Below are positions 1 through 60,442 of a stretch of 60,442 nt of DNA, piece by piece. The position numbers and the translations under genes were made by a program. The notes beneath the pieces were generated by a model that had not been told where the DNA came from, searched no databases, and saw only the letters and a list, made by a program, of their open reading frames with translations. The first letter of the stretch is position 1, and each line of letters starts with the position of its first letter. Origin of the DNA: an uncultured Methanosarcinales archaeon (GTDB lineage Archaea; Nanobdellota; Nanobdellia; Woesearchaeales; JANQNQ01); the NCBI GenBank assembly GCA_964550525.1, contig CAZJZJ010000003.1, forward strand, positions 1-60,442. Direction: 5' to 3'.

Positions 1-118
1 AAATCCATTATTCTAAAAAGAAGGCTGTATACTCACAGACATAAAAACATTTGTAGCTGTTGCAGAGGCTTTAGGTGTAGATATTATTGGTACTAATTGC
101 AGTGCAGGGCCTAAAGGT

Positions 119-1810
119 ATGTACAAGAATGTAAAGGTAATGGCTAAGTTGACAAAAAAACCTTTATCAATATGGCCTAACGCAGGATTACCTCAGATGA
201 TAGATGGTAAAACAGTTTTCCCTGCTACTCCCAAAGAAATGGCAAAGTATGCAAAGAAGTTCTGGAAACTAGGTGTAAATATAATTGGCGGTTGCTGCGG
301 TAGTAATAAGGAACATATCAAAGCAATAGCTGATAAGGTTAAAGGCAAAAAAACAAAGAAACGCAAAGTAAAAGAAACATCCTACTTATGCAGCAGGACT
401 AAAACCCTTGAGATTGACAAAGAAACACTTATTGTAGGAGAAAGAATCAATCCTACAGGTAGAAAAGAGTTCAGGGAAGAGATTAAGCAAGGCAAAACTG
501 CTTTAATAAGAACAGAAGCATTACAGCAAGTAAAAGAAGGTGCTGAATTATTAGACATAAATGTAGGTGTAGCTGGCATTAATGAAACTGAGATGTTAAA
601 AAAAGCTGTTTCTTTAGTGCAAAGCACTGTTAATGTACCTATTGTTATAGACACATCAGATGTTAAAGCTTTAGAAGAATCATTAAAATTATCTGATGGT
701 AAGGCATTGATTAATTCTGTCAATGGTAAAGAAGATAGCCTAAACACAGTCCTTGCTTTAGCAAAGAAATATGGTGCAGCCATTATAGGGTTAACCTTAG
801 ATAAAGAAGGCATACCTAAGACAAAAGAAAAAAGGCTTAAGATTGCTAAGAAGATAATTAAAAGAGCACTTGAGATAGGGATTGATAAGAATGATATTTA
901 CATAGATTGTCTTACTATGACTATTGCAACTAATCCTGAGAATGAAAAGATCCTACTGGATTGTGTAAAAGAAATAAAAGCAATGGGGTATAAAACAATA
1001 CTAGGTGTAAGTAATATTTCCCATGGTCTGCCTAACAGAAGCTTGATCAACTCAAAATTCTATACAAAAGCTTCTAAAGCTGGGCTTAACCTAGCTATAC
1101 TTAACCCTTTGGATAAGACTAAACAAAAGAAGACAGATATTCAGGATTTTGCTAAGGTCAAGATTGAAAAAAAAGATTATTCAAAATTACCTCTTGAGAA
1201 ACAGTTGTATAATGCAATTCTTTATGGAGATGAAGATGGGATTGCTGCAATAGTTGACAAAGCACTTGCAAGCATGAAGGCTTTACAGATCAATGAGATC
1301 TTGGTTTCTGCTTTAAGTGAAGTAGGTGATAAGTTTAAATGTAAAGAGTATTTCTTACCCAACGTTTTACTTTCTGCTTCCACTATGAAAAAAGCTTTCT
1401 CTAGATTAAAAGAGGAATTCAAGAAAACAGGGCAAAAGCATAAAGCAAAAGTGCTGTTTGCAACTGTAAAGGATGATGTACATGATATTGGTAAGAACAT
1501 TGTGATTGCTTTGATTGAAAGCAATAACTATCAGGTTGTAGACCTAGGCAAGGATGTTTCCACTGAAGCAATAATTGAAGCTGTGAAAAAACACAAGATT
1601 GATATAGTTTGTTTAAGTGCTTTAATGACAACCACTGCACCATACATGAAAGAGGTTATAAAAAAGCTTGATATTGAAAAGATTAAAATACCTGTTTTGA
1701 TTGGTGGTGCTGTAATCACAGAGGATTATGCTAAGGGTATTGGTGCTTTTTATGCAAAGGATGCAATAAGCGCTGTTAAGAAGTTAGGTGAGATAATTGA
1801 TCATAACTGA
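119..1810 (+). CDS. metH: Cobalamin-dependent methionine synthase-like protein (end of Hcy-binding domain, pterin-binding, B12-cap and B12-binding domains; no AdoMet reactivation domain)
   Basis: GGCCGSNKEHI (Zn-site CC), GERINPTGRKEF and ELLDINVG (pterin-binding), DVHDIGKN = DxHxxG cobalamin motif. The homologous frame is open back to nt 17 and closed by TAA at 14-16, so the 5' end is uncertain. Confidence 0.8.
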   Translation: MYKNVKVMAKLTKKPLSIWPNAGLPQMIDGKTVFPATPKEMAKYAKKFWKLGVNIIGGCCGSNKEHIKAIADKVKGKKTKKRKVKETSYLCSRTKTLEIDKETLIVGERINPTGRKEFREEIKQGKTALIRTEALQQVKEGAELLDINVGVAGINETEMLKKAVSLVQSTVNVPIVIDTSDVKALEESLKLSDGKALINSVNGKEDSLNTVLALAKKYGAAIIGLTLDKEGIPKTKEKRLKIAKKIIKRALEIGIDKNDIYIDCLTMTIATNPENEKILLDCVKEIKAMGYKTILGVSNISHGLPNRSLINSKFYTKASKAGLNLAILNPLDKTKQKKTDIQDFAKVKIEKKDYSKLPLEKQLYNAILYGDEDGIAAIVDKALASMKALQINEILVSALSEVGDKFKCKEYFLPNVLLSASTMKKAFSRLKEEFKKTGQKHKAKVLFATVKDDVHDIGKNIVIALIESNNYQVVDLGKDVSTEAIIEAVKKHKIDIVCLSALMTTTAPYMKEVIKKLDIEKIKIPVLIGGAVITEDYAKGIGAFYAKDAISAVKKLGEIIDHN

Positions 1811-2447
1811 ACAAAAGCCTTTTGATGAAATCAAAAACGAGCTTAAGGATTATAAGAATATAGTTATCTTTGGTTGCGGTAGGTGCTGTACAAGTTGTGC
1901 AACAGGTGGTGATGACCAGGTTGCAGATATGAAAAAAAAGTTAGAGAAAATAGGTAAAAAGGTTCTTTATACAAGTGTTATTGAAGCTCCTTGCGATGAA
2001 AGGCTTGTCAGGCTTGAATTAAACAAGATAAAAGATATTATTGATAATATAAGCGCTATATTAGTAATGTCTTGTGGCGGCGGAGTATCTGCAATAAATG
2101 AACTGATTTCTATTCCTACAATACCTGCACTTAATGCTTTGTTCTTAGGTGTAGCTAAAAGGCTAGGTGTATTTGAAGAAAGATGTTCAATGTGCGGTGA
2201 TTGTGTTTTAGAGAAGACTATGGGAATCTGCCCTGTAACAAGATGTTCTAAAGGACTGCTTAACGGTCCTTGCGGTGGTTCTAGTGAAGGTAAATGCGAA
2301 GTTGACCCTGAAAAGGATTGTGCTTGGGCTTTGATCTTTGATAGGTTAAAAAAAGCAGGTAAGTTGGACAATATTAAGGTAATCTGGGATATGAAGGATT
2401 ATAAACTTAGTTTAAAACCGCGTAAGGTAGACAGAAGACAAAAATGA
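1797..2447 (+). CDS. MetV-like Cys-rich protein (methylenetetrahydrofolate reductase C-terminal-domain family)
   Basis: CGRCCTSCATGG and CSMCGDCVLEKTMGICPVTRCSKGLLNGPCGG cysteine clusters. Overlaps metH by 14 nt and metF by ATGA. Confidence 0.75.
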   Translation: MIITEQKPFDEIKNELKDYKNIVIFGCGRCCTSCATGGDDQVADMKKKLEKIGKKVLYTSVIEAPCDERLVRLELNKIKDIIDNISAILVMSCGGGVSAINELISIPTIPALNALFLGVAKRLGVFEERCSMCGDCVLEKTMGICPVTRCSKGLLNGPCGGSSEGKCEVDPEKDCAWALIFDRLKKAGKLDNIKVIWDMKDYKLSLKPRKVDRRQK

Positions 2448-3292
2448 ACTTTAAAGAAAAATTAGAAAAAGGTAAATTTGTAATCACAGCTGAACTAGGC
2501 CCGCCTAAAGGCACAGATGTTAGTAAAGCTTTAGATAGTTTAAAGTATTTTTCTGGAGTAGATGCAATAAATGTAACTGATAACCAGACATCTATAATGA
2601 GGTTAAGTTCTTGGGGTTTATGTAAACTGATTTTGGATAAAGGTTTTGAGCCTGTGCTGCAGGTTACTTGCAGAGATAGAAATAGGCTAGCTTTACAATC
2701 TGACCTACTAGGAGCATATGCTTTAGGTATGAAGAATGTACTTGCCCTAACTGGTGACCACCCTAGTTTTGGTGATCATCCTGAAGCTAAGCCTGTTTTT
2801 GATATTGATTCTGTACAATTGTTGAAGATAATCTCTGGATTGAATAAAGGGGTAGATTCTGTTGGTAATAAGCTTGAAGGTAAAACTGATTTTTTTATGG
2901 GTGCAGCTGTTAACCCAAGCACAGATGCTAAAGAAGAACAACACAATAAGTTCTTAAAGAAGATTGAAGCAGGTGCTCAATTCTTCCAAACCCAGATTGT
3001 CTATGATGTAGATGTTTTCAAGGATTTCTTTAAAGGAACAAAAGCAAAGATACTTGCAGGCATTTTGCCATTGAAATCAGCTAAGATGGCACGTTACATG
3101 AACAAGAACGTGCCTGGTGTTAATGTACCTGAATCATTGATTAAAGAGCTTGAGGAAAGCAAAAATCAAAAAGAAACAGGTATTGAGCAAGTTGCTAAGA
3201 TTATTTCTGAATTAAAAAAACTCTGTGCTGGTGTGCATATAATGACAATAGGCAATGAAGAAGTTGTTGCTAAGATTGTTGAAACTATTTAA
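2444..3292 (+). CDS. metF: 5,10-methylenetetrahydrofolate reductase
   Basis: 282 aa with MTHFR motifs (INVTDNQ, CRDRN, LTGDHP, NPS...FFQTQ). Translationally coupled to the metV-like gene. Confidence 0.85.
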   Translation: MNFKEKLEKGKFVITAELGPPKGTDVSKALDSLKYFSGVDAINVTDNQTSIMRLSSWGLCKLILDKGFEPVLQVTCRDRNRLALQSDLLGAYALGMKNVLALTGDHPSFGDHPEAKPVFDIDSVQLLKIISGLNKGVDSVGNKLEGKTDFFMGAAVNPSTDAKEEQHNKFLKKIEAGAQFFQTQIVYDVDVFKDFFKGTKAKILAGILPLKSAKMARYMNKNVPGVNVPESLIKELEESKNQKETGIEQVAKIISELKKLCAGVHIMTIGNEEVVAKIVETI

Positions 3293-3539
3293 CAAACCTC
3301 AACCAGAACTTCTTAAACAATGGCAATGTCAAAGTAGAAAGTACAAACGCCAATGCCGGCACTAAGGAATTGATAAAAGGTTTAGGTAATTCTGCAAAGA
3401 TAAAGAAGATCACAATCACAATATAGGTTAGAGCAAACACAATGATTCTTCTTGTCCAGGAAGTTTCCCATGCTTTGTCTGCTTCTACTTTTTTGTTTCT
3501 CTGTTTTATGAGCTCGATTTCTTGTTCTAAATTATTCAT
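3285..3539 (-). CDS. Small membrane protein (coiled N-terminus, two TM helices), function unknown
   Basis: Start re-called to MNNLEQEIE (ATG 3539), which overlaps the thyX stop in ATGAATAA. Two hydrophobic helices follow. Confidence 0.5.
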   Translation of the reverse strand: MNNLEQEIELIKQRNKKVEADKAWETSWTRRIIVFALTYIVIVIFFIFAELPKPFINSLVPALAFVLSTLTLPLFKKFWLRFVK

Positions 3540-4899
3540 CTTTGCACACCTCAATATATTTTGCAAGCAAAGGATGTACTTTCTTGATTTCATCGTAGCA
3601 CTGCCATGCTATCTTTCTGTATGATTCATGGCCTGTTATACCACTTCTTAGTTTGATGAAATGGAATAGTTCTCTTAAGTTCCATGTGAACAAGGTTCGT
3701 TTCCTGTACGCCATTGGGATTATATAGGCTGCTTCTTTAGGTAAGTCTTTTTTCATCTCATTGTAAGCAGCTTCAGCTTTTTGCATGCATTCTTCGTAAT
3801 CTTGTTTAAGCCCTGCTTCTTCTATCTCTACAGGAATATCATAACTATTTATGGTAGTAAACTCTTGATTAGTCTGTGTGCACATTCTGTGCCTTTGTAC
3901 GTCTCTGAATGCACCATAATCCATAAGAATATCAAATGTATAGTAGACATGCTCTAACTCTCTTAATGGCCTGTCGAATTTGCCTAAGCGCTGTAATGCT
4001 TCATCTACTATTTTTTCTTTTTCTTCTTTGTTCATTGATTTTACTTTTTCTTTTATTTGTTTGTAAGACAATTGAGAAAATCTGTAAAGTAAAGCAGTAA
4101 CTAGTTTATTATCTGCATCCTGGTCAAATTCTACTAGAATTGCTCCTTGTTCATTGTTTGGAGTATCTTTGATAGCTTCCTCTTCCATTGCTTTCTCAGT
4201 TTCGCCTAAATATTCATTGTACTTAGTATACTTGATTAGGGTTGGAGTAACATTCAAAGCAGCTGTCTTGATATCTTCACCTATCTCATGCATCTCTTCT
4301 AAAGGGTGGGTTAGAAGCTTGATTATTCCGTGTTCCAGGTTACGTGCATTGATTGTCATACCAAGGTTTGTAAGCACAGAGACAGGCAGTAAGTAACGGA
4401 TATTATCCAAAGCCTTATTCTTCATCTTGATTTCATATAGTTTCTCAGGCTCTTCTTTCCTTGGATATTTCTTTTTAACAAAAGCAAGCATTATAGGGAA
4501 TATCCTTTGGTATGTATCCAAGATAAAGTTGGATGTTTCTTCATATAATTTAGCATGTTTGGAATTCATGATTTTTTTTGGCTTGAAATAATGGTCCCTA
4601 TCAAAGACTTGATACCTAGTTGATTTCTCTGTATAAGAAGCTAGTCTATTATCTTCAATAACTTTAGTTGCAAGCATAGAAACATTTTCTATAGCTATAG
4701 AAAGTACAGCGTGTTCAGCCACACTGGAATGCCCATAACCAACAATCCATTTCTCATGGAATTTACGGCTCTTGTCTTCATTCAGCTCATTAGCAATCTT
4801 ATCAAACGGCTCAGGACTTCTGCTACATTTAGCAAAAGCTACAGCCTTGACTTCAGGCGGAATATTATCTAAAGTGTAGATACGTCGTTTTGGTGTCAT
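3532..4899 (-). CDS. thyX: FAD-dependent thymidylate synthase, tandem-duplicated ThyX fold
   Basis: Two ThyX-like halves: half 1 HSSVAEH...DNRLASYTEKSTRY...RYLLP; half 2 LEHVYY...RHRMCTQTNQ...AAYIIPMAY...NLRELFHFIKLR. The ORF track starts at TTG 4911; ATG 4899 (MTPKRR) is preferred. Confidence 0.8.
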   Translation of the reverse strand: MTPKRRIYTLDNIPPEVKAVAFAKCSRSPEPFDKIANELNEDKSRKFHEKWIVGYGHSSVAEHAVLSIAIENVSMLATKVIEDNRLASYTEKSTRYQVFDRDHYFKPKKIMNSKHAKLYEETSNFILDTYQRIFPIMLAFVKKKYPRKEEPEKLYEIKMKNKALDNIRYLLPVSVLTNLGMTINARNLEHGIIKLLTHPLEEMHEIGEDIKTAALNVTPTLIKYTKYNEYLGETEKAMEEEAIKDTPNNEQGAILVEFDQDADNKLVTALLYRFSQLSYKQIKEKVKSMNKEEKEKIVDEALQRLGKFDRPLRELEHVYYTFDILMDYGAFRDVQRHRMCTQTNQEFTTINSYDIPVEIEEAGLKQDYEECMQKAEAAYNEMKKDLPKEAAYIIPMAYRKRTLFTWNLRELFHFIKLRSGITGHESYRKIAWQCYDEIKKVHPLLAKYIEVCKDE

Positions 4900-4983
4900 A
4901 ATTGCCCCCAATGATGGTTTAGCGGGTTTGTTTATATATTTTACTATAGTATATTCCTATCCGAATATTTCTTTCAAGAAATT

Positions 4984-4991
4984 ATTTATAT
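4984..4991 (+). promoter_or_regulatory. Candidate TATA box for a leaderless mini-ORF
   Basis: TATTTATA lies 22 nt before ATG 5014, the same spacing as other promoters in this window. Confidence 0.4.
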
Positions 4992-5013
4992 GTAGCTAAA
5001 TCACCATTCATTA

Positions 5014-5088
5014 TGGTATCACTAAATAAAACAAAAAATGCGTATTTGTTTTCTTTTTCTATAGTTATGCCTATGATGATGCGGTAAG
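5014..5088 (+). CDS. Candidate leaderless mini-ORF / leader peptide MVSLNKTKNAYLFSFSIVMPMMMR
   Basis: 24 codons; four of the last six sense codons are ATG. Positioned 22 nt after a TATA-like box. Confidence 0.35.
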
Positions 5089-5106
5089 CGCATCTCATTG
5101 TTTTTC
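5079..5106 (+). terminator. Hairpin plus T5 tract after the mini-ORF (candidate attenuator/terminator)
   Basis: GATGCG-GTAAG-CGCATC (5079-5095) holds the TAA stop in its loop. T5 at 5102-5106. Confidence 0.3.
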
Positions 5107-5167
5107 TGTTTAAGTAAATAAAAATATTCTATAAGCCGTCTGGGCAATAAGCAGGGAGGAATATAAA

Positions 5168-5971
5168 ATGAAAACCATAACATTTTGGACATACAACGGA
5201 ACAGTTGAGCCTTTCACAGCTGCAGCTGCTAGAGCAATAGCAAAAACAGGTAAAAGGTTGGCAGTATTGGATTTAAACTTTGAATCGCCAGTACTGACAC
5301 AGGAACTTGAAGAAGCCTTAAAAGTAGATAGGATTAAAGTAAGAGATGGATTAATTCATGTTATTTCAGAGTTTGAAGGTGTTCAAGGCTTTGGTACACA
5401 CTTTAACCCTATTTTATCTCTGGAAGATGGATTATTTTTTTCAATAGACACCCCTGTTCCCCAAGTAAATAATCTACGGTATTTTGCTGCTGGCAATGTT
5501 GGTCATTTTGGAAAAACAGATTCTGATTATTGGGAAAAAACAGGTGATCCATATGTGAAAAAGGTATTAAACTATAATCCCGCACATAATGTCTTAACCG
5601 GTATTGTTAAAGCTTTAGAAAAAGCTGGTTTAGAGTATACGCTTCTCAATGCACCAGCAGGTGCAGGTGTTGGGTCAGGTATTCCAGTTAGATATTTAGC
5701 AGATCTTGTTGTATTTTATGTTACACCAAAAAAAGGCAACCTTCTTGGGACGAATCAGATATTGTTAAATTGGGAACATAAGGGAGTCAATCTTTCTAAA
5801 GACGTAACCCTTGTCTCCTACCAAAAACTCCCTGAAAAAGCAGTTGAGCTAGTAAACACTGGACTTAAGAAACCTTATGAAGTGCATCCATATGACTTGC
5901 ATACAGATAGCAGTATTATAAAACTTATAGCACCAGAACTAGTAAAGAATAGCAAACCCAGGGGTGATTAA
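5168..5971 (+). CDS. ParA/MinD-like SIMIBI-fold protein with degenerate Walker A and B (probable pseudo-ATPase)
   Basis: FWTYNGTVEPFTAAAARAIAKTGKRLAVLDLNFESP aligns to the KGGVGKTT...VLLIDLD layout but lacks both P-loop lysines. YTLLNAPAG stands in place of the Walker B Asp. SD AGGGAGG lies upstream. Confidence 0.5.
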   Translation: MKTITFWTYNGTVEPFTAAAARAIAKTGKRLAVLDLNFESPVLTQELEEALKVDRIKVRDGLIHVISEFEGVQGFGTHFNPILSLEDGLFFSIDTPVPQVNNLRYFAAGNVGHFGKTDSDYWEKTGDPYVKKVLNYNPAHNVLTGIVKALEKAGLEYTLLNAPAGAGVGSGIPVRYLADLVVFYVTPKKGNLLGTNQILLNWEHKGVNLSKDVTLVSYQKLPEKAVELVNTGLKKPYEVHPYDLHTDSSIIKLIAPELVKNSKPRGD

Positions 5972-5985
5972 TATGCATATACCAT

Positions 5986-5997
5986 AAACTATAAATA
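5986..5997 (+). promoter_or_regulatory. BRE/TATA promoter of the kinase-tmk gene
   Basis: AAACTATAAATA, 22 nt to ATG 6020. Confidence 0.6.
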
Positions 5998-6019
5998 AGC
6001 ACACAATATCCCTTTCTAA

Positions 6020-7126
6020 ATGATAATTGGGCTTACAGGCACAAACGCCTCTGGCAAAGGCGAGGTTGCTGAATACTTGAAGAAGAAGGGTTTTAGTTAC
6101 TTCTCGCTATCAGATGAGATTAGGTTGTTAGCTAAAGAAAAAGGCTTGGAATTAACTAGAGAAAACCTACGTAATCTTGGTAATGAGATGCGCCAAAAAC
6201 ACAGCGCAGGTTATTGGGCAGGATTGGTTAATAAGAAACTTGAAGGCAATTGCATTGTAGATAGTATTAGGAATCCTGCTGAAGTTGAGGAGTTAAGAAA
6301 GAATAAGGGCTTTGTTTTTATTGCAGTTGATGCGCCACAGAAAACACGGTACGAACGTATGAAGAAACGTGGCAGGATTGGTGAAGATCAATCCTTTGAA
6401 GATTTCTTAAAACAAGAAAATGAAGAGAATTCAAATAACCCTTCTAATCTGCAATTAAACAAAACAATGGAGATGGCTGATAAGAAGATCATGAATAAAG
6501 GTAATTTGGAAGAACTGCATGAAAAAGTAGAAAGTATCCTAAAAAGTCCATTATTCATTGTACTCGAAGGTATAGATGGCTCTGGTAAAGGTGAGATGAT
6601 CAAGAGGTTAGAGGTTTTCTTAAAAGAAAAAGGGCATGATGTTATAGTCACGAGGGAGCCTACTGATAGTCAATACGGAAAACAAATTAGGAAGATTCTA
6701 GCAGAGGAAAAGGATCCTAAAGCTAATGCGCAGAAATGTTTTGAGCTTTATGTTAAGGACCGGGAAGAACATGTTAAAGAGATTGAGAAGTGGTTAGAGC
6801 AAGGCAATATTGTAATCTGTGACAGGTATTACTATTCAACTATTGCTTACCAGAATGCACAAGGGATTGATGTAGAAGAATTGATTGCAGCTAATATAGA
6901 ATTTAGGACACCTGATCTAACCTTAATCCTTGATTTACCTCCAGAGGTTTCTTTAGAAAGGATTAGCAAAGCTAGGGCTATTGAGAAGTTTGAAAAGATT
7001 GAATTCATGAAAACACTAAGGCAGAATTTCCTTGATCTAAAAAACAAACTAGATGATAATATCAAGATTATAGATGCTTCTAAAACAAAAGAAGAGGTGT
7101 TTGAACAAATAAAAAAAGAGATTTAG
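6020..7126 (+). CDS. tmk: Fusion: N-terminal P-loop nucleotide kinase (CoaE/UPF0200-like) plus C-terminal thymidylate kinase
   Basis: N-terminal domain GLTGTNASGKGEVAEYL with a second P-loop; C-terminal domain LEGIDGSGKGEMIK, REPTDS, CDRYYYSTIAYQ (Tmk motifs). Confidence 0.8.
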   Translation: MIIGLTGTNASGKGEVAEYLKKKGFSYFSLSDEIRLLAKEKGLELTRENLRNLGNEMRQKHSAGYWAGLVNKKLEGNCIVDSIRNPAEVEELRKNKGFVFIAVDAPQKTRYERMKKRGRIGEDQSFEDFLKQENEENSNNPSNLQLNKTMEMADKKIMNKGNLEELHEKVESILKSPLFIVLEGIDGSGKGEMIKRLEVFLKEKGHDVIVTREPTDSQYGKQIRKILAEEKDPKANAQKCFELYVKDREEHVKEIEKWLEQGNIVICDRYYYSTIAYQNAQGIDVEELIAANIEFRTPDLTLILDLPPEVSLERISKARAIEKFEKIEFMKTLRQNFLDLKNKLDDNIKIIDASKTKEEVFEQIKKEI

Positions 7127-7455
7127 TAGCCTTTGTAATAATCATAATACTGTTCTGGCTGCATAGTTCTTGGTTTTTGTTTAGGCCAACGCAATATAAT
7201 GGCTGCGATAACAATAGCTAAACCAATAATCAGGCCTGCGTTTGTATACTGGTGTACATGGGTATTGACTGTTTTTTCTATCACAGGCATCTGGTGGCAT
7301 TGAAAATCTGAACCGCAGTAAGAGCCTTCTCCACAACCTGCATTAGTTTTACATTCTCTGCTGCCTCTATCAACAAGCCAACCTAGAAAGATAATAATAA
7401 TTAAAACAATAATTACAGTAGCTGTTATTGCCTCTGCCTTCTTATACAACTTCAT
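7123..7455 (-). CDS. Small Cys-rich protein with two TM helices, function unknown
   Basis: N- and C-terminal TM helices flank CKTNAGCGEGSYCGSDFQC. Confidence 0.5.
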   Translation of the reverse strand: MKLYKKAEAITATVIIVLIIIIFLGWLVDRGSRECKTNAGCGEGSYCGSDFQCHQMPVIEKTVNTHVHQYTNAGLIIGLAIVIAAIILRWPKQKPRTMQPEQYYDYYKGY

Positions 7456-7488
7456 TTTACCGTCCCCTATTGGGAGGAGAATAAATAG

Positions 7489-7501
7489 GTATATAAAGTT
7501 T
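7489..7501 (-). promoter_or_regulatory. BRE/TATA promoter
   Basis: Minus strand AAACTTTATATAC, 34 nt to ATG 7455. Confidence 0.5.
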
Positions 7502-7637
7502 ATGTTTGTGGTTACTCAGAAAGAGTTAATCAGAATCAGTTGATTCATCCTCAGATTTTTTCTCTGTAACTACCTCTTCTCTTTGAAAGAATTTAGTTAA
7601 TTTGTGACAGCTTTGCTGTTCCTTATAACTAATATCC

Positions 7638-7675
7638 AGCTGGATCACCTCCTTTTTAGCTGGTACCTCCTTTTT
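7638..7675. repeat. Tandem imperfect repeat AGCTGGATCACCTCCTTTTT / AGCTGGTACCTCCTTTTT (plus strand matches the 16S rRNA 3' end; minus strand gives two extended Shine-Dalgarno sequences)
   Basis: GCTGGATCACCTCCT at 7639-7653 equals the canonical 16S 3' terminus. A second degenerate copy lies at 7658-7675. Each copy ends in T5. Confidence 0.6.
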
Positions 7676-7691
7676 GAAAGTTATCTAAACC

Positions 7692-7716
7692 CTCAATCCC
7701 CTTTAAAAAGATTGAG
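7692..7716 (-). terminator. Hairpin with T5 in the loop downstream of dut (weak terminator candidate)
   Basis: CTCAATC / GATTGAG 7-bp stem; minus-strand T5 at 7705-7709. Confidence 0.3.
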
Positions 7717-7807
7717 ATAATTATTTTTATGAATGTTTTTATTAATAAAGATTTCTTACATGAAAAATATAGTTTACAAATGGTGTAATAGAATTGTTGT
7801 AATACAA

Positions 7808-8239
7808 CTAGTGTAATCCAGTACTACCAAAGCCACCTTCTCCTCGAGAAGTGCCATTTAATTCATCGACTACCTCTACTTCAGCGTACTCAACTTTGTT
7901 GATGACCATCTGTGCAATCTTTGTATTTTTTTTTATCTCAATATCTTCTTGGCCAAGATTGATTGCTATTACTCCAACTTCGCCCCTATAGTGGCAATCT
8001 ACAGTACCTGGCGTGTTAACTACAGAAAGCCCTTTCTTGATTGCAAGCCCGCTTTTAGGCCTGATTTGAGCTTCATAGCCTTCTGGAAGAGCTATCTTGA
8101 TCCCAGTTGGTATAAGCTTACGTTCTCCTGGTTTAAGTACGCAATCTAGATTAGAATAAAGGTCCATACCTGCGTCGCCTGGATGTGCATAAGCAGGTGT
8201 TTTAATATCTTCAACAAGTTTTTTTATTTTTAATCTCAT
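7808..8239 (-). CDS. dut: dUTP diphosphatase
   Basis: AHPGDAGMDLY, IRPKSGLA, NTPGTVDCHYRGE, SRGEGGFGSTG motifs. Start re-called to MRLKIKK (ATG 8239), adjacent to the upstream stop. Confidence 0.9.
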   Translation of the reverse strand: MRLKIKKLVEDIKTPAYAHPGDAGMDLYSNLDCVLKPGERKLIPTGIKIALPEGYEAQIRPKSGLAIKKGLSVVNTPGTVDCHYRGEVGVIAINLGQEDIEIKKNTKIAQMVINKVEYAEVEVVDELNGTSRGEGGFGSTGLH

Positions 8240-8240
8240 T

Positions 8241-8747
8241 TTATTCTTTTTTCCTGAAATCAAACAATGAAACAAGTTTATCTTCAAGAATCTTGCCATT
8301 GGTTGCATTTATCTTAAAATTAATTGTATTAAAGGTACAGGTTACATAGGTAACGTTCCAAACAAGACCTAACTTATTAAGGTTCTGTAAGATGTAAATC
8401 TTTTTTGATTCCAGCTCGTTAGGGTATTTCTGTTTTTTTGCTTTTTTAAGTATTGCAAATAGTTTCTCCAGATTAATTTTGGCTTTATTAAGCTCTAATT
8501 TTTTTACTTTATCATCTTCTCTTTTAAAGATGTCTTCAGCAGTACATACTATAACCTTGTTCTTTTCAAGATTAAATGGCGTGATTTTATCTTCTTTCTC
8601 TTCATAAAAACCAAACTGCCATGGTTTTTGTATCTCTTCATCTTGCATCATAAACGAGTATGAAAGATAGGCTTTAGGATGTTTTTTTTGCCAAGCCTTA
8701 AACTCCTTACTTTCTACTAGTTTTTTATAAGATTCATTTGGTTCCAT
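8241..8747 (-). CDS. Hypothetical protein
   Basis: Long ORF in an operon between speB and dut. Start re-called to MEPNESYKK (ATG 8747), giving a 14-nt overlap with speB. No motif recognised. Confidence 0.45.
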   Translation of the reverse strand: MEPNESYKKLVESKEFKAWQKKHPKAYLSYSFMMQDEEIQKPWQFGFYEEKEDKITPFNLEKNKVIVCTAEDIFKREDDKVKKLELNKAKINLEKLFAILKKAKKQKYPNELESKKIYILQNLNKLGLVWNVTYVTCTFNTINFKINATNGKILEDKLVSLFDFRKKE

Positions 8748-9624
8748 TGAATTTATACCCCAACATTTTGTATACAAGCTTAGCTGCAAGGAAATCACAG
8801 CTTACATCTCCATTAGGAGCTAATTCAACTACATCAAAACCAACCACGTTCTTCTTTTCAAATACTTTCTTAAGGAAACGTAATATAGGATACCATTTAA
8901 TACCACCTGGCACAGGTGTGCCTGTAGCTGACATTATTGATGGGTCAAACGCATCTAGATCAAAAGTAATAAAAACATTATCTGAAAGTTTGCTTATTGC
9001 TTTATCAAACCATTTATCATTGCCAACAATGTCTTTAGCATAGAAAATGTTTAGTTTTTCTTTCTTAACCAGTTCTGCTTCTTCTTCACTCATGCTTCTT
9101 ATACCTACTTGTACTGATGGTACCCCCATTTCATGGACACGAGCCATAAGTGAAGCATGACTTTCTTTACCTGCTTCGTCGAATTTTTCTCTAAGATCAG
9201 AGTGTGCATCTATCTGTAGAACTGAGAGATCGGAATACTTTTCCTTATATGATTTTACAATACCAGCAGTTATTGAATGCTCCCCACCTAACATTACAAT
9301 AAATTTGTTTTTTTCAAGATGTTTAGCTGTTTCTGTTTTTATCCTCTCAATTACATCTAAAGGCTTTCCTGAACAATCCAGTTCAGGCAGTGTATGAATA
9401 CCAACGTCTGCTATTGTTTTATCAAGTTCAATATCATATAACTCCATATTCTTAGAAGCTATAATAATAGCTTTTGGCCCTTTACTAGTATCAAGCTTGT
9501 TCCAATCCTTACCAACTATCCAAGTACGAGTTTTATCAAACGGTACTGGAAGTATAATTACTTTAGACTTACCATAGTTTGAGAACTCTGGTTCAAGTCC
9601 GCAAAAATTGTCTGGAATTTTCAT
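8734..9624 (-). CDS. speB: Agmatinase (ureohydrolase family)
   Basis: GGEHSIT, QIDAHSDLR, FDLDAFDP, VELAP Mn-binding motifs. Confidence 0.85.
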   Translation of the reverse strand: MKIPDNFCGLEPEFSNYGKSKVIILPVPFDKTRTWIVGKDWNKLDTSKGPKAIIIASKNMELYDIELDKTIADVGIHTLPELDCSGKPLDVIERIKTETAKHLEKNKFIVMLGGEHSITAGIVKSYKEKYSDLSVLQIDAHSDLREKFDEAGKESHASLMARVHEMGVPSVQVGIRSMSEEEAELVKKEKLNIFYAKDIVGNDKWFDKAISKLSDNVFITFDLDAFDPSIMSATGTPVPGGIKWYPILRFLKKVFEKKNVVGFDVVELAPNGDVSCDFLAAKLVYKMLGYKFNGTK

Positions 9625-9644
9625 TAAAGACTAGAAATTGTGCT

Positions 9645-9658
9645 TATTTATATAGTTT
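9645..9658 (-). promoter_or_regulatory. BRE/TATA promoter of speB
   Basis: Minus strand AAACTATATAAATA, 22 nt to ATG 9624. The BRE overlaps the pdaD stop. Confidence 0.6.
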
Positions 9659-10355
9659 ATTGTGCAGATGGTTCTGTAGAGTTATTGTTAAGTGGATTAC
9701 TTGAATCTGCACTTTTTTCAATAAGTTCAATCTTTTTATTAAGCTGTTCTAGATTACTTGCAAGTTGTTCTGTCTGTGCACTTAGTCCTGTAATATCTTG
9801 GGTTTTTCCAGCATCAATAACAAATACTGCTACTGCAATAACAGTTGTCCAAAGGCCATTTTTATCTGCAACTGCTGATTGAGTGATATTGCTTGTTTTA
9901 ACAATCTTACCTTGAATTTTCCATTGTTCTCTCTGCTCATCATAACTTTTATCCGGATCAATATCAAGACCCATTGTAGAAGCCAACATAGTAGCTGCAA
10001 GATCTTCTGCATAATCACCAGCAATTCTTTCTTTTTCACCAAAAGAGTGGTGTTCACTAAGATAGCCATACTGGGTTGGATCAGCTGGAATAGCTGCACC
10101 TATTGAAGCTGCAAGCAGCCTGTTTGGTTCATTAGTTTCCATTCGTGCCATAACCACAAATGTAATCTGCCCTGGATTAAGTTCAGAAACACCTTGTTTT
10201 CTTGAGATAATTTTACATCCAGGAGGCAATATGCTTGAAACAGAAACTAGATTGCAGTGTTGAACTCCTGCTGCTTTCAATGCCATCTCGAATGAATGCA
10301 ACTTCTCTTTATGCTTACCTACTCCTTTAGTGAAAAATACTTTTGTTGGAATCAT
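9657..10355 (-). CDS. pdaD: Pyruvoyl-dependent arginine decarboxylase with a C-terminal coiled-coil/low-complexity extension
   Basis: [26 protein letters not shown]...[10 protein letters not shown] (Ser-Ser self-cleavage site). About 60 extra C-terminal residues. Confidence 0.85.
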
Positions 10356-10380
10356 GAGGAAAGAAAAGGAAACACACTGG

Positions 10381-10388
10381 TTTATAAA
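10381..10388 (-). promoter_or_regulatory. TATA box of pdaD
   Basis: Palindromic TTTATAAA, 25 nt to ATG 10355. Confidence 0.5.
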
Positions 10389-10423
10389 TATTTTTATTTC
10401 TATTTTTTTATCGTCGTAAACAC

Positions 10424-10435
10424 AACATTTATTAA
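10424..10435 (+). promoter_or_regulatory. BRE/TATA promoter of taw1
   Basis: AACATTTATTAA, 24 nt to ATG 10460. Confidence 0.6.
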
Positions 10436-10459
10436 GCTATTTTTTATCCAAAAACCAAT

Positions 10460-11398
10460 ATGGTTTCAGAGGAAAAGAAAAAGGACCTGGAGAAGCAAGG
10501 ATATAGGATTGTAGGTAATCATAGTGCTATTAAAGTATGTATGTGGACAAAGAAAGCTGTAAGGCGTGAAGATGTTTGTTACAAAAACACATTCTATGGA
10601 ATACAGACCTGGCGTTGTATACAGATGACCCCTGCATTACATGTGTGTACGCATAGATGTCAATGGTGTTGGAGGGATATTGAGTTTACTAATCCAGAAT
10701 GGGTTGGACCCATTGATGAACCTGAAGATATTGTTGAAGGATGTATCAAAGCACATATTAAATATATGTATGGTTTTGGAGGGAATGAAAAAAGAGATGA
10801 GAAAAGGTATGAAGAAGCTTTGAAGCCATTGCATTTTGCTATTAGCCTTTCAGGAGAACCTACTTTTTATCCTAAATTGCCTGAACTGATAAATGAGATA
10901 CATAAAAGAGGTATGACTAGTTTTTTAGTTACTAACGGGACTAATCCGAGGATTTTGAAAAAACTTGTGGACAATCAACCTACACAGCTTTACATTACAG
11001 TACCTGCTCCTGATAAAGAGACCTACATTAAAGCGTGTACACCTTTGATTAAAGACGGTTGGGAAAAGATTATGGAAAGTTTAAGTTTGATTTCTAAATT
11101 TAAAAGGAATGTAATCAGGTTAACTCTTGCTAAAGATGTTAATATGATTAAGCCTGAGAAATATGCTGAATTGATAAAGAAGTTTAATCCTATGTACGTG
11201 GAAGCTAAGGCATATGTTTGGGTTGGATACAGCAGGGAAAGATTGAATATTGAGAATATGCCACGTCATCATGAAATTATAGAGTTTGCTAAGAAGATTG
11301 AAGAGAATACTGATTACAAAATAATTGATGAAAAAGAAGAGAGTAGGGTTGTGTTGTTGGCGAAGGAAGACAGAGAAGATAGGAAGATGGAGTTCTAA
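10460..11398 (+). CDS. taw1: tRNA 4-demethylwyosine synthase (radical SAM, TYW1/Taw1)
   Basis: CTHRCQWCWR radical-SAM cluster, SLSGEPTFYP, FLVTNGT; archaeal Taw1 size. Confidence 0.85.
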   Translation: MVSEEKKKDLEKQGYRIVGNHSAIKVCMWTKKAVRREDVCYKNTFYGIQTWRCIQMTPALHVCTHRCQWCWRDIEFTNPEWVGPIDEPEDIVEGCIKAHIKYMYGFGGNEKRDEKRYEEALKPLHFAISLSGEPTFYPKLPELINEIHKRGMTSFLVTNGTNPRILKKLVDNQPTQLYITVPAPDKETYIKACTPLIKDGWEKIMESLSLISKFKRNVIRLTLAKDVNMIKPEKYAELIKKFNPMYVEAKAYVWVGYSRERLNIENMPRHHEIIEFAKKIEENTDYKIIDEKEESRVVLLAKEDREDRKMEF

Positions 11399-11985
11399 AT
11401 TTCCAATATCTTACCATAAGGCCCCGGATTAACAACTAATGTTTTCTTTATTGTGTCCATCTTACCTGCACATTCATGTAGGTGACCACAGATGACTAAG
11501 GTTGGCTGTGCTTTCTTGATAAAATTTGAATAAGACCTGTTGCCGCAGTGTTCTTCCATGATTAGGTCTGTTTTGTTCCCATAAGGAGGGCCATGTAGCA
11601 CTAGAACTGATTTACTGTGCTTTTTTATTTTTTTCAATAGTTTCTTTGAATACCTTTCAAAACCCTTATCAGACATTGAAAACCCACCACCACCATAACC
11701 AATAAAGACTGTATCATAGATAACAAATGGTTTCTTGTCAATGGAGATTATATTAGTGAACATAGAAGAAGCTTTTTTGATATCATCCTCAAACTCATGG
11801 TTGCCTGGAATAACTAAAACTGGTTTACCAAGTTTGTTTAGTTCCATAAGAATAAGGTCAAGATTATTTCCAAAGACTGTAAGATCACCTGCTGCAACAA
11901 GCACATCAGCTTTTTTAGCTAGTTTCTTGACTCTCTTTAAAGCCTTATTGCTGCCGTGCATGTCAACGAATGCTAGGATTTTCAT
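11395..11985 (-). CDS. Calcineurin-like metallophosphoesterase
   Basis: DMHG, AGDL, PGNHE, LHGPP, CGHLHE motifs. Confidence 0.8.
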   Translation of the reverse strand: MKILAFVDMHGSNKALKRVKKLAKKADVLVAAGDLTVFGNNLDLILMELNKLGKPVLVIPGNHEFEDDIKKASSMFTNIISIDKKPFVIYDTVFIGYGGGGFSMSDKGFERYSKKLLKKIKKHSKSVLVLHGPPYGNKTDLIMEEHCGNRSYSNFIKKAQPTLVICGHLHECAGKMDTIKKTLVVNPGPYGKILEI

Positions 11986-12007
11986 AAGGTAAAAAGAGAA
12001 GTGGTTG

Positions 12008-12019
12008 TATTTAAAGGTT
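12008..12019 (-). promoter_or_regulatory. BRE/TATA promoter of the metallophosphoesterase gene
   Basis: Minus strand AACCTTTAAATA, 22 nt to ATG 11985. Overlaps the vWA gene stop. Confidence 0.6.
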
Positions 12020-13110
12020 TAGATAAGCGAATAATAATCTTCCAACACAATCTTATCCAGTTCTTCAATATCTTTTGCTATATACAACCGTCCTTCGCCA
12101 ATTTCAGCAATTCTTTCTGCTAGTTGCCTGCCTTTTTTATCCAAAGAAATACCTATCAAAGAGATAGTTATCCCATGCGCTCTTGCTTTTGAAACTGCTT
12201 CTAGTGTTTCTTTTTCAGGCTTTTCACCTACAGTAGGCATAGCATCTGTAAGGATGATAAGATGTTTTGTCATATCTTCATCAGGAAACATGGTTATTGC
12301 TTTATTTAGGCTTTCTTTTATATCTGTCTCACCAGAAGCACGGATATTTGAGATTTCTTTAAGTATATTAGAGAAATCAAGTGTGGGCTTGATTTCTTTT
12401 TTGACCTCTGTACCAAAAACAACTAAGCCTACTTTGTCCTTTTTGTTTATTGCTTTGTAAGCAAGAGCAATACCTGCTTTCTTGCTTAGTTCTAGCTTCT
12501 TTCCTTTCATACTTCCTGAAGCATCCATTGCATAAACAATATAAATCTGGCCCCTGCTGCTGCGTTCAAATGTTTTTAAGTCTTCAATCTCAAGTTTACA
12601 GTGTTTTCTTCTTATGGCTGTTTTGACTGATTTTTTTAATGCAATATCTCTGTATCTGTCGCCTTTTTTATAATTCTTTGTATCTAGTTTAGAACCGTAA
12701 ATAAATGTTTTTTTATGGATTTTCTCACCCATAATTCCTTTTGGTACTAAGTTGTCAAGTTCTTCTATGTATAACGTTAAAGAAGCTAGTTCAAAAGCCT
12801 TTTCTGTTATTACGCCATCTTTATCCAGGAATTTATCTTTTTTTAATTTATCAACAGAGTCCCCAATATTCTTCTTCAGAACTCTTTGGAATTCAGGGAT
12901 CTTGATGTTACGGCCAATATAATTGGGATCGTAACCTGACAAGTACTGGATAATACGTTCACCATAGATCTTCTTAACCATAGAATAGTTTTTTACCAGT
13001 TGTTCAAAGAATAAGTCTGGGGTGAAAGAAGAAATCCCGTAATTAAGTGCTTCTTTAACAATCTTACCTTTTTCTATTGTTTCTTTATCATTATCAAGAA
13101 CAAGATGCAT
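12019..13110 (-). CDS. vWA-domain protein (ChlD/MoxR-partner type)
   Basis: MIDAS DASGSM in IVYAMDASGSMKG; LILTDAMPT. Lies downstream of the AAA+ gene. The frame stays open upstream of the ATG as far as the A10 run. Confidence 0.8.
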   Translation of the reverse strand: MHLVLDNDKETIEKGKIVKEALNYGISSFTPDLFFEQLVKNYSMVKKIYGERIIQYLSGYDPNYIGRNIKIPEFQRVLKKNIGDSVDKLKKDKFLDKDGVITEKAFELASLTLYIEELDNLVPKGIMGEKIHKKTFIYGSKLDTKNYKKGDRYRDIALKKSVKTAIRRKHCKLEIEDLKTFERSSRGQIYIVYAMDASGSMKGKKLELSKKAGIALAYKAINKKDKVGLVVFGTEVKKEIKPTLDFSNILKEISNIRASGETDIKESLNKAITMFPDEDMTKHLIILTDAMPTVGEKPEKETLEAVSKARAHGITISLIGISLDKKGRQLAERIAEIGEGRLYIAKDIEELDKIVLEDYYSLI

Positions 13111-13196
13111 TAATTTATCATTAAGCTTGTTGAAGCGTAACTTACCCTCAATCTCTTCAATCGGCTCGAATTGATTAACTTTTGCTTTAGCGGATT

Positions 13197-14219
13197 TTAT
13201 AGTCTTTTTTTTTTAATTTCTCTGCCAATATTGCTTTCCATAAGTTTATCAAATTCCTTGTCTATCAACTCTCCTGGAGAAACTAGGTACTTAGCGCTTG
13301 GTTTTAAAGTTAATCTGTGGGCAAGTACAGAAACAAGTACATCTTTAATATCATCTAATATAATCTCTTTCCTGTTATTTAGCATTGCGTTGGATTGTGA
13401 ACGTTCATATAAACCAATAGACGCTCTGACACTTGGCTTTTTTTCAACTTGTTTGCTTTCTCTAAGAAGCCTTACAAAGTAGACCATAAGATTAAGTAAG
13501 TTATCAGGCACTTTAACTAGTTGTTTTCCTTTGGTTTCTACTATTTGCATTTCAAGCTCTGCTGTCTCTGGATAAGCCATATAAATCAGATCAAACCTAT
13601 CTAAAAGAACATCAGAAAGTTTCTCTGTTGAACTATCTTGTGGATTCATTGTTGCTATAAAGATAAAATCTACATCAAAATCCACATCATAGCTGCCAAT
13701 AGTAGCTTTACCTTCTTGTAGAACTTGTAATAAGGCATTCTGAAGTTTCTCAGGGCACCTGTTTAATTCGTCAAAGAAAAGCACGCCACGGTTAGCTTTA
13801 AATATTTTCCCAGGTGTAAACGCCTCTATACTTAAAGGACCGAACTTCATTGCTTTGATAGGATCAATATCACCAAGAAGGTCTTCTACAGTAAGGTCAG
13901 GGCTGCCTTGTATACGCACAAAACACTGTTCACCTGTTATTTTTTGGGTTTGTTTTTTTGACAAGGATTTGCATACAGGGCAAACTGGTTTATTAGGGTC
14001 ACAATGATAAGCACAACCTTTTACAACACTGATCTCAGGAATGATTTTAGCTACGTTTTTAGCTAGAGTTGTCTTACCTATACCTGGGCTACCAACTACA
14101 ACAATATGCCTACCCATAAGCAAAGCTGACTTAAGATGCTGTTTTACTTGATCCTGGCCAATGATATCTTCAAATGGATCTTGTTTAGCCAAGAGTGTTT
14201 GTTTGATTTGGTCATTCAT
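13197..14219 (-). CDS. AAA+ ATPase, Mg-chelatase ChlI/MoxR-like, with a Cys4 insertion
   Basis: Walker A GSPGIGKTT, Walker B VLFFDELNR, LLDRFDL, insert CAYHCDPNKPVCPVC. Ends in an A10 run (13205-14). Confidence 0.8.
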   Translation of the reverse strand: MNDQIKQTLLAKQDPFEDIIGQDQVKQHLKSALLMGRHIVVVGSPGIGKTTLAKNVAKIIPEISVVKGCAYHCDPNKPVCPVCKSLSKKQTQKITGEQCFVRIQGSPDLTVEDLLGDIDPIKAMKFGPLSIEAFTPGKIFKANRGVLFFDELNRCPEKLQNALLQVLQEGKATIGSYDVDFDVDFIFIATMNPQDSSTEKLSDVLLDRFDLIYMAYPETAELEMQIVETKGKQLVKVPDNLLNLMVYFVRLLRESKQVEKKPSVRASIGLYERSQSNAMLNNRKEIILDDIKDVLVSVLAHRLTLKPSAKYLVSPGELIDKEFDKLMESNIGREIKKKRL

Positions 14220-14244
14220 AATAGAAAAAAGGAGAATTTACCAT

Positions 14245-14256
14245 TATTTAAATGTT
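14245..14256 (-). promoter_or_regulatory. BRE/TATA promoter of the AAA+/vWA operon
   Basis: Minus strand AACATTTAAATA, 25 nt to ATG 14219. Confidence 0.65.
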
Positions 14257-14840
14257 TAGGCAAGCAATGTAAGAACCAGGCCTGCAATCACAGGTATAAC
14301 AAGATTATCATTAAGTGTATCATGTGTCAGAGATACATCTATACCTTCTACAAACATCGCTGCAAAACTTGCTATGAATGCGTGCTGCCAAGGTACAAAA
14401 AACATTGCAGCTAAGCCTGCAATAATCGCACCTACTATATGCCCTTCAATAAATTTACTGCTGCTAAAAGGATGCTTGATTTTACCATATTTTATCCCTA
14501 TAAAAGGAGAGACTGCATCACCAAAACCAAGTATAAGCATAGAAGCTATAGCTATCTTCTTTTCAAAAAGCAATACTGCAACTAAAGCACCTAAAAAATA
14601 AAACAGCATACCTCTGCCAGGAAAATGTTTCTGATCTTGCTTACGTTCAAAATTCTTGAAATACCATTTAAAGAAAGGCCATTTATACTTTCTACTTAGA
14701 GAAAAGATAAGAATTATCAGAAGCAATGCACTAAACAAGGCAATTGGGGTGAAATAATCTAGATAGATACCTATTGCAAAGAACAAACCACCTAAAACAT
14801 GCGCTGTTTGACGTTTTATTTCTTTCTTAGAGAAAGCCAT
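14256..14840 (-). CDS. Polyprenol/dolichol kinase-like membrane protein (CTP-transferase 1 superfamily)
   Basis: Polytopic. KKEIKRQTAHVLGG N-terminus and GFGDAVSPFIGIKYGK...KFIEGHIVG motif. Confidence 0.5.
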   Translation of the reverse strand: MAFSKKEIKRQTAHVLGGLFFAIGIYLDYFTPIALFSALLLIILIFSLSRKYKWPFFKWYFKNFERKQDQKHFPGRGMLFYFLGALVAVLLFEKKIAIASMLILGFGDAVSPFIGIKYGKIKHPFSSSKFIEGHIVGAIIAGLAAMFFVPWQHAFIASFAAMFVEGIDVSLTHDTLNDNLVIPVIAGLVLTLLA

Positions 14841-15433
14841 TTTTTGAATATGTGTTTATGTGCCTCTAGTTTGAAAAAACAATAACCAATTAAATAACCA
14901 ATTATACCGCCAACAATAATATCACTTAGGTAATGTACCCCCAAGTATAATCTACTGAAGGCCACAATTGATGCGAACGCTATCCAAAATAATTTTATCT
15001 TAGGAAATTCCCTATCAAGTAGAGGAATTGTTGAGAACACAATTGCTGAATGCATGCTTGGAAACGAAGGTAGTGTTGAAGTTGTTAGGTTGTTTATAGC
15101 AAGTGACAAGTAAGGCCTAGGCCGCATTATAAGATACTTCAAACCTAGGTTGATTATGAACGAGAAAAAGAAACTAAGCCATAAAGGCAGTATCCATTCA
15201 CGCTTTTTTTCTTCCCACAAAAACAAAGTTGTTACAATAATAAGCACTACAACAACTGTATATGGGTTGGACATCCATAACATAAAATCATTCACTAGAG
15301 GATATCTAAATAAAGTGATATAAGAGATTATCAGGTTATCGAAAATAAAACCGAGTATAAGTAGGAATAGAAAAATGAACCATAATACCAAAAAGCCTCT
15401 TTTTTTATTCTTATTCATTTTATAATAAAGCAA
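14816..15433 (-). CDS. PAP2-family phosphatase (polyprenyl-diphosphate phosphatase-like)
   Basis: KYLIMRPRP, PSMHS, SRLYLGVHYLSD acid-phosphatase motifs. An alternative start is ATG 15418. Confidence 0.8.
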   Translation of the reverse strand: MLYYKMNKNKKRGFLVLWFIFLFLLILGFIFDNLIISYITLFRYPLVNDFMLWMSNPYTVVVVLIIVTTLFLWEEKKREWILPLWLSFFFSFIINLGLKYLIMRPRPYLSLAINNLTTSTLPSFPSMHSAIVFSTIPLLDREFPKIKLFWIAFASIVAFSRLYLGVHYLSDIIVGGIIGYLIGYCFFKLEAHKHIFKKWLSLRKK

Positions 15434-15926
15434 AAATACCTTGTCCTGTTAAGGTTATTATTGTAACAGCTGTGCCTGCAATAAGCACACCTATAATATT
15501 TGCGATTATAAACTTTTTGAAACTTAGACCAATTGCATAAGCTCCAAGAGCTCCAGAGTATACACCGCTTCCAGGTAAGGGTACGCCGATGAATAAAGCT
15601 ACACCAAGCTCACCGTACTTTTCAACAAATGCATGTATCTTTTTCTGTGGTTTCTCTATGATTTTGTTATATAGTTTTGCGTACCAATTAAACCTTAAAA
15701 AGAACTTCACAGATATATTAAGTGCATAATAAATAAGTATACCCACAATTATGTTAGTTATTACACAGACAACAAAAACAAGTAGCCAGTTCAGACCATA
15801 ACCCTGTAAATACATACCAAAAGGCAGTTCTACTCTTCCTGACAAGATCCCTGCAGGTATACTATAACGTAATTCAAGGAAAGGCAGAAAAGTTAACAGT
15901 ATCAACATGAATATTTCTCTTATCAT
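15420..15926 (-). CDS. Small multidrug-export-like membrane protein (COG2426-like)
   Basis: LPFLELRYSIPAGI, then several TM helices. Confidence 0.55.
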   Translation of the reverse strand: MIREIFMLILLTFLPFLELRYSIPAGILSGRVELPFGMYLQGYGLNWLLVFVVCVITNIIVGILIYYALNISVKFFLRFNWYAKLYNKIIEKPQKKIHAFVEKYGELGVALFIGVPLPGSGVYSGALGAYAIGLSFKKFIIANIIGVLIAGTAVTIITLTGQGIFALL

Positions 15927-15949
15927 GCTAAAAAGAGTTTTTTGAAGAG

Positions 15950-15961
15950 TTTAAAAAGTTT
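15950..15961 (-). promoter_or_regulatory. BRE/TATA promoter
   Basis: Minus strand AAACTTTTTAAA, 23 nt to ATG 15926. Confidence 0.6.
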
Positions 15962-15962
15962 T

Positions 15963-16235
15963 TTAATTGAAAACAGCCTTACATACTCCTTCTATACATT
16001 GACAACTGCCTTGACCACAGTCTAGAGTGCCTGGTTCGCAATTCATAGTGCAGAACATCTCAGAACAATCTGGTTGTTGGTCAGAAGGTACGCATTCACT
16101 TGCATGACAACAAGCCTTTGGTACACAATCTTCGTTAGTTGCACATTCTTGTATCTTTTCTGTACATCCAACTAGAAAGACAAGCAATATTGTTAATAAG
16201 ATTAATCTCTTCATTTTTTTCTCCTCCACAACCAT
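15963..16235 (-). CDS. Small secreted Cys-rich lipoprotein-like protein
   Basis: Signal/lipobox LVFLVGC, then 15 more Cys in about 65 residues. Confidence 0.5.
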   Translation of the reverse strand: MVVEEKKMKRLILLTILLVFLVGCTEKIQECATNEDCVPKACCHASECVPSDQQPDCSEMFCTMNCEPGTLDCGQGSCQCIEGVCKAVFN

Positions 16236-16870
16236 TCTATTAATAGGTATAAAATTAAAGCACTAATTGCGCCTACAACAAACCAGAAAACTATGTTTGA
16301 CAAAAATGGTGCTTTTACTGTTGCTTGTGCTACAGCTTCTACTGCTTTCGGAACAGCATCTGCTACAACTTCTTCTTCTATACCTTTTGCTACAGGCGTT
16401 GCTGCTTCTACAGCTTCTTTTGTTAGAGATGGGGTTGCTGCTAACATCCTTGATGAAGCTGCTTGAAATGGTTGAATAAAGTATTTTGAGGTGAACTGCA
16501 GTACAGCAGCTGCTCCAAGCACAATAAGGCTTACAGGCAGGATTGATCTTAATTTAGATTTCCACCCCCTTTCTGATTCAGGTGCAATAATAATATATTT
16601 ATTTGCAAGAGAATAATGATTTACTTCTTTACCCTTTTCACTATAATGGTATTCCTCAGATTTAACTAGGCCTGTCTCAAGTAACTGCTGCATATTGTAA
16701 TGTACAGTTGAGATAGGAATATTAAGTTCTTTAGATATCTCAGATTCTGTGCTGTCTTTGTTTGCAAGATAATCTAGTATGTGCCTACAAGTCTCATTAG
16801 AAAGCACCTGGGTAAGTTTCTTTGCTTTGTTTTCCTTTAGGCTAACCAATACGAATTTTTCTTTTGCCAT
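16211..16870 (-). CDS. ArsR-family wHTH regulator with a C-terminal membrane anchor
   Basis: TCRHILDYLANKDSTESEISKELNIPISTVHYNMQQLLETGLV (wHTH); two TM segments. Confidence 0.7.
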   Translation of the reverse strand: MAKEKFVLVSLKENKAKKLTQVLSNETCRHILDYLANKDSTESEISKELNIPISTVHYNMQQLLETGLVKSEEYHYSEKGKEVNHYSLANKYIIIAPESERGWKSKLRSILPVSLIVLGAAAVLQFTSKYFIQPFQAASSRMLAATPSLTKEAVEAATPVAKGIEEEVVADAVPKAVEAVAQATVKAPFLSNIVFWFVVGAISALILYLLIEWLWRRKK

Positions 16871-16894
16871 GCTAAATAATGAAGCGAAAATGAG

Positions 16895-16906
16895 TATTTA
16901 AATGTT
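16895..16906 (-). promoter_or_regulatory. BRE/TATA promoter
   Basis: Minus strand AACATTTAAATA, 24 nt to ATG 16870. Confidence 0.65.
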
Positions 16907-16931
16907 TGTTTAGGTTTGAATTAAGTTGAAG

Positions 16932-17594
16932 TTATTTACTGCCGTAGAAGAATTTCAATAGTACATCATGGCATTTAGAGATCTCTTCTTCCTTGACAAT
17001 AAAGATAAGTTCTGGCATACATCCAATGATTTCAATAAAGTTGATATTGTTAACTGTAAGCTCACTCAGTATAGGTGAGATAAGACTATGCATCTTTCTA
17101 TAACCATATTTTTCAGGGAAGACTATATTCACTTCACCAAGGTTTTCTCTTATGAAAATAATTTCGTCCTTTGGAATAAGTTTTATTATTTCTTTCTTTT
17201 TTGCATTGTCTATGATAAATTTGATTGACGCTCTTCCTTCGACAATCCTTAACACTTCTCCTTTAGCTACATTTATATTATCAAAGATATCATGAGCAAC
17301 ATTCTTTAATATGTTAAAATGTCTTTTAACTACAATAAGAACTAAACGGGATTTAGTTGATATCCTTGACTCTTTGTAAACATCATTGAAATCTGTTCTC
17401 TTCTTCGGCTGAATATTCTCATCCTTATACCTTCTTATTGCTGACATCACAGCGTGCACAGATGCTTCTGTTTTAGTCTTTTTCAAGAAATAATAAGCAA
17501 GTGCCCTTACGTTAATTAATTCCTCTCCAATATTCCTAACTATGCTAGGGCTCTTCTTCAAAAAGTTATGAACCTCATGTGTTATGTTTGTCAT
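16932..17594 (-). CDS. Hypothetical protein (possible ACT-like C-terminus)
   Basis: The ORF track starts at GTG 17600. ATG 17594 lies 22 nt after TATA 17617-24. No firm motif. Confidence 0.45.
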   Translation of the reverse strand: MTNITHEVHNFLKKSPSIVRNIGEELINVRALAYYFLKKTKTEASVHAVMSAIRRYKDENIQPKKRTDFNDVYKESRISTKSRLVLIVVKRHFNILKNVAHDIFDNINVAKGEVLRIVEGRASIKFIIDNAKKKEIIKLIPKDEIIFIRENLGEVNIVFPEKYGYRKMHSLISPILSELTVNNINFIEIIGCMPELIFIVKEEEISKCHDVLLKFFYGSK

Positions 17595-17616
17595 ATCCAC
17601 AAAAGATTTGCCACTT

Positions 17617-17624
17617 TTTATAAA
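17617..17624 (-). promoter_or_regulatory. TATA box
   Basis: TTTATAAA, 22 nt to ATG 17594. Confidence 0.55.
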
Positions 17625-17648
17625 TTTTGCTATTTTTTGACAATAAGC

Positions 17649-17656
17649 TATTTAAA
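17649..17656 (+). promoter_or_regulatory. Candidate TATA box for orf97
   Basis: TATTTAAA, followed by SD AAGGTGAT (17708-15) 4 nt before GTG 17720. Confidence 0.4.
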
Positions 17657-17719
17657 GAAGTTGTCTCAGTAAAAATAATTAGAAAGAGATATTTGGAAGA
17701 TAAAAAAAGGTGATTTAAA

Positions 17720-18013
17720 GTGGGTGGACAAGCAGAACCAAGACAAACTGAAGTAGGAGAAGTCGAGAGAATCGCCATAGCAACACTACCAGAATTCCAG
17801 AAACAAGAAACCAATCAACAATCCAATAAAGGAATAGAATTAGTTTACTCAGTCCCACACACAGATACATTTCTTAGGTTAAGTCACAGAGACCGTGATC
17901 TTCTAGTTGATGCAATGACTGGTCCAATAATACCTAAATACAGAATGTATGTAAGAAGAAAACAAAACCCAGGTGGCGCGTATGATGCGCCAAGTTTATA
18001 TCAAGGAGATTAG
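17720..18013 (+). CDS. Hypothetical 97-aa protein (GTG start)
   Basis: Good SD AAGGTGAT 4 nt upstream. No recognisable motif. Confidence 0.45.
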   Translation: MGGQAEPRQTEVGEVERIAIATLPEFQKQETNQQSNKGIELVYSVPHTDTFLRLSHRDRDLLVDAMTGPIIPKYRMYVRRKQNPGGAYDAPSLYQGD

Positions 18014-18027
18014 TTCTAGCACACAAA

Positions 18028-18035
18028 TTTTATAA
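18028..18035 (+). promoter_or_regulatory. TATA box of the yjbQ-like gene
   Basis: TTTTATAA, 23 nt to ATG 18059. Confidence 0.55.
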
Positions 18036-18058
18036 ACAACCACTTCTAACCTTCTTCT

Positions 18059-18460
18059 ATGCAAACATTCACTATCTCAACACATAGCCATAATGAAATC
18101 ATTGATATTACTGAGCAGGTTTCTGGGATTGTGGCTAAAAGTAAAGTTAAGGAAGGAATGTGTCTGGTTTATACGCCTCACGCAACTGCTGCAATAATTA
18201 TTAATGAGAATGCTGATCCAAATGTTATGGATGATATTATCAAGGCATTGGGTAAGATGGTAGCTGAGCATGATAATTACAAACATGATAGAGTTGATAA
18301 TAATGCAGCTGCGCATATTAAATCTTCAATTATTGGGCCTAGCGAGATTATTCCAGTTAATGATGGTAAACTTATGCTTGGAACATGGCAGGATGTGATG
18401 TTTTGTGAGTTTGATGGCCCTAGGAGCAATAGGAAGATTATAGTGCAGATTATAGAATAA
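18059..18460 (+). CDS. YjbQ/UPF0047 family protein (secondary thiamine-phosphate synthase family)
   Basis: YTPHATAAIIINENADPNV...DNNAAAHIKSS...LGTWQ family signature. Confidence 0.8.
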   Translation: MQTFTISTHSHNEIIDITEQVSGIVAKSKVKEGMCLVYTPHATAAIIINENADPNVMDDIIKALGKMVAEHDNYKHDRVDNNAAAHIKSSIIGPSEIIPVNDGKLMLGTWQDVMFCEFDGPRSNRKIIVQIIE

Positions 18461-18485
18461 ACTTTTTAAATTCTAGAAGAAAACA

Positions 18486-18968
18486 ATGGTTAAAATGAAC
18501 TGTGATATGTGTGGTGTGGAATCGCAGCTTTTCAAAGCTTTAATTGAGGGTGGAGAACTGAATGTATGTAAAGCCTGTGCTAAGTATGGCAAGATCCTAC
18601 ATAAGATAAGACAAGAGCCTAAGAGACCGAAAAAACAGGTAAAGCTTTCAATAGAACAGGTTGAAAAGCCTGATAAACAGATAGTATTGGTAGTTGTAAA
18701 TGATTATTCTAAAAGAGTTAAGAAAAAAAGAGAACACATGGGATTAAAACAAGAAGACCTTGCAAAAAGGATTAATGAACGAGAATCAATAATCCATAAG
18801 ATAGAATCAGGAAGATTCAAACCTTCTATGAAACTTGCAAGGAAACTTGAGAAATTCTTAAGAATAACCTTAATTGAACAGTATGAAGAGACCTTTGATG
18901 GTGGAAAAGCAAAGGTTGGTGAGAATCTTACTATTGGTGATCTAATTAAGGTTAAAAGTACAAAATAA
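18486..18968 (+). CDS. mbf1: Multiprotein bridging factor 1 (Zn-ribbon plus Cro/C1 HTH)
   Basis: CDMCG...CKAC ribbon; MGLKQEDLAKRINERESIIHKIESGR HTH. Confidence 0.85.
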   Translation: MVKMNCDMCGVESQLFKALIEGGELNVCKACAKYGKILHKIRQEPKRPKKQVKLSIEQVEKPDKQIVLVVVNDYSKRVKKKREHMGLKQEDLAKRINERESIIHKIESGRFKPSMKLARKLEKFLRITLIEQYEETFDGGKAKVGENLTIGDLIKVKSTK

Positions 18969-19779
18969 TTAAGGTAACCAACCCCCACAAACAGATACTA
19001 AATACTAGTCTTGTATCTGTCCAGAACCTTTCTGCTTGCCTTGCTATAATTGAACCAGAATAAACAAGATATAGAAATCTAAATATGCCATACAAAACAA
19101 AAGGTAGAGTAATCAAAAGTTTATTCTGTTGACTTAAGAAAGAATAAAGTGAATATGAGATAATAAGAGTGGTTGTTGAGATTAGCATTAAAGCGTTGGT
19201 AAGCTCAGGTGAATAGTTGTTTTTCTTAATAAACATCTCAGATCTTCTCTTAGATACAGATAAGAATAAGGATAAAAAGAAAGGACATAAAATAAGCCAA
19301 GGCGAGATATAAACGTGGATAATAAAAGCACCACTTACAGCCCTTAGTACAAAGTTGATTGCTATTGCCAAGATATCTGCGAATAGCTCTTTCTTAAGGA
19401 ATAGAGTATAAAGTTGTGATATCGAAAAAATCAACACCACACTTAATAAAAAATACAAATCAAGAAAATAGGCTATTTCAATAGAAGCAATCACCAACAA
19501 AACAACCATAACTAAAGCAGAAAAAATGCCTATCCTACCATTAGCTATAGGCCTGAACCTTTTCTCTGGATGTTGTCTATCAGATTTAACATCTATAATA
19601 TCATTTAGGATATAGTTTGCGGATGAGATTAAGCACAGACTTAAAAAGCCCAGTGTTGATTTGAATAATAGGTTAAAGCTAAGAATATTGCCTGAGAAGA
19701 ATATAGCTAGGTAAACCACTAAGTTTTTATACCATTGTCTTATCCTAATTAGGTTGAGATAATCACTAACCGTCCCCAT
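18952..19779 (-). CDS. UbiA-family prenyltransferase, decaprenyl-phosphate phosphoribosyltransferase-like
   Basis: NDIIDVKSDRQHPEKRFRPIANG motif; polytopic. Start re-called to MGTVSDYLN (ATG 19779). Confidence 0.7.
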   Translation of the reverse strand: MGTVSDYLNLIRIRQWYKNLVVYLAIFFSGNILSFNLLFKSTLGFLSLCLISSANYILNDIIDVKSDRQHPEKRFRPIANGRIGIFSALVMVVLLVIASIEIAYFLDLYFLLSVVLIFSISQLYTLFLKKELFADILAIAINFVLRAVSGAFIIHVYISPWLILCPFFLSLFLSVSKRRSEMFIKKNNYSPELTNALMLISTTTLIISYSLYSFLSQQNKLLITLPFVLYGIFRFLYLVYSGSIIARQAERFWTDTRLVFSICLWGLVTLIILYF

Positions 19780-19822
19780 AAATAAAGGGATAGCAAACGG
19801 TTTTATAAATGTTTTTAAGAAG

Positions 19823-20431
19823 ATGGTAAGAATAACCAGATTATATTCAGAACCTATAGCAAAGGCATATGCCTTATTAAGACAGATAATTCTTCCAATA
19901 AGGAAAGTAGAAAAACACATACCTCAAACAGGCCTTATCTTTGATGTTGGTTGTGGTTTTGGTGTGACAAGTTTATATTTTGCCCTAAGTTCTAAAGATA
20001 GACAAGTAGTAGGATTTGATCTAAGCAGAAAAAGAATAATCTCTGCAAAAAAAGCTGGAAAGAGTATAGAAAACCTAAAATTCTTTATTAAAGATATCTC
20101 AAAAGAACATATTAAAAAAAAGGCTGATTGTATTGCAGTTATAGACCTTCTGCACCACATTAAGTATAGTGATCAAAAAAGGTTTTTACAGCAGTGTTAT
20201 GCCAATGTTAAAAAAGGCGGCAGATTGGTTGTAAAGGAGATTGATAAGAAATTGTTTTTTAGATGCTTATGGACCTTGATACTTGATAAGATTATTACCT
20301 TAGGAGGAAAGATGAATTATTCAAACCGCACTGATTTAATAAGAATACTAGAAAATATTGGATTCAAGGTCAGATACTACAATATCGCTTCTATGTTTTA
20401 CCCACACTTTATTCTTGTTTGTGAAAAATAA
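19823..20431 (+). CDS. Class I SAM-dependent methyltransferase
   Basis: IFDVGCGFG (motif I), VIDLLHH, GGRLVVKE. Confidence 0.75.
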   Translation: MVRITRLYSEPIAKAYALLRQIILPIRKVEKHIPQTGLIFDVGCGFGVTSLYFALSSKDRQVVGFDLSRKRIISAKKAGKSIENLKFFIKDISKEHIKKKADCIAVIDLLHHIKYSDQKRFLQQCYANVKKGGRLVVKEIDKKLFFRCLWTLILDKIITLGGKMNYSNRTDLIRILENIGFKVRYYNIASMFYPHFILVCEK

Positions 20432-21824
20432 AGTATTCTGTGTAAGATGATTTTTGATGATATTCAAGTTCAAAACTAGAATTCAGAAGATGAATCAATT
20501 CTTCAGTTTCTTTAAGGCACAGCTGATCTTTCTTTGGACAAGGTATATCTGCCCTATTAATAAAAACATAGCTGACTTTATTCGGCTGTTCAAGTTTGCT
20601 TCTATATTCCCTAATCTTCTCAGTGTTATATAATGGAAAATACATAATATCAATCTTTGCAGGCACATATAGAGTAATAAGTGGTGTTGTGGATATGATC
20701 TCACCACCTGGACTCTTATCCTTTAGATAACCATAGAATTCACTATTGACCCAGGAAGCTGGTATCTCTGTTTTTTGGTAATAGTTAATAGAAAGCCAGA
20801 TTGAGCTGATCAAAACAAGCAAGATTACACTAATTCTAAGAAACTTGCCACGTTTCCTTATAGAGAGATCTAATCCTTTAGCAGCCAAGATAGCTAAAAA
20901 AGGCAAGTAGAGAAGCATATATCTTGGGGTTTTACATTTCAATGTGAAAAAATAAATAAAAGGTAATAGAAAAGATAACACAATAAACAAATGATTTAAG
21001 TCAAGGTTCTTCTTTTTCAATTTGTATGTAAAATACAGTAAAGAGAGTAATGCAAAAACATGAAATATACTTTGATGCATAAGCAAAGTAAAATAGTAAT
21101 ACCAAGGTTTAAGAAACTGCTCTGTACATGCAACAACGTTCTTTATCACTGTGCTTGCCAAGGTCAATGGCAGTAAAGGATTATTGTATTTAATCTGATT
21201 AAAGATAAAATAAGGAAGAGTGACAATAACAAAACCCAGTATAAACCAACCTGTATTTTCTATCTCTTGTTTGCCTTGTTTAAAGAATCTAAGCACATAA
21301 ATAACCAAGAAAACAAAAAAGAAAATCGCTACTGGAAATTTTGTCATAACAGCTAAGCCTATTGTTAGCCCAGAAAAGAGATGTTTTTTTCTAAGGAAAA
21401 GCCAAAAAGCCAGTAAAGTAAAGAATACAGTTGGTATCTCAGTAAATAGGTGAAAAGAAGAAAAGAACAAAACAGGTGAAAAAGAGAACAAGATAGAACT
21501 AATAAAAGCAACTCTTTTATTAAAGACAGATTCTGCACATAGATAAAGAAAAAGCACACTACCAAGAGTAAGTAAAAGTTCAACAACTCTGGCTGCAACA
21601 ACTACTGATAAACCTGTTTTCCATAATGCCCCCATTATAATCGGCCATAACAAAGGCCTTATTGGTTCCCATAACCCCATCTTTCCTAAAGAGAAGATAT
21701 ATTGTCCCATGCCAACATAAACTGCAGAATCCCACCAGGTTATATGGTGTTCAAAGAAAAAGAGCAATCTAACAACTAGGGACAACAAAAGCACAAAAAA
21801 CAACCCATAATCTCTATTTTTCAT
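20409..21824 (-). CDS. GT-C fold glycosyltransferase (ArnT/PMT_2, GT39/GT83-like)
   Basis: 471 aa, about 11 TM helices, WWDSAVY loop near the N-terminus, soluble C-terminal domain. Confidence 0.65.
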   Translation of the reverse strand: MKNRDYGLFFVLLLSLVVRLLFFFEHHITWWDSAVYVGMGQYIFSLGKMGLWEPIRPLLWPIIMGALWKTGLSVVVAARVVELLLTLGSVLFLYLCAESVFNKRVAFISSILFSFSPVLFFSSFHLFTEIPTVFFTLLAFWLFLRKKHLFSGLTIGLAVMTKFPVAIFFFVFLVIYVLRFFKQGKQEIENTGWFILGFVIVTLPYFIFNQIKYNNPLLPLTLASTVIKNVVACTEQFLKPWYYYFTLLMHQSIFHVFALLSLLYFTYKLKKKNLDLNHLFIVLSFLLPFIYFFTLKCKTPRYMLLYLPFLAILAAKGLDLSIRKRGKFLRISVILLVLISSIWLSINYYQKTEIPASWVNSEFYGYLKDKSPGGEIISTTPLITLYVPAKIDIMYFPLYNTEKIREYRSKLEQPNKVSYVFINRADIPCPKKDQLCLKETEELIHLLNSSFELEYHQKSSYTEYFIFHKQE

Positions 21825-21848
21825 TATAATAACTTGCTGTAAGAATAT

Positions 21849-21856
21849 TATAAAAA
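21849..21856 (-). promoter_or_regulatory. TATA box of the GT-C gene
   Basis: Minus strand TTTTTATA, 24 nt to ATG 21824. Confidence 0.5.
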
Positions 21857-21890
21857 TATTTCGAAAGAAAAGTGCTTGTTTTTCGTTAGA

Positions 21891-21898
21891 TTTAAAAA
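21891..21898 (+). promoter_or_regulatory. TATA box of radB
   Basis: TTTAAAAA, 22 nt to ATG 21921. Confidence 0.5.
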
Positions 21899-21920
21899 GA
21901 GTATTATATAACCACTAGAT

Positions 21921-22598
21921 ATGCGGGAAAATAGGGTATCTTCTGGATGCGAAGTTTTTGATCAGTTGCTTGAAGGTGGGTTTGAGAAAGATACCATCTC
22001 AACTATATATGGCCCATCAACAAGCGGGAAAACATGTCTATGTTTACTAGCCACCATTAGTGCAGCTGAAAAAGGCAAAAGCGTGATTTTTATAGATACT
22101 GAAGGCGGTTTTTCTATAGAAAGAATGAAACAGCTTGCACCAAACTATAAAGAGCTATTAAAAAAAGTGCTTTTTTTCAAACCAACTAATTTTAAAGAGC
22201 AAAAAGAGGTATTTAAACAGCTTTCAAACGCTGTAAATGACAACATATCTATTGTTATTGTTGATACAATTGCCATGTTATACAGGCTTGAGTTAGGTAA
22301 AAATGATGAAGTATATAGTATCAACAGAGAACTAGGCACCCAAATATCATACCTAACAGAGATTGCACGAAAAAAGAATATTCCAGTATTATTAACTAAC
22401 CAAGTTTATTCTAGTTTTGATGAAAGAAACAGAGTAAAAATGGTTGGTGGAGATATTATTAAGTATGCAAGTAAGTGCCTAGTCGAACTTCAAGTTGTAG
22501 GCAAAAACAGAAGGGCAGTTCTGAGAAACCACAGATCACTGCCTGAAGAAAAAAATATAATGTTTAAGATTGCCAATTCGGGTATTCAAATCCTGTAA
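21921..22598 (+). CDS. radB: DNA repair and recombination protein RadB
   Basis: 225 aa RecA-core-only protein. Walker A GPSTSGKT, Walker B IVIVDT. Confidence 0.85.
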   Translation: MRENRVSSGCEVFDQLLEGGFEKDTISTIYGPSTSGKTCLCLLATISAAEKGKSVIFIDTEGGFSIERMKQLAPNYKELLKKVLFFKPTNFKEQKEVFKQLSNAVNDNISIVIVDTIAMLYRLELGKNDEVYSINRELGTQISYLTEIARKKNIPVLLTNQVYSSFDERNRVKMVGGDIIKYASKCLVELQVVGKNRRAVLRNHRSLPEEKNIMFKIANSGIQIL

Positions 22599-23175
22599 GA
22601 GGCTGTTTCTCAACGTATTCTGGACATAGCCTGTTGACTGTCCTTAAAGAGTATTCGTTTGAAAGGTGCTCTTTTGTCCAATTAAAGTTAAGGTAAAATG
22701 GCCTTTCCGGTTCAATAAATATTCTTGATTCAGGATAATTAGTAAGCATCATGTCCATAGTAAACACAGACTCTCGAAATGCCATAAGCGATTTGTTCCA
22801 ATAATCCTGTGCTTCTAGTATATAGGGTTTCTCTTTACAGCCAAAACCGTCGTGAACCAAACCCGTTTTACCGTAAGATAAAAATTTGTGATAATTATCT
22901 TCTGCATCCAACATAAGTAATCTAAACTTAATAAGTTCATTTATTGCTTTTTTGTGTCCTGAATCTGGAATATCCACTTCCATAAGAATTATATCTTTTC
23001 TAACACCTTTTATGATGTCCATTGAAGGTAGATTATAGTTAAGGTGTTCTTCATATAAAGAAGTTCCGTATTTTGTATCTATCTGATTAAGTTCATCTAA
23101 TGTACTTTCAAAAGTGTATTCTTTAACACAACCTAGTATTAAAACTAAAAACACAAGTAACACATACTTTTTCAT
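22564..23175 (-). CDS. Lipoprotein-like secreted protein, function unknown
   Basis: MKKYVLLVFLVLILGC lipobox-type signal. Confidence 0.5.
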   Translation of the reverse strand: MKKYVLLVFLVLILGCVKEYTFESTLDELNQIDTKYGTSLYEEHLNYNLPSMDIIKGVRKDIILMEVDIPDSGHKKAINELIKFRLLMLDAEDNYHKFLSYGKTGLVHDGFGCKEKPYILEAQDYWNKSLMAFRESVFTMDMMLTNYPESRIFIEPERPFYLNFNWTKEHLSNEYSLRTVNRLCPEYVEKQPLTGFEYPNWQS

Positions 23176-23197
23176 CTTACACCACCTTTTAAGTTGT

Positions 23198-23800
23198 TTA
23201 TTCTTCTGTAAAATCGTCTAGTTTACCTTTAAATTCTGAATCCTTCTTTATCATACCTCTATTCTTAAGATATTCCCTAGCTAGTATGTAAAAGAACAAC
23301 CCAAGACTTTTCTTACCTTTGTTGTTACAAGGTACAACAAGATCAATATTGTTTGCTTGATTATTTGTATCGCATAAAGCTATCACAGGTATACCCATTT
23401 TCATTGCGTCGTTTATAGCATTCCTGTCTGGCCATGAATCTGTAACTAGGATTATCTTGGCCTCTGTATAGATATCTAATGAGGGGTTAGTCAATATACC
23501 TGGAGGATATCTACCAGCAAATACCCTAATACCTGTAACATCACCGAATTTCTTTACAGCTTTCCAACCATTCTCTCTCCTACTTACAATTAGTATATCT
23601 CCTGGTTCGTATTGCGCTAAGAAACTTGCTGCTACCTTAATCCTTTCATCTATCTGTTGTAGATTAAGCACCGAGAGGCCATCTGGCCTAGTCTTATAAA
23701 TAAACTTTTCCATATACTTTGTCCTGAACTTTGTACCAATATGTATACCTGCTTTAAGGTAAACATCGCTTGCTACTAAAAATTTATGTTCTGTTGCCAT
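23198..23800 (-). CDS. rps2: 30S ribosomal protein uS2
   Basis: YLKAGIHIGTKFRTKYMEKFIYKTRPDGLSVLNL. Start re-called to MATEHK (ATG 23800) with SD AAGGTG upstream. Confidence 0.9.
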   Translation of the reverse strand: MATEHKFLVASDVYLKAGIHIGTKFRTKYMEKFIYKTRPDGLSVLNLQQIDERIKVAASFLAQYEPGDILIVSRRENGWKAVKKFGDVTGIRVFAGRYPPGILTNPSLDIYTEAKIILVTDSWPDRNAINDAMKMGIPVIALCDTNNQANNIDLVVPCNNKGKKSLGLFFYILAREYLKNRGMIKKDSEFKGKLDDFTEE

Positions 23801-23841
23801 GATTATTACACCTTGTTTGTTTAAATTATTTAACACATACT

Positions 23842-23870
23842 GGCTGTATTTTTTATTGCCTCATACAGCC
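23842..23870 (-). promoter_or_regulatory. Hairpin in the uS2 5' leader
   Basis: GGCTGTAT / ATACAGCC 8-bp stem with a 13-nt loop. Confidence 0.35.
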
Positions 23871-23934
23871 CATCCAACAGCAGATATAGCTAACAGCTGT
23901 CTTTCGGCTAATTGAGATTTGGATAAAAAGGTTA

Positions 23935-23947
23935 TATATAAAGCTTT
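23935..23947 (-). promoter_or_regulatory. BRE/TATA promoter giving a roughly 110-nt uS2 leader
   Basis: Minus strand AAAGCTTTATATA. No start codon at the leaderless spacing. Confidence 0.45.
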
Positions 23948-24487
23948 CTATTGTAAAGGATAAACCATTATATCCTCATAAACAGGCCCTTTAGGAGTAA
24001 GTGTACTTTTCTTGAGTTTAAAACCATCCACTCCAAACTTAAGCTTCTCTACTTTAATATTCAGGCTTTCTTTAAGTGCAGTCTTATCTTTAACAAAAGC
24101 CACTCTACCAAGAGTAATATGTGGGTGGTATTTATGATCTTTCTTTAATTTGAATGGGGCCAATGCTTCTTCAATCTTATTGTAAAGTTGAACCACTTTA
24201 TCTGCTGGATCTACACCCACCCAAAGCACCTTGATATAGTTAGGATTAGGGAAAACACCTAGGTTAGATAAGGAAAGATCAAACGGTTCTAATGTTATTG
24301 TACTGAGTCTCTCTTCAATCTGTTCTATAGTTTCCTCTCCAACCTCACCTAAAAACCTTAAGGTAAGGTGTAGATTCTCTTTAATAACCCACTTGATTTT
24401 AGCCATATTATTGCCTATTTGTTGTTCTATTCCTATAAGATGGCCCTTTACGTTATCAGGTAATTCTATGGCTATGAATGTTCTCAT
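23948..24487 (-). CDS. thpR: RNA 2',3'-cyclic phosphodiesterase (2H family, ThpR/LigT)
   Basis: Two HxT motifs: HLTLRFLG and HITLGR. Confidence 0.85.
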   Translation of the reverse strand: MRTFIAIELPDNVKGHLIGIEQQIGNNMAKIKWVIKENLHLTLRFLGEVGEETIEQIEERLSTITLEPFDLSLSNLGVFPNPNYIKVLWVGVDPADKVVQLYNKIEEALAPFKLKKDHKYHPHITLGRVAFVKDKTALKESLNIKVEKLKFGVDGFKLKKSTLTPKGPVYEDIMVYPLQ

Positions 24488-24536
24488 AAAAAGATAGAAT
24501 AAATCTTAAAATAAAAAATTTTGGAAAATAAGGAAG

Positions 24537-24551
24537 AAAAAAATAAAAAAA
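24537..24551 (-). terminator. Oligo-T terminator after the TRAM gene
   Basis: Minus strand T7-A-T7, about 20 nt after the stop. Confidence 0.5.
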
Positions 24552-24567
24552 CAGAAACTTAGAATAT

Positions 24568-24984
24568 CTACTCTTTTGTTTCTTCTGCTGGTTCTTCTGC
24601 AGGAGCCTCTTCAGTCGGAGCTGGTTCTTCAGCTGCCTCTTCTTGAGGTTCTTCAGCCTGCTCTTCAGCAGCTGGCTCTTCGCCAAAGTCTTCTGTATCC
24701 TCTGGTGCAGGTTCCTCTTCAGCAGCTGGTTCTTCTGCAGGAGCTTCAGCTGACTCAACTGGACCGCTTGCTTGTCCGACAACTTCAGCAAAACCTACGT
24801 TTCGCAGAACTTTGGTGACTTTAATCTTAACTTCATCACCAGCTTTGGTGTTTGGTACAAACAGCACAAAGCCATCTTTCTTTGCAATACCGTCGCCTTT
24901 CTCGCCGACAGCTTCTACTTTAACATCTAGCTCATCCCCTACATTAACTGGAGCTGAACCTCTTCCTCCAAATCTATTTCTCAT
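24568..24984 (-). CDS. TRAM-domain protein with a long acidic Pro/Ala/Glu tail
   Basis: GDELDVKVEAVGEKGDGIAKKDGFVLFVPNTKAGDEVKIKVTKV (TRAM), then about 70 aa of PAEE-type low complexity. Confidence 0.8.
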   Translation of the reverse strand: MRNRFGGRGSAPVNVGDELDVKVEAVGEKGDGIAKKDGFVLFVPNTKAGDEVKIKVTKVLRNVGFAEVVGQASGPVESAEAPAEEPAAEEEPAPEDTEDFGEEPAAEEQAEEPQEEAAEEPAPTEEAPAEEPAEETKE

Positions 24985-25007
24985 GTTCTATTTCACCTTA
25001 TTTACCT

Positions 25008-25017
25008 TATTTAAATA
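25008..25017 (-). promoter_or_regulatory. TATA box of the TRAM gene
   Basis: TATTTAAATA, 25 nt to ATG 24984. Confidence 0.55.
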
Positions 25018-25061
25018 GCGTATTTTAACAAAAACACGCATATACTGAGAGAAATAAGCAG

Positions 25062-25073
25062 TATTTAAATGTT
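25062..25073 (-). promoter_or_regulatory. Second consensus BRE/TATA upstream of the TRAM gene (orphan)
   Basis: Minus strand AACATTTAAATA. Only an 8-codon GTG ORF lies at the leaderless spacing. Confidence 0.4.
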
Positions 25074-25230
25074 CTTATTATCAATCACAATTTGAGATAA
25101 ACTACAATATAGTCCTTATAAGTAGATATTGAGATATCAAAAGATTTATAAAGAGATAACTATATTTAGAATGAATATAGGTATACATATATAAAGAGTT
25201 TAGTAGGTTAATGTATAAACAAAAAAGAGT

Positions 25231-26595
25231 GTGTTTATGATTATGGGAGTCAACAATATAGTAGCAGCCTTTTTTAATGGATTCTTTGAAATACATAATT
25301 CAGCTGGAAATGCTGTATATGAATTTTATGTAAATTATTCTAGGATAATATTGGATTATTTCCATATATTTTTCAAAGGAACGTTCCATTTTTTGATTTA
25401 TGTTACAATTGGTTTGACCTTATTTTACCTGTTTATGACTGTTGTAACTCTTTTTAAAAAAAAGAGAGATGAACGTCCTTTGCCTGAAGGAGAAGTACCT
25501 TTTGTTACAATACAAATACCAACGTACAATGAACCTGTTGCTCTAAATTGTGCTAGAAAGTGTTTGGAATTTGACTATCCTAAGGATAGATACGAGATAA
25601 TTATTGGAGATGATAGCTCAGATAATAGAATATCTAAAAAGATTGACGCGTTTGTCGCAGAAAACCCACACTTAGTTAAGGTGACTAGAAGAGGAAATAA
25701 CATTGGTTTTAAACCTGGTAATCTCAACCACATGCTGAAATATACAAGAGGGGAATTCATTGTAATATTTGACTCAGATTTCTTGCCTAAAAGAGATTTT
25801 TTGAGAAGAATAATCTCTCCTTTCTTAAAAGATAATGAGATTTCAGTTGTACAAGCAAGGTGGCGCATAAAAAATTTCACCCAAAATATTTTTTCAATAC
25901 TTGGAGGAACAATCACTTTATTGTGCCATAACATAGCTCTTCCATTTATTTCATGGGGTAAGGGAACATCGTTTTTATGTGGCTCTGCTGAAGCGATTAG
26001 AAAAAAGGATTTAGAAGAACTTGGTGGATGGCAAGCAGGTTCTTTGACAGAAGATATAGAATGCTCATTAAGGCTCATTAAGAAAGGAAAAAGACTGATT
26101 TATCTTGAAGACTTAGAATGCGAGTGTGAAGCGCCGTTTACATTAAGGGACCTTTGCAGACAACAGATGAGGTGGGCTTATGGAGTCATTAGTGCTTTAA
26201 AATTACATTTCTGTGATATACTTAAAAATAGAAAAAACAGGCTTAGAGAAAAGGCAAATGTTTTGATATTTGCATCTGGTTATATGATAGCAGTACTGTT
26301 GTATGGTTTAACTATTTTTGGCGTCTTGAGTATAATAAGCAACAGGCCTGCACCAATTGATTGGTACTTGTTTCTATACGAGACAACTAAGAATATATTG
26401 TTAACAAGCGGGTTCTTAATATCAAGTGTTATTGCCCTTACATTAGGCCAAAGGCTTAAACATATACCAAAGATGGTTGCTGGTTCACTTTCTGTAGGGC
26501 TTATAGTAACATTCTTTGTTAATGTCGGAATATTTAAGTCCTTATTTAATAGAAATATGCAGTGGTTCATGTTAAACAAAAACGGAAATGCGTGA
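25231..26595 (+). CDS. Processive family-2 glycosyltransferase (cellulose/chitin/hyaluronan-synthase-like)
   Basis: IPTYNE, GDDSSD, FDSDF, TEDIECSLR, QQMRWAYG (QxxRW); C-terminal TM bundle. Start ambiguous (GTG 25231, ATG 25237 or ATG 25243). Confidence 0.8.
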   Translation: MFMIMGVNNIVAAFFNGFFEIHNSAGNAVYEFYVNYSRIILDYFHIFFKGTFHFLIYVTIGLTLFYLFMTVVTLFKKKRDERPLPEGEVPFVTIQIPTYNEPVALNCARKCLEFDYPKDRYEIIIGDDSSDNRISKKIDAFVAENPHLVKVTRRGNNIGFKPGNLNHMLKYTRGEFIVIFDSDFLPKRDFLRRIISPFLKDNEISVVQARWRIKNFTQNIFSILGGTITLLCHNIALPFISWGKGTSFLCGSAEAIRKKDLEELGGWQAGSLTEDIECSLRLIKKGKRLIYLEDLECECEAPFTLRDLCRQQMRWAYGVISALKLHFCDILKNRKNRLREKANVLIFASGYMIAVLLYGLTIFGVLSIISNRPAPIDWYLFLYETTKNILLTSGFLISSVIALTLGQRLKHIPKMVAGSLSVGLIVTFFVNVGIFKSLFNRNMQWFMLNKNGNA

Positions 26596-26603
26596 ATTAA
26601 ACC

Positions 26604-26879
26604 ATGATTGAAGGAAAAAAAACTAAAGATTCGTTTTATGCTAAAGCCTCTTTTTATCTAAGTCTTGGTTTCTGGATACCTTTATTTAATCTGGCAATAT
26701 GCAGTGTTTCCATAGCGCTTGCTATAACATCACTTAGGATGGCTCATAAAGAACCCAATAAATATGGTGGAAGAAGGTATGCTATAATTGCGTTAGTACT
26801 CAGTGTTACAAGCATTCTACTCACTGTAGTTGGATTTATAATTTATACGGCTCAGAAAGGCATATGCAATTTACCTTAA
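26604..26879 (+). CDS. Small two/three-TM membrane protein (DUF4190-like)
   Basis: Hydrophobic helices. Lies 8 nt after the GT2 gene. Confidence 0.5.
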   Translation: MIEGKKTKDSFYAKASFYLSLGFWIPLFNLAICSVSIALAITSLRMAHKEPNKYGGRRYAIIALVLSVTSILLTVVGFIIYTAQKGICNLP

Positions 26880-26885
26880 AATGAT

Positions 26886-28187
26886 TTAATCTATAAAGTA
26901 CTTTTTCTTAGAAAAACTGTATTTAATTACACCAAAAACAATTATTAGATTAATGACAATGGTGTAAGGAAAATAAAAAAACATTGATATAATGGCCTGT
27001 AAAGTGATCTTCCCTTTAAAACTCTTTATTGCAATAATTGACAAGATAAATGTAATTATCCCTGCAGATACCCCAAATATATTAAGCAATGACAAGCCCC
27101 ATTCAGGCATCTTATAAAGAACATAAAATGGGCCTGACAAGGAGAACCACCTAAACAGATAGGAAAAAGCTGCAAAAAAACCTTGTTCTAAAGGGGGATA
27201 CCAGAACTTAACTTGGTACACTACAATCGGTAGGAATATAAATGAGTAGAAAGTCCACCAGAATTGATTGAAAAAAAGAAAATAGACTGAAGGTGAAGAT
27301 TTATTTACATGAAGCAGTTTTTTATTCTTTACCAAAGCCTGCAATGCACCATAGTACCATCTCATTCTTTGCTTAAACAGATCTTTAAGTGTTGAGCATG
27401 CTTTCGTTGTAATAATCGCTTTAGTAGATGTGATTATTTTGTAATCAAGGTTATACATTTCAAGACAGATATCCATATCTTCAGTCAAAGTATCCTTTTT
27501 GAAATACCCTATTTTCTCTAGAATCTTCTTTTTGTAACAAGCAACAGCTCCAAAAAACCAAATACTATTTTCGAATACCCTTGAAAACGAAACCCTGATA
27601 AGATTATTCAAGAAATACTCTATTCTTTGGAACTGTTCTATAGCGTTACTTGGGTTTTTTATGAAAGCTACAGAATTCGTAGCTGCAACATCTTTAAAAA
27701 ACATAGGTTTAACCAATTCCTTAATTGTATTCTCACTAATGATAATATCAGCATCTATAGTTAAAACCAGATCATGCTTACTAGAGCTAATACCAAGGTT
27801 AAGGGTTTTTGATTTACCTTGATGCAGGCCATTAACCAATTTCATATCTATCAATTGCCTATGTTCCTTCATGAACCTCTGCACCACCTCCTCAGTATTG
27901 TCTTCAGATTGGTCATTCACAACTACCACTTGTAATTTATCTAACTCATAATCTGATTTTAATATTGAATTAAGACAACTAAGTATATTGTTCTCTTCGT
28001 TGTAGGCCGGAATAATAATACTAACATAAGGTAGGTTTGTTTCATATTCAGACATAGGCATTTTTTGTTTCTTAAACAAAGAGATGATATATGTAACAAG
28101 GATAAAAAACAAGAATAAAAAGAGTATCACCAGTATAGGAATGGTCAAATTCATAATTAGATCATTGCTTAGAAGCTCTATCCGCAT
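26886..28187 (-). CDS. Processive family-2 glycosyltransferase, second copy
   Basis: IPAYNE, NDQSED, IDADI, TEDMDICL, QRMRWYYG; N- and C-terminal TM helices. Confidence 0.8.
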   Translation of the reverse strand: MRIELLSNDLIMNLTIPILVILFLFLFFILVTYIISLFKKQKMPMSEYETNLPYVSIIIPAYNEENNILSCLNSILKSDYELDKLQVVVVNDQSEDNTEEVVQRFMKEHRQLIDMKLVNGLHQGKSKTLNLGISSSKHDLVLTIDADIIISENTIKELVKPMFFKDVAATNSVAFIKNPSNAIEQFQRIEYFLNNLIRVSFSRVFENSIWFFGAVACYKKKILEKIGYFKKDTLTEDMDICLEMYNLDYKIITSTKAIITTKACSTLKDLFKQRMRWYYGALQALVKNKKLLHVNKSSPSVYFLFFNQFWWTFYSFIFLPIVVYQVKFWYPPLEQGFFAAFSYLFRWFSLSGPFYVLYKMPEWGLSLLNIFGVSAGIITFILSIIAIKSFKGKITLQAIISMFFYFPYTIVINLIIVFGVIKYSFSKKKYFID

Positions 28188-28266
28188 TTTTATAACCTAT
28201 ACAGTATACTTAATGTAGTAAACTTGGTTTACTAAAGTATTAATGCCCCGCAAGTATAAAGATGAA

Positions 28267-29919
28267 TTATTTATGATAAATTAAGTTAAATATTTCCGAA
28301 ATATTAAGTTCTAGTGCTGCCACAGGCATCTCAAGACCAAAATTAACCAGGACCTCAGGATTTATTTCACCTATATAAGCAACCTTCTTCTGGTTTACAA
28401 TTACCCTACCAACTCTTCCTTTGATAAAAGAAGGATGGTCAGCTTCTATGATCTCATAACTCAGATTTAGGGCCCTCATCAAAGCATCCAGAACCTGCCT
28501 CAATTCAGTTAGATCTGCTTCAGAATGAGATGAAACTACAGCTAATCTTTGAAACTCTTTAGCTCCCATCTCTGTTTTATTGTCCTTCTTAAAAACAGTA
28601 CCGATCTCAAACAACCTCTGTGGATATTCATGATGCTTATTCTCTGAAAGCACCTGTATTAAAGAAGGGATAATCCAGTTCCTAAGTACATTATACTCGC
28701 TAGTCAGAGCATTCTCAAGCTCAATATAATCTAGGTTAAGGTTCATCTTTGTTGTTATACTATCCTTATCAGTGATATGATAAGTGCATGTTTCTAGTAA
28801 TTGTAACCCTGTAAGCAGATGTGCAATCTTATTCACAAACTGGCTGAACTTTGATTCACTGCCAATAGTAGATATGCTTGGTATCTCTGGCACTAGGTTT
28901 TCATAACCATAAGCAATAGCTATATCCTCAGCAATATCAGACAGATGCAATATGTCTGCCCTGTAAGCAGGAACCAGCACATGACCTTTTTCATAACCAA
29001 AACCCATCCTTCCTAGAAGCTTTTTTGCTTCGGTCTCTTTTAGGTTAAGCCCTATGAGTTTGTTCACATAGTTTAGATCGAATTTCATCTTTTGTGGGCT
29101 TAGGTTTGGTGTGGTTATTTTTTTGTCTGGGTAAAGCAAATCAACACTATAAATATCTCCCCCCATGTCTGCAAACATTGTGACAAATATATTCAAAGCG
29201 ATCTGTACATTGTTAAGGTCTGTACCTGTGCATTCTATAAAGGCTTCTTTTGTTGTCTCATCGATCTTACCTGTATCTTGGGAATTTGTATAAGGCAGCA
29301 TTGACAATACAGAACCTTTATCATCTATATAGCAAGGATACTTCTTCCATCCTTCAGCAACAAAGCTGTATTTTTTCCCAGTGGGATGCGTCCTTTCAAC
29401 CTGCGCTCCAGTCATCTCTCTGTCATAACCAAGTGGCTTGAACTTGATTTCCTTAAGGTCTTTAGCAACATACTTAATAGGAAACTTGATGACATCCATA
29501 GGATACAACCCATAGCATGACTTTCTTCTGTTCCTGCCATGTGTAGCTGCAAGCTTCTCCTGTATCTGCATCACTTCCCTTATCCTTTCATCATTAAATA
29601 TAACATTCTTTACTATAGCGCAGGCAGTATAGGGCCTCATAGTAACTGATTTATCAACCGTTATCTTTTTTCCACTTTTCTTAACCTTATACTTCCTTAA
29701 GCCTGTCTTAACTCCAATAAAAGAAGAAAATGCGCGAGCAAAACCCTGCTCGCTTAACATGTCTGGCCTGTCTGGAAATACCTCTACATGGATCTCGTTG
29801 CCTTCAATACTCTCAAGGTCTGTACCCAACATGGAAATACGGTCCTTGAGCTTTTCTAAAGGCAATTTCTTTCCTACAAGTTTCTCAAAAACCTGTTTAT
29901 TTAATGTAACTGTCGGCAT
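28267..29919 (-). CDS. pheT: Phenylalanine--tRNA ligase beta subunit (archaeal type)
   Basis: MPTVTLNKQVFEKLVGKKL...; 550 aa archaeal B3/4-B5 layout. Confidence 0.9.
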   Translation of the reverse strand: MPTVTLNKQVFEKLVGKKLPLEKLKDRISMLGTDLESIEGNEIHVEVFPDRPDMLSEQGFARAFSSFIGVKTGLRKYKVKKSGKKITVDKSVTMRPYTACAIVKNVIFNDERIREVMQIQEKLAATHGRNRRKSCYGLYPMDVIKFPIKYVAKDLKEIKFKPLGYDREMTGAQVERTHPTGKKYSFVAEGWKKYPCYIDDKGSVLSMLPYTNSQDTGKIDETTKEAFIECTGTDLNNVQIALNIFVTMFADMGGDIYSVDLLYPDKKITTPNLSPQKMKFDLNYVNKLIGLNLKETEAKKLLGRMGFGYEKGHVLVPAYRADILHLSDIAEDIAIAYGYENLVPEIPSISTIGSESKFSQFVNKIAHLLTGLQLLETCTYHITDKDSITTKMNLNLDYIELENALTSEYNVLRNWIIPSLIQVLSENKHHEYPQRLFEIGTVFKKDNKTEMGAKEFQRLAVVSSHSEADLTELRQVLDALMRALNLSYEIIEADHPSFIKGRVGRVIVNQKKVAYIGEINPEVLVNFGLEMPVAALELNISEIFNLIYHK

Positions 29920-29940
29920 TTTTTGTTTTTGCTTTTATTT

Positions 29941-30711
29941 TTATTCGCTAAAGTCTGTTCTGTGTGTAACTAACCTCTTTTTTAAGATCATGTCCCACAA
30001 CTCAAGTTTGAAATTCTCAGATGTACCATCGTAAACAGCGTTAACAGTCAAAGCCTTTCTTAATGATTTACCTCTTGCTAAAGGAGTTGTACTGTTAAAT
30101 CTGCCTTTAATTAAGGTATACTCGTTAGTTGTTTCACTTTGACCAGAGTCATATAAAAACAATCTTAACTCTGGTTCGATTGCTGTATCCCCATCATTGA
30201 CAATAGTGAACCTAAACTTATCAAGAATACCCCCACTGAAGTCCAATTGGTCTGCTGCAAGTGTATAACCGTCTTTAGTGGTATATGTATTTGCAAGAAG
30301 ATTTGAAACCTTAATGTTGGATGTATCAACATCTGTGGTTGTACCTCCGGTTACTGTTGCCCCACCCGAACTATTTGTTACTGTTTTCAAAGCGCATTTA
30401 GCTGCAGAATCCTCTTCAGTACCATCTGAACACACATATTTAGTTATAGTAACAGTTGTATCAGTACATACTGGAGCTTCTGGACAGCTCTGGTTTGTGT
30501 CGCACACTGGGCAAACAGCACATTCTTCGCACTGAGGACATTTCACATCTGTGCAATCCTTTGTTACACCACCTAAAAAGTATAGCCCATAGCCAACCCC
30601 TGCTATGACTAAAAATATCAACAAAGTACCTATACTTATGTTTTTTTCAAGCAATCTCTTATGTGCAGATGCTTTATACCTTCTATCTGGACCGAATATA
30701 TCGTCTTTCAT
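29941..30711 (-). CDS. Single-pass membrane protein with a Cys-rich stalk and beta-rich ectodomain, function unknown
   Basis: TM helix IGTLLIFLVIAGVGYGLYFLGG, then CTDVKCPQCEECAVCPVCDTNQSCPEAPVC. Confidence 0.55.
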   Translation of the reverse strand: MKDDIFGPDRRYKASAHKRLLEKNISIGTLLIFLVIAGVGYGLYFLGGVTKDCTDVKCPQCEECAVCPVCDTNQSCPEAPVCTDTTVTITKYVCSDGTEEDSAAKCALKTVTNSSGGATVTGGTTTDVDTSNIKVSNLLANTYTTKDGYTLAADQLDFSGGILDKFRFTIVNDGDTAIEPELRLFLYDSGQSETTNEYTLIKGRFNSTTPLARGKSLRKALTVNAVYDGTSENFKLELWDMILKKRLVTHRTDFSE

Positions 30712-30752
30712 TCACACCACCTGTTTTGTTTGTTTTTTAATTAATTGTTTAA

Positions 30753-32291
30753 TTACAATAACCATGCCTTTGTTTCACGTAACTGCCTCAGATCATTTTT
30801 ATAAAGATCACGGATATCAGTTATACCATAAACACCAGTGATAATCCTATCTAAACCAGGCCCCCAAGCAAGTACAGGTATATCTTCTCCAAGAAGAGGT
30901 TTGACTACCTCTGGCCTGAATACTCCTGCTGCTATGACTTCAATCCATTTTTTATGCACTGGATCATAAACATCGCCTTCAACACTTGGTTCTGTATATG
31001 GGAAATAAGCAGGTCTAAACCTAACCTTTTTATAACCCATTTTCATTGCAAACTCTTTTAGATAACCAAGCAGATGCCTAAAATTTGCATCTGGGTCTAT
31101 AACTATGCCTTCTGTCTGATTAAATTCAAATAAATGATGAGCATCTAATGTTTCGTTTCTAAAACATTTACCTATAGCAAAGAATTTTGCTGGAAGTTCT
31201 GTTTTTTTTAGCGCTGCTAATGTCCTTGAACTAAGGACTGTTGTATGTGGCCTCATAACATTCTTCTTGGCTTCTTGTTCTGACCATTTATATTGCCAAC
31301 CCTTACTACCAGTAGTCCAACCATTCTCGTGAGTTTGTTTGATTCTATTTATTAAGCTTTTATCCAAAAGCTTGCCAAATTTTGGGTCTTTGATATAAAA
31401 GGTATCTTGAAGTTCGCGTGCAGGATGATCCTGTGGAACAAATAAAGTATCAAAGTTCCATAAGCTTGTCTGCAATAATGGTCCAGTCATCTCCTTAAAG
31501 CCCATATCAAGCCAAATCCTTCTTGCATACTCTATAGCTTCATTCACAAAATGCCTCTTACCTAGATAAACCTTAGGAACATTAATCCCAACATCATAGG
31601 CTCTGATATCACTATTCTTCCATTCACCAGTTTTTATCATCTTCGGAGTTAACCTATCGATCACATCACCTTGTTTTATACCTATCTTAAGTAGCTTTTT
31701 ACCGAGTTCAGTTAATTCTGCAAACTTAAGCTTATTAAGTTCAATTTTTGCAATCTGTTTACGTTTTTTTAGGTTATCTAAAGCAAACTTCTGTTCTGGT
31801 GATAGGTTCTTTGTTTCAACTGGGAATTTAAGTTTAAAGAATTGTTGTTCTAAAGAAGGTTTTGATAATAGTTTTTTACCGTTATCAGTTATTTTTGCAT
31901 ATAGCTTATTTTTTTTCTTTTGAATAGTAATAGCTGCTTTTCTCTTTAAAACACCTATAGAGATATTGACTTCATCCTTTTCTATACATGCTTGTTTTTG
32001 AATTTGATCTATAGATTTTTCTGCTTTCTCAATAGTTTTTAGGAATCTATACTCTGGTAATCCTTGTTTAAGGTATTTAAGCCCATTCTCACCAAGATCA
32101 ACTACTTCCTTAACCTCCTCCCTAAGGTTGATTATTTTTTTATTCTGTAACCACTGCAAACCACGCATAACCTCTACATCCTTCAATGTAGATGCCTTGA
32201 CAATACCTTCAAACAAGCTAGTTTTAGCTATAAGAGGCAGTACTTCACGTTCATACTTGCTTAATGTTGCAATAAGCTTGGTATTGTCCAT
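30753..32291 (-). CDS. pheS: Phenylalanine--tRNA ligase alpha subunit (archaeal/eukaryal type)
   Basis: HPARELQDTFY, FRNETLDAHHLFEFNQ, class II motif 3 region GPGLDRI. Confidence 0.9.
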   Translation of the reverse strand: MDNTKLIATLSKYEREVLPLIAKTSLFEGIVKASTLKDVEVMRGLQWLQNKKIINLREEVKEVVDLGENGLKYLKQGLPEYRFLKTIEKAEKSIDQIQKQACIEKDEVNISIGVLKRKAAITIQKKKNKLYAKITDNGKKLLSKPSLEQQFFKLKFPVETKNLSPEQKFALDNLKKRKQIAKIELNKLKFAELTELGKKLLKIGIKQGDVIDRLTPKMIKTGEWKNSDIRAYDVGINVPKVYLGKRHFVNEAIEYARRIWLDMGFKEMTGPLLQTSLWNFDTLFVPQDHPARELQDTFYIKDPKFGKLLDKSLINRIKQTHENGWTTGSKGWQYKWSEQEAKKNVMRPHTTVLSSRTLAALKKTELPAKFFAIGKCFRNETLDAHHLFEFNQTEGIVIDPDANFRHLLGYLKEFAMKMGYKKVRFRPAYFPYTEPSVEGDVYDPVHKKWIEVIAAGVFRPEVVKPLLGEDIPVLAWGPGLDRIITGVYGITDIRDLYKNDLRQLRETKAWLL

Positions 32292-32325
32292 TTCTTACCC
32301 TCTTTGCTGTGAAAAGTATTTTGAT

Positions 32326-33186
32326 TTATATATCTTTCTCTTTAACAAGCTGATCTATAAGAAAATCGCTTTCTTTTGAAGCTTTTCTCCTAAAGTCTCC
32401 TAAAAACATTCCTGATCCTTTAAAGTAGCTAATAAACGCTTTTTTATCCTTCTTATTGATTATTCTTTGAAGTTTTTTAGCGCTCTTCATGAATTGTTTA
32501 ATGCTTTCTTTTGCTTTTGGGTTCAACATCTCAATATCAGCGTACAAACTAGGGTCCTGGTTAAGTATCCTACCAACCATATCCATCCTGATTTTGTATA
32601 TTGGACTTGTGTACTCTATACTTTTATTTACATCTACATTGAGTTCCTTTAAAGCATTACCAATAACCATATTACTAAAATGAGTTATGCCCTGTATCAC
32701 TGACATCAATTTATCATGCTCTCCAGGGGTTGTAATTTTGACCTTTGCTTTATTCTTTTGTAAGATTGATTTTAACCAAGGCAACCATTTCTTACCACGA
32801 GCTGGGCAAAGTACCACTGTCTGTTTATTTAGAGAACTTACAGAAGGTCCAAAAACAGGATGCATCCCAATAACTTCACACTTAGCATACTTAAGCATAA
32901 CTTTAACAGGTTCGACCTTGATAGAAGTAAGGTCTGTTAGCAACCCCTGCTTTTTAATCAAAGGTGCAACCTTTTTGATAACTTCCAATGTTTTACTAAT
33001 AGGCACTGTAATAATACATATATCTACTTTTCTAGCACATTCTTCTGGAGTAAGTTTAGTTGTTCTACTAGCAATAAGAACTTTATAGCCTTGTTTCTCA
33101 AAGAACCTCTTAAACCATTGTCCCATCTGGCCTGTACCGCCAATGATACCAATTATTGGTTTAACTTGTTTTTTCGCCATTTTCAA
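32326..33186 (-). CDS. tyrA: Prephenate dehydrogenase
   Basis: IGIIGGTGQMGQWF Rossmann, HPVFGP, EHDKLMSVIQGITHF. Confidence 0.85.
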   Translation of the reverse strand: MKMAKKQVKPIIGIIGGTGQMGQWFKRFFEKQGYKVLIASRTTKLTPEECARKVDICIITVPISKTLEVIKKVAPLIKKQGLLTDLTSIKVEPVKVMLKYAKCEVIGMHPVFGPSVSSLNKQTVVLCPARGKKWLPWLKSILQKNKAKVKITTPGEHDKLMSVIQGITHFSNMVIGNALKELNVDVNKSIEYTSPIYKIRMDMVGRILNQDPSLYADIEMLNPKAKESIKQFMKSAKKLQRIINKKDKKAFISYFKGSGMFLGDFRRKASKESDFLIDQLVKEKDI

Positions 33187-34250
33187 CCTTTCAACGCTTT
33201 TTGTTTAAGTAAAGAATCATAAAGCACAATGGAAACCATTGCTTCAACCACTGGTACAACCCTTGGGCAGATACATGGATCATGCCTGCCTTTTATTTGT
33301 ATCTTCTTTTTCCTGCCTTTTAAATCCAATGTCCATTGTGGTTTTGCTATTGACGAAGTTGGTTTAACTGCAACCCTAATTACAATAGGCATACCCGTGG
33401 AGATACCACCGATTATACCACCTGCATTATTGGTCTTTGTAAGTATAAGGTTACCCTTTTTTATAAAAAGGTCATTGTTTTCAGAACCCTTCATCTTTGC
33501 TGCTTTAAACCCAGAACCAATTTCTACACCTTTAACAGCTCCGATTGACATCAATGCCTTAGCTAACTCCGCATCAAGTTTACCAAAAACAGGCTCACCT
33601 AACCCAGGAAGCACGCCTTCAGCAATAACCTCAACTATACCTCCTACTGAGTCACCTTGTTTCTTTGTCTCTAAAATAAGATGTTCCATCTTTTTGGCAG
33701 CTTCTATATCAGGACACCTTATAGGATTCTTATCAATATTGTTAAGGTTAATATTTTTAGCTTTTATGTTACCGATTTCTTTAACATAAGCAGTTACCTT
33801 TACTCCATGACGTTTAAGTTGCTGTAAAGCAAATGCCCCTGCTGCAACCCTTGCAACAGTTTCTCTACCAGAAGCTCTACCTCCACCCCGGTAATCACGA
33901 ATACCATATTTCTTAAGATAAGTAAACCCTGCATGACCTGGCCTAAAGATGTTTTTTAATTTTTCATAATCCTTGGATTTCATACCTTTATTATAAACAA
34001 CCAGGCAAATAGGTGTACCAAGTGTCTTGCCTTCAAAAAGACCTGAAAGTACGTGTACCTTATCCTTTTCTTTACGTGCAGTTGTTATTTTACTCTGCCC
34101 AGGCTTTCTTTTATCCAATAACTTTTGAATCCCAGCAATATCAAATTTCAATCCAGGTTTAACCCCATCCATAACTACACCTACTGCTTCTCCATGTGAC
34201 TCACCAAAGGTTGTAATCCGAAACATTTTTCCAAAATTATTGCCAGTCAT
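33183..34250 (-). CDS. aroC: Chorismate synthase
   Basis: FRITTFGESHG, GGGRASGRETV, RHDPCI. Confidence 0.95.
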   Translation of the reverse strand: MTGNNFGKMFRITTFGESHGEAVGVVMDGVKPGLKFDIAGIQKLLDKRKPGQSKITTARKEKDKVHVLSGLFEGKTLGTPICLVVYNKGMKSKDYEKLKNIFRPGHAGFTYLKKYGIRDYRGGGRASGRETVARVAAGAFALQQLKRHGVKVTAYVKEIGNIKAKNINLNNIDKNPIRCPDIEAAKKMEHLILETKKQGDSVGGIVEVIAEGVLPGLGEPVFGKLDAELAKALMSIGAVKGVEIGSGFKAAKMKGSENNDLFIKKGNLILTKTNNAGGIIGGISTGMPIVIRVAVKPTSSIAKPQWTLDLKGRKKKIQIKGRHDPCICPRVVPVVEAMVSIVLYDSLLKQKALKG

Positions 34251-34251
34251 T

Positions 34252-34758
34252 TTATTCCTTAAGGTATTCTCTTATTTTTTGCACTACTTGCGGTATTGTT
34301 AATCTAGTTGTATCAATTGCAGCATCAGCTGCTTCCAAGTAAAGCGGCATGCGTTTAGTTAACACTTCTTCAACTTCTTCTGTAAAAGATTTGTCTTTTG
34401 TTAAAGACGGCCTATCTGCAGCACCTTCTATTCTTTGTATAATTGTTTTTATGTCTGCTGTAAGCAGGATAATTTTTGAGTTTTGTTTAAGGTTAGCTAT
34501 GTTCCTTTTATCCTCTATAACTCCTCCGCCTGTATCAACCACACAGTTATCTAGCTCTTTTATTTCTTCTATTACTTCTGTCTCCCTTTCCCTGAAATAA
34601 TCCCAACCTTTCTTCTTCACAGTTTCATTGATCGTAGCGTTTTCTTTTTCAACCACTAGATTATCCGTTGAAAGATACTTCAAATCAAGTTCATCTGCTA
34701 GCTGTTTTGATACTGATGTTTTACCAGTTCCCCTATAACCAATGATTATGATTTTCAT
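34252..34758 (-). CDS. aroK: Shikimate kinase, P-loop AroK type
   Basis: IIGYRGTGKTSV, FRERETEV, DTGGGV, DRPSL. Confidence 0.85.
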   Translation of the reverse strand: MKIIIIGYRGTGKTSVSKQLADELDLKYLSTDNLVVEKENATINETVKKKGWDYFRERETEVIEEIKELDNCVVDTGGGVIEDKRNIANLKQNSKIILLTADIKTIIQRIEGAADRPSLTKDKSFTEEVEEVLTKRMPLYLEAADAAIDTTRLTIPQVVQKIREYLKE

Positions 34759-36011
34759 TTTAGTTTTCCCAAGGCTTTCCAGAAACCAGGAAATGACTTA
34801 TTCACACAACCTGGGTTCTTGATTTTAATCCCAGGAATCTTTAGCCCTACAATAGCAAAGCTCATTGCCATACGATGATCATCATAGGTCTCAATATCTG
34901 TACTTTTAAGTTCACCTGGTTCTGATTCAATTGTTATTGAATCCTCTGTTGTCTTGACTTTTGCACCGAGTTTAGTCAATTCTTTCTCAAGCGCAGCTAA
35001 CCTATCTGTTTCCTTAACACGTAGATTAGCTACATTGGTGATCTGGGTTTTGCCTTTTGCAAACAAAGCAACAATTGCAAGTGTTTGAACTACGTCTGGC
35101 ATTGAATTCATGTCAATAGTAATACCATTAAGGTCTTTACCTACTACTTCAATAAAGGTCTTGCTAGATTTAACCTCACAACCCATCTGTTTCAGTACAT
35201 TCACAAATTGCACATCACCTTGCTTTGATTTTAATGAAAGGTTATTAATTCTAACCCTGCCTTTTGTTATTGCTGCAGCTGCAAAAAAGTAAGAAGCATT
35301 AGAAGCATCACTTTCTATAGTGTAGGTCTTTGCCTTATATCTTTGCCCAGGTTTCACTACAAAGCCTTGATAGTTTTGGTTTTCCACATCTACACCAAAA
35401 TCTTGCATTATATCTAAGGTTAGATCTACATATGGTTTTGAAGTTAGTTCACCAATTACTTTTAATCTTACCTCGTTATTAGCATAAGGTGCACACATCA
35501 GTATAGAAGAGATATACTGGCTGCTCATGTTTCCCTTTATTTGTGCTATACCTCCAGGAAACTCACCACCATATACCTTTAAAGGAGGGCAACCTGTACT
35601 ACAATCTGTCTCCACACCCAGTTGCCTCAATGCATCTAATAGATCACCTAAAGGCCGTTTCTTCATTCTTTCGTTGCCAGTTATTGTTGTATTACCAAAA
35701 GCAAGCGCAGCATAGGTTGTAAGAAAACGTACAGCTGTACCAGCATTACCTAAGTATACTGGTTGTTTCGGTGCGATTGCTTGTAAACCAATACCATGCA
35801 CCTCTAGACTATCCTTAATCTGCTTAATTCTAACCCCAAAGTTTTGTAGTGCGTTAACCATATATTTAGTATCATCACTAAATAAAGGATTCTTCAGCAA
35901 GGAATTACCTTCAGCAAGCGCAGCTATCAATAATGCTCTATTTGTGTAACTTTTAGAACCAGGTATAGTGATATCTGCATTAATCTTGTCAACTGCTCCT
36001 ATAGGTTTCAT
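34755..36011 (-). CDS. aroA: 3-phosphoshikimate 1-carboxyvinyltransferase (EPSP synthase)
   Basis: PGSKSYTNRALL, LGNAGTAVRFL, KETDRLAAL, DDHRMAMSFA. Confidence 0.95.
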   Translation of the reverse strand: MKPIGAVDKINADITIPGSKSYTNRALLIAALAEGNSLLKNPLFSDDTKYMVNALQNFGVRIKQIKDSLEVHGIGLQAIAPKQPVYLGNAGTAVRFLTTYAALAFGNTTITGNERMKKRPLGDLLDALRQLGVETDCSTGCPPLKVYGGEFPGGIAQIKGNMSSQYISSILMCAPYANNEVRLKVIGELTSKPYVDLTLDIMQDFGVDVENQNYQGFVVKPGQRYKAKTYTIESDASNASYFFAAAAITKGRVRINNLSLKSKQGDVQFVNVLKQMGCEVKSSKTFIEVVGKDLNGITIDMNSMPDVVQTLAIVALFAKGKTQITNVANLRVKETDRLAALEKELTKLGAKVKTTEDSITIESEPGELKSTDIETYDDHRMAMSFAIVGLKIPGIKIKNPGCVNKSFPGFWKALGKLK

Positions 36012-36826
36012 TTTTTTTGTTTAAGGTGTTTAAAAACAACATTCTCCATAAAGTTATACTCAGGGGTTTTACCTGTCCACAACCTAAAACTTTCTAGGCC
36101 TTGATGTATTAACCAGGGAATACCGTTGATTGCAGTACAGCCTTTTTTATTAGCATCCCTAATAAGTTTTGTCTTAAGTGGGTTGTATATTGCATCGAGA
36201 ACAACTACATTATTCAATAGAGTGGTATCAATAGGAGATTTTCCTTTGTTTTCCCCCATACCCAAGTTAGTTGTGTTGATAATAATATCTGGCTTAGATA
36301 TCTTGAAGTTATATAATTCACCATAATGGCACTTGAATCTTTTACCAAGTTTCTTTGCTTTACTAAATGTCCTATTCAGTATTGTGATAGACCCAGCTTG
36401 CCTTTGCTGCATTGCGTATACAGCTGCACGTGCTGCACCACCTGCACCTAGTACAATAACATTGCTACCCTTAATCAAAGTCTTATCCTCGAGTGTCTTA
36501 ATTATACCAATATAGTCTGTATTATAACCAACTAATTTCCCGTCATCAACAACTATGGTATTAACTGCACCGATGTTGCCTGCATTTACTTCAATCTTAT
36601 CAAGATACTTCATCACTGTTACTTTATGTGGAGAAGTTACATTTGCACCTATAAAATTAAGACCTTTTAACCCCCTAACTGCGTTTTTCAGATCTGTTAC
36701 ATCAAACGCTATATACTGTGCATTAATTTTAAAATGTTCAAACAAGGCGTTATGCATTATAGGGCTTATACTATGCTCAACTGGATGCCCTATAAGCCCG
36801 CAAAGTTGTGTTTCCGATTCGATCAT
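36008..36826 (-). CDS. aroE: Shikimate dehydrogenase
   Basis: LIGHPVEHSISP, NVTSPHK, NTDYIG, LGAGGAARA. Start re-called to MIESETQ (ATG 36826). Confidence 0.9.
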   Translation of the reverse strand: MIESETQLCGLIGHPVEHSISPIMHNALFEHFKINAQYIAFDVTDLKNAVRGLKGLNFIGANVTSPHKVTVMKYLDKIEVNAGNIGAVNTIVVDDGKLVGYNTDYIGIIKTLEDKTLIKGSNVIVLGAGGAARAAVYAMQQRQAGSITILNRTFSKAKKLGKRFKCHYGELYNFKISKPDIIINTTNLGMGENKGKSPIDTTLLNNVVVLDAIYNPLKTKLIRDANKKGCTAINGIPWLIHQGLESFRLWTGKTPEYNFMENVVFKHLKQKK

Positions 36827-36828
36827 TC

Positions 36829-37497
36829 TTACACCCCCATATCTTGCCATATCTTTTTTAATTGCTTAACAGTGATTTGTCCAGATGCAGATTCTTTACC
36901 TTTACTCAAAGAAGCAAAAGTAAGATAACTGCCAAACATTGGAGCTAAAATTCTGCTTAACCTACCTTTTTCACCCATACAAAGAGCGATTATTGGTTTG
37001 TTTTTATTCTTTGCAATCTTTATTAATTCAAACATCTTAATATTGTCGTAAATATAATTAGCTTTCGCAGCTATTTTAACAATATCTGCATTCAGTTTTA
37101 TACTTTTATCCAATGCTTTGGCTAGGTTTTTATCTGTACACCTAAAATTATGAGTTGAGATTATGATTTTAGTTTTTCTTTTATTTTTGATTAGTTGCTT
37201 AATAGTTTTTCTTCCTACAGAAAGCTCAATATCAACATAATCTGCATTAAGCAAGATTGCCTGTTTTAACAAAGAAAGCCTTTCCATTTCTGTACCTTTA
37301 AATCTACCGGCTTCTGCCCTTTTCCTACAAGTCACTATAACAGGTTTTTTTGGTTTTGATAATAGTTTTTTTAAATCAAGATCCTTGATGTAATCGATTC
37401 TTAACTCAATTATATCTGCAAGTTTCTCTGCCTTACTGATATCCAACAAAGCATTTCTCATTGTTGTTGCTGTAATAGGTATACATATCATGTTCAA
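36829..37497 (-). CDS. aroD: 3-dehydroquinate dehydratase, type I
   Basis: IELRIDY, TCRKRAEAG, ISTHNF, KIAAKA; type I layout. Confidence 0.85.
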   Translation of the reverse strand: MNMICIPITATTMRNALLDISKAEKLADIIELRIDYIKDLDLKKLLSKPKKPVIVTCRKRAEAGRFKGTEMERLSLLKQAILLNADYVDIELSVGRKTIKQLIKNKRKTKIIISTHNFRCTDKNLAKALDKSIKLNADIVKIAAKANYIYDNIKMFELIKIAKNKNKPIIALCMGEKGRLSRILAPMFGSYLTFASLSKGKESASGQITVKQLKKIWQDMGV

Positions 37498-38582
37498 CCC
37501 CTTTGCAATGCTTTAAGAACTACGCTGTCAGAGGCGTGAATACTTACCTTGTTACTGACAGTTTTAACCTTACCAATATTTTGCAGCAGAATAAACTGCG
37601 CTTTTTTATTAACTGATTTCTTGTCTTTTCGGATAATTTTAACTATTCTCTCTACAGCTTTTATACCTGCTCTAGTTTCGTAACCAAACTGTTTCATTAA
37701 CTCAATTATCCTAAGTAGCTCTGAACGTTTAAGATAACTCATTTCATTTGCTATCCTTGCTTCAACAACCATGCCTGTTGCTACAGCCTCGCCATGAGCA
37801 AGTTTATAATTGCTTATTATCTCAAGAGCATGGCCTATTGTATGCCCGAAATTCAGGATTTTCCTAAGTTCTTCTTCTTTTTCATCTTTAGCCACCACTT
37901 TAGCTTTTATTTCACACCCTTTCTGGATAAGCATTTCAACTACTGAAGGATCAAGTGATTTGATATTTTCAATATTTTTTTCTATGTAGTCAAAGAAGCT
38001 TTTATCATAAACCAAAGCATACTTAATTACTTCTGCAAGACCGTTAAGGAACTGCCTATAAGGAAGGGTTTTAAGAAACTCTGGATCTATGTAGACTTTC
38101 TTAGGTTGGTAGAATGCGCCGCAAGAGTTCTTACCTTGGCTAAGATCAATTGCTACCTTACCGCCTACAGAGGAGTCAACCATAGCCATAAGTGTAGTTG
38201 GAACCTGCACATAGTTTATTCCACGCATATAAGTAGCTGCTACTAAACCAGCCATATCACCTACAACTCCGCCACCAAATGCAATAATACAGCTTTTACG
38301 GTCTAAACCAATCTCAAAGGTTTCCTCTAATAGCTCACTTAATGATTTAATATTCTTGTTCTGTTCACCTGCTTTAAATGTAATTAAGTGCGTTTCCAAG
38401 CGGGCCTTTTTCATTAAAACCAGTAGATTACTAGCAAGTTCCTTAAGATTTGAGTCAGTGATAATAAGGAACTTATTTCCAAACTGCTTAATATCTTTTA
38501 CAATACTGTAGAATAGCCCATGCTCTATCTGGATGTCATAAGATTTATCTACTTGCTTTTTTAGTTTTAGTTTTATTATCAT
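37494..38582 (-). CDS. aroB: 3-dehydroquinate synthase
   Basis: GGGVVGDMAGLVAATYMRGINYVQVPTTL, SSVGGK, NFGHTIGHALE. Confidence 0.95.
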   Translation of the reverse strand: MIIKLKLKKQVDKSYDIQIEHGLFYSIVKDIKQFGNKFLIITDSNLKELASNLLVLMKKARLETHLITFKAGEQNKNIKSLSELLEETFEIGLDRKSCIIAFGGGVVGDMAGLVAATYMRGINYVQVPTTLMAMVDSSVGGKVAIDLSQGKNSCGAFYQPKKVYIDPEFLKTLPYRQFLNGLAEVIKYALVYDKSFFDYIEKNIENIKSLDPSVVEMLIQKGCEIKAKVVAKDEKEEELRKILNFGHTIGHALEIISNYKLAHGEAVATGMVVEARIANEMSYLKRSELLRIIELMKQFGYETRAGIKAVERIVKIIRKDKKSVNKKAQFILLQNIGKVKTVSNKVSIHASDSVVLKALQRG

Positions 38583-38583
38583 T

Positions 38584-39600
38584 CTACATAGTCCTGCCTA
38601 CAGCTTTTGCAATCGGTTTAAGCTCTTTTACTAGTTTCTTAAAGTTATCTGGTTTAAGGGACTGATCACCGTCACTTACAGCTTCTTCTGGGTGTGGATG
38701 TACTTCTATAATCAGACCATCTGCGCCACAAGCAATAGAAGCTTTTGACATAGGTCCAACAAGATCATACTTGCCTGTACCATGGCTTGGATCAACTATC
38801 ACAGGAAGATGTGATAGTTTCTTTAATGCTGGAACTATATTAAGATCAAGTGTATTCCTAGTGAAATCTGAGAATGTCCTTATACCTCGTTCACATAGGA
38901 TTACGTTTAAGTTACCTTCTGCCATGATATACTCTGCTGCCATAAGGAATTCTTTCATTGTGCAAGACATGCCACGTTTAAGCAGTACTGGCTTTTTTGC
39001 TTTACCAACTGCTTTAAGCAGCTTGAAGTTCTGCATATTCCTTGCACCTAATTGTAGAATATCTGCATATTTTGCAACCAGTTTAACATCAACAGTATCC
39101 ATTACTTCTGTTACTATTGCTAGGCCTGTAGCTTTTGATGCTTTTTTTAGAAGTTTTAAACCTTCTTCTTCCATACCTTGAAAACTGTAAGGAGAGGTTC
39201 TTGGTTTAAAAGCACCACCCCTTAATACAGTTGCACCTGCTGCTTTAACTGCTTTGGCAGTTGCCATAATCTGTTTTTCAGATTCGACTGCGCAAGGACC
39301 AGCCATTATAGTAAGCTTTTTACTGCCTATCTCTGTTCTATTGTTTAGCTTAATCACTGTATCTGCTGGATGAAATTCTCTCGAAGCAAGCTTGTATGGA
39401 GCCAGAACAGGCATAACCTTTTCTACACCTTCTATAGCTTGTAATTGCTCAAGTTGTATCTGCCTTTCATCACCTATCAAACCAATAATTGTCCTTTCTG
39501 TACCTCTAGAAAGATGCGGTTTAAGGCCGTGCCTTTTTATTATTTTTAGTATATGGTTAAGTTGTTTTTCGTTTAATCCTGGTTTTGTTACAATTATCAT
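38584..39600 (-). CDS. aroF: DAHP synthase, class I-beta with an N-terminal ferredoxin-like domain
   Basis: [33 protein letters not shown]. 338 aa, like the Thermotoga type. Confidence 0.9.
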
Positions 39601-40238
39601 TTTTTAGGCACCTTTTTCCAATCATCTAGGAATTTCTTTATACCTTTATCAGTAAGCTCGTGTTTAAACATCTCAGCCAGTACTTTTGGCGGGATTGTAG
39701 CGATATGTGCGCCAAGTGTTGCAGCTTCTCTAACATGATCAAGGTTTCGTACACTAGCTACAATAATCTGTGTATCAAAGTTATAGTTTTTATAGATTTG
39801 GACAATATCTTTTACTATATCCATACCACGTTTACCAATATCATCTAACCGACCTACAAAAGGGCTGACATAGGTTGCGCCTGCTTTTGCTGCGAGCAAT
39901 GCTTGGTTCGCTGAAAAAATAAGTGTTACGTTGGTTTTTATGCCAAGTTTTTTTAATTCTTTTACTGCTTTCATACCTTCATCTGTCATTGGAATCTTGA
40001 TTGTAATGTTTTTGTGGATCTTAGCAAGTGGTTTGGCTTCTTTAACCATGCCTTCTGCATCAAGACTGATTACTTCTGCGCTTATTGGCCCATCTACTAT
40101 GGTTGTTATCTCTTTTACCACTTCTTCGAATATTCTACCTGAACGTGCAATAAGGCTTGGATTGGTAGTTGCACCATCTATCAAGTGAGCATACTTCCTA
40201 ATTTCAGCTGTATCAGCTGTGTCAATAAAAATTTTCAT
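39597..40238 (-). CDS. tal: Transaldolase / fructose-6-phosphate aldolase family
   Basis: [38 protein letters not shown]. Confidence 0.9.
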
Positions 40239-40260
40239 TTTTGAGTAACCTCCATTATGC

Positions 40261-40280
40261 AGCTTTCAAAAATGAAAGCT
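40261..40280 (-). promoter_or_regulatory. Perfect 8-bp intercistronic hairpin between the chorismate mutase and tal genes
   Basis: AGCTTTCA-TTTT-TGAAAGCT, just 5' of the tal SD GGAGGT. Confidence 0.4.
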
Positions 40281-40302
40281 ACGAACGATAGTGAGTATGT
40301 GT

Positions 40303-40584
40303 TCATTTTTTCGTCCTCCTGCTTTGTTTTTGAATTATTTTTGAGTATGAGATTATGGATCTAAATACCTTATTACTAAAAGTAATTGGGATTTTAGCTT
40401 TTTTTGAATAATTTTTAAGCTTGTCAAAGATCTGTTTTTCCCGATGTTTATCCTGAGTCTTTAGTTTGTGTTTTCTCTTGAAACTACTGATTCTTTTTAC
40501 TGTATTTATTCTTTTCACTAAAAGATTAAAAATCTGTTTATCTATTCTATCTATTTGCTTACGAAGCTGGTTTAGTCTTTGCAT
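40303..40584 (-). CDS. Chorismate mutase (AroQ class)
   Basis: LRKQIDRIDKQIFNLLVKR...DKHREKQIFDKL helical AroQ pattern; operon context. Confidence 0.75.
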   Translation of the reverse strand: MQRLNQLRKQIDRIDKQIFNLLVKRINTVKRISSFKRKHKLKTQDKHREKQIFDKLKNYSKKAKIPITFSNKVFRSIISYSKIIQKQSRRTKK

Positions 40585-40596
40585 TTATAAACCCCC

Positions 40597-40854
40597 TTAA
40601 GCAACTTTAGCCCTTATCTGTTTATAAAGTTTACTGGCTAACCTATCCATGTCTGCAATACTTGGCTGCTCCAGGATTGGCTTGCCTTCAGCCCTAGTAT
40701 ACAACCTATCCAATGCCTTTAGTGTTGGTTCAACTCCATTACGCTTAACCAACCATGTCACAAAACAAGGGTATGCTCCAACTAATGTTTGCGCTCTTGG
40801 ATGTATACGCATGGTCCTTGCCATTTTTTTTATGTTTTTTTTGTTTTCTTGCAT
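40597..40854 (-). CDS. Hypothetical 85-aa protein, first cistron of the aromatic operon
   Basis: GGAGG lies 8 nt before the ATG. No motif recognised. Confidence 0.45.
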   Translation of the reverse strand: MQENKKNIKKMARTMRIHPRAQTLVGAYPCFVTWLVKRNGVEPTLKALDRLYTRAEGKPILEQPSIADMDRLASKLYKQIRAKVA

Positions 40855-40870
40855 TTTTCTAGCCTCCTGC

Positions 40871-40955
40871 CTAGTTCTTTTTTGTTTTGAACGTAAGAAC
40901 TAGACATTTTTAAACAATGCTCGGCTGCTTAACCTTTAAATCTAGTTAAGACAGC
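40871..40955 (-). promoter_or_regulatory. Leader RNA with two hairpins and an alternative pairing (candidate attenuator)
   Basis: Hairpin 1 GCTGTCTTAAC/GTTAAGCAGC (40924-40955) abuts the mini-ORF stop. Hairpin 2 CTAGTTCTT/AAGAACTAG (40871-40903). AACTAGA (40941-47) can instead pair with TCTAGTT (40898-904). Confidence 0.45.
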
Positions 40956-41033
40956 TTACCAAAAATAAAAATAGAAACCGCTAACTAAACAAACCTTATT
41001 TCCATTTTCCATACATTGTTTAGTTGCGTTCAT
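40956..41033 (-). CDS. Candidate aromatic leader peptide MNATKQCMENGNKVCLVSGFYFYFW
   Basis: The ATG lies 24 nt after consensus TATA 41058-65. The last six sense codons are TTC TAT TTT TAT TTT TGG. Sits directly upstream of the shikimate/aromatic operon. Confidence 0.55.
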   Translation of the reverse strand: MNATKQCMENGNKVCLVSGFYFYFW

Positions 41034-41057
41034 ATTAGGATTTAGTGTAAGTAATGG

Positions 41058-41069
41058 TATATAAATGTT
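41058..41069 (-). promoter_or_regulatory. BRE/TATA promoter of the aromatic operon leader
   Basis: Minus strand AACATTTATATA, 24 nt to ATG 41033. Confidence 0.65.
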
Positions 41070-41089
41070 TTGGTGTGAGAAGAGGTTAG

Positions 41090-41893
41090 TTAGTATTTAC
41101 TTTTATAACTACCAAATACCTTAACCTTGCCACCCAAGATACCAAGAATCTCCTTGACAAATTTGTCTTCTCTGTGACCTTCTAGATCTATAAAAAAGAC
41201 ATATTCGCCGAGTTTACGTTTAGAAGGCCTGGATTCTATTTTAGTTAGATTTATTTTAAGATGCGCAAACATACCTAGAAGATCATAAAGCAACCCTGGC
41301 CTATCTTCACCTGGATCTATCATAATGCTTGTTTTATCCCTACCTGTCTTAGGAGAATCGTTTTTTGAAATAACAAGGAACCTAGTGATATTGTTTGAAT
41401 TGTCTTGTATTGCTTCTCTGATTATTTCCTGGTTATATATCTTTGCAGAAGTAGCAGAGATGATAGCACCTTCATTTACGTTTCTGCTTTCTTTAATCTG
41501 TTCAGCTGATTGGCTGTTACTACCAGTCATGATAATGTCTGCTTCTGGAAGATGCCTTCTTATAAATTTCTCACATTGAGCATATGTCTGTGGATGAACA
41601 TAAAGGCGCTTAATATCCTTAATATTGCCATGGCCTGCAAGATTATGCACTATTGGTAAAACCAATTCAGCTTTAATCTTTATATCAAACTCAAGAAGTG
41701 CATCATAGGTTAGACCAACTGAACCAGATTCAGAGTTTTCTAAAGGAACTACACCAAGTTTAGATTTTCCTGTAGCAACTGCTTCAAATACATTATAGAT
41801 AGTTCTACAAAAAAGCATCTCTGCTTCTTTATCATACTTTAAAGCAGCTTCATGGCAAAATGTGCCAGCTGGCCCTAAACATGCAATTTTCAT
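41090..41893 (-). CDS. pheA: Prephenate dehydratase with a C-terminal ACT domain
   Basis: MKIACLGPAGTFCHEAA, ENSESGSV, TRFLVIS, ESRPSK. Confidence 0.9.
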   Translation of the reverse strand: MKIACLGPAGTFCHEAALKYDKEAEMLFCRTIYNVFEAVATGKSKLGVVPLENSESGSVGLTYDALLEFDIKIKAELVLPIVHNLAGHGNIKDIKRLYVHPQTYAQCEKFIRRHLPEADIIMTGSNSQSAEQIKESRNVNEGAIISATSAKIYNQEIIREAIQDNSNNITRFLVISKNDSPKTGRDKTSIMIDPGEDRPGLLYDLLGMFAHLKINLTKIESRPSKRKLGEYVFFIDLEGHREDKFVKEILGILGGKVKVFGSYKSKY

Positions 41894-41915
41894 AGAAAAA
41901 TGGATAAAAAGACTA

Positions 41916-41927
41916 TTAATAAATGTT
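41916..41927 (-). promoter_or_regulatory. BRE/TATA promoter of pheA
   Basis: Minus strand AACATTTATTAA, 22 nt to ATG 41893. Confidence 0.6.
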
Positions 41928-41928
41928 A

Positions 41929-43065
41929 CTAAATACCAGAATAGGTTTTAGGTTTTGCCTTTTTGTTAAGTATACAGAACCCTGCATCTGCCAAAGCCTG
42001 CATCTCGTTCTCACCTGGGTAGATTGTAAAGCCAATTTTATACTGCCTAAATTTCTTCTTAATGTCTGATACAACCATTTTAGAGTGTGCAATGCCCCCT
42101 GTAAGAATAATCTGATCTATCTTTTCTCTGTTAAAACATACAAACCTGGAAAAGATCTCAGATGCAATCTGGTTGATCATGTTATCATAAACAAGTTTAG
42201 CATACTTATTACCTTTCTTGACTTGTCTACAGAACCTATGCACATCACTATAACCAAAATATGACATTAGACCACCTTCACCCTTAATCTTACGTAACAT
42301 CTTGTCTTTAGCAGAATTTATTGATTTCTTTGTAATCTTCTTTTTGCTAAGAATCATCTTTGTATACAACTCAATAGTTTGCCTCATTGGCAAAGACATT
42401 GCTCTTTCTGGAGTAAAAGGCCCATTCCCATAAACCGCATTATTTACGTAAACAATTCTGCCCTTATAACTCGCAGAAACAGATATACCTCCACCCATGT
42501 GAGCAATTATAAGATTAAGTGCCCCAGGTTTTTTTCTTTTCTCTTTTGCATACCTTGTAACACATGCCTTTACATTCAATGCGTGAAAGACACTCTTATT
42601 TTCTATCTCCTTTAATCCTGTAAGCCTGAACTCAGGTGCAATCTCATCTACAACAACTGGATCAAGAACATACGCCTTAATACCAAGCCTGTCTGCTATC
42701 TCTTTAGCAATAATAGCCCCTAAATTTGATGCATGTTCACCTTGTACACCTTTTTTCAGATGTTTTACCATTAAGTTATTTACTTTGTATACACCGCTTT
42801 CAACAGGATAGATAAGACCACCACGTGCCATTATAACCTTGATTGACCTTGAATTTATTTTTTGTTTTTTTAAGAAATCCAGTACTGCATTTTTTCTAAG
42901 CTTGTACTGATCCATTATATGCTTAAATCTCTTGAAGTTTTTATCCCTTGAATGATCAATAGATTCTATTTTAGATTCCTTCCCACCAACAAATATTCCA
43001 GTTTTCGTAGAAGTAGAACCAGGGTTAATAACCAGTACAACTCCTCTTTTGTTTGTCTTTTTCAT
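41929..43065 (-). CDS. buk: Butyrate kinase family acyl-phosphate kinase
   Basis: VLVINPGSTSTK, HASNLGA, AHMGGGIS, TGGIAHS. Confidence 0.85.
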   Translation of the reverse strand: MKKTNKRGVVLVINPGSTSTKTGIFVGGKESKIESIDHSRDKNFKRFKHIMDQYKLRKNAVLDFLKKQKINSRSIKVIMARGGLIYPVESGVYKVNNLMVKHLKKGVQGEHASNLGAIIAKEIADRLGIKAYVLDPVVVDEIAPEFRLTGLKEIENKSVFHALNVKACVTRYAKEKRKKPGALNLIIAHMGGGISVSASYKGRIVYVNNAVYGNGPFTPERAMSLPMRQTIELYTKMILSKKKITKKSINSAKDKMLRKIKGEGGLMSYFGYSDVHRFCRQVKKGNKYAKLVYDNMINQIASEIFSRFVCFNREKIDQIILTGGIAHSKMVVSDIKKKFRQYKIGFTIYPGENEMQALADAGFCILNKKAKPKTYSGI

Positions 43066-43121
43066 TCTTAACTCTCTCTAAACCACACAAACTAACCAAA
43101 TATAAAAATATTACCATAAAC

Positions 43122-43152
43122 AAAAAAGTGAAAGAAAAATTAAAAAGAAAAA
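43122..43152 (-). terminator. Oligo-T terminator after trmB
   Basis: The minus strand has four T5-T6 runs immediately after the stop. Confidence 0.5.
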
Positions 43153-43153
43153 T

Positions 43154-43972
43154 CTATTTTAGCACATCGTTTGCTGTTTTAAGATTTTTCCAGGTCGTAT
43201 CGAAAAATCCATTGAGTGCTGATGCGAAATAAGGTGTGTTTACCCATACACCAACATCATAGGTTGGATGAACTTCCTTATCATCAAGTACCATAAAAAC
43301 CAGGTCTTTACCATCAACAACACAGAAACGTGCACTTACTTTGTCTAGATGTCTTACATCTGCTATTCCAGAGATCTCTTTGACAGCATCCTTACATTCC
43401 TTTGTAATAGGTGCTGCAATTCTTATCTTAACTCCACGCTTTTTAACCTTTTCAAATGTAGGTTTAAGACCCTCAACTTTTCTTAAGAAACCCTGAGTTG
43501 TTGTAACTAGAGTAATAGATTTTTCTGCGTTCTTCATTGTAAGTTCAATATGGTTATAGAGGTTATGTCTACCACGAAGACTTCCAGCAAGATCTGTAGG
43601 TTCAACAAGTTCTACACCTTGCGTGTGTAATGTGTTAAGTTCATTAATTACTTCTGTCTTCTTTAAATTATCAAGCCTCTTTACTTTTTCTTCTGCGTCT
43701 GTTCTCATGTTTTTCTTTACTCTTTCAACAACCTCGTTTGGTGAAACAGCGATATATTTAATTGGTTTACCTAATTTCATCACTACAAAACCCTTCTTCT
43801 CAAGACTTTCTAACACATCATAACTTCTAGAACGAGGTACATTTGCTATATCAGATAATTCTCCAGCTGTACTTACCCCTCTAGAAAGTAGTGCTGTCCA
43901 TATCTTCACTTCATAAAGATTCAAAGAAAAATACCGTCTTAACTTACTCAAAAATTCGTCTTTTACAATCAT
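43154..43972 (-). CDS. trmB: TrmB-family transcriptional regulator
   Basis: LNLYEVKIWTALLSRGVSTAGELSDIANVPRSRSYDVLESLEKKGFV (wHTH) plus the TrmB C-terminal domain. SD GGGGAGGGG. Confidence 0.85.
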   Translation of the reverse strand: MIVKDEFLSKLRRYFSLNLYEVKIWTALLSRGVSTAGELSDIANVPRSRSYDVLESLEKKGFVVMKLGKPIKYIAVSPNEVVERVKKNMRTDAEEKVKRLDNLKKTEVINELNTLHTQGVELVEPTDLAGSLRGRHNLYNHIELTMKNAEKSITLVTTTQGFLRKVEGLKPTFEKVKKRGVKIRIAAPITKECKDAVKEISGIADVRHLDKVSARFCVVDGKDLVFMVLDDKEVHPTYDVGVWVNTPYFASALNGFFDTTWKNLKTANDVLK

Positions 43973-43993
43973 TTAAAACCCCTCCCCCTTTTT

Positions 43994-44147
43994 GTTTTTA
44001 CTTCAAGTTTTTACTTAAAGTATGGGTAAAAACGAAGTACTACTTAATATATGTTACGGTTTTTTACCCCCACGCAGTGCGTTCATTCCAAAAAAGTGAA
44101 AAACGTTGTGCACTCCAAAGTAAAAACTGGGAGTTCTCATTTTTTAC
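43994..44147. repeat. Seven dispersed copies of GTTTTTAC / GTAAAAAC in the trmB leader
   Basis: Copies at 43994, 44007, 44059 and 44139 (GTTTTT(T)AC-like). Copies at 44026, 44096 and 44120 are the complement orientation. Confidence 0.5.
44054..44140 (-). CDS. Candidate leaderless mini-ORF MRTPSFYFGVHNVFHFFGMNALRGGKKP
   Basis: The ATG lies 23 nt after consensus TATA 44164-71. 28 codons. Confidence 0.35.
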   Translation of the reverse strand: MRTPSFYFGVHNVFHFFGMNALRGGKKP

Positions 44148-44163
44148 TAATAAACTTAACTGG

Positions 44164-44175
44164 TATATAAATGTT
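44164..44175 (-). promoter_or_regulatory. BRE/TATA promoter upstream of the trmB leader
   Basis: Minus strand AACATTTATATA, abutting the acs stop. Confidence 0.6.
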
Positions 44176-44176
44176 A

Positions 44177-46144
44177 TTATTGTCTCCCTTGTTTTAAGTC
44201 ATCAATAACTGAAGGATCTGCTAGTGTAGTTACATTACCTACATCTTCTTTGCCAGCTGCAATTGCCTTTAAGATACGCCTCATGATCTTACCAGAACGT
44301 GTTTTTGGCAATGAATCTGCAAATTGAACCTTGTCAGGCTTAGCAATCGGACCAATCTCTTGGCCTACATGCAACCTAAGCTCTTTTCTTAATTCCCCTG
44401 TCTTCTCTACACCTTTGTTTAGTGTTACAAATGCGTACAATGCTTGGCCTTTTATCTCATGAGGCATAGGCACTACAGCTGCTTCTGCTACATCCTTATG
44501 GCTTACTAATGCACTTTCAACCTCTGCTGTTCCAATCCTATGGCCAGATACATTGATAACATCATCAATCCTCCCCATTAACCAGAAATCACCATCTTCA
44601 TCTTTCCTTGCACCATCACCTGCAAAATACATACCACTAAATCTTGACCAATATGTATCTACAAACCTTTGGTGATCTCCATAAACAGTTCTCATCAATC
44701 CAGGCCAAGGTTTCTTGATCACAAGATAACCACCCTCATTAACATCTGCTTCAGAACCATCTTCTCTAAGGATTACTGGCTCTATACCAAAGAAAGGTCT
44801 ACTGGCTGAAGCTGGTTTAAGAGTAATTGCGCCTGGTAAAGGTGTAATCAAGATACCACCTGTTTCTGTCTGCCACCAAGTATCAACAATTGGGCAGTTA
44901 CCTTTACCAATATTATTATAATACCACATCCATGCTTCTGGGTTTATTGGTTCGCCTACTGTGCCAAGCAGTTTTAGACTGCTTAGATCATGTTTCTCAA
45001 TTGGCTCTGTACCGAATCTTGCTACTGCCCTGATTGCAGTTGGTGCAGTATAAAAAATGTTGACTTTAAATTTCTCTACAACCTGCCAGAAACGACCATT
45101 ATCAGGGTAAGTAGGCACACCTTCAAACATTAAAGAGGTTGCTCCATTTGCAAGCGGCCCATAAATAATGTAACTATGCCCTGTAATCCAACCAATATCA
45201 GCAGTACACCAATAGATATCTTCTTCGTGGTAATCAAATATCCATTTAAATGTTTGAGTTACATAAGTTAAGTAGCCTCCTGTTGTATGTAGTACACCTT
45301 TTGGTTTACCTGTTGTACCAGAGGTGTATAAGATAAATAAAGGATCTTCTGCATCCATTTGTTCTGCTTCACATTCATCACTAATGTCTTCTGCGTTAAC
45401 CTCATCATCCCAATAGAAATCTCTATCTTGTTTCATTTCAATATCCAGATTAGCTCTTTTAGCTACTATTACTGATTCAATGCAATCGCAACCTTTCAAA
45501 GCTTCGTCTGCTGTTGCCTTTAATGGGATTGTTTTGCCTGCTCTCAAACCGCCGTCTGCAGTAATAAGTATCTTACAGGTTGAGTCAAGGATTCTGTCTT
45601 TTAAAGATTCTGCACTAAAACCACCAAACACAACACTATGCATCGCACCAATACGTGCACATGCTAACAATGCAACAGCTAACTCAGGTATCATTGGCAT
45701 ATACATACAGACTCTATCGCCTTTTTTTACTCCTTTTTTCTTAAGAACATTAGCAAACCTACATACACGCTTATGCAGTTCTTTATAGGTTATCTTTTGT
45801 ACATCTTCATCTGGCTCACCTTGCCAGATAATAGCAACTTTATCGCCACGTTTCTCAATGTTTCTATCCAAACAATTATAGCACACATTGGTTTTACCGC
45901 CAGCAAACCATGTGAAATTTACTTTTTTTTTATCCCAGGTAAAAACAGTATCCCATGGCTTGAACCAATGCAATTGTTTAGCTTTCTCAGCCCAGAACTT
46001 TTCAGGATCTTCAATTGACTCTTGATAGAGTTTTTTGTATTCATCCTCTGATTTGATATATGCTTTCTCGCTAAAGCTTTTTGGGGGTAGAATCTTACGG
46101 CCCTCATGCATCATAGATGTTATAGATTTTTCTTCTTCTGACAT
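44177..46144 (-). CDS. acs: Acetyl-CoA synthetase (AMP-forming)
   Basis: YTSGTTGKPKG, WWQTETGG, GRIDDVINVSGHRIGT, SLPKTRSGKIMRR. Confidence 0.95.
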   Translation of the reverse strand: MSEEEKSITSMMHEGRKILPPKSFSEKAYIKSEDEYKKLYQESIEDPEKFWAEKAKQLHWFKPWDTVFTWDKKKVNFTWFAGGKTNVCYNCLDRNIEKRGDKVAIIWQGEPDEDVQKITYKELHKRVCRFANVLKKKGVKKGDRVCMYMPMIPELAVALLACARIGAMHSVVFGGFSAESLKDRILDSTCKILITADGGLRAGKTIPLKATADEALKGCDCIESVIVAKRANLDIEMKQDRDFYWDDEVNAEDISDECEAEQMDAEDPLFILYTSGTTGKPKGVLHTTGGYLTYVTQTFKWIFDYHEEDIYWCTADIGWITGHSYIIYGPLANGATSLMFEGVPTYPDNGRFWQVVEKFKVNIFYTAPTAIRAVARFGTEPIEKHDLSSLKLLGTVGEPINPEAWMWYYNNIGKGNCPIVDTWWQTETGGILITPLPGAITLKPASASRPFFGIEPVILREDGSEADVNEGGYLVIKKPWPGLMRTVYGDHQRFVDTYWSRFSGMYFAGDGARKDEDGDFWLMGRIDDVINVSGHRIGTAEVESALVSHKDVAEAAVVPMPHEIKGQALYAFVTLNKGVEKTGELRKELRLHVGQEIGPIAKPDKVQFADSLPKTRSGKIMRRILKAIAAGKEDVGNVTTLADPSVIDDLKQGRQ

Positions 46145-46182
46145 TCTGTATTCTCCTCCGTAAAATTTTTGTTTAATTTTAT

Positions 46183-48159
46183 TTAAATAAATAAAGGTAA
46201 AAAGATTAGAGCTACTATTGACATAAGCTTGATTAGTATGTTTAGAGATGGACCGCTTGTATCCTTCATCGGATCTCCAACAGTATCTCCTACTACTGCT
46301 GCTTTATGCGCATTAGACCCTTTACCACCGAAGTTGCCTTCTTCAATATGCTTCTTTGCATTATCCCATGCTCCGCCACTATTAGCCATGAATACTGCCA
46401 TTAAAAATCCTGTAACAATTGTACCTGCTAAAAGCCCACCTAGAGCCTGTAAATCCCATAACCCAACAATTATAGGTGATACTACTGCTAATAGGCTTGG
46501 AAAGATCATTTGTTTCAAGGCTGCCCCTGTTGTGATGTCAATACACTTATTATAATCTGGTTTAGCTTTACCACTCATCAGCCCTTTAATGGTTTTGAAT
46601 TGTCTTCTAACTTCACTAACAATGCCTTCTGCTGCTTTACCAACTGCACGCATAGTTAAAGCTGAAAATAAGAAAGGCATCATAGCACCCAAAAACAAGC
46701 CAACCATTACGTAAGGATTTGTAATATCGATGACAAGTCTAGCACCTGTGGTCTGTGCAACTATCTGGGTATAGCTAGCAAACAATGCAAGTGCTGTCAA
46801 AGCAGCTGAACCAATTGCAAAGCCCTTACCTATTGCAGCTGTTGTATTACCAACTGCGTCAAGTGCTTCTGCTCTTTTTCTTACGTCCTTACCCATACTT
46901 GCCATCTCAGCTATACCTGCAGCATTATCTGCTACAGGACCATAAGTATCAGTTGCAAGAGTTATACCTAAAGTAGATAACATACCTACAGCTGCGATTG
47001 CTATACCATATAGATTTCCAAAATGATAGGCAAGAAGTATAGCTGCGCATACTGCAATTACAGGTATGACTGTTGAGTGCATACCTACTGCAAGACCTTC
47101 TATAAGGTTTGTACCTGCACCTGTTTTCGCTGCTTGTGCAATAGACCTAGCAGGTTTCTTGTGTGAAGAGGTATAGTATTCAGTTGAAACACCTATCACA
47201 ATCCCGGCTGCTAAACCAACCAGAGTTGCATAATATAGTTGGATGTTTCCTATAAGATACTTTATCAGGAAATAAGATGCTATTGCCATGATTATGGCAG
47301 AGACATAAATACCTTTGTCAAGTGCTTTAGAAGGGTTTGTCCCTTTTGATGTTCGTACAAAGAAAGCACCGATGATTGAAGACGCAATACCTAATGCTGC
47401 AATTGCCATTGGCAACATAACGCCTTTAGACGCAAAAGCTACAAGACCAAGTACCATTGCTGCAATAATACTATCTACATAACTTTCAAACAAATCTGCA
47501 CCCATGCCTGCTACATCACCTACATTATCGCCTACATTATCAGCAATAACTGCAGGGTTGCGTGGGTCGTCTTCTGGAATACCTTTTTCAACCTTTCCTA
47601 CAAGGTCAGCACCAACATCTGCTGCTTTTGTATAAATACCGCCGCCAACTCTTGCAAATAAAGCAATAGAAGATGCACCAAAACCAAAACCATAAAGTTG
47701 TTCAGGTGTAAACCCAAAAATAAAATGAAGAAGCGTAACACCAAGCAGACCAAGACCAACTACACATAACCCCATTACTGCTCCGGATGAGAACGCTATG
47801 CTTAATCCATCGTTTAAGGATTTTTTTGCTGCAAAAGCTGTTTTTGTATTAGCTTTTGTAGCTACCCTCATACCAATATTACCTGTTAGGGCTGAGAATA
47901 TAGCGCCGATTATAAATGCGATTGCAATCTTTGGTTCTATAAAAAACCATAATACCAAAGTAACAACAACAATAAATATGATTAGAATTTTATATTCTTT
48001 GTTAAGGAATGTCATAGCACCATTATATATTGCCTCAGAGATCTCTTTCATCTTGTCTGTGCCGCTGCTTTTCTTTGAGATTAATATATATCTAACCAAA
48101 GCAAATACTAAAGCTATAACTGCTACAAGTAAAACATAGTTATAAGATATTGTTGCCAT
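46183..48159 (-). CDS. hppA: Membrane-bound ion-translocating pyrophosphatase
   Basis: DNVGDNVGD, GGAWDNAKK, AAVVGDTVGDP; about 16 TM helices. Confidence 0.95.
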   Translation of the reverse strand: MATISYNYVLLVAVIALVFALVRYILISKKSSGTDKMKEISEAIYNGAMTFLNKEYKILIIFIVVVTLVLWFFIEPKIAIAFIIGAIFSALTGNIGMRVATKANTKTAFAAKKSLNDGLSIAFSSGAVMGLCVVGLGLLGVTLLHFIFGFTPEQLYGFGFGASSIALFARVGGGIYTKAADVGADLVGKVEKGIPEDDPRNPAVIADNVGDNVGDVAGMGADLFESYVDSIIAAMVLGLVAFASKGVMLPMAIAALGIASSIIGAFFVRTSKGTNPSKALDKGIYVSAIIMAIASYFLIKYLIGNIQLYYATLVGLAAGIVIGVSTEYYTSSHKKPARSIAQAAKTGAGTNLIEGLAVGMHSTVIPVIAVCAAILLAYHFGNLYGIAIAAVGMLSTLGITLATDTYGPVADNAAGIAEMASMGKDVRKRAEALDAVGNTTAAIGKGFAIGSAALTALALFASYTQIVAQTTGARLVIDITNPYVMVGLFLGAMMPFLFSALTMRAVGKAAEGIVSEVRRQFKTIKGLMSGKAKPDYNKCIDITTGAALKQMIFPSLLAVVSPIIVGLWDLQALGGLLAGTIVTGFLMAVFMANSGGAWDNAKKHIEEGNFGGKGSNAHKAAVVGDTVGDPMKDTSGPSLNILIKLMSIVALIFLPLFI

Positions 48160-48215
48160 TTAAAAAACCCCCTAATTTATTTTTAAATTGTTTAGGCTGA
48201 AAGGTGAGTATATGA

Positions 48216-48227
48216 TATATAAAGTTT
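48216..48227 (-). promoter_or_regulatory. BRE/TATA promoter of the hppA-acs operon
   Basis: Minus strand AAACTTTATATA. About a 30-nt leader carrying SD AGGGGG. Confidence 0.55.
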
Positions 48228-48259
48228 GTGTTTAAAGGAGGAGAAAAAGCCATATAGGT

Positions 48260-48271
48260 AAACTTTTTAAA
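48260..48271 (+). promoter_or_regulatory. BRE/TATA promoter of pta
   Basis: AAACTTTTTAAA, 22 nt to ATG 48294. Confidence 0.6.
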
Positions 48272-48293
48272 GGCTTATTCTAATAATTAGTGC

Positions 48294-49277
48294 ATGCGTA
48301 AACTAATGCGAGATATTGAAAAAAGAGCAAGAAAAAATCCCAAAAAAGTGGTGTTCCCTGAAGGGACTGAGGATAGGATTCTCAAGGCAGTCAAAATCAT
48401 TCTTAGAAAGAGGTTAGCTAGAGTAATCTTGATTGGGGACGAAGAACTAATTAAGAATAAAGCTAATAAATTCAGACTAAATCTAAAGAAGGTTGAGATT
48501 ATAGATCATCTTAAGTCTAAGAAACTTGATACCTATGCAAAAAAGTTGTATAAACTAAGAAAACATAAAGGGATTACGCTTTCTGATGCAAGAAAACTGG
48601 TTAGAGATAACATGTATTTTAGTACCATGATGGTTAAACTTGGTCATGCTGCTGGCTTAGTTGCTGGTGCAACACATAGTACTGCAACAACTGTCAGGCC
48701 TGCTTTACAGATTATTAAAACAAAAAAAAGATTTGAGAGGGTAAGTGCAGTATTTTTTATGTTCTTGAAAAAAAGATTATTGTTTTTTGCAGACGCTGCA
48801 ATCACTATTTGCCCTAATGCAAAAGAATTGGCTGAGATTGCGATTGATACAGCTGAAACAGCTAAAAGTTTTGGAATAGAACCAAAGATTGCTCTGTTAT
48901 CTTTCTCAACACATGGTTCTGCTAAACATGCTTCAGCTGAAAAAGTTAGAAAAGCAACAAAGATTGTAAGACAAAAAAGGCCTGACTTAATAGTAGATGG
49001 AGAGATTCAAGTAGATGCAGCTATTGATTATAAAGTATGCCAAGTTAAATGCCCAGATTCAGTGTTAAAAGGGGAAGCTAATGTTTTAATCTTTCCAGAT
49101 CTTCAATGCAGCAACATAAGTTATAAACTTGTTCAAAGATTAGGTCATGCCAAAGCAGTTGGACCTGTTCTGCAAGGATTAAAAAAACCAGTAAATGACC
49201 TAAGCAGAGGATGTAATGTAGAAGAGATAGTTGAACTTACAGCAGTAACTGTTGTTGAAGCGCAGAGGAAGAAATAA
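48294..49277 (+). CDS. pta: Phosphate acetyltransferase (short PTA_PTB form)
   Basis: VFPEGTEDRIL, LRKHKGITL, GATHSTATTVRPALQ, FPDLQCSNISYKLVQRL, NDLSRGC; close to the methanogen Pta pattern. Confidence 0.85.
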   Translation: MRKLMRDIEKRARKNPKKVVFPEGTEDRILKAVKIILRKRLARVILIGDEELIKNKANKFRLNLKKVEIIDHLKSKKLDTYAKKLYKLRKHKGITLSDARKLVRDNMYFSTMMVKLGHAAGLVAGATHSTATTVRPALQIIKTKKRFERVSAVFFMFLKKRLLFFADAAITICPNAKELAEIAIDTAETAKSFGIEPKIALLSFSTHGSAKHASAEKVRKATKIVRQKRPDLIVDGEIQVDAAIDYKVCQVKCPDSVLKGEANVLIFPDLQCSNISYKLVQRLGHAKAVGPVLQGLKKPVNDLSRGCNVEEIVELTAVTVVEAQRKK

Positions 49278-49290
49278 AAGGAAAAAATAA

Positions 49291-50709
49291 TCAATACCTA
49301 TAATGTTCTGCCTTAAACGGCCCGTTTTGCCCAATTCCAATGTAATCTGCTTGTTCTTTAGAGAGTTTTGTAAGTTTAGCACCAAGGTGTGCTAGATGCA
49401 GCCTAGCTACTTCTTCGTCAAGCTCTTTAGGTAGCATATAGACTCCAATTTCATGGTCTTTTTTCCATAATTCTATCTGAGCCAACACCTGGTTAGTGAA
49501 AGAATTGCTCATTACAAAACTTGGATGACCTGTTGCGCAACCTAGATTAACAAGCCTACCTTCAGCTAGAATATAGATACTATGACCATCAGGGAAAGTA
49601 TACCTGTGTACAGGGCAGAAACTCCCTTTAATCTCTTGTTTCTTGATTCCAGACCAATTCTCAAGTTCAGCCATCTGGATCTCGTTATCAAAATGCCCTA
49701 TATTACATACTATTGCCTGATCCTTCATCTTACTCATATGTCTTGCTGTGATTACGTCTTTGTTACCGGTAGCTGTTACATAGATATCTGCTTCAGGCAA
49801 TGCATCCTCAACAGTACAAACTTTGTAACCTGCCATACATGCTTGTAAAGCGCAGATCGGATCTATCTCACTTACCATAACCTTTGCTTTCTCGTTTTTT
49901 AGAGATTCTGAACTACCTTTACCAACATCACCATAACCACAGACCATAACTGTTTTCCCAGAAATCAAGACATCCATTGCTCTTTTGATACCATCACTTA
50001 AACTATGTCTACAACCATAGATGTTGTCAAATTTAGATTTAGTAACAGAATCATTTACATTTATTGCAGGGAATAAAAGCTTATTCTCTTCTAACATCTG
50101 ATAAAGTCTATGTACACCTGTAGTAGTTTCTTCACTAACACCTTTAACTTCTTTAGCAACCTTCTGCCAACGGTCTTTGTTTTTATTGTAATTTGCTTTT
50201 AGATTAGCCATTAATTCTCTGAAATCCTCTCCTTCTTTAGAATAGTCTATTTTAAGAAGAGAAGGATCTTTTTCTATTTCAACCCCTTTATGAATCATCA
50301 TGGTAGCGTCTCCACCATCATCTACGATTAATGTAGGACCCTTACCATTAAAATCTAATGCTCTTTCAGTGCACCACCAGTAATCCTTTAACGTCTCACC
50401 TTTCCATGCAAACACAGGTACACCTGATTTTGCTATAGCAGCTGCTGCATGATCCTGTGTAGAAAAGATATTACAACTTGCCCATCTTACTTCTGCACCA
50501 AGCTCTACAAGGGTTTCAATTAGGACTGCAGTCTGGATAGTCATGTGCAAACTACCCATAACCCTTGCACCTTTCAGTGGTTTTTTTGGTCCGTACTTTT
50601 TCCTTGTAGCCATCAAACCAGGCATTTCCTTTTCAGCAATCTCGATCTCTTTTCTACCGAAATCTGCAAGTTTAATATCCTTAACTTTATAATTCTTAGT
50701 TTCATCCAT
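49291..50709 (-). CDS. ahcY: Adenosylhomocysteinase
   Basis: [48 protein letters not shown]. Confidence 0.95.
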
Positions 50710-50756
50710 TTAAATCACCTTTTTTAGTATAAGATTTGTTTCAAAAACAAAGTAGG

Positions 50757-50768
50757 CTTTAAAAGTTT
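50757..50768 (-). promoter_or_regulatory. BRE/TATA promoter of ahcY
   Basis: Minus strand AAACTTTTAAAG. The leader carries SD AAGGTGAT. Confidence 0.55.
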
Positions 50769-51504
50769 ATTCTTTTTTCAGATAGGAATCATAATAATCT
50801 AGGTGGCTCATGAATTTTATGTTTCTGGACTTAAACCAGACAATTGTCTTATCAAGCTCATCTAGGTATGCTGAAACACGATGCGGGTGTAACTGAATAC
50901 TTACTACCTTTGCTTTTTTTGTTTTTATTGTCAAAAAGAAAAATTTTGATGGCAGTTTAAGGTTATGTGTAAATACTACATCTGATAAAGGAACAAAACA
51001 AAAGGATGAGGATTTTATCTCAGCGATTGTAGGTTCAGGATATGTAGGTAGGTTTTCAATGATAGATGCATCATAAGTAAAACCAGACTCTTTAAGCAAC
51101 TGGAATGTTTCTTGGTCTATTTTGTTGTAAGGTGCTCTAAAGCCTTTAGTCCCTATAAGTAGACATGGCCTAAGCTGCATCTTTTTTTCATCTAAATCTA
51201 TTGTTAAAAAATCCGGGTGTGTATAGGAATGACAAGCTACTTCGTGTTTTTGTTTGATTTTCTCATACAATAAGTAGTTCTGGTTTACAAAGTCTCCAGT
51301 TACAAAAAAGGTTGCAGATATATTGTGTTTATCAAGCAATTCTAGCACAGAGTTAACATCCTGTGGTGAATCTACTGGTTCTGTATCAAAACTAAGCAGA
51401 ATGATCTCAGGTACAGGTTTAAGAGAGTAGCCTATAACAAACACAATTAAACAAAGTAGAAACAAAGTAAACAGTACTCTTTTAATTCTCAGTTTTCTTC
51501 TCAT
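50767..51504 (-). CDS. Membrane-anchored polysaccharide deacetylase (NodB-like)
   Basis: N-terminal TM helix, SFDTEP, ATFFVTG, CHSYTHP. Confidence 0.7.
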   Translation of the reverse strand: MRRKLRIKRVLFTLFLLCLIVFVIGYSLKPVPEIILLSFDTEPVDSPQDVNSVLELLDKHNISATFFVTGDFVNQNYLLYEKIKQKHEVACHSYTHPDFLTIDLDEKKMQLRPCLLIGTKGFRAPYNKIDQETFQLLKESGFTYDASIIENLPTYPEPTIAEIKSSSFCFVPLSDVVFTHNLKLPSKFFFLTIKTKKAKVVSIQLHPHRVSAYLDELDKTIVWFKSRNIKFMSHLDYYDSYLKKE

Positions 51505-52504
51505 TATCAGAGTCTTCCAGTTCCTTTTTTAGGCGTTTTACTTCCTCTTCAGGATTAATATCTGTAAACACGAGCCTTGTTACGAATTCCATCCTATCAA
51601 ACATAGTGTTTTTAGAGGATTTTCCAACAACTTTAACAGTTTCGCCTAACATCTCGTTTTTTATTGAAGCAAAGTTCTGTGGGTTTAGTCTGTAATCTCG
51701 CATCTGCTCTGTGGTTTTTTTCAATAATCTTTCTGCTTGGTTTCTAAAACACACCAGCCTAATAGTATCTGTACCATCATCAAGAACTGCGTTTAGTACA
51801 TAAGAGTAATCTGGGGTAACTGCATTATGTTCTGCACAAACAAAGCTTCCATCCTGCTGTTTAGCTCTTTTATTACAAAGAGGGCATACTTCAAAAAACC
51901 TAGGTTCGAATAGCTGAACAATTACACCTAAAAGTTCTATATCTGTTTCGTTTTCACCTAAATCAGCTATCCTTTTCCTTGTTGTGCTATATTGTTTAAC
52001 TTCGGTTATTGCTTCCCCTTCTGGATTGATAATAAATTTACTCCTATCGTTAAGATGGACTTCTTTTCTTCCATTATTATCTCTAACATAAGCGTTTGCT
52101 ATCTTCACTATATCTCCTTCTTTAAGATTTTCTAGATTTTTAGTCTGGTCGTTCCACAATACAAGCCTAATTGTACCTGTCTCATCTCCAATCACAATAG
52201 AACCAACCTTACCTTGGCGTCCATTAACAGCGAACTCTCTCACATCAAACTTCCTCTGCACTTTACCAACTGTTTCTACATTACGCATACCTGCCAATAG
52301 ATTAGTAATCTTAAGCTTACCAAGCATATTCTCATACAGGTCTACACCTAACTCATTCGCTACAATATGCGCTGCACCTTCTTTAGAGATAAGCCCAGAT
52401 AATTGTTCCATTTTTTGTTCTATTTTAGTATCAAGTTCAGAATCAGAGATTTTTGCTGTTTTTAGAATCTTCTGCCTAATTGTGCTTAAAGGAATCTTAA
52501 TCAT
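51482..52504 (-). CDS. rpa: Replication protein A-like ssDNA-binding protein (OB folds plus Zn ribbon)
   Basis: OB-fold segments (VGKVQRKFDVREF..., GDIVKIANAYV) and CPLCNKR...CAEH ribbon. Confidence 0.75.
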   Translation of the reverse strand: MIKIPLSTIRQKILKTAKISDSELDTKIEQKMEQLSGLISKEGAAHIVANELGVDLYENMLGKLKITNLLAGMRNVETVGKVQRKFDVREFAVNGRQGKVGSIVIGDETGTIRLVLWNDQTKNLENLKEGDIVKIANAYVRDNNGRKEVHLNDRSKFIINPEGEAITEVKQYSTTRKRIADLGENETDIELLGVIVQLFEPRFFEVCPLCNKRAKQQDGSFVCAEHNAVTPDYSYVLNAVLDDGTDTIRLVCFRNQAERLLKKTTEQMRDYRLNPQNFASIKNEMLGETVKVVGKSSKNTMFDRMEFVTRLVFTDINPEEEVKRLKKELEDSDNEKKTEN

Positions 52505-52571
52505 AAAAGATCACACCCCAGGCAACTGGATTGATTGAATGATTTATATATTTTACTAATAGAGAATTTTT

Positions 52572-54803
52572 TTAGTCGCTGTATTCAAATGAATTTACAT
52601 TATCTGCAAAGAAATATGGCCTTTCTTTAGGGTTTCCTGCCTTATCATAGGCAACTGCATAGAAATAGTATGTGCCTGACTGTGTAGGTAATACTTCCCT
52701 AGAAGTACCTGTAATTGTTGCTAAAGGTTCTATTCTATCCCGTTCATTTACACTGTTTGGGCTAGCTGAGCTCATGTAAAGCCTGTATTCATTGACATCA
52801 TCAGCCAAACCTTCGCCTATAAGCTTCTCAGGAGTAGTCCAAGATAAAAGTAACTTACCTTCACTGGTTTTTTGTATAGTCAATGTAACAGGCCCTGGCT
52901 CAAGGTCGTCTTCTGGAACTTTTGGACCAACTCCTTTTAGTTTTTGCCTTTCCTTTACATTATCTATCTCTTGCCCTTCCTTATCTACAGCAGTTACAGC
53001 GAAATAATACTGTTTACTGTCTTCAAGTCCATTAAGGAACAAGTAGATTTGCTTTTGATCTTTGAAAGAAAATCCGTCTTCAGCATTGGGTTCAGGTATT
53101 TTCTTAGACGAATCTGTAGTTGAAGCATAGGTACATTTCTTGTTTACATAATCAAAATAACAAGTAGGAAGTTCAAATGCCTGTTCTAATTCCTTGATTT
53201 GATTAAGTTTAAAGGTTTTTGTTTTGATATTGTCGTTATCCTTGATTGTCTTCTGTTTAGGTTCTTCAGTCTCATCTTTAGTTTCTTCTACTGTTTTCTC
53301 CATAGGATAGTTGAGAAAGTTTTCTTCAGAATAATATACAATATACTCTTCTACATCAGTATCAGGGCTTTTGTCCCATTGGATTACTACTGAATCCTCT
53401 GCTTTTTGCTTATCATCAACTTTAAGGTTTTCTATAGGTGGCGGTGGCAAGTCTTCAAGGTATAAAGCGAATTTTGTAGTGATTGGCTGTATTTTATTAC
53501 CAACAACATATTCCTTAGTAGTACGCATACAAAACCTATAGAATTGTTTTTTTCTTGAACATGCCTTGGCTTTATCTTTCTTATCTACTACATCAACCTT
53601 ACCTTCTTTTGTCTTATATAAAAACTCATCCTCAGATAAGGTAAGCTCTGATTCAATCAGACCTATATTATTAATGGTATAAGAAAACTGGTCGAGACTT
53701 ATTTTTGCCTTATTGTTTTGAAGTTTTTTTAGATTAAAAGGAATTCCTTCTGCATCTTCTTCAGAAAGGCTGCAATAACAATCTGTATCTGCTGATGCAA
53801 TGCACTCCATTATCTTCTCAACATTGTAGTAGAATTCTTCTTGTTGATTATTATCGCAAGCGCCTAATAAAACCGTAAAGTCTTGATTCGCATCATTAAG
53901 TATTTTAAGTTTTTTAATTACGCATTGATGCATATCATTTTCTTGTGGACACTCTTGAACAACCTCCTTAGACCAATCTGTAAGCAGTTTGTTATAGCCA
54001 TAGAGGTCATAATTAATCATCTCTGAGAAAGAAGGCCTAAAAACATAAAACCCGAATTTCCCTACCTGGTCCACAGAAACCTCTTCCAAAGGCCTAGTTA
54101 GAGTTACTGAAGGGGTAGTTGGTTCTATACCTTGAACATAAACCTTTGGTTTTTTCTTACTAACATAGCCTTCTGCTTCTTTGTATTTCTCCTTACCTGC
54201 ACCTGCAAAAACATCTATTTTACATTCACTACCAAAAGCACTTCCTGTATCTTCAGCAACATACCACCCTGTCCAAGGATTATCTGCTCCGAAATCAAGA
54301 TAAACATTTGAATCATAAGGGATATAGCAATCTGTACCAGCATTAGGATTAACTGCTATAGTTCTATGTGGTTTAGGGTCTCTTTCTTTATATGATGTAA
54401 CGCCTTGTTTATGGTCTAGGTATCTGGGATGAGGTTTACTTGATGCTTTATCTTCTTGAATAGTCTCGTAGTAATATACCTTACCATCATTACCTAAACC
54501 ACTACCTTGACACTTTACCTCTTCATAAAAACCCCTTTCGTCCTCATAGATGTAGCACCAACTAAGTTCTCCATCTTTTTTATAATCTTCACGCTTCGCT
54601 CCAGTTGACCACACCCCAAAATCAGATTCAAAAGGGCTATAATAAACAGTTGTTACAATATTAGTAAATGTTGGTTCTCCTGTTGGTCTTCCAGAGTCAA
54701 CAGCAGCCCCAGTAATGCCTCCTTTGTATAACTTGGAGAAACTTAAAGTTAGAACTATAATTAGAAAAGCTACAATAACTACCGATCTTTTAATGCGTCT
54801 CAT
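52572..54803 (-). CDS. Large secreted/anchored protein: MltA-like 3D (double-psi beta-barrel) domain plus two FN3-like domains
   Basis: N-terminal TM/signal; TTVYYSPFESDF...HRTIAVNPNAGTDCYIPYDSNVYLDF...WYVAEDTGSAFGSECKIDVFAG (3D-domain pattern). FN3-like: VVIQWDKSPDTDVEEYIVYYS and LLLSWTTPEK...YRLYMS...YYFYAVAYDKAGN. Confidence 0.65.
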   Translation of the reverse strand: MRRIKRSVVIVAFLIIVLTLSFSKLYKGGITGAAVDSGRPTGEPTFTNIVTTVYYSPFESDFGVWSTGAKREDYKKDGELSWCYIYEDERGFYEEVKCQGSGLGNDGKVYYYETIQEDKASSKPHPRYLDHKQGVTSYKERDPKPHRTIAVNPNAGTDCYIPYDSNVYLDFGADNPWTGWYVAEDTGSAFGSECKIDVFAGAGKEKYKEAEGYVSKKKPKVYVQGIEPTTPSVTLTRPLEEVSVDQVGKFGFYVFRPSFSEMINYDLYGYNKLLTDWSKEVVQECPQENDMHQCVIKKLKILNDANQDFTVLLGACDNNQQEEFYYNVEKIMECIASADTDCYCSLSEEDAEGIPFNLKKLQNNKAKISLDQFSYTINNIGLIESELTLSEDEFLYKTKEGKVDVVDKKDKAKACSRKKQFYRFCMRTTKEYVVGNKIQPITTKFALYLEDLPPPPIENLKVDDKQKAEDSVVIQWDKSPDTDVEEYIVYYSEENFLNYPMEKTVEETKDETEEPKQKTIKDNDNIKTKTFKLNQIKELEQAFELPTCYFDYVNKKCTYASTTDSSKKIPEPNAEDGFSFKDQKQIYLFLNGLEDSKQYYFAVTAVDKEGQEIDNVKERQKLKGVGPKVPEDDLEPGPVTLTIQKTSEGKLLLSWTTPEKLIGEGLADDVNEYRLYMSSASPNSVNERDRIEPLATITGTSREVLPTQSGTYYFYAVAYDKAGNPKERPYFFADNVNSFEYSD

Positions 54804-55300
54804 TTTTCATCTATATCCATAAGGTTTGATTTTAGTGCGAACCCAGTTAGTTTAAACCTAGTTTGTTTATCTTCAAATTGATAATTATAGTTTACTTGGC
54901 CTGGCTTATCTTTTAGATATTCTTCAAGATTTTTATCAAAGAGCTGTTTAAACTCTTCCTCTAATTTTGAATTATCTGGGTAACATTCAATAAACATATC
55001 CTGGTCTTCTTTTGTCCATAAAGGGTAACCAAGGTATGTACCGCAATCTTGTGATTCTAGTTCTTCGCTTAATTGGGATAATGTTTTGTATGCGGAATAT
55101 TTTACTGTCTGGTCTAGATAGAAAAGCTCTTGTTCTGCTCTCTGATGTGTTTTAAGCAGATTAAACTGTTGATCACCAAGATCATACTTGAATTTAGCTG
55201 TTTTTAGGCTAGACAGGGTGTACACTGCAACTATCAATATAAGTGTAAGTATAACTAAAGCAAACCCGAATACTATTCCTTTTTTGTTTTTTATTTTCAT
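54800..55300 (-). CDS. Pilin-like protein (class III signal-like N-terminus)
   Basis: MKIKNKKG-IVFGFALVILTLILIVAVY; ATGA overlaps on both sides. Confidence 0.5.
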   Translation of the reverse strand: MKIKNKKGIVFGFALVILTLILIVAVYTLSSLKTAKFKYDLGDQQFNLLKTHQRAEQELFYLDQTVKYSAYKTLSQLSEELESQDCGTYLGYPLWTKEDQDMFIECYPDNSKLEEEFKQLFDKNLEEYLKDKPGQVNYNYQFEDKQTRFKLTGFALKSNLMDIDEK

Positions 55301-55758
55301 TTTATTTCAAGTTTGAATAAAATTAATTTATTGTCAGGTGTAGGGATGTTGATCTTGGTTTTTATATCAGTCTTCCTACTATCACATTCTTCGGGATTCG
55401 TCAGTTCTTCATCATCGATATGTATTGTCCAACATGGCTCTTCGTCTTGCTCAGCATAGATGTTTCTCATAATTATACTGATCTCCGGGATAAGTTCATT
55501 GTACTTCTTTGTAATACGTGACTCTATGATCTTATCTACCACTGTTGTATCATCTATAGGTGATCTTAAGAAAGTAAGCAGCATCTTATCATTATTGATC
55601 TGGTTAAGATCTGAGTTTACACTGAATTCCTGGGTTTTATTGCTTACACCAATAATAAAAAAGAACATGATAAAGATAAAAGTCAGAGCTAGGCCAGAGA
55701 CAAGTATCTCAATGCCTCCTGCCATATCTGCTTTTTTGTTTAACTTCTTTAATCTCAT
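55297..55758 (-). CDS. Pilin-like protein
   Basis: MRLKKLNKKADMAGG-IEILVSGLALTFIFIMFFFI. Confidence 0.5.
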   Translation of the reverse strand: MRLKKLNKKADMAGGIEILVSGLALTFIFIMFFFIIGVSNKTQEFSVNSDLNQINNDKMLLTFLRSPIDDTTVVDKIIESRITKKYNELIPEISIIMRNIYAEQDEEPCWTIHIDDEELTNPEECDSRKTDIKTKINIPTPDNKLILFKLEIK

Positions 55759-55760
55759 TT

Positions 55761-56246
55761 TTATTCTTTATAGACTATACTTGTTACAAGTCTTGCTTTT
55801 TTTAGGTCATCTCCTTCTTTAATCAAAGCAAGTTGTGTTTCTTCTAGTTTAGTATACTTTCTTGAAAAAGTAAGTGGCTCCATAATCTTATAATCCTCTT
55901 CATTAAGATAGATCTCTTTATTGAAATCTCCATCAATAGGTATTATCGCAACCTTAATAGCAAAAGACTCTTCTCCTGCAAGCAATTTCTCAACTACCTC
56001 TTGCTTAAACCTGGCTGGATCAATCACACCCGGATAAGCCCTGCCTGTACCTGGGTCTGTATAAATAAAACCATCTGGTGAATTGTGTATTCTATACATT
56101 AAAACAGAATTCTCTAGACCATGTGTATTAAGATGATAACCTGTGACATCTGAGATAAACACCTTTAACATATAAAGCGTTATCACTAGAAGCACTATCC
56201 TACCGAACCAGATTACAATACCTGCACCTATAGCCTTTTTATTCAT
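55761..56246 (-). CDS. Pilin-like protein
   Basis: MNKKAIG-AGIVIWFGRIVLLVITLYML. Confidence 0.5.
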   Translation of the reverse strand: MNKKAIGAGIVIWFGRIVLLVITLYMLKVFISDVTGYHLNTHGLENSVLMYRIHNSPDGFIYTDPGTGRAYPGVIDPARFKQEVVEKLLAGEESFAIKVAIIPIDGDFNKEIYLNEEDYKIMEPLTFSRKYTKLEETQLALIKEGDDLKKARLVTSIVYKE

Positions 56247-57106
56247 TTTATTGATTCCACGATTTTATTGATTAATTCGTTATGTTCTTTTTCTTTTCCA
56301 AATTCAATTAAAACACTGTATTTAGTGTCTTTCAAAGAACTGATATCTGATTTGGTCACAGTTGTCTCTAGGTTAAGAGCAAAAATATTTGCTATGTTCC
56401 TGCTTGTATCCTCTGAATAGAATACTGAAACCTTGTCACCTTCAACAGATTTTATTACAATAAGTAGAGTTAAACTATCAACCTGGTCTGTAATGGTGAT
56501 TTGATTTTGTTCTAGTTCCAGTAGTAAGTCTTCAGCTAATCTTGTCTCTTCATACTCAGCTGTTTGTTTTTGGACCTTTATCCTGTTGAAAGGCTTTATG
56601 ATTACCTCTAGTTTAGGTTTATTAAGGTTACATTCATTTGCCTGAGAAAGCATAGATAACTCATTACCGCTTTTACAAAGAAAAGGTTTGATATAATCCT
56701 GTTCTTCTAATTCTTGGTCTGGTTTAAAAAAAGGTTTTAGATGGGATGGTTTGATTTCATAATCTAAACCTGTTAAAAAAGGGAAAAACCCGTGATCGTG
56801 TCTACTTCGTATCTTGTTCCCTGCTTCATCATAAACATAGATGCCGTTCTCACTTAGATTCATACTATTACCAAGTGTTTTTTCTTTGTAACGAAACAAA
56901 ACATTTCCTGACACAGATTGCATGGTGTCTACTAATAATGCAGTATCGCGTGCAATATAGTGTCTTGCCATTAGATCAAAGTCTGTTGCTGTATACACAT
57001 AACCAAACAAAGGAAGAAATATGACTGCGAACACTATGATAAGCTGCATCATTGGTTGCATAACTAACTCATTCCATGTCCCCTTTTTATGCTTAAAAAT
57101 ACGCAT
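56243..57106 (-). CDS. Pilin-like protein (largest, 287 aa)
   Basis: MRIFKHKKG-TWNELVMQPMMQLIIVFAVIFL (KG then a Glu at +4, pseudopilin-like). Leaderless start 22 nt after the TATA. Confidence 0.5.
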   Translation of the reverse strand: MRIFKHKKGTWNELVMQPMMQLIIVFAVIFLPLFGYVYTATDFDLMARHYIARDTALLVDTMQSVSGNVLFRYKEKTLGNSMNLSENGIYVYDEAGNKIRSRHDHGFFPFLTGLDYEIKPSHLKPFFKPDQELEEQDYIKPFLCKSGNELSMLSQANECNLNKPKLEVIIKPFNRIKVQKQTAEYEETRLAEDLLLELEQNQITITDQVDSLTLLIVIKSVEGDKVSVFYSEDTSRNIANIFALNLETTVTKSDISSLKDTKYSVLIEFGKEKEHNELINKIVESIK

Positions 57107-57126
57107 AATTAGAATATAAGTTTGCT

Positions 57127-57140
57127 GGTATATATAGTTT
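57127..57140 (-). promoter_or_regulatory. BRE/TATA promoter of the five-gene pilin-like/3D-FN3 operon
   Basis: Minus strand AAACTATATATACC, 22 nt to ATG 57106. Confidence 0.6.
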
Positions 57141-57714
57141 ACGGGGAAGTAGAATCAGGTACAGAAAAACTTAGACTATACTTAAATTTCTCATCTTCTA
57201 ATTCCTCTTTATCCAGCTTAACAGAAAATGTTGTTGTTTTGCTCTGTTTGTGGTTGAGAATCTCCCATTGCGTGATTAATGTAATATCTGAGAACCTTAT
57301 ACACTTGTGTGCCTTTTGTATGTCTTTTCCATCTGATATACAAACACATTCTTGCCCCTGACATTTTGAAGGTAAAGCAACAACTGAGCTTTCTTTTGCT
57401 TCTTTGTTATAAGCTACTAAAGCATAGCCTTCTTTAAGATAAAAAGGCAAGGTTACTTGCCTAGATGCTTGTTTCTCTTTAGAAGCTTTAAGTTCTTTAA
57501 GCATATCATTAATCTCACCTTCTAATCTTTCAAGGTTATTGTAACTTTCCTTGTCTGGATAAAAAATACCCATAGCAAGCCTTCCAACAGGGATAAAAAC
57601 ACCCAGAACCAAGATCATAACTAAGATAAGTTTAATGATTTCTTCCCATTCCAGCCTGGCTGATTTATTCAGTAGTGTCATCTTTAGGTTTGTCTTTCTT
57701 TCCAATGCGTTCAA
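57139..57714 (-). CDS. N-terminally anchored protein, function unknown
   Basis: TM helix IIKLILVMILVLGVFIPV. An alternative start is ATG 57681 (MTLLNK). Confidence 0.5.
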   Translation of the reverse strand: MNALERKTNLKMTLLNKSARLEWEEIIKLILVMILVLGVFIPVGRLAMGIFYPDKESYNNLERLEGEINDMLKELKASKEKQASRQVTLPFYLKEGYALVAYNKEAKESSVVALPSKCQGQECVCISDGKDIQKAHKCIRFSDITLITQWEILNHKQSKTTTFSVKLDKEELEDEKFKYSLSFSVPDSTSP

Positions 57715-58024
57715 AACAGGTTTTAGTGCAATCTTTCCACTTGGTTACTTCTACACCATCTTCTTTCCAAGTCGGAGGTTGAACCTCTTCCCATTCATAG
57801 TTTTTGTTTAAATCTGCCTCATCTGCACATTGTCTACTACCAAGAAAGGTTTCACATTTAATACCTCTGGCTGAAGCTGTCGCATCATCGCCAATAGTAG
57901 AATAACCACCTGCAGAAGTTTTCATCTGTTTGTAGAATATCCCAATCACTATAACCAATACCACTAAACCTATAGCAACAACTATCATAGTTGTTACAGA
58001 TATATCACCTTTTTTTGTTTTCAT
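57665..58024 (-). CDS. Archaeal type IV pilin-like protein (candidate major subunit)
   Basis: MKTKKG-DISVTTMIVVAIGLVVLVIVIGIF class III signal. Start re-called to ATG 58024, 26 nt after TATA 58051-58. Confidence 0.6.
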   Translation of the reverse strand: MKTKKGDISVTTMIVVAIGLVVLVIVIGIFYKQMKTSAGGYSTIGDDATASARGIKCETFLGSRQCADEADLNKNYEWEEVQPPTWKEDGVEVTKWKDCTKTCFERIGKKDKPKDDTTE

Positions 58025-58050
58025 TTTAGTATATTCTCTGGACACAGCAC

Positions 58051-58062
58051 TATTTAAATGTT
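58051..58062 (-). promoter_or_regulatory. BRE/TATA promoter of the pilin-like gene
   Basis: Minus strand AACATTTAAATA. Confidence 0.65.
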
Positions 58063-58071
58063 ATGGTAAAA

Positions 58072-58079
58072 TATTTAAA
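58072..58079 (+). promoter_or_regulatory. Divergent TATA box
   Basis: TATTTAAA, 22 nt to ATG 58102. Confidence 0.55.
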
Positions 58080-58101
58080 TGGAGCTATTATAAAACACCA
58101 T

Positions 58102-58746
58102 ATGAAGAAAAAAGTGGTGGTATGGGTAGTTGTTGTATTGATAGTAGTTAGTTCTTTGTACTTATTTTGGCCTAGGAAAGCGCCTGGTTATTCACAACAG
58201 CCAGAAGATTGGATAGAAGACATAGGTTACGGAGTTGAAATGATTAATGTTGAAGAGGTTACAGAAGGTGCAGGTTATATTAATGATATTGGTCAGCAGT
58301 ATAATGACGGGAATGTAATGACTGTATTCAGTTTTGATGGATTATATGAAGGGGAGTACTTTGCGGATTATTATGAGGATGAAGATGGGGAAGTTTTGTT
58401 AAAGATCCATCAGTTCCTTGAACCAAGGGATGGTGTGATTGAAGCTTTCTTTGTTGAGAAGATTGAAGATGATGAAGTTTATGCTTACATATTCTTAGAT
58501 GAAGATTGGAAACTGAAGATGCCTGATTCCAACATATTATGGGGTAAAGATTTCCAGAATTCACAAAAGTTCGACTTCTCGCAAAAGATCAAAGAAGGAG
58601 TATACATGAACAAGATCAAGGATGACATTGAACGCTTTGAAAACAATTTCAGAGAACACGAAGGAGGCATTGCAGTAGGCAACGCTGATTCTGAAGATGT
58701 TAAAGAAGGAAGAACTAAAGGATTGACTTTAGCGAGAGTTATTTAG
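58102..58746 (+). CDS. N-terminally anchored acidic protein, function unknown
   Basis: MKKKVVVWVVVVLIVVSSLYLF, then an Asp/Glu-rich domain. Start re-called from 58063 to 58102 by TATA spacing. Confidence 0.5.
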   Translation: MKKKVVVWVVVVLIVVSSLYLFWPRKAPGYSQQPEDWIEDIGYGVEMINVEEVTEGAGYINDIGQQYNDGNVMTVFSFDGLYEGEYFADYYEDEDGEVLLKIHQFLEPRDGVIEAFFVEKIEDDEVYAYIFLDEDWKLKMPDSNILWGKDFQNSQKFDFSQKIKEGVYMNKIKDDIERFENNFREHEGGIAVGNADSEDVKEGRTKGLTLARVI

Positions 58747-60440
58747 CTGTTTCTTGGCCATTTCCTAGAATCTTCTAATACCTTTCCTAAGATACCCATT
58801 GCAAAATCTGACGCTGCCATTGCGGTTCGGATTGCCAGAGGGTTACCTGCAGTGAAATAAGCTGCACCTGCGCCTGCTGCTGTTTCTGCAATAAAACCTC
58901 CGAACATGAGAGCATACTTAGCAGCAGTCTTTGCTTTATACTGCCTGGTATAACAATAATTATAACCACCATTATAGTCCTTGTATAATGTAATATCTCC
59001 TTCTACGTGAAGAGATGTTGGAGTATAGTATTCATTTTCCCAGAATATTGCTGCTGAATCTCCACTACCTATAATTGGTATTTCTTTCCAAGTCCAATCG
59101 TATTCTTGACATATCTTTACTGCATTTGTTGCATCTACGTAATTCCCATCACCAAGTTTCTGTATCTGTTTGCTTATCTTCTCCCACTCTTTGAAGTCTT
59201 CCTTACTGAACGAGGTGTCTTTGTAACCACCTTGAGTGATATAGCTCTTTGTTTCGTAATAATGTTTTGTTAAGTATAATTTCTTAAAGTCATCCTCAAT
59301 TATGTTATCATCTTGATTCCTTCTAAGATAATCTTTTGCTTCAATATCATCCATAACTTTGGTCATCTCATTGAACTCGGGTAATTTGACCATAGTAGAT
59401 CTGTATGTATTAAGGAATTGCCCTTGTTCTTTGAACATAAAAGTAGGTATTGGTGCTAAACCCCACGTACAAGCAGTAGAGTAAGGAAAACCTTTATGTG
59501 CGATAAATTCTTTTTTGGTTTCAAAATTATAAGTATTGTACTCACTTAAGGCTGGAATTTGTGAGATTAAATAAAGAGCATTCCTACAATCGGATCTAGA
59601 ATAATCAATAAATGCGTCTACAAAGTATGCTGCTTTATTATCTCTGTTCCAATCCCAAGACTTGTATCTTTTGTCAAAACCAAATTCATGAGTAATCAAA
59701 TTAAAAAATTTGTCTCTTGCTTTTGTTTCGTCGATTTCGTTATAGTCGTTAACTAAGGTTGAAAAATCCCATGCCATCATATTTATATTATAATACTTAG
59801 TCAAAGATGTCTCTCTCATCTGTCTTTCGTCTTTTGTAATTTTCACATCAAAGAAATCAGTAGATGCTAGGTCCTCTGAGATACGAAATACCATTGACAA
59901 AGGGAAAAAACCAGTATCTGATAAAGGTGGTTTTTTATCTAACCCCACTATTTTATACAATGCTGGTAGGTCTTCTGCTGTAGCAAGAATTCTAATAATA
60001 CCTTCTTTTGCCCTATCTGTAAAAGTACGCATCTCTTCTGGAATATATGGTTGAGTTAGGTAACTATCAACAACCTTTTGATAAAGTATTAGTGCTTCAT
60101 TAGCTAAATTATAGTCTGGTGCTTTCGCTTTAAGTGTTTGGTTATATTTGTTGCTTAAGTCTTCAGCATCTGTAATTATCTTTTCAGCTTCCTCTATCTC
60201 GTCTGTTGTATGTGGAACGCATGCTAAATCACAGAAATGTTTTCCAAAAACGCAGGATGCTTTTTTACCAACACCACACTGGCTGTCATACTCTGATAAA
60301 TGAGCACCTATTGTCTTACCATCACATATTTGGTCTTGGGTAAAATCATCTTCTTCATTGTAATCTTTTGCATCAGTTGAAGTAGGACATAAAGAGTCGA
60401 CGCCTTCATTAGCAAATTTTCTTAACTCTGGATAAGTCAA
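58743..60440 (-). CDS. Large protein of unknown function, 5'-truncated by the window edge; Gly/Ala-rich hydrophobic C-terminus
   Basis: The frame is open to the window end (the first codon is TTG, not a real start). C-terminus FGGFIAETAAGAGAAYFTAGNPLAIRTAMAASDFAMGILG. Confidence 0.6.
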   Translation of the reverse strand: MTYPELRKFANEGVDSLCPTSTDAKDYNEEDDFTQDQICDGKTIGAHLSEYDSQCGVGKKASCVFGKHFCDLACVPHTTDEIEEAEKIITDAEDLSNKYNQTLKAKAPDYNLANEALILYQKVVDSYLTQPYIPEEMRTFTDRAKEGIIRILATAEDLPALYKIVGLDKKPPLSDTGFFPLSMVFRISEDLASTDFFDVKITKDERQMRETSLTKYYNINMMAWDFSTLVNDYNEIDETKARDKFFNLITHEFGFDKRYKSWDWNRDNKAAYFVDAFIDYSRSDCRNALYLISQIPALSEYNTYNFETKKEFIAHKGFPYSTACTWGLAPIPTFMFKEQGQFLNTYRSTMVKLPEFNEMTKVMDDIEAKDYLRRNQDDNIIEDDFKKLYLTKHYYETKSYITQGGYKDTSFSKEDFKEWEKISKQIQKLGDGNYVDATNAVKICQEYDWTWKEIPIIGSGDSAAIFWENEYYTPTSLHVEGDITLYKDYNGGYNYCYTRQYKAKTAAKYALMFGGFIAETAAGAGAAYFTAGNPLAIRTAMAASDFAMGILGKVLEDSRKWPRNS

Positions 60441-60442
60441 AG

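Follow-up and report, generated by a model that had tools for sequence, protein, structure and literature searches.

Leader-peptide attenuation is a textbook mechanism of bacterial gene regulation. Here we ask whether an archaeon controls the synthesis of its aromatic amino acids in the same manner, through a ribosome that reads a short open reading frame (ORF) ahead of the first structural gene. The locus that raises this question lies in a 60,442-nt stretch of DNA (the window) from a DPANN archaeon, a member of a group usually seen as metabolically host-dependent. Our main reading is that the region before the operon is a cis-acting leader-peptide sensor, in which ribosome stalling would read the charging of aromatic tRNAs and control the aro–tyrA–pheST operon; from sequence comparison, we put the probability of this reading at roughly 0.6.

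The operon presumed to be under the control of the leader was delimited by Pfam assignments, the common direction of its genes and the short gaps between them:

Positions 28267–40854, minus strand: presumed target operon, from orf85 to the gene for PheRS beta.

Its genes run in the order orf85, chorismate mutase, transaldolase, DAHP synthase, DHQ synthase, DHQase, shikimate dehydrogenase, EPSP synthase, shikimate kinase, chorismate synthase, prephenate dehydrogenase, PheRS alpha, orf256 and PheRS beta. Phe and Tyr are products of this operon, which also codes for PheRS, and the codons at the tail of the leader are those of Phe, Tyr and Trp. A prephenate dehydratase gene lies upstream of the leader, and the Pfam assignments agree with the first-pass annotation of this DNA on the genes at both sides. 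No match was obtained for orf85 or orf256 in a permissive Pfam scan, and a homologue search with orf85 returned only orf85 itself, which therefore provides no anchor for comparison. The host is archaeal, as indicated by the archaeal-type PheRS, RPA and TrmB encoded in the window and by the r-proteins L34e, L32e and L19e of syntenic relatives; among named homologues, those nearest to the dehydratase are from ‘Nanoarchaeota archaeon’.

Between the dehydratase gene and the operon, the 5′ part of the leader comprises a promoter, a short ORF and, at the end of this ORF, a run of aromatic codons:

Positions 41058–41069, minus strand: promoter P1, a BRE/TATA element, AACATTTATATA, separated from the leader ATG by 24 nt.
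Positions 40956–41033, minus strand: predicted leader ORF of 25 codons plus stop, translated as MNATKQCMENGNKVCLVSGFYFYFW and matched by the RNA model R1 (see below) at E ~1e-15.
Positions 40959–40976, minus strand: putative regulatory codon run TTC TAT TTT TAT TTT TGG (F Y F Y F W).

The ORF, its FYFYFW tail and the promoter at 41069–41058 were all present as first annotated. The BRE/TATA consensus of P1 stands 20–27 nt 5′ of the ATG in at least 11 of the 65 called genes of the window, so the spacing is that of leaderless genes typical of this genome, and the distance from P1 to the ATG implies that the predicted transcript is leaderless. The FYFYFW codons themselves form the tract T5-A-T5 (40971–40961, minus strand) that the annotation had pointed out, and this tract is similar to the double T5–7 tracts found after the trmB stop codon. 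Taken from the window alone, the run is suggestive, not decisive: the chance of such a run in an intergenic region of the leader’s size is about 1%, and runs of at least six aromatic codons occur five times in the six frames of the 60-kb window. Another aromatic-rich leaderless ORF, 5′ of trmB (44140–44054), was considered as a second leader and ruled out, as it is not conserved in relatives. An exact 15-mer promoter repeat, 12 of whose 15 bases belong to the genome promoter consensus, is shared between the leader and the region of that ORF. The 9-mer ATGAACGCA is also common to the leader and the vicinity of the ORF, a chance match being expected in 60 kb. A duplication, to which the two shared words could have pointed, was set aside on these two grounds.

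To place the leader among its relatives, we relied on sequences that were all metagenome assemblies; in two other assemblies of the same organism, the contig breaks exactly at the leader ATG, at 41020–41034. A metagenome scan with a dehydratase profile yielded about five close relatives among the matches listed. In a genome scan with DAHP synthase, a bacterial-type enzyme here, the matches were for that reason almost all bacterial, and L003 was the only useful locus. One candidate relative, L176, obtained via its protein, turned out to be bacterial. In 10/10 related Nanoarchaeota (DPANN) contigs that cover the region, the first aro-operon gene is immediately preceded by a short ORF with an aromatic tail, homologous or analogous leader ORFs being present in L172, L173, L174, L175, L167, L166, L084, L003 and L087. 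We counted ORFs with an ATG start, 12–40 codons and at least four aromatic residues among the last six across the 126 intergenic strands of 14 DPANN loci. Nine were found, all on the sense strand and directly 5′ of the first aro gene, and none in the other 117 strands; L084, whose contig begins inside the ORF, was left out of this count and has the same aromatic tail. The first gene 3′ of the leader is that for transketolase (L166 and L172–L175), DeoC (L084), DAHP synthase (L167, L003 and L087) or, in the window, orf85/chorismate mutase. Because this gene varies, the leader element appears to follow the start of the operon and not one particular gene. A TATA box precedes the leader ATG by 21–26 nt in nine loci, a geometry usual in the window genome.

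The pattern of substitution points to a coding function. Eight relatives keep the YFYF core unchanged while exchanging TAT/TAC and TTT/TTC synonymously, the indels in the alignments of the leaders are multiples of three, and the stop codon may be TAA, TAG or TGA. Frame-keeping indels together with synonymous changes of Tyr and Phe codons are evidence that the leader is probably translated. The N-terminal halves of the predicted peptide differ by lineage while the aromatic tail is retained, and N-terminal similarity, where present, is accounted for by the pairing of a hairpin (H0, below). Eight related loci align to a single RNA model (R1), and this covariance model finds L084, which was outside its training set, at E ~1e-11. 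The dehydratase proteins are only 50–59% identical, yet the 130-nt leader can still be aligned. The first-pass annotation had cautioned that TTT/TAT-rich frames come about easily in AT-rich DNA; comparison with relatives overturns this caveat and settles that the predicted ORF with its aromatic tail is not due to chance. As for its source, a bacterial origin was considered and rejected: in 79 loci of the DAHP-synthase scan (those with sufficient sequence 5′ of the gene, nearly all bacterial), only three bacterial ones had candidate aromatic leader ORFs, two of them convincing, and none resembled the DPANN family.

Three hairpins predicted by folding and a short motif lie between the start of the ORF and the first cistron:

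Positions 40979–41028, minus strand: hairpin H0, inside the leader ORF; its core AACUAAACAA (41025–41016) pairs with UUGUUUAGUU (40992–40983).
Positions 40924–40955, minus strand: hairpin H1, whose first nucleotide is the one after the leader stop codon.
Positions 40910–40919, minus strand: motif M, CATTGTTTAA, defined from alignments of relatives, 4 nt 3′ of H1; TATA-like TTTAAAAA in the window.
Positions 40868–40906, minus strand: hairpin H2, 12 bp, whose 3′ end abuts the orf85 Shine–Dalgarno sequence.
Positions 40863–40867, minus strand: GGAGG, the Shine–Dalgarno sequence of the first downstream cistron (orf85).

H0 has a folding energy of −13.3 kcal/mol (z −3.8; 0/200 shuffles as good). 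H1 has −11.8 kcal/mol (z −2.3), and the sequence directly 3′ of it is CAUUGUUUAA; the position and the bulge of this hairpin had been annotated correctly, and its stem is 11 bp, not 10 bp. H2, at −14.0 kcal/mol (z −5.7; 0/200 shuffles folding as well), is likewise present before the GGAGG as described, and its fold extends from the annotated 9 bp to 12 bp (40906–40868), reaching the Shine–Dalgarno sequence. The hairpin inside the ORF and the conserved motif after H1 were not in the first-pass annotation.

These elements are conserved to different degrees. At the position of H0, CUAGAAAG pairs with CUUUCUAG in the relatives; between the window and L172, three pairs read by hand carry compensatory changes, and the duplex z across the family averages −4.4. 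In 10/10 leaders, a hairpin begins no more than about 2 nt from where the stop codon ends (z −1.5 to −4.7). In H1, 5 of the 7 modelled pairs show compensatory changes. Of the cells, 87.9% are paired, as compared with 35–61% when the partners are slid, and the covariation score is higher than in all 500 shuffles. The wobble cells comprise 22 G·U and 1 A·C, and this excess of G·U indicates pairing on the sense RNA strand only. When all segment pairs were tested, H0 and H1 were the only ones consistently better than shuffles. Motif M is kept in the alignments of relatives, as CATTGTATTAA in L087, and resembles a TATA box in the window, L084 and L167. H2-like hairpins are comparable in L174 and L175, weaker in L173, and missing in L172, L166 and L084. 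What recurs in the aligned sequences is thus a conserved, predicted leaderless ORF with an aromatic tail and a conserved frame, accompanied by two predicted sense-strand hairpins at a fixed distance from the aromatic run. The search of orthologous aro leaders for a mini-ORF with an aromatic run and for covarying hairpins, which the annotation had proposed as a check, therefore came out in its favour, and this conservation leaves the predicted leaderless start and the link of the leader to the operon’s end products well supported.

The way in which the leader would act is a separate matter. The annotation had proposed a switch of the trpL/pheL type, in which AACTAGA (40947–40941) pairs with TCTAGTT (40904–40898) in place of the hairpins. 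The two segments are indeed complementary, and this alternative pairing is peculiar to the window, as is the pairing A:M, which is strong there; B:D pairing is weak (mean z −1.25). Segment-by-segment duplex tests in the DPANN family revealed no conserved alternative helix, and we rejected the trp-style terminator/antiterminator switch, only H0 and H1 being significant and H2 being absent in three of eight relatives. A scan of the leader for a bacterial-type terminator, consisting of a GC-rich hairpin and a U run, found none, the frequency of such structures being no higher than in shuffled sequence. In an archaeal host, this bacterial criterion is possibly inapplicable. Only U3–4 runs come after H1, T5 tracts lying further 3′ in 4/8 relatives. 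A deficit of T runs on the sense strand of genes, inspected as a possible sign of oligo-T termination, follows from base composition and so says nothing about it. Rfam gave no match at the gathering threshold for the window and seven relatives, and no leader family at E ≤10 over 40500–41400, where two weak matches to unrelated families fall outside the leader.

On our main reading, transcription from P1 would produce a leaderless RNA, the first 78 nt of which would encode a 25-residue peptide. Its last six codons would specify the pathway’s end products Phe, Tyr and Trp, and the operon also encodes the Phe-tRNA synthetase. With ample charged aromatic tRNAs, the ribosome would reach the stop codon and depart, H0 and H1 would fold and flank the U-rich codon run now laid bare, and the RNA would be ended or silenced before the first structural gene. 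With charged aromatic tRNAs scarce, the ribosome would remain on the aromatic codons, where it would keep open the 3′ arm of H0 and the base of H1 and cover the U tract, and more polymerase or mRNA would proceed into the operon. Attenuation itself is what we infer from these features, with stalling as its signal, premature termination as its output (and not an effect on translation or RNA stability), and the direction of the response as given. We favour direct occlusion over a trp-style hairpin switch, since a conserved alternative helix is absent: the stalled ribosome would hide H1, the U tract or both from termination at oligo-U or of the type involving FttA/aCPSF1, a proposed polarity agent in archaea (PMC12548453, PMC11616081). 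If termination at T5-A-T5 were efficient, the decision would precede the ribosome’s reading of those very codons. It also counts against this scheme that archaeal RNA polymerase stops at oligo-T with no need of hairpins such as H0 and H1.

A second family bears on which feature of the leader matters. In Methanoregula, a genus with cultured species, the aro operon is preceded by an unrelated leader ORF, of which we found four members, ending in FGFFSFYYRFYYWY or similar directly before the stop codon. One of these (L135) has a tail devoid of a T5 tract, suggesting that aromatic codons and not U tracts are the retained feature. We can extend the main reading accordingly to a broader proposal, which we hold tentatively and at somewhat short of even odds: that true leader-peptide attenuation exists in Archaea and arose at least twice, in DPANN Nanoarchaeota and in Methanoregula, and that in the DPANN family the stalling Phe/Tyr codons would themselves be the oligo-U termination signal, the operon of a leaderless mRNA being switched on, with no antiterminator helix, when the ribosome hides the terminator tract together with the base of the hairpin next to it.

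The best surviving alternative, which we consider unlikely, keeps the stalling sensor of aromatic tRNA charging and changes its output to translation initiation of the first cistron or mRNA stability, as in translational attenuation of the erm/cat type. It would explain why, in two of the four Methanoregula members (L150 and L108), the pyrimidines immediately 3′ of the stop codon pair with the Shine–Dalgarno-like GGGGAGG/GGGGGAG of the first gene, and why H2 abuts the GGAGG of orf85 in the window; we also know of no established case of hairpin-dependent termination in Archaea, which counts towards it. In the DPANN family, sequestration of the Shine–Dalgarno sequence was rejected: H1 lies 60–220 nt from the first gene, far from that sequence, modelled ribosome positions shift its accessibility in no consistent direction, and H2 is not a constant feature of the relatives.

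Quite unlikely, in our estimation, is that a small gene in its own right, made up of P1, the mini-ORF and the U tract with H1, encodes a micropeptide or a small RNA and merely adjoins an aro operon that has its own promoter (motif M or P2) downstream. In 6/8 relatives, a second BRE/TATA-like element does occur in the interval from the leader to the first gene, and together with the TATA-like forms of motif M this means that the operon may not depend on read-through from P1; the resemblance of T5-A-T5 to the terminators after trmB also speaks for it. Against it, the aromatic tail is the one part common to all lineages. Moreover, L003 and the four Methanoregula leaders show no TATA-like element from the leader to the first gene, and the strict tie to the operon start whatever the first gene, with codons that match the pathway products, argues for control in cis.

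Action at the DNA level, with H1 as a palindrome bound by the neighbouring TrmB-family regulator, the T-rich run as a terminator or spacer and the ORF as incidental, is very improbable. A trmB-family gene does stand directly 5′ of the leader in all syntenic relatives, H1 does lie just upstream of the TATA-like motif M, and T-rich frames easily read as Phe and Tyr, with five runs of at least six aromatic codons in the window. But the arms of H1 covary and retain no fixed half-site, despite 76% identity of TrmB between the window and L166, the wobble pairs fit sense RNA only, a double T tract 5′ of P1 already belongs to trmB, the L135 tail does without a T5 run, and an incidental ORF would account neither for an ATG at a fixed leaderless distance nor for frame-keeping indels and synonymous aromatic codons.

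In the literature searched, we found no published case of leader-peptide attenuation in Archaea, where promoter recruitment is said to be the sole level at which regulation is known (PMC8448881), and the leader described here is the best candidate so far for attenuation of the bacterial style in that domain. If the main reading is true, the leader offers a natural substrate for studying how the ribosome influences archaeal termination, be it at oligo-U tracts or through FttA/aCPSF1, and some DPANN archaea would adjust a complete aromatic pathway according to their own supply. The existence of a family in Methanoregula makes the question directly testable.

The closest functional parallels are the aromatic attenuators of Escherichia coli: pheL before pheA, pheM before pheST, and trpL. 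Like them, the archaeal leader is a short ORF rich in end-product codons, stands between a promoter and an operon for biosynthesis or for a tRNA synthetase, is kept mainly in its regulatory codons and has these codons flanked by predicted RNA hairpins; as with pheM and pheL, pheST would be controlled along with Phe biosynthesis. In contrast to the bacterial mechanism, which has been summarised previously (PMC1183508, PMC4007540), here the host is archaeal, the promoter is of the TATA/BRE type and the ORF is predicted to be leaderless, with a mixed Phe/Tyr/Trp run at its extreme C terminus, one hairpin at the stop codon and another inside the ORF, and there is no conserved 1:2, 2:3 and 3:4 pairing, hairpin-plus-U-run terminator or Rfam leader match.

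Leaderless leader peptides have bacterial precedents. Fourteen predictions come from Deinococcus deserti (PMC4007540); in mycobacteria, leaderless short ORFs that encode polycysteine work as Cys-responsive attenuators (bioRxiv 10.1101/834739). Those ORFs resemble the archaeal one in that transcription begins at the AUG, as is predicted here, and that the codons match the downstream pathway or synthetase. They differ in using bacterial polymerase, termination and initiation, whereas the archaeal leader would need archaeal leaderless initiation and termination at oligo-U or by FttA/aCPSF1.

For the mode of action, tnaC, in which the stalled ribosome masks the Rho entry site, and pyrBI, in which the terminator is blocked by a ribosome that closely trails the polymerase, are the nearer models. 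Both share with our proposal that the ribosome itself covers the RNA beside the end of the leader ORF and that no antiterminator hairpin is needed, and occlusion of this sort fits the present case because a conserved alternative helix is missing from it; to our knowledge, no archaeal equivalent has been demonstrated. Control of an amino acid operon by a DNA-binding regulator is represented in archaea by TrpY of Methanothermobacter, and the leader here precedes an operon of the same kind, with a TrmB-family regulator gene adjoining it in the relatives. The difference lies in what has been conserved: not a protein-binding site on DNA, but a putatively translated ORF and hairpins predicted to form in the sense RNA.

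We confirmed the leader at the front of the aromatic (aro) operon (40854-28267). The promoter, 24-nt spacing, open reading frame (ORF), T5-A-T5 tract and both hairpins described in the first-pass annotation are all present at the coordinates it gave, although the hairpins H1 and H2 are 11 and 12 bp long rather than the 10 and 9 bp claimed.

Features of the leader region and of two operon ORFs in the window (promoter, leader ORF and T5-A-T5 as read from the sequence)
41893-41090, minus strand: prephenate dehydratase gene, upstream of the leader gap
41069-41058, minus strand: promoter P1 (BRE/TATA), AACATTTATATA
41033-40956, minus strand: leader ORF MNATKQCMENGNKVCLVSGFYFYFW, ATG at 41033, 24 nt past P1, stop codon at 40958-40956
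Within the last codons of the leader ORF, minus strand: T5-A-T5
40955-40924, minus strand: H1, 11-bp bulged hairpin starting directly after the stop codon
40906-40868, minus strand: H2, 12-bp hairpin abutting the GGAGG of orf85
40597-40854, minus strand: orf85, first cistron after the leader
29941-30711, minus strand: orf256, separating the PheRS alpha gene from the PheRS beta gene

The P1-type consensus recurs 20-27 nt before the ATG of at least 11 other genes in the window, and this recurrent promoter and spacing makes a leaderless start of the leader ORF plausible. No Rfam family matches in the window. In two further assemblies of this organism (JGI 3300009405 and ENA ERZ23499057), contigs break at window positions 41020-41034 (L163:3874, L164:3874 and L165:1), the end of one contig and the start of the next sharing a 15-mer, TATGAACGCAACTAA, that includes the leader ATG. 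The break may reflect strain variation at the junction; the join in the window looks genuine, because relatives have a homologous promoter upstream.

The leader lies in a 235-nt gap between the dehydratase gene and orf85 on the minus strand. Downstream, orf85 is followed by genes for chorismate mutase, transaldolase, DAHP synthase, DHQ synthase, DHQase, shikimate dehydrogenase, EPSP synthase, shikimate kinase, chorismate synthase, prephenate dehydrogenase, PheRS alpha, orf256 and PheRS beta. No Pfam match was obtained for orf85 or orf256; the PheRS genes split by orf256 are adjacent in most relatives examined. No T tract separates the dehydratase stop codon from P1, so read-through from the dehydratase into the leader is likely. 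Judged by the archaeal-type PheRS subunits, RPA-like protein and TrmB encoded in the window, the host is an archaeon; the nearest named homologues of its dehydratase belong to 'Nanoarchaeota' and 'Woesearchaeota' archaea.

The six frames of the window contain five aromatic runs of at least six codons, corresponding to roughly 1% for a gap of such size. A chance origin was therefore uncertain from the window alone, and we compared other genomes. Because orf85 matched only itself among 5.8 billion proteins, and the bacterial-type DAHP synthase retrieved mostly bacteria, related contigs were fetched through prephenate dehydratase, whose homologues are 50-59% identical. Their usual gene order is ACS, TrmB, a gap of 240-370 nt, transketolase N and C, either DAHP synthase and DHQ synthase or archaeal DeoC and type II DHQ synthase, shikimate genes, prephenate dehydrogenase, prephenate dehydratase, PheRS alpha and PheRS beta; genes for the ribosomal proteins L34e, L32e and L19e adjoin the same operon in syntenic relatives. 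DeoC with type II DHQ synthase is found in L166, L172 and L084, and the bacterial-type pair in L167, L173, L174, L175, L087, L003 and the window; these alternatives at one operon position indicate that the first two steps of the pathway are swapped between close lineages. In all relatives the dehydratase gene sits between those for prephenate dehydrogenase and PheRS alpha; in the window it occupies, with an acetate-kinase/ROK-like gene, the stretch between trmB and the leader (41090-43065); by gene order, the window copy has moved to the operon front. One bacterial contig (L176; L20, L35 and IF3) encodes a dehydratase 52% identical to the DPANN protein (10001-10810), which suggests gene transfer.

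The first-pass annotation had proposed a search for such mini-ORFs in related aro leaders, and a short ORF with an aromatic tail lies directly 5′ of the first operon gene in every relative that spans this region.

Leader ORFs of DPANN relatives, each ending at a stop codon
L172, 1512-1592: MNILERINGVLNEFFLDKSLFYFYFW
L174, 757-837: MNIIERMHIVLNEFFLNNSFFYFYFW
L175, 1121-1201: MKILEGINIILNEFFLDRKFFYFYFC
L173, 1165-1242: MIVLERINAVLDEFFLDRSCYFYFW
L167, 2907-2984: MIALERTNIVMLKEFFLDVSFFYFC
L166, 1225-1284: MAHEKALNKDFFLVPYFYF
L084, contig starting inside the ORF: ...LNEFFLGQNFFYFYFW
L003, 102-194: ...SSFLFFENIFYFLFFK
L087, 2453-2527: MASIGFAFYRLFSSFKYFFFYFKY

Transketolase, DeoC, DAHP synthase and orf85 all occur as the first gene, and the leader element therefore belongs to the start of the operon. 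In nine loci a TATA box lies 21-26 nt 5′ of the leader ATG, whereas none is clear at this distance in L087. When 126 intergenic strands from 14 DPANN loci were screened, nine aromatic-tail ORFs were found, all nine at the pre-operon position, and none in the remaining 117 strands. Indels in the leader ORFs are multiples of three, the YFYF core never changes although its codons (TAT/TAC, TTT/TTC) and the stop codon do, and the N-terminal half of the peptide differs completely between lineages. This fixed position, frame-keeping, synonymous variation and N-terminal drift characterise an ORF that is translated and whose last codons, rather than any folded product, are under selection. There is strong support for a conserved, presumably leaderless, aromatic leader peptide.

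Using RNAalifold and a covariance model of the leader family (R1), we defined two helices, H0 within the ORF (roughly codons 3-6 paired with codons 14-18) and H1. R1 recovers all eight alignable leaders, and L084, outside its training set, scores an E value of about 1e-11. H1 starts no more than about 2 nt past the stop codon in 10/10 leaders, with stabilities of -7.6 to -15.4 kcal/mol and z scores of -1.5 to -4.7. Covarying hairpins, which the first-pass annotation had also proposed to look for, were found: in the R1 alignment, which is fitted to the model's structure and whose counts lean towards it, five of the seven H1 pairs show compensatory changes, the covariation score exceeds all 500 shuffles, and 87.9% of cells are paired, against 35-61% with partners slid by 1-3 columns. 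The H0 arms are AACUAAACAA:UUGUUUAGUU in the window versus CUAGAAAG:CUUUCUAG in relatives, a difference of three compensatory pairs read by hand; in the R1 alignment the window is shifted by one base. There are 22 G·U cells for each A·C cell, indicating that pairing acts in the sense RNA rather than in DNA or an antisense transcript. Most members, L087 among them, carry a motif, M (CATTGTTTAA), 3′ of H1. H2 is strong in the window, L174 and L175; L173 has a weaker version, and L172, L166 and L084 have none.

The spacing of the aromatic codons, H0 and H1 is conserved, and the comparison supports a sensor based on ribosome occupancy of the aromatic codons; attenuation and its details are inferred. 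The alternative folds of trp/pheL type proposed in the first-pass annotation were not supported: across all segment pairs, only H0 and H1 consistently beat shuffles. A scan found no hairpin-plus-U-run terminator in the leader, and modelled ribosome positions gave no consistent change in Shine–Dalgarno (SD) accessibility. Stalled at the last aromatic codons, a ribosome would mask the H0 3′ arm, the U-rich stretch and the base of H1; with the ribosome gone, a single-stranded U tract would be exposed between two hairpins. The trmB genes of the window and relatives are followed by double T5-7 tracts without a hairpin; the T5-A-T5 of the aromatic run resembles these tracts, and T5 tracts lie 3′ of H1 in four of eight relatives. 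Archaeal polymerase terminates at oligo-T. Since, in addition, FttA/aCPSF1 is held responsible for polarity in archaea (PMC12548453, PMC11616081), we favour a stalled ribosome that would directly occlude termination signals. If T5-A-T5 terminates efficiently, the termination decision would precede decoding of the aromatic codons. A second BRE/TATA-like element, AAAnTTTAWAWA, lies between leader and first gene in six of eight relatives (L172:1655-1668, L173:~1345, L174:~930, L175:~1362, L166:~1346 and L167:~3012; 42-83 nt before the first-gene ATG), which suggests tandem promoters, and in the window motif M itself resembles a TATA box, so some of the operon's transcription may not pass through the leader.

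Upstream of trmB lies another conserved element (window about 44001-44070, minus strand; L166:260-340, L172:545-625, L173:195-290, L175:165-250), an inverted repeat GGTAAAAAA / TTTTTTACC around a TATA-like CGTAACATATATTAAGTAGTAC followed by a second small hairpin; it is probably the promoter of trmB combined with an operator for autoregulation. The window has two copies of the 15-mer AACATTTATATACCA, one at P1 (41055-41069) and one just past the ACS stop codon (44161-44175), where it precedes a leaderless 28-codon aromatic-rich ORF, MRTPSFYFGVHNVFHFFGMNALRGGKKP (44054-44140); not being conserved in relatives, this ORF was rejected as a second leader.

In a second archaeal family, aromatic leader ORFs also precede a DeoC, DeoC, type II DHQ synthase, prephenate dehydrogenase and prephenate dehydratase operon on four contigs, one encoding a proteasome-activating nucleotidase, whose dehydratases are closest to Methanoregula proteins.

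Methanoregula-type aro leader regions and leader tails, each ending at a stop codon
L115, 6367-6550: ...FGFFSFYYRFYYWY
L150, 6368-6551: ...FGFFSFYYRFYYWY
L135, 6282-6486: ...GYFSFFSYFGFGYYPWYR
L108, 4588-4756: ...RFFGCYFWYY

The L135 leader has no T5 run, which argues that aromatic codons rather than U tracts are conserved, and no TATA-like element lies between leader and first gene in these contigs. In L150 and L108 the post-stop stretch pairs with the SD-like sequence of the first gene, suggesting translational attenuation in this family. These leaders comprise a leaderless 21-codon ORF, MQDECYSIHEGFFAREGLYLH and variants, and the longer aromatic-tail ORF, which overlaps it in the +1 frame; the overlap holds a conserved hairpin with a U6-7 loop, GGGUUUUUUC. 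Both frames are conserved, so translation might start internally or shift frame at the U run.

Bacterial contigs carry leaders of a familiar kind, at 7614-7724 of L094 (SecA, MnmE) and, as ordinary aromatic leader peptides upstream of DAHP synthase, in L015 (MDNHPWLFFY) and L054 (MGRSKELPWLFFF). The archaeal leader matches no Rfam leader family. As of 2021, archaea had no known mechanism of transcription attenuation or antitermination (PMC8448881), and we found no archaeal precedent in the literature searched, which included few subscription journals; an earlier report may exist. Two features that define a classical bacterial attenuator, alternative helices and an intrinsic terminator, are missing from the leader. 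Among leader peptides it resembles the leaderless ones of Deinococcus (PMC4007540) and mycobacteria (10.1101/834739), and in function may be likened to pheL, pheM and trpL.
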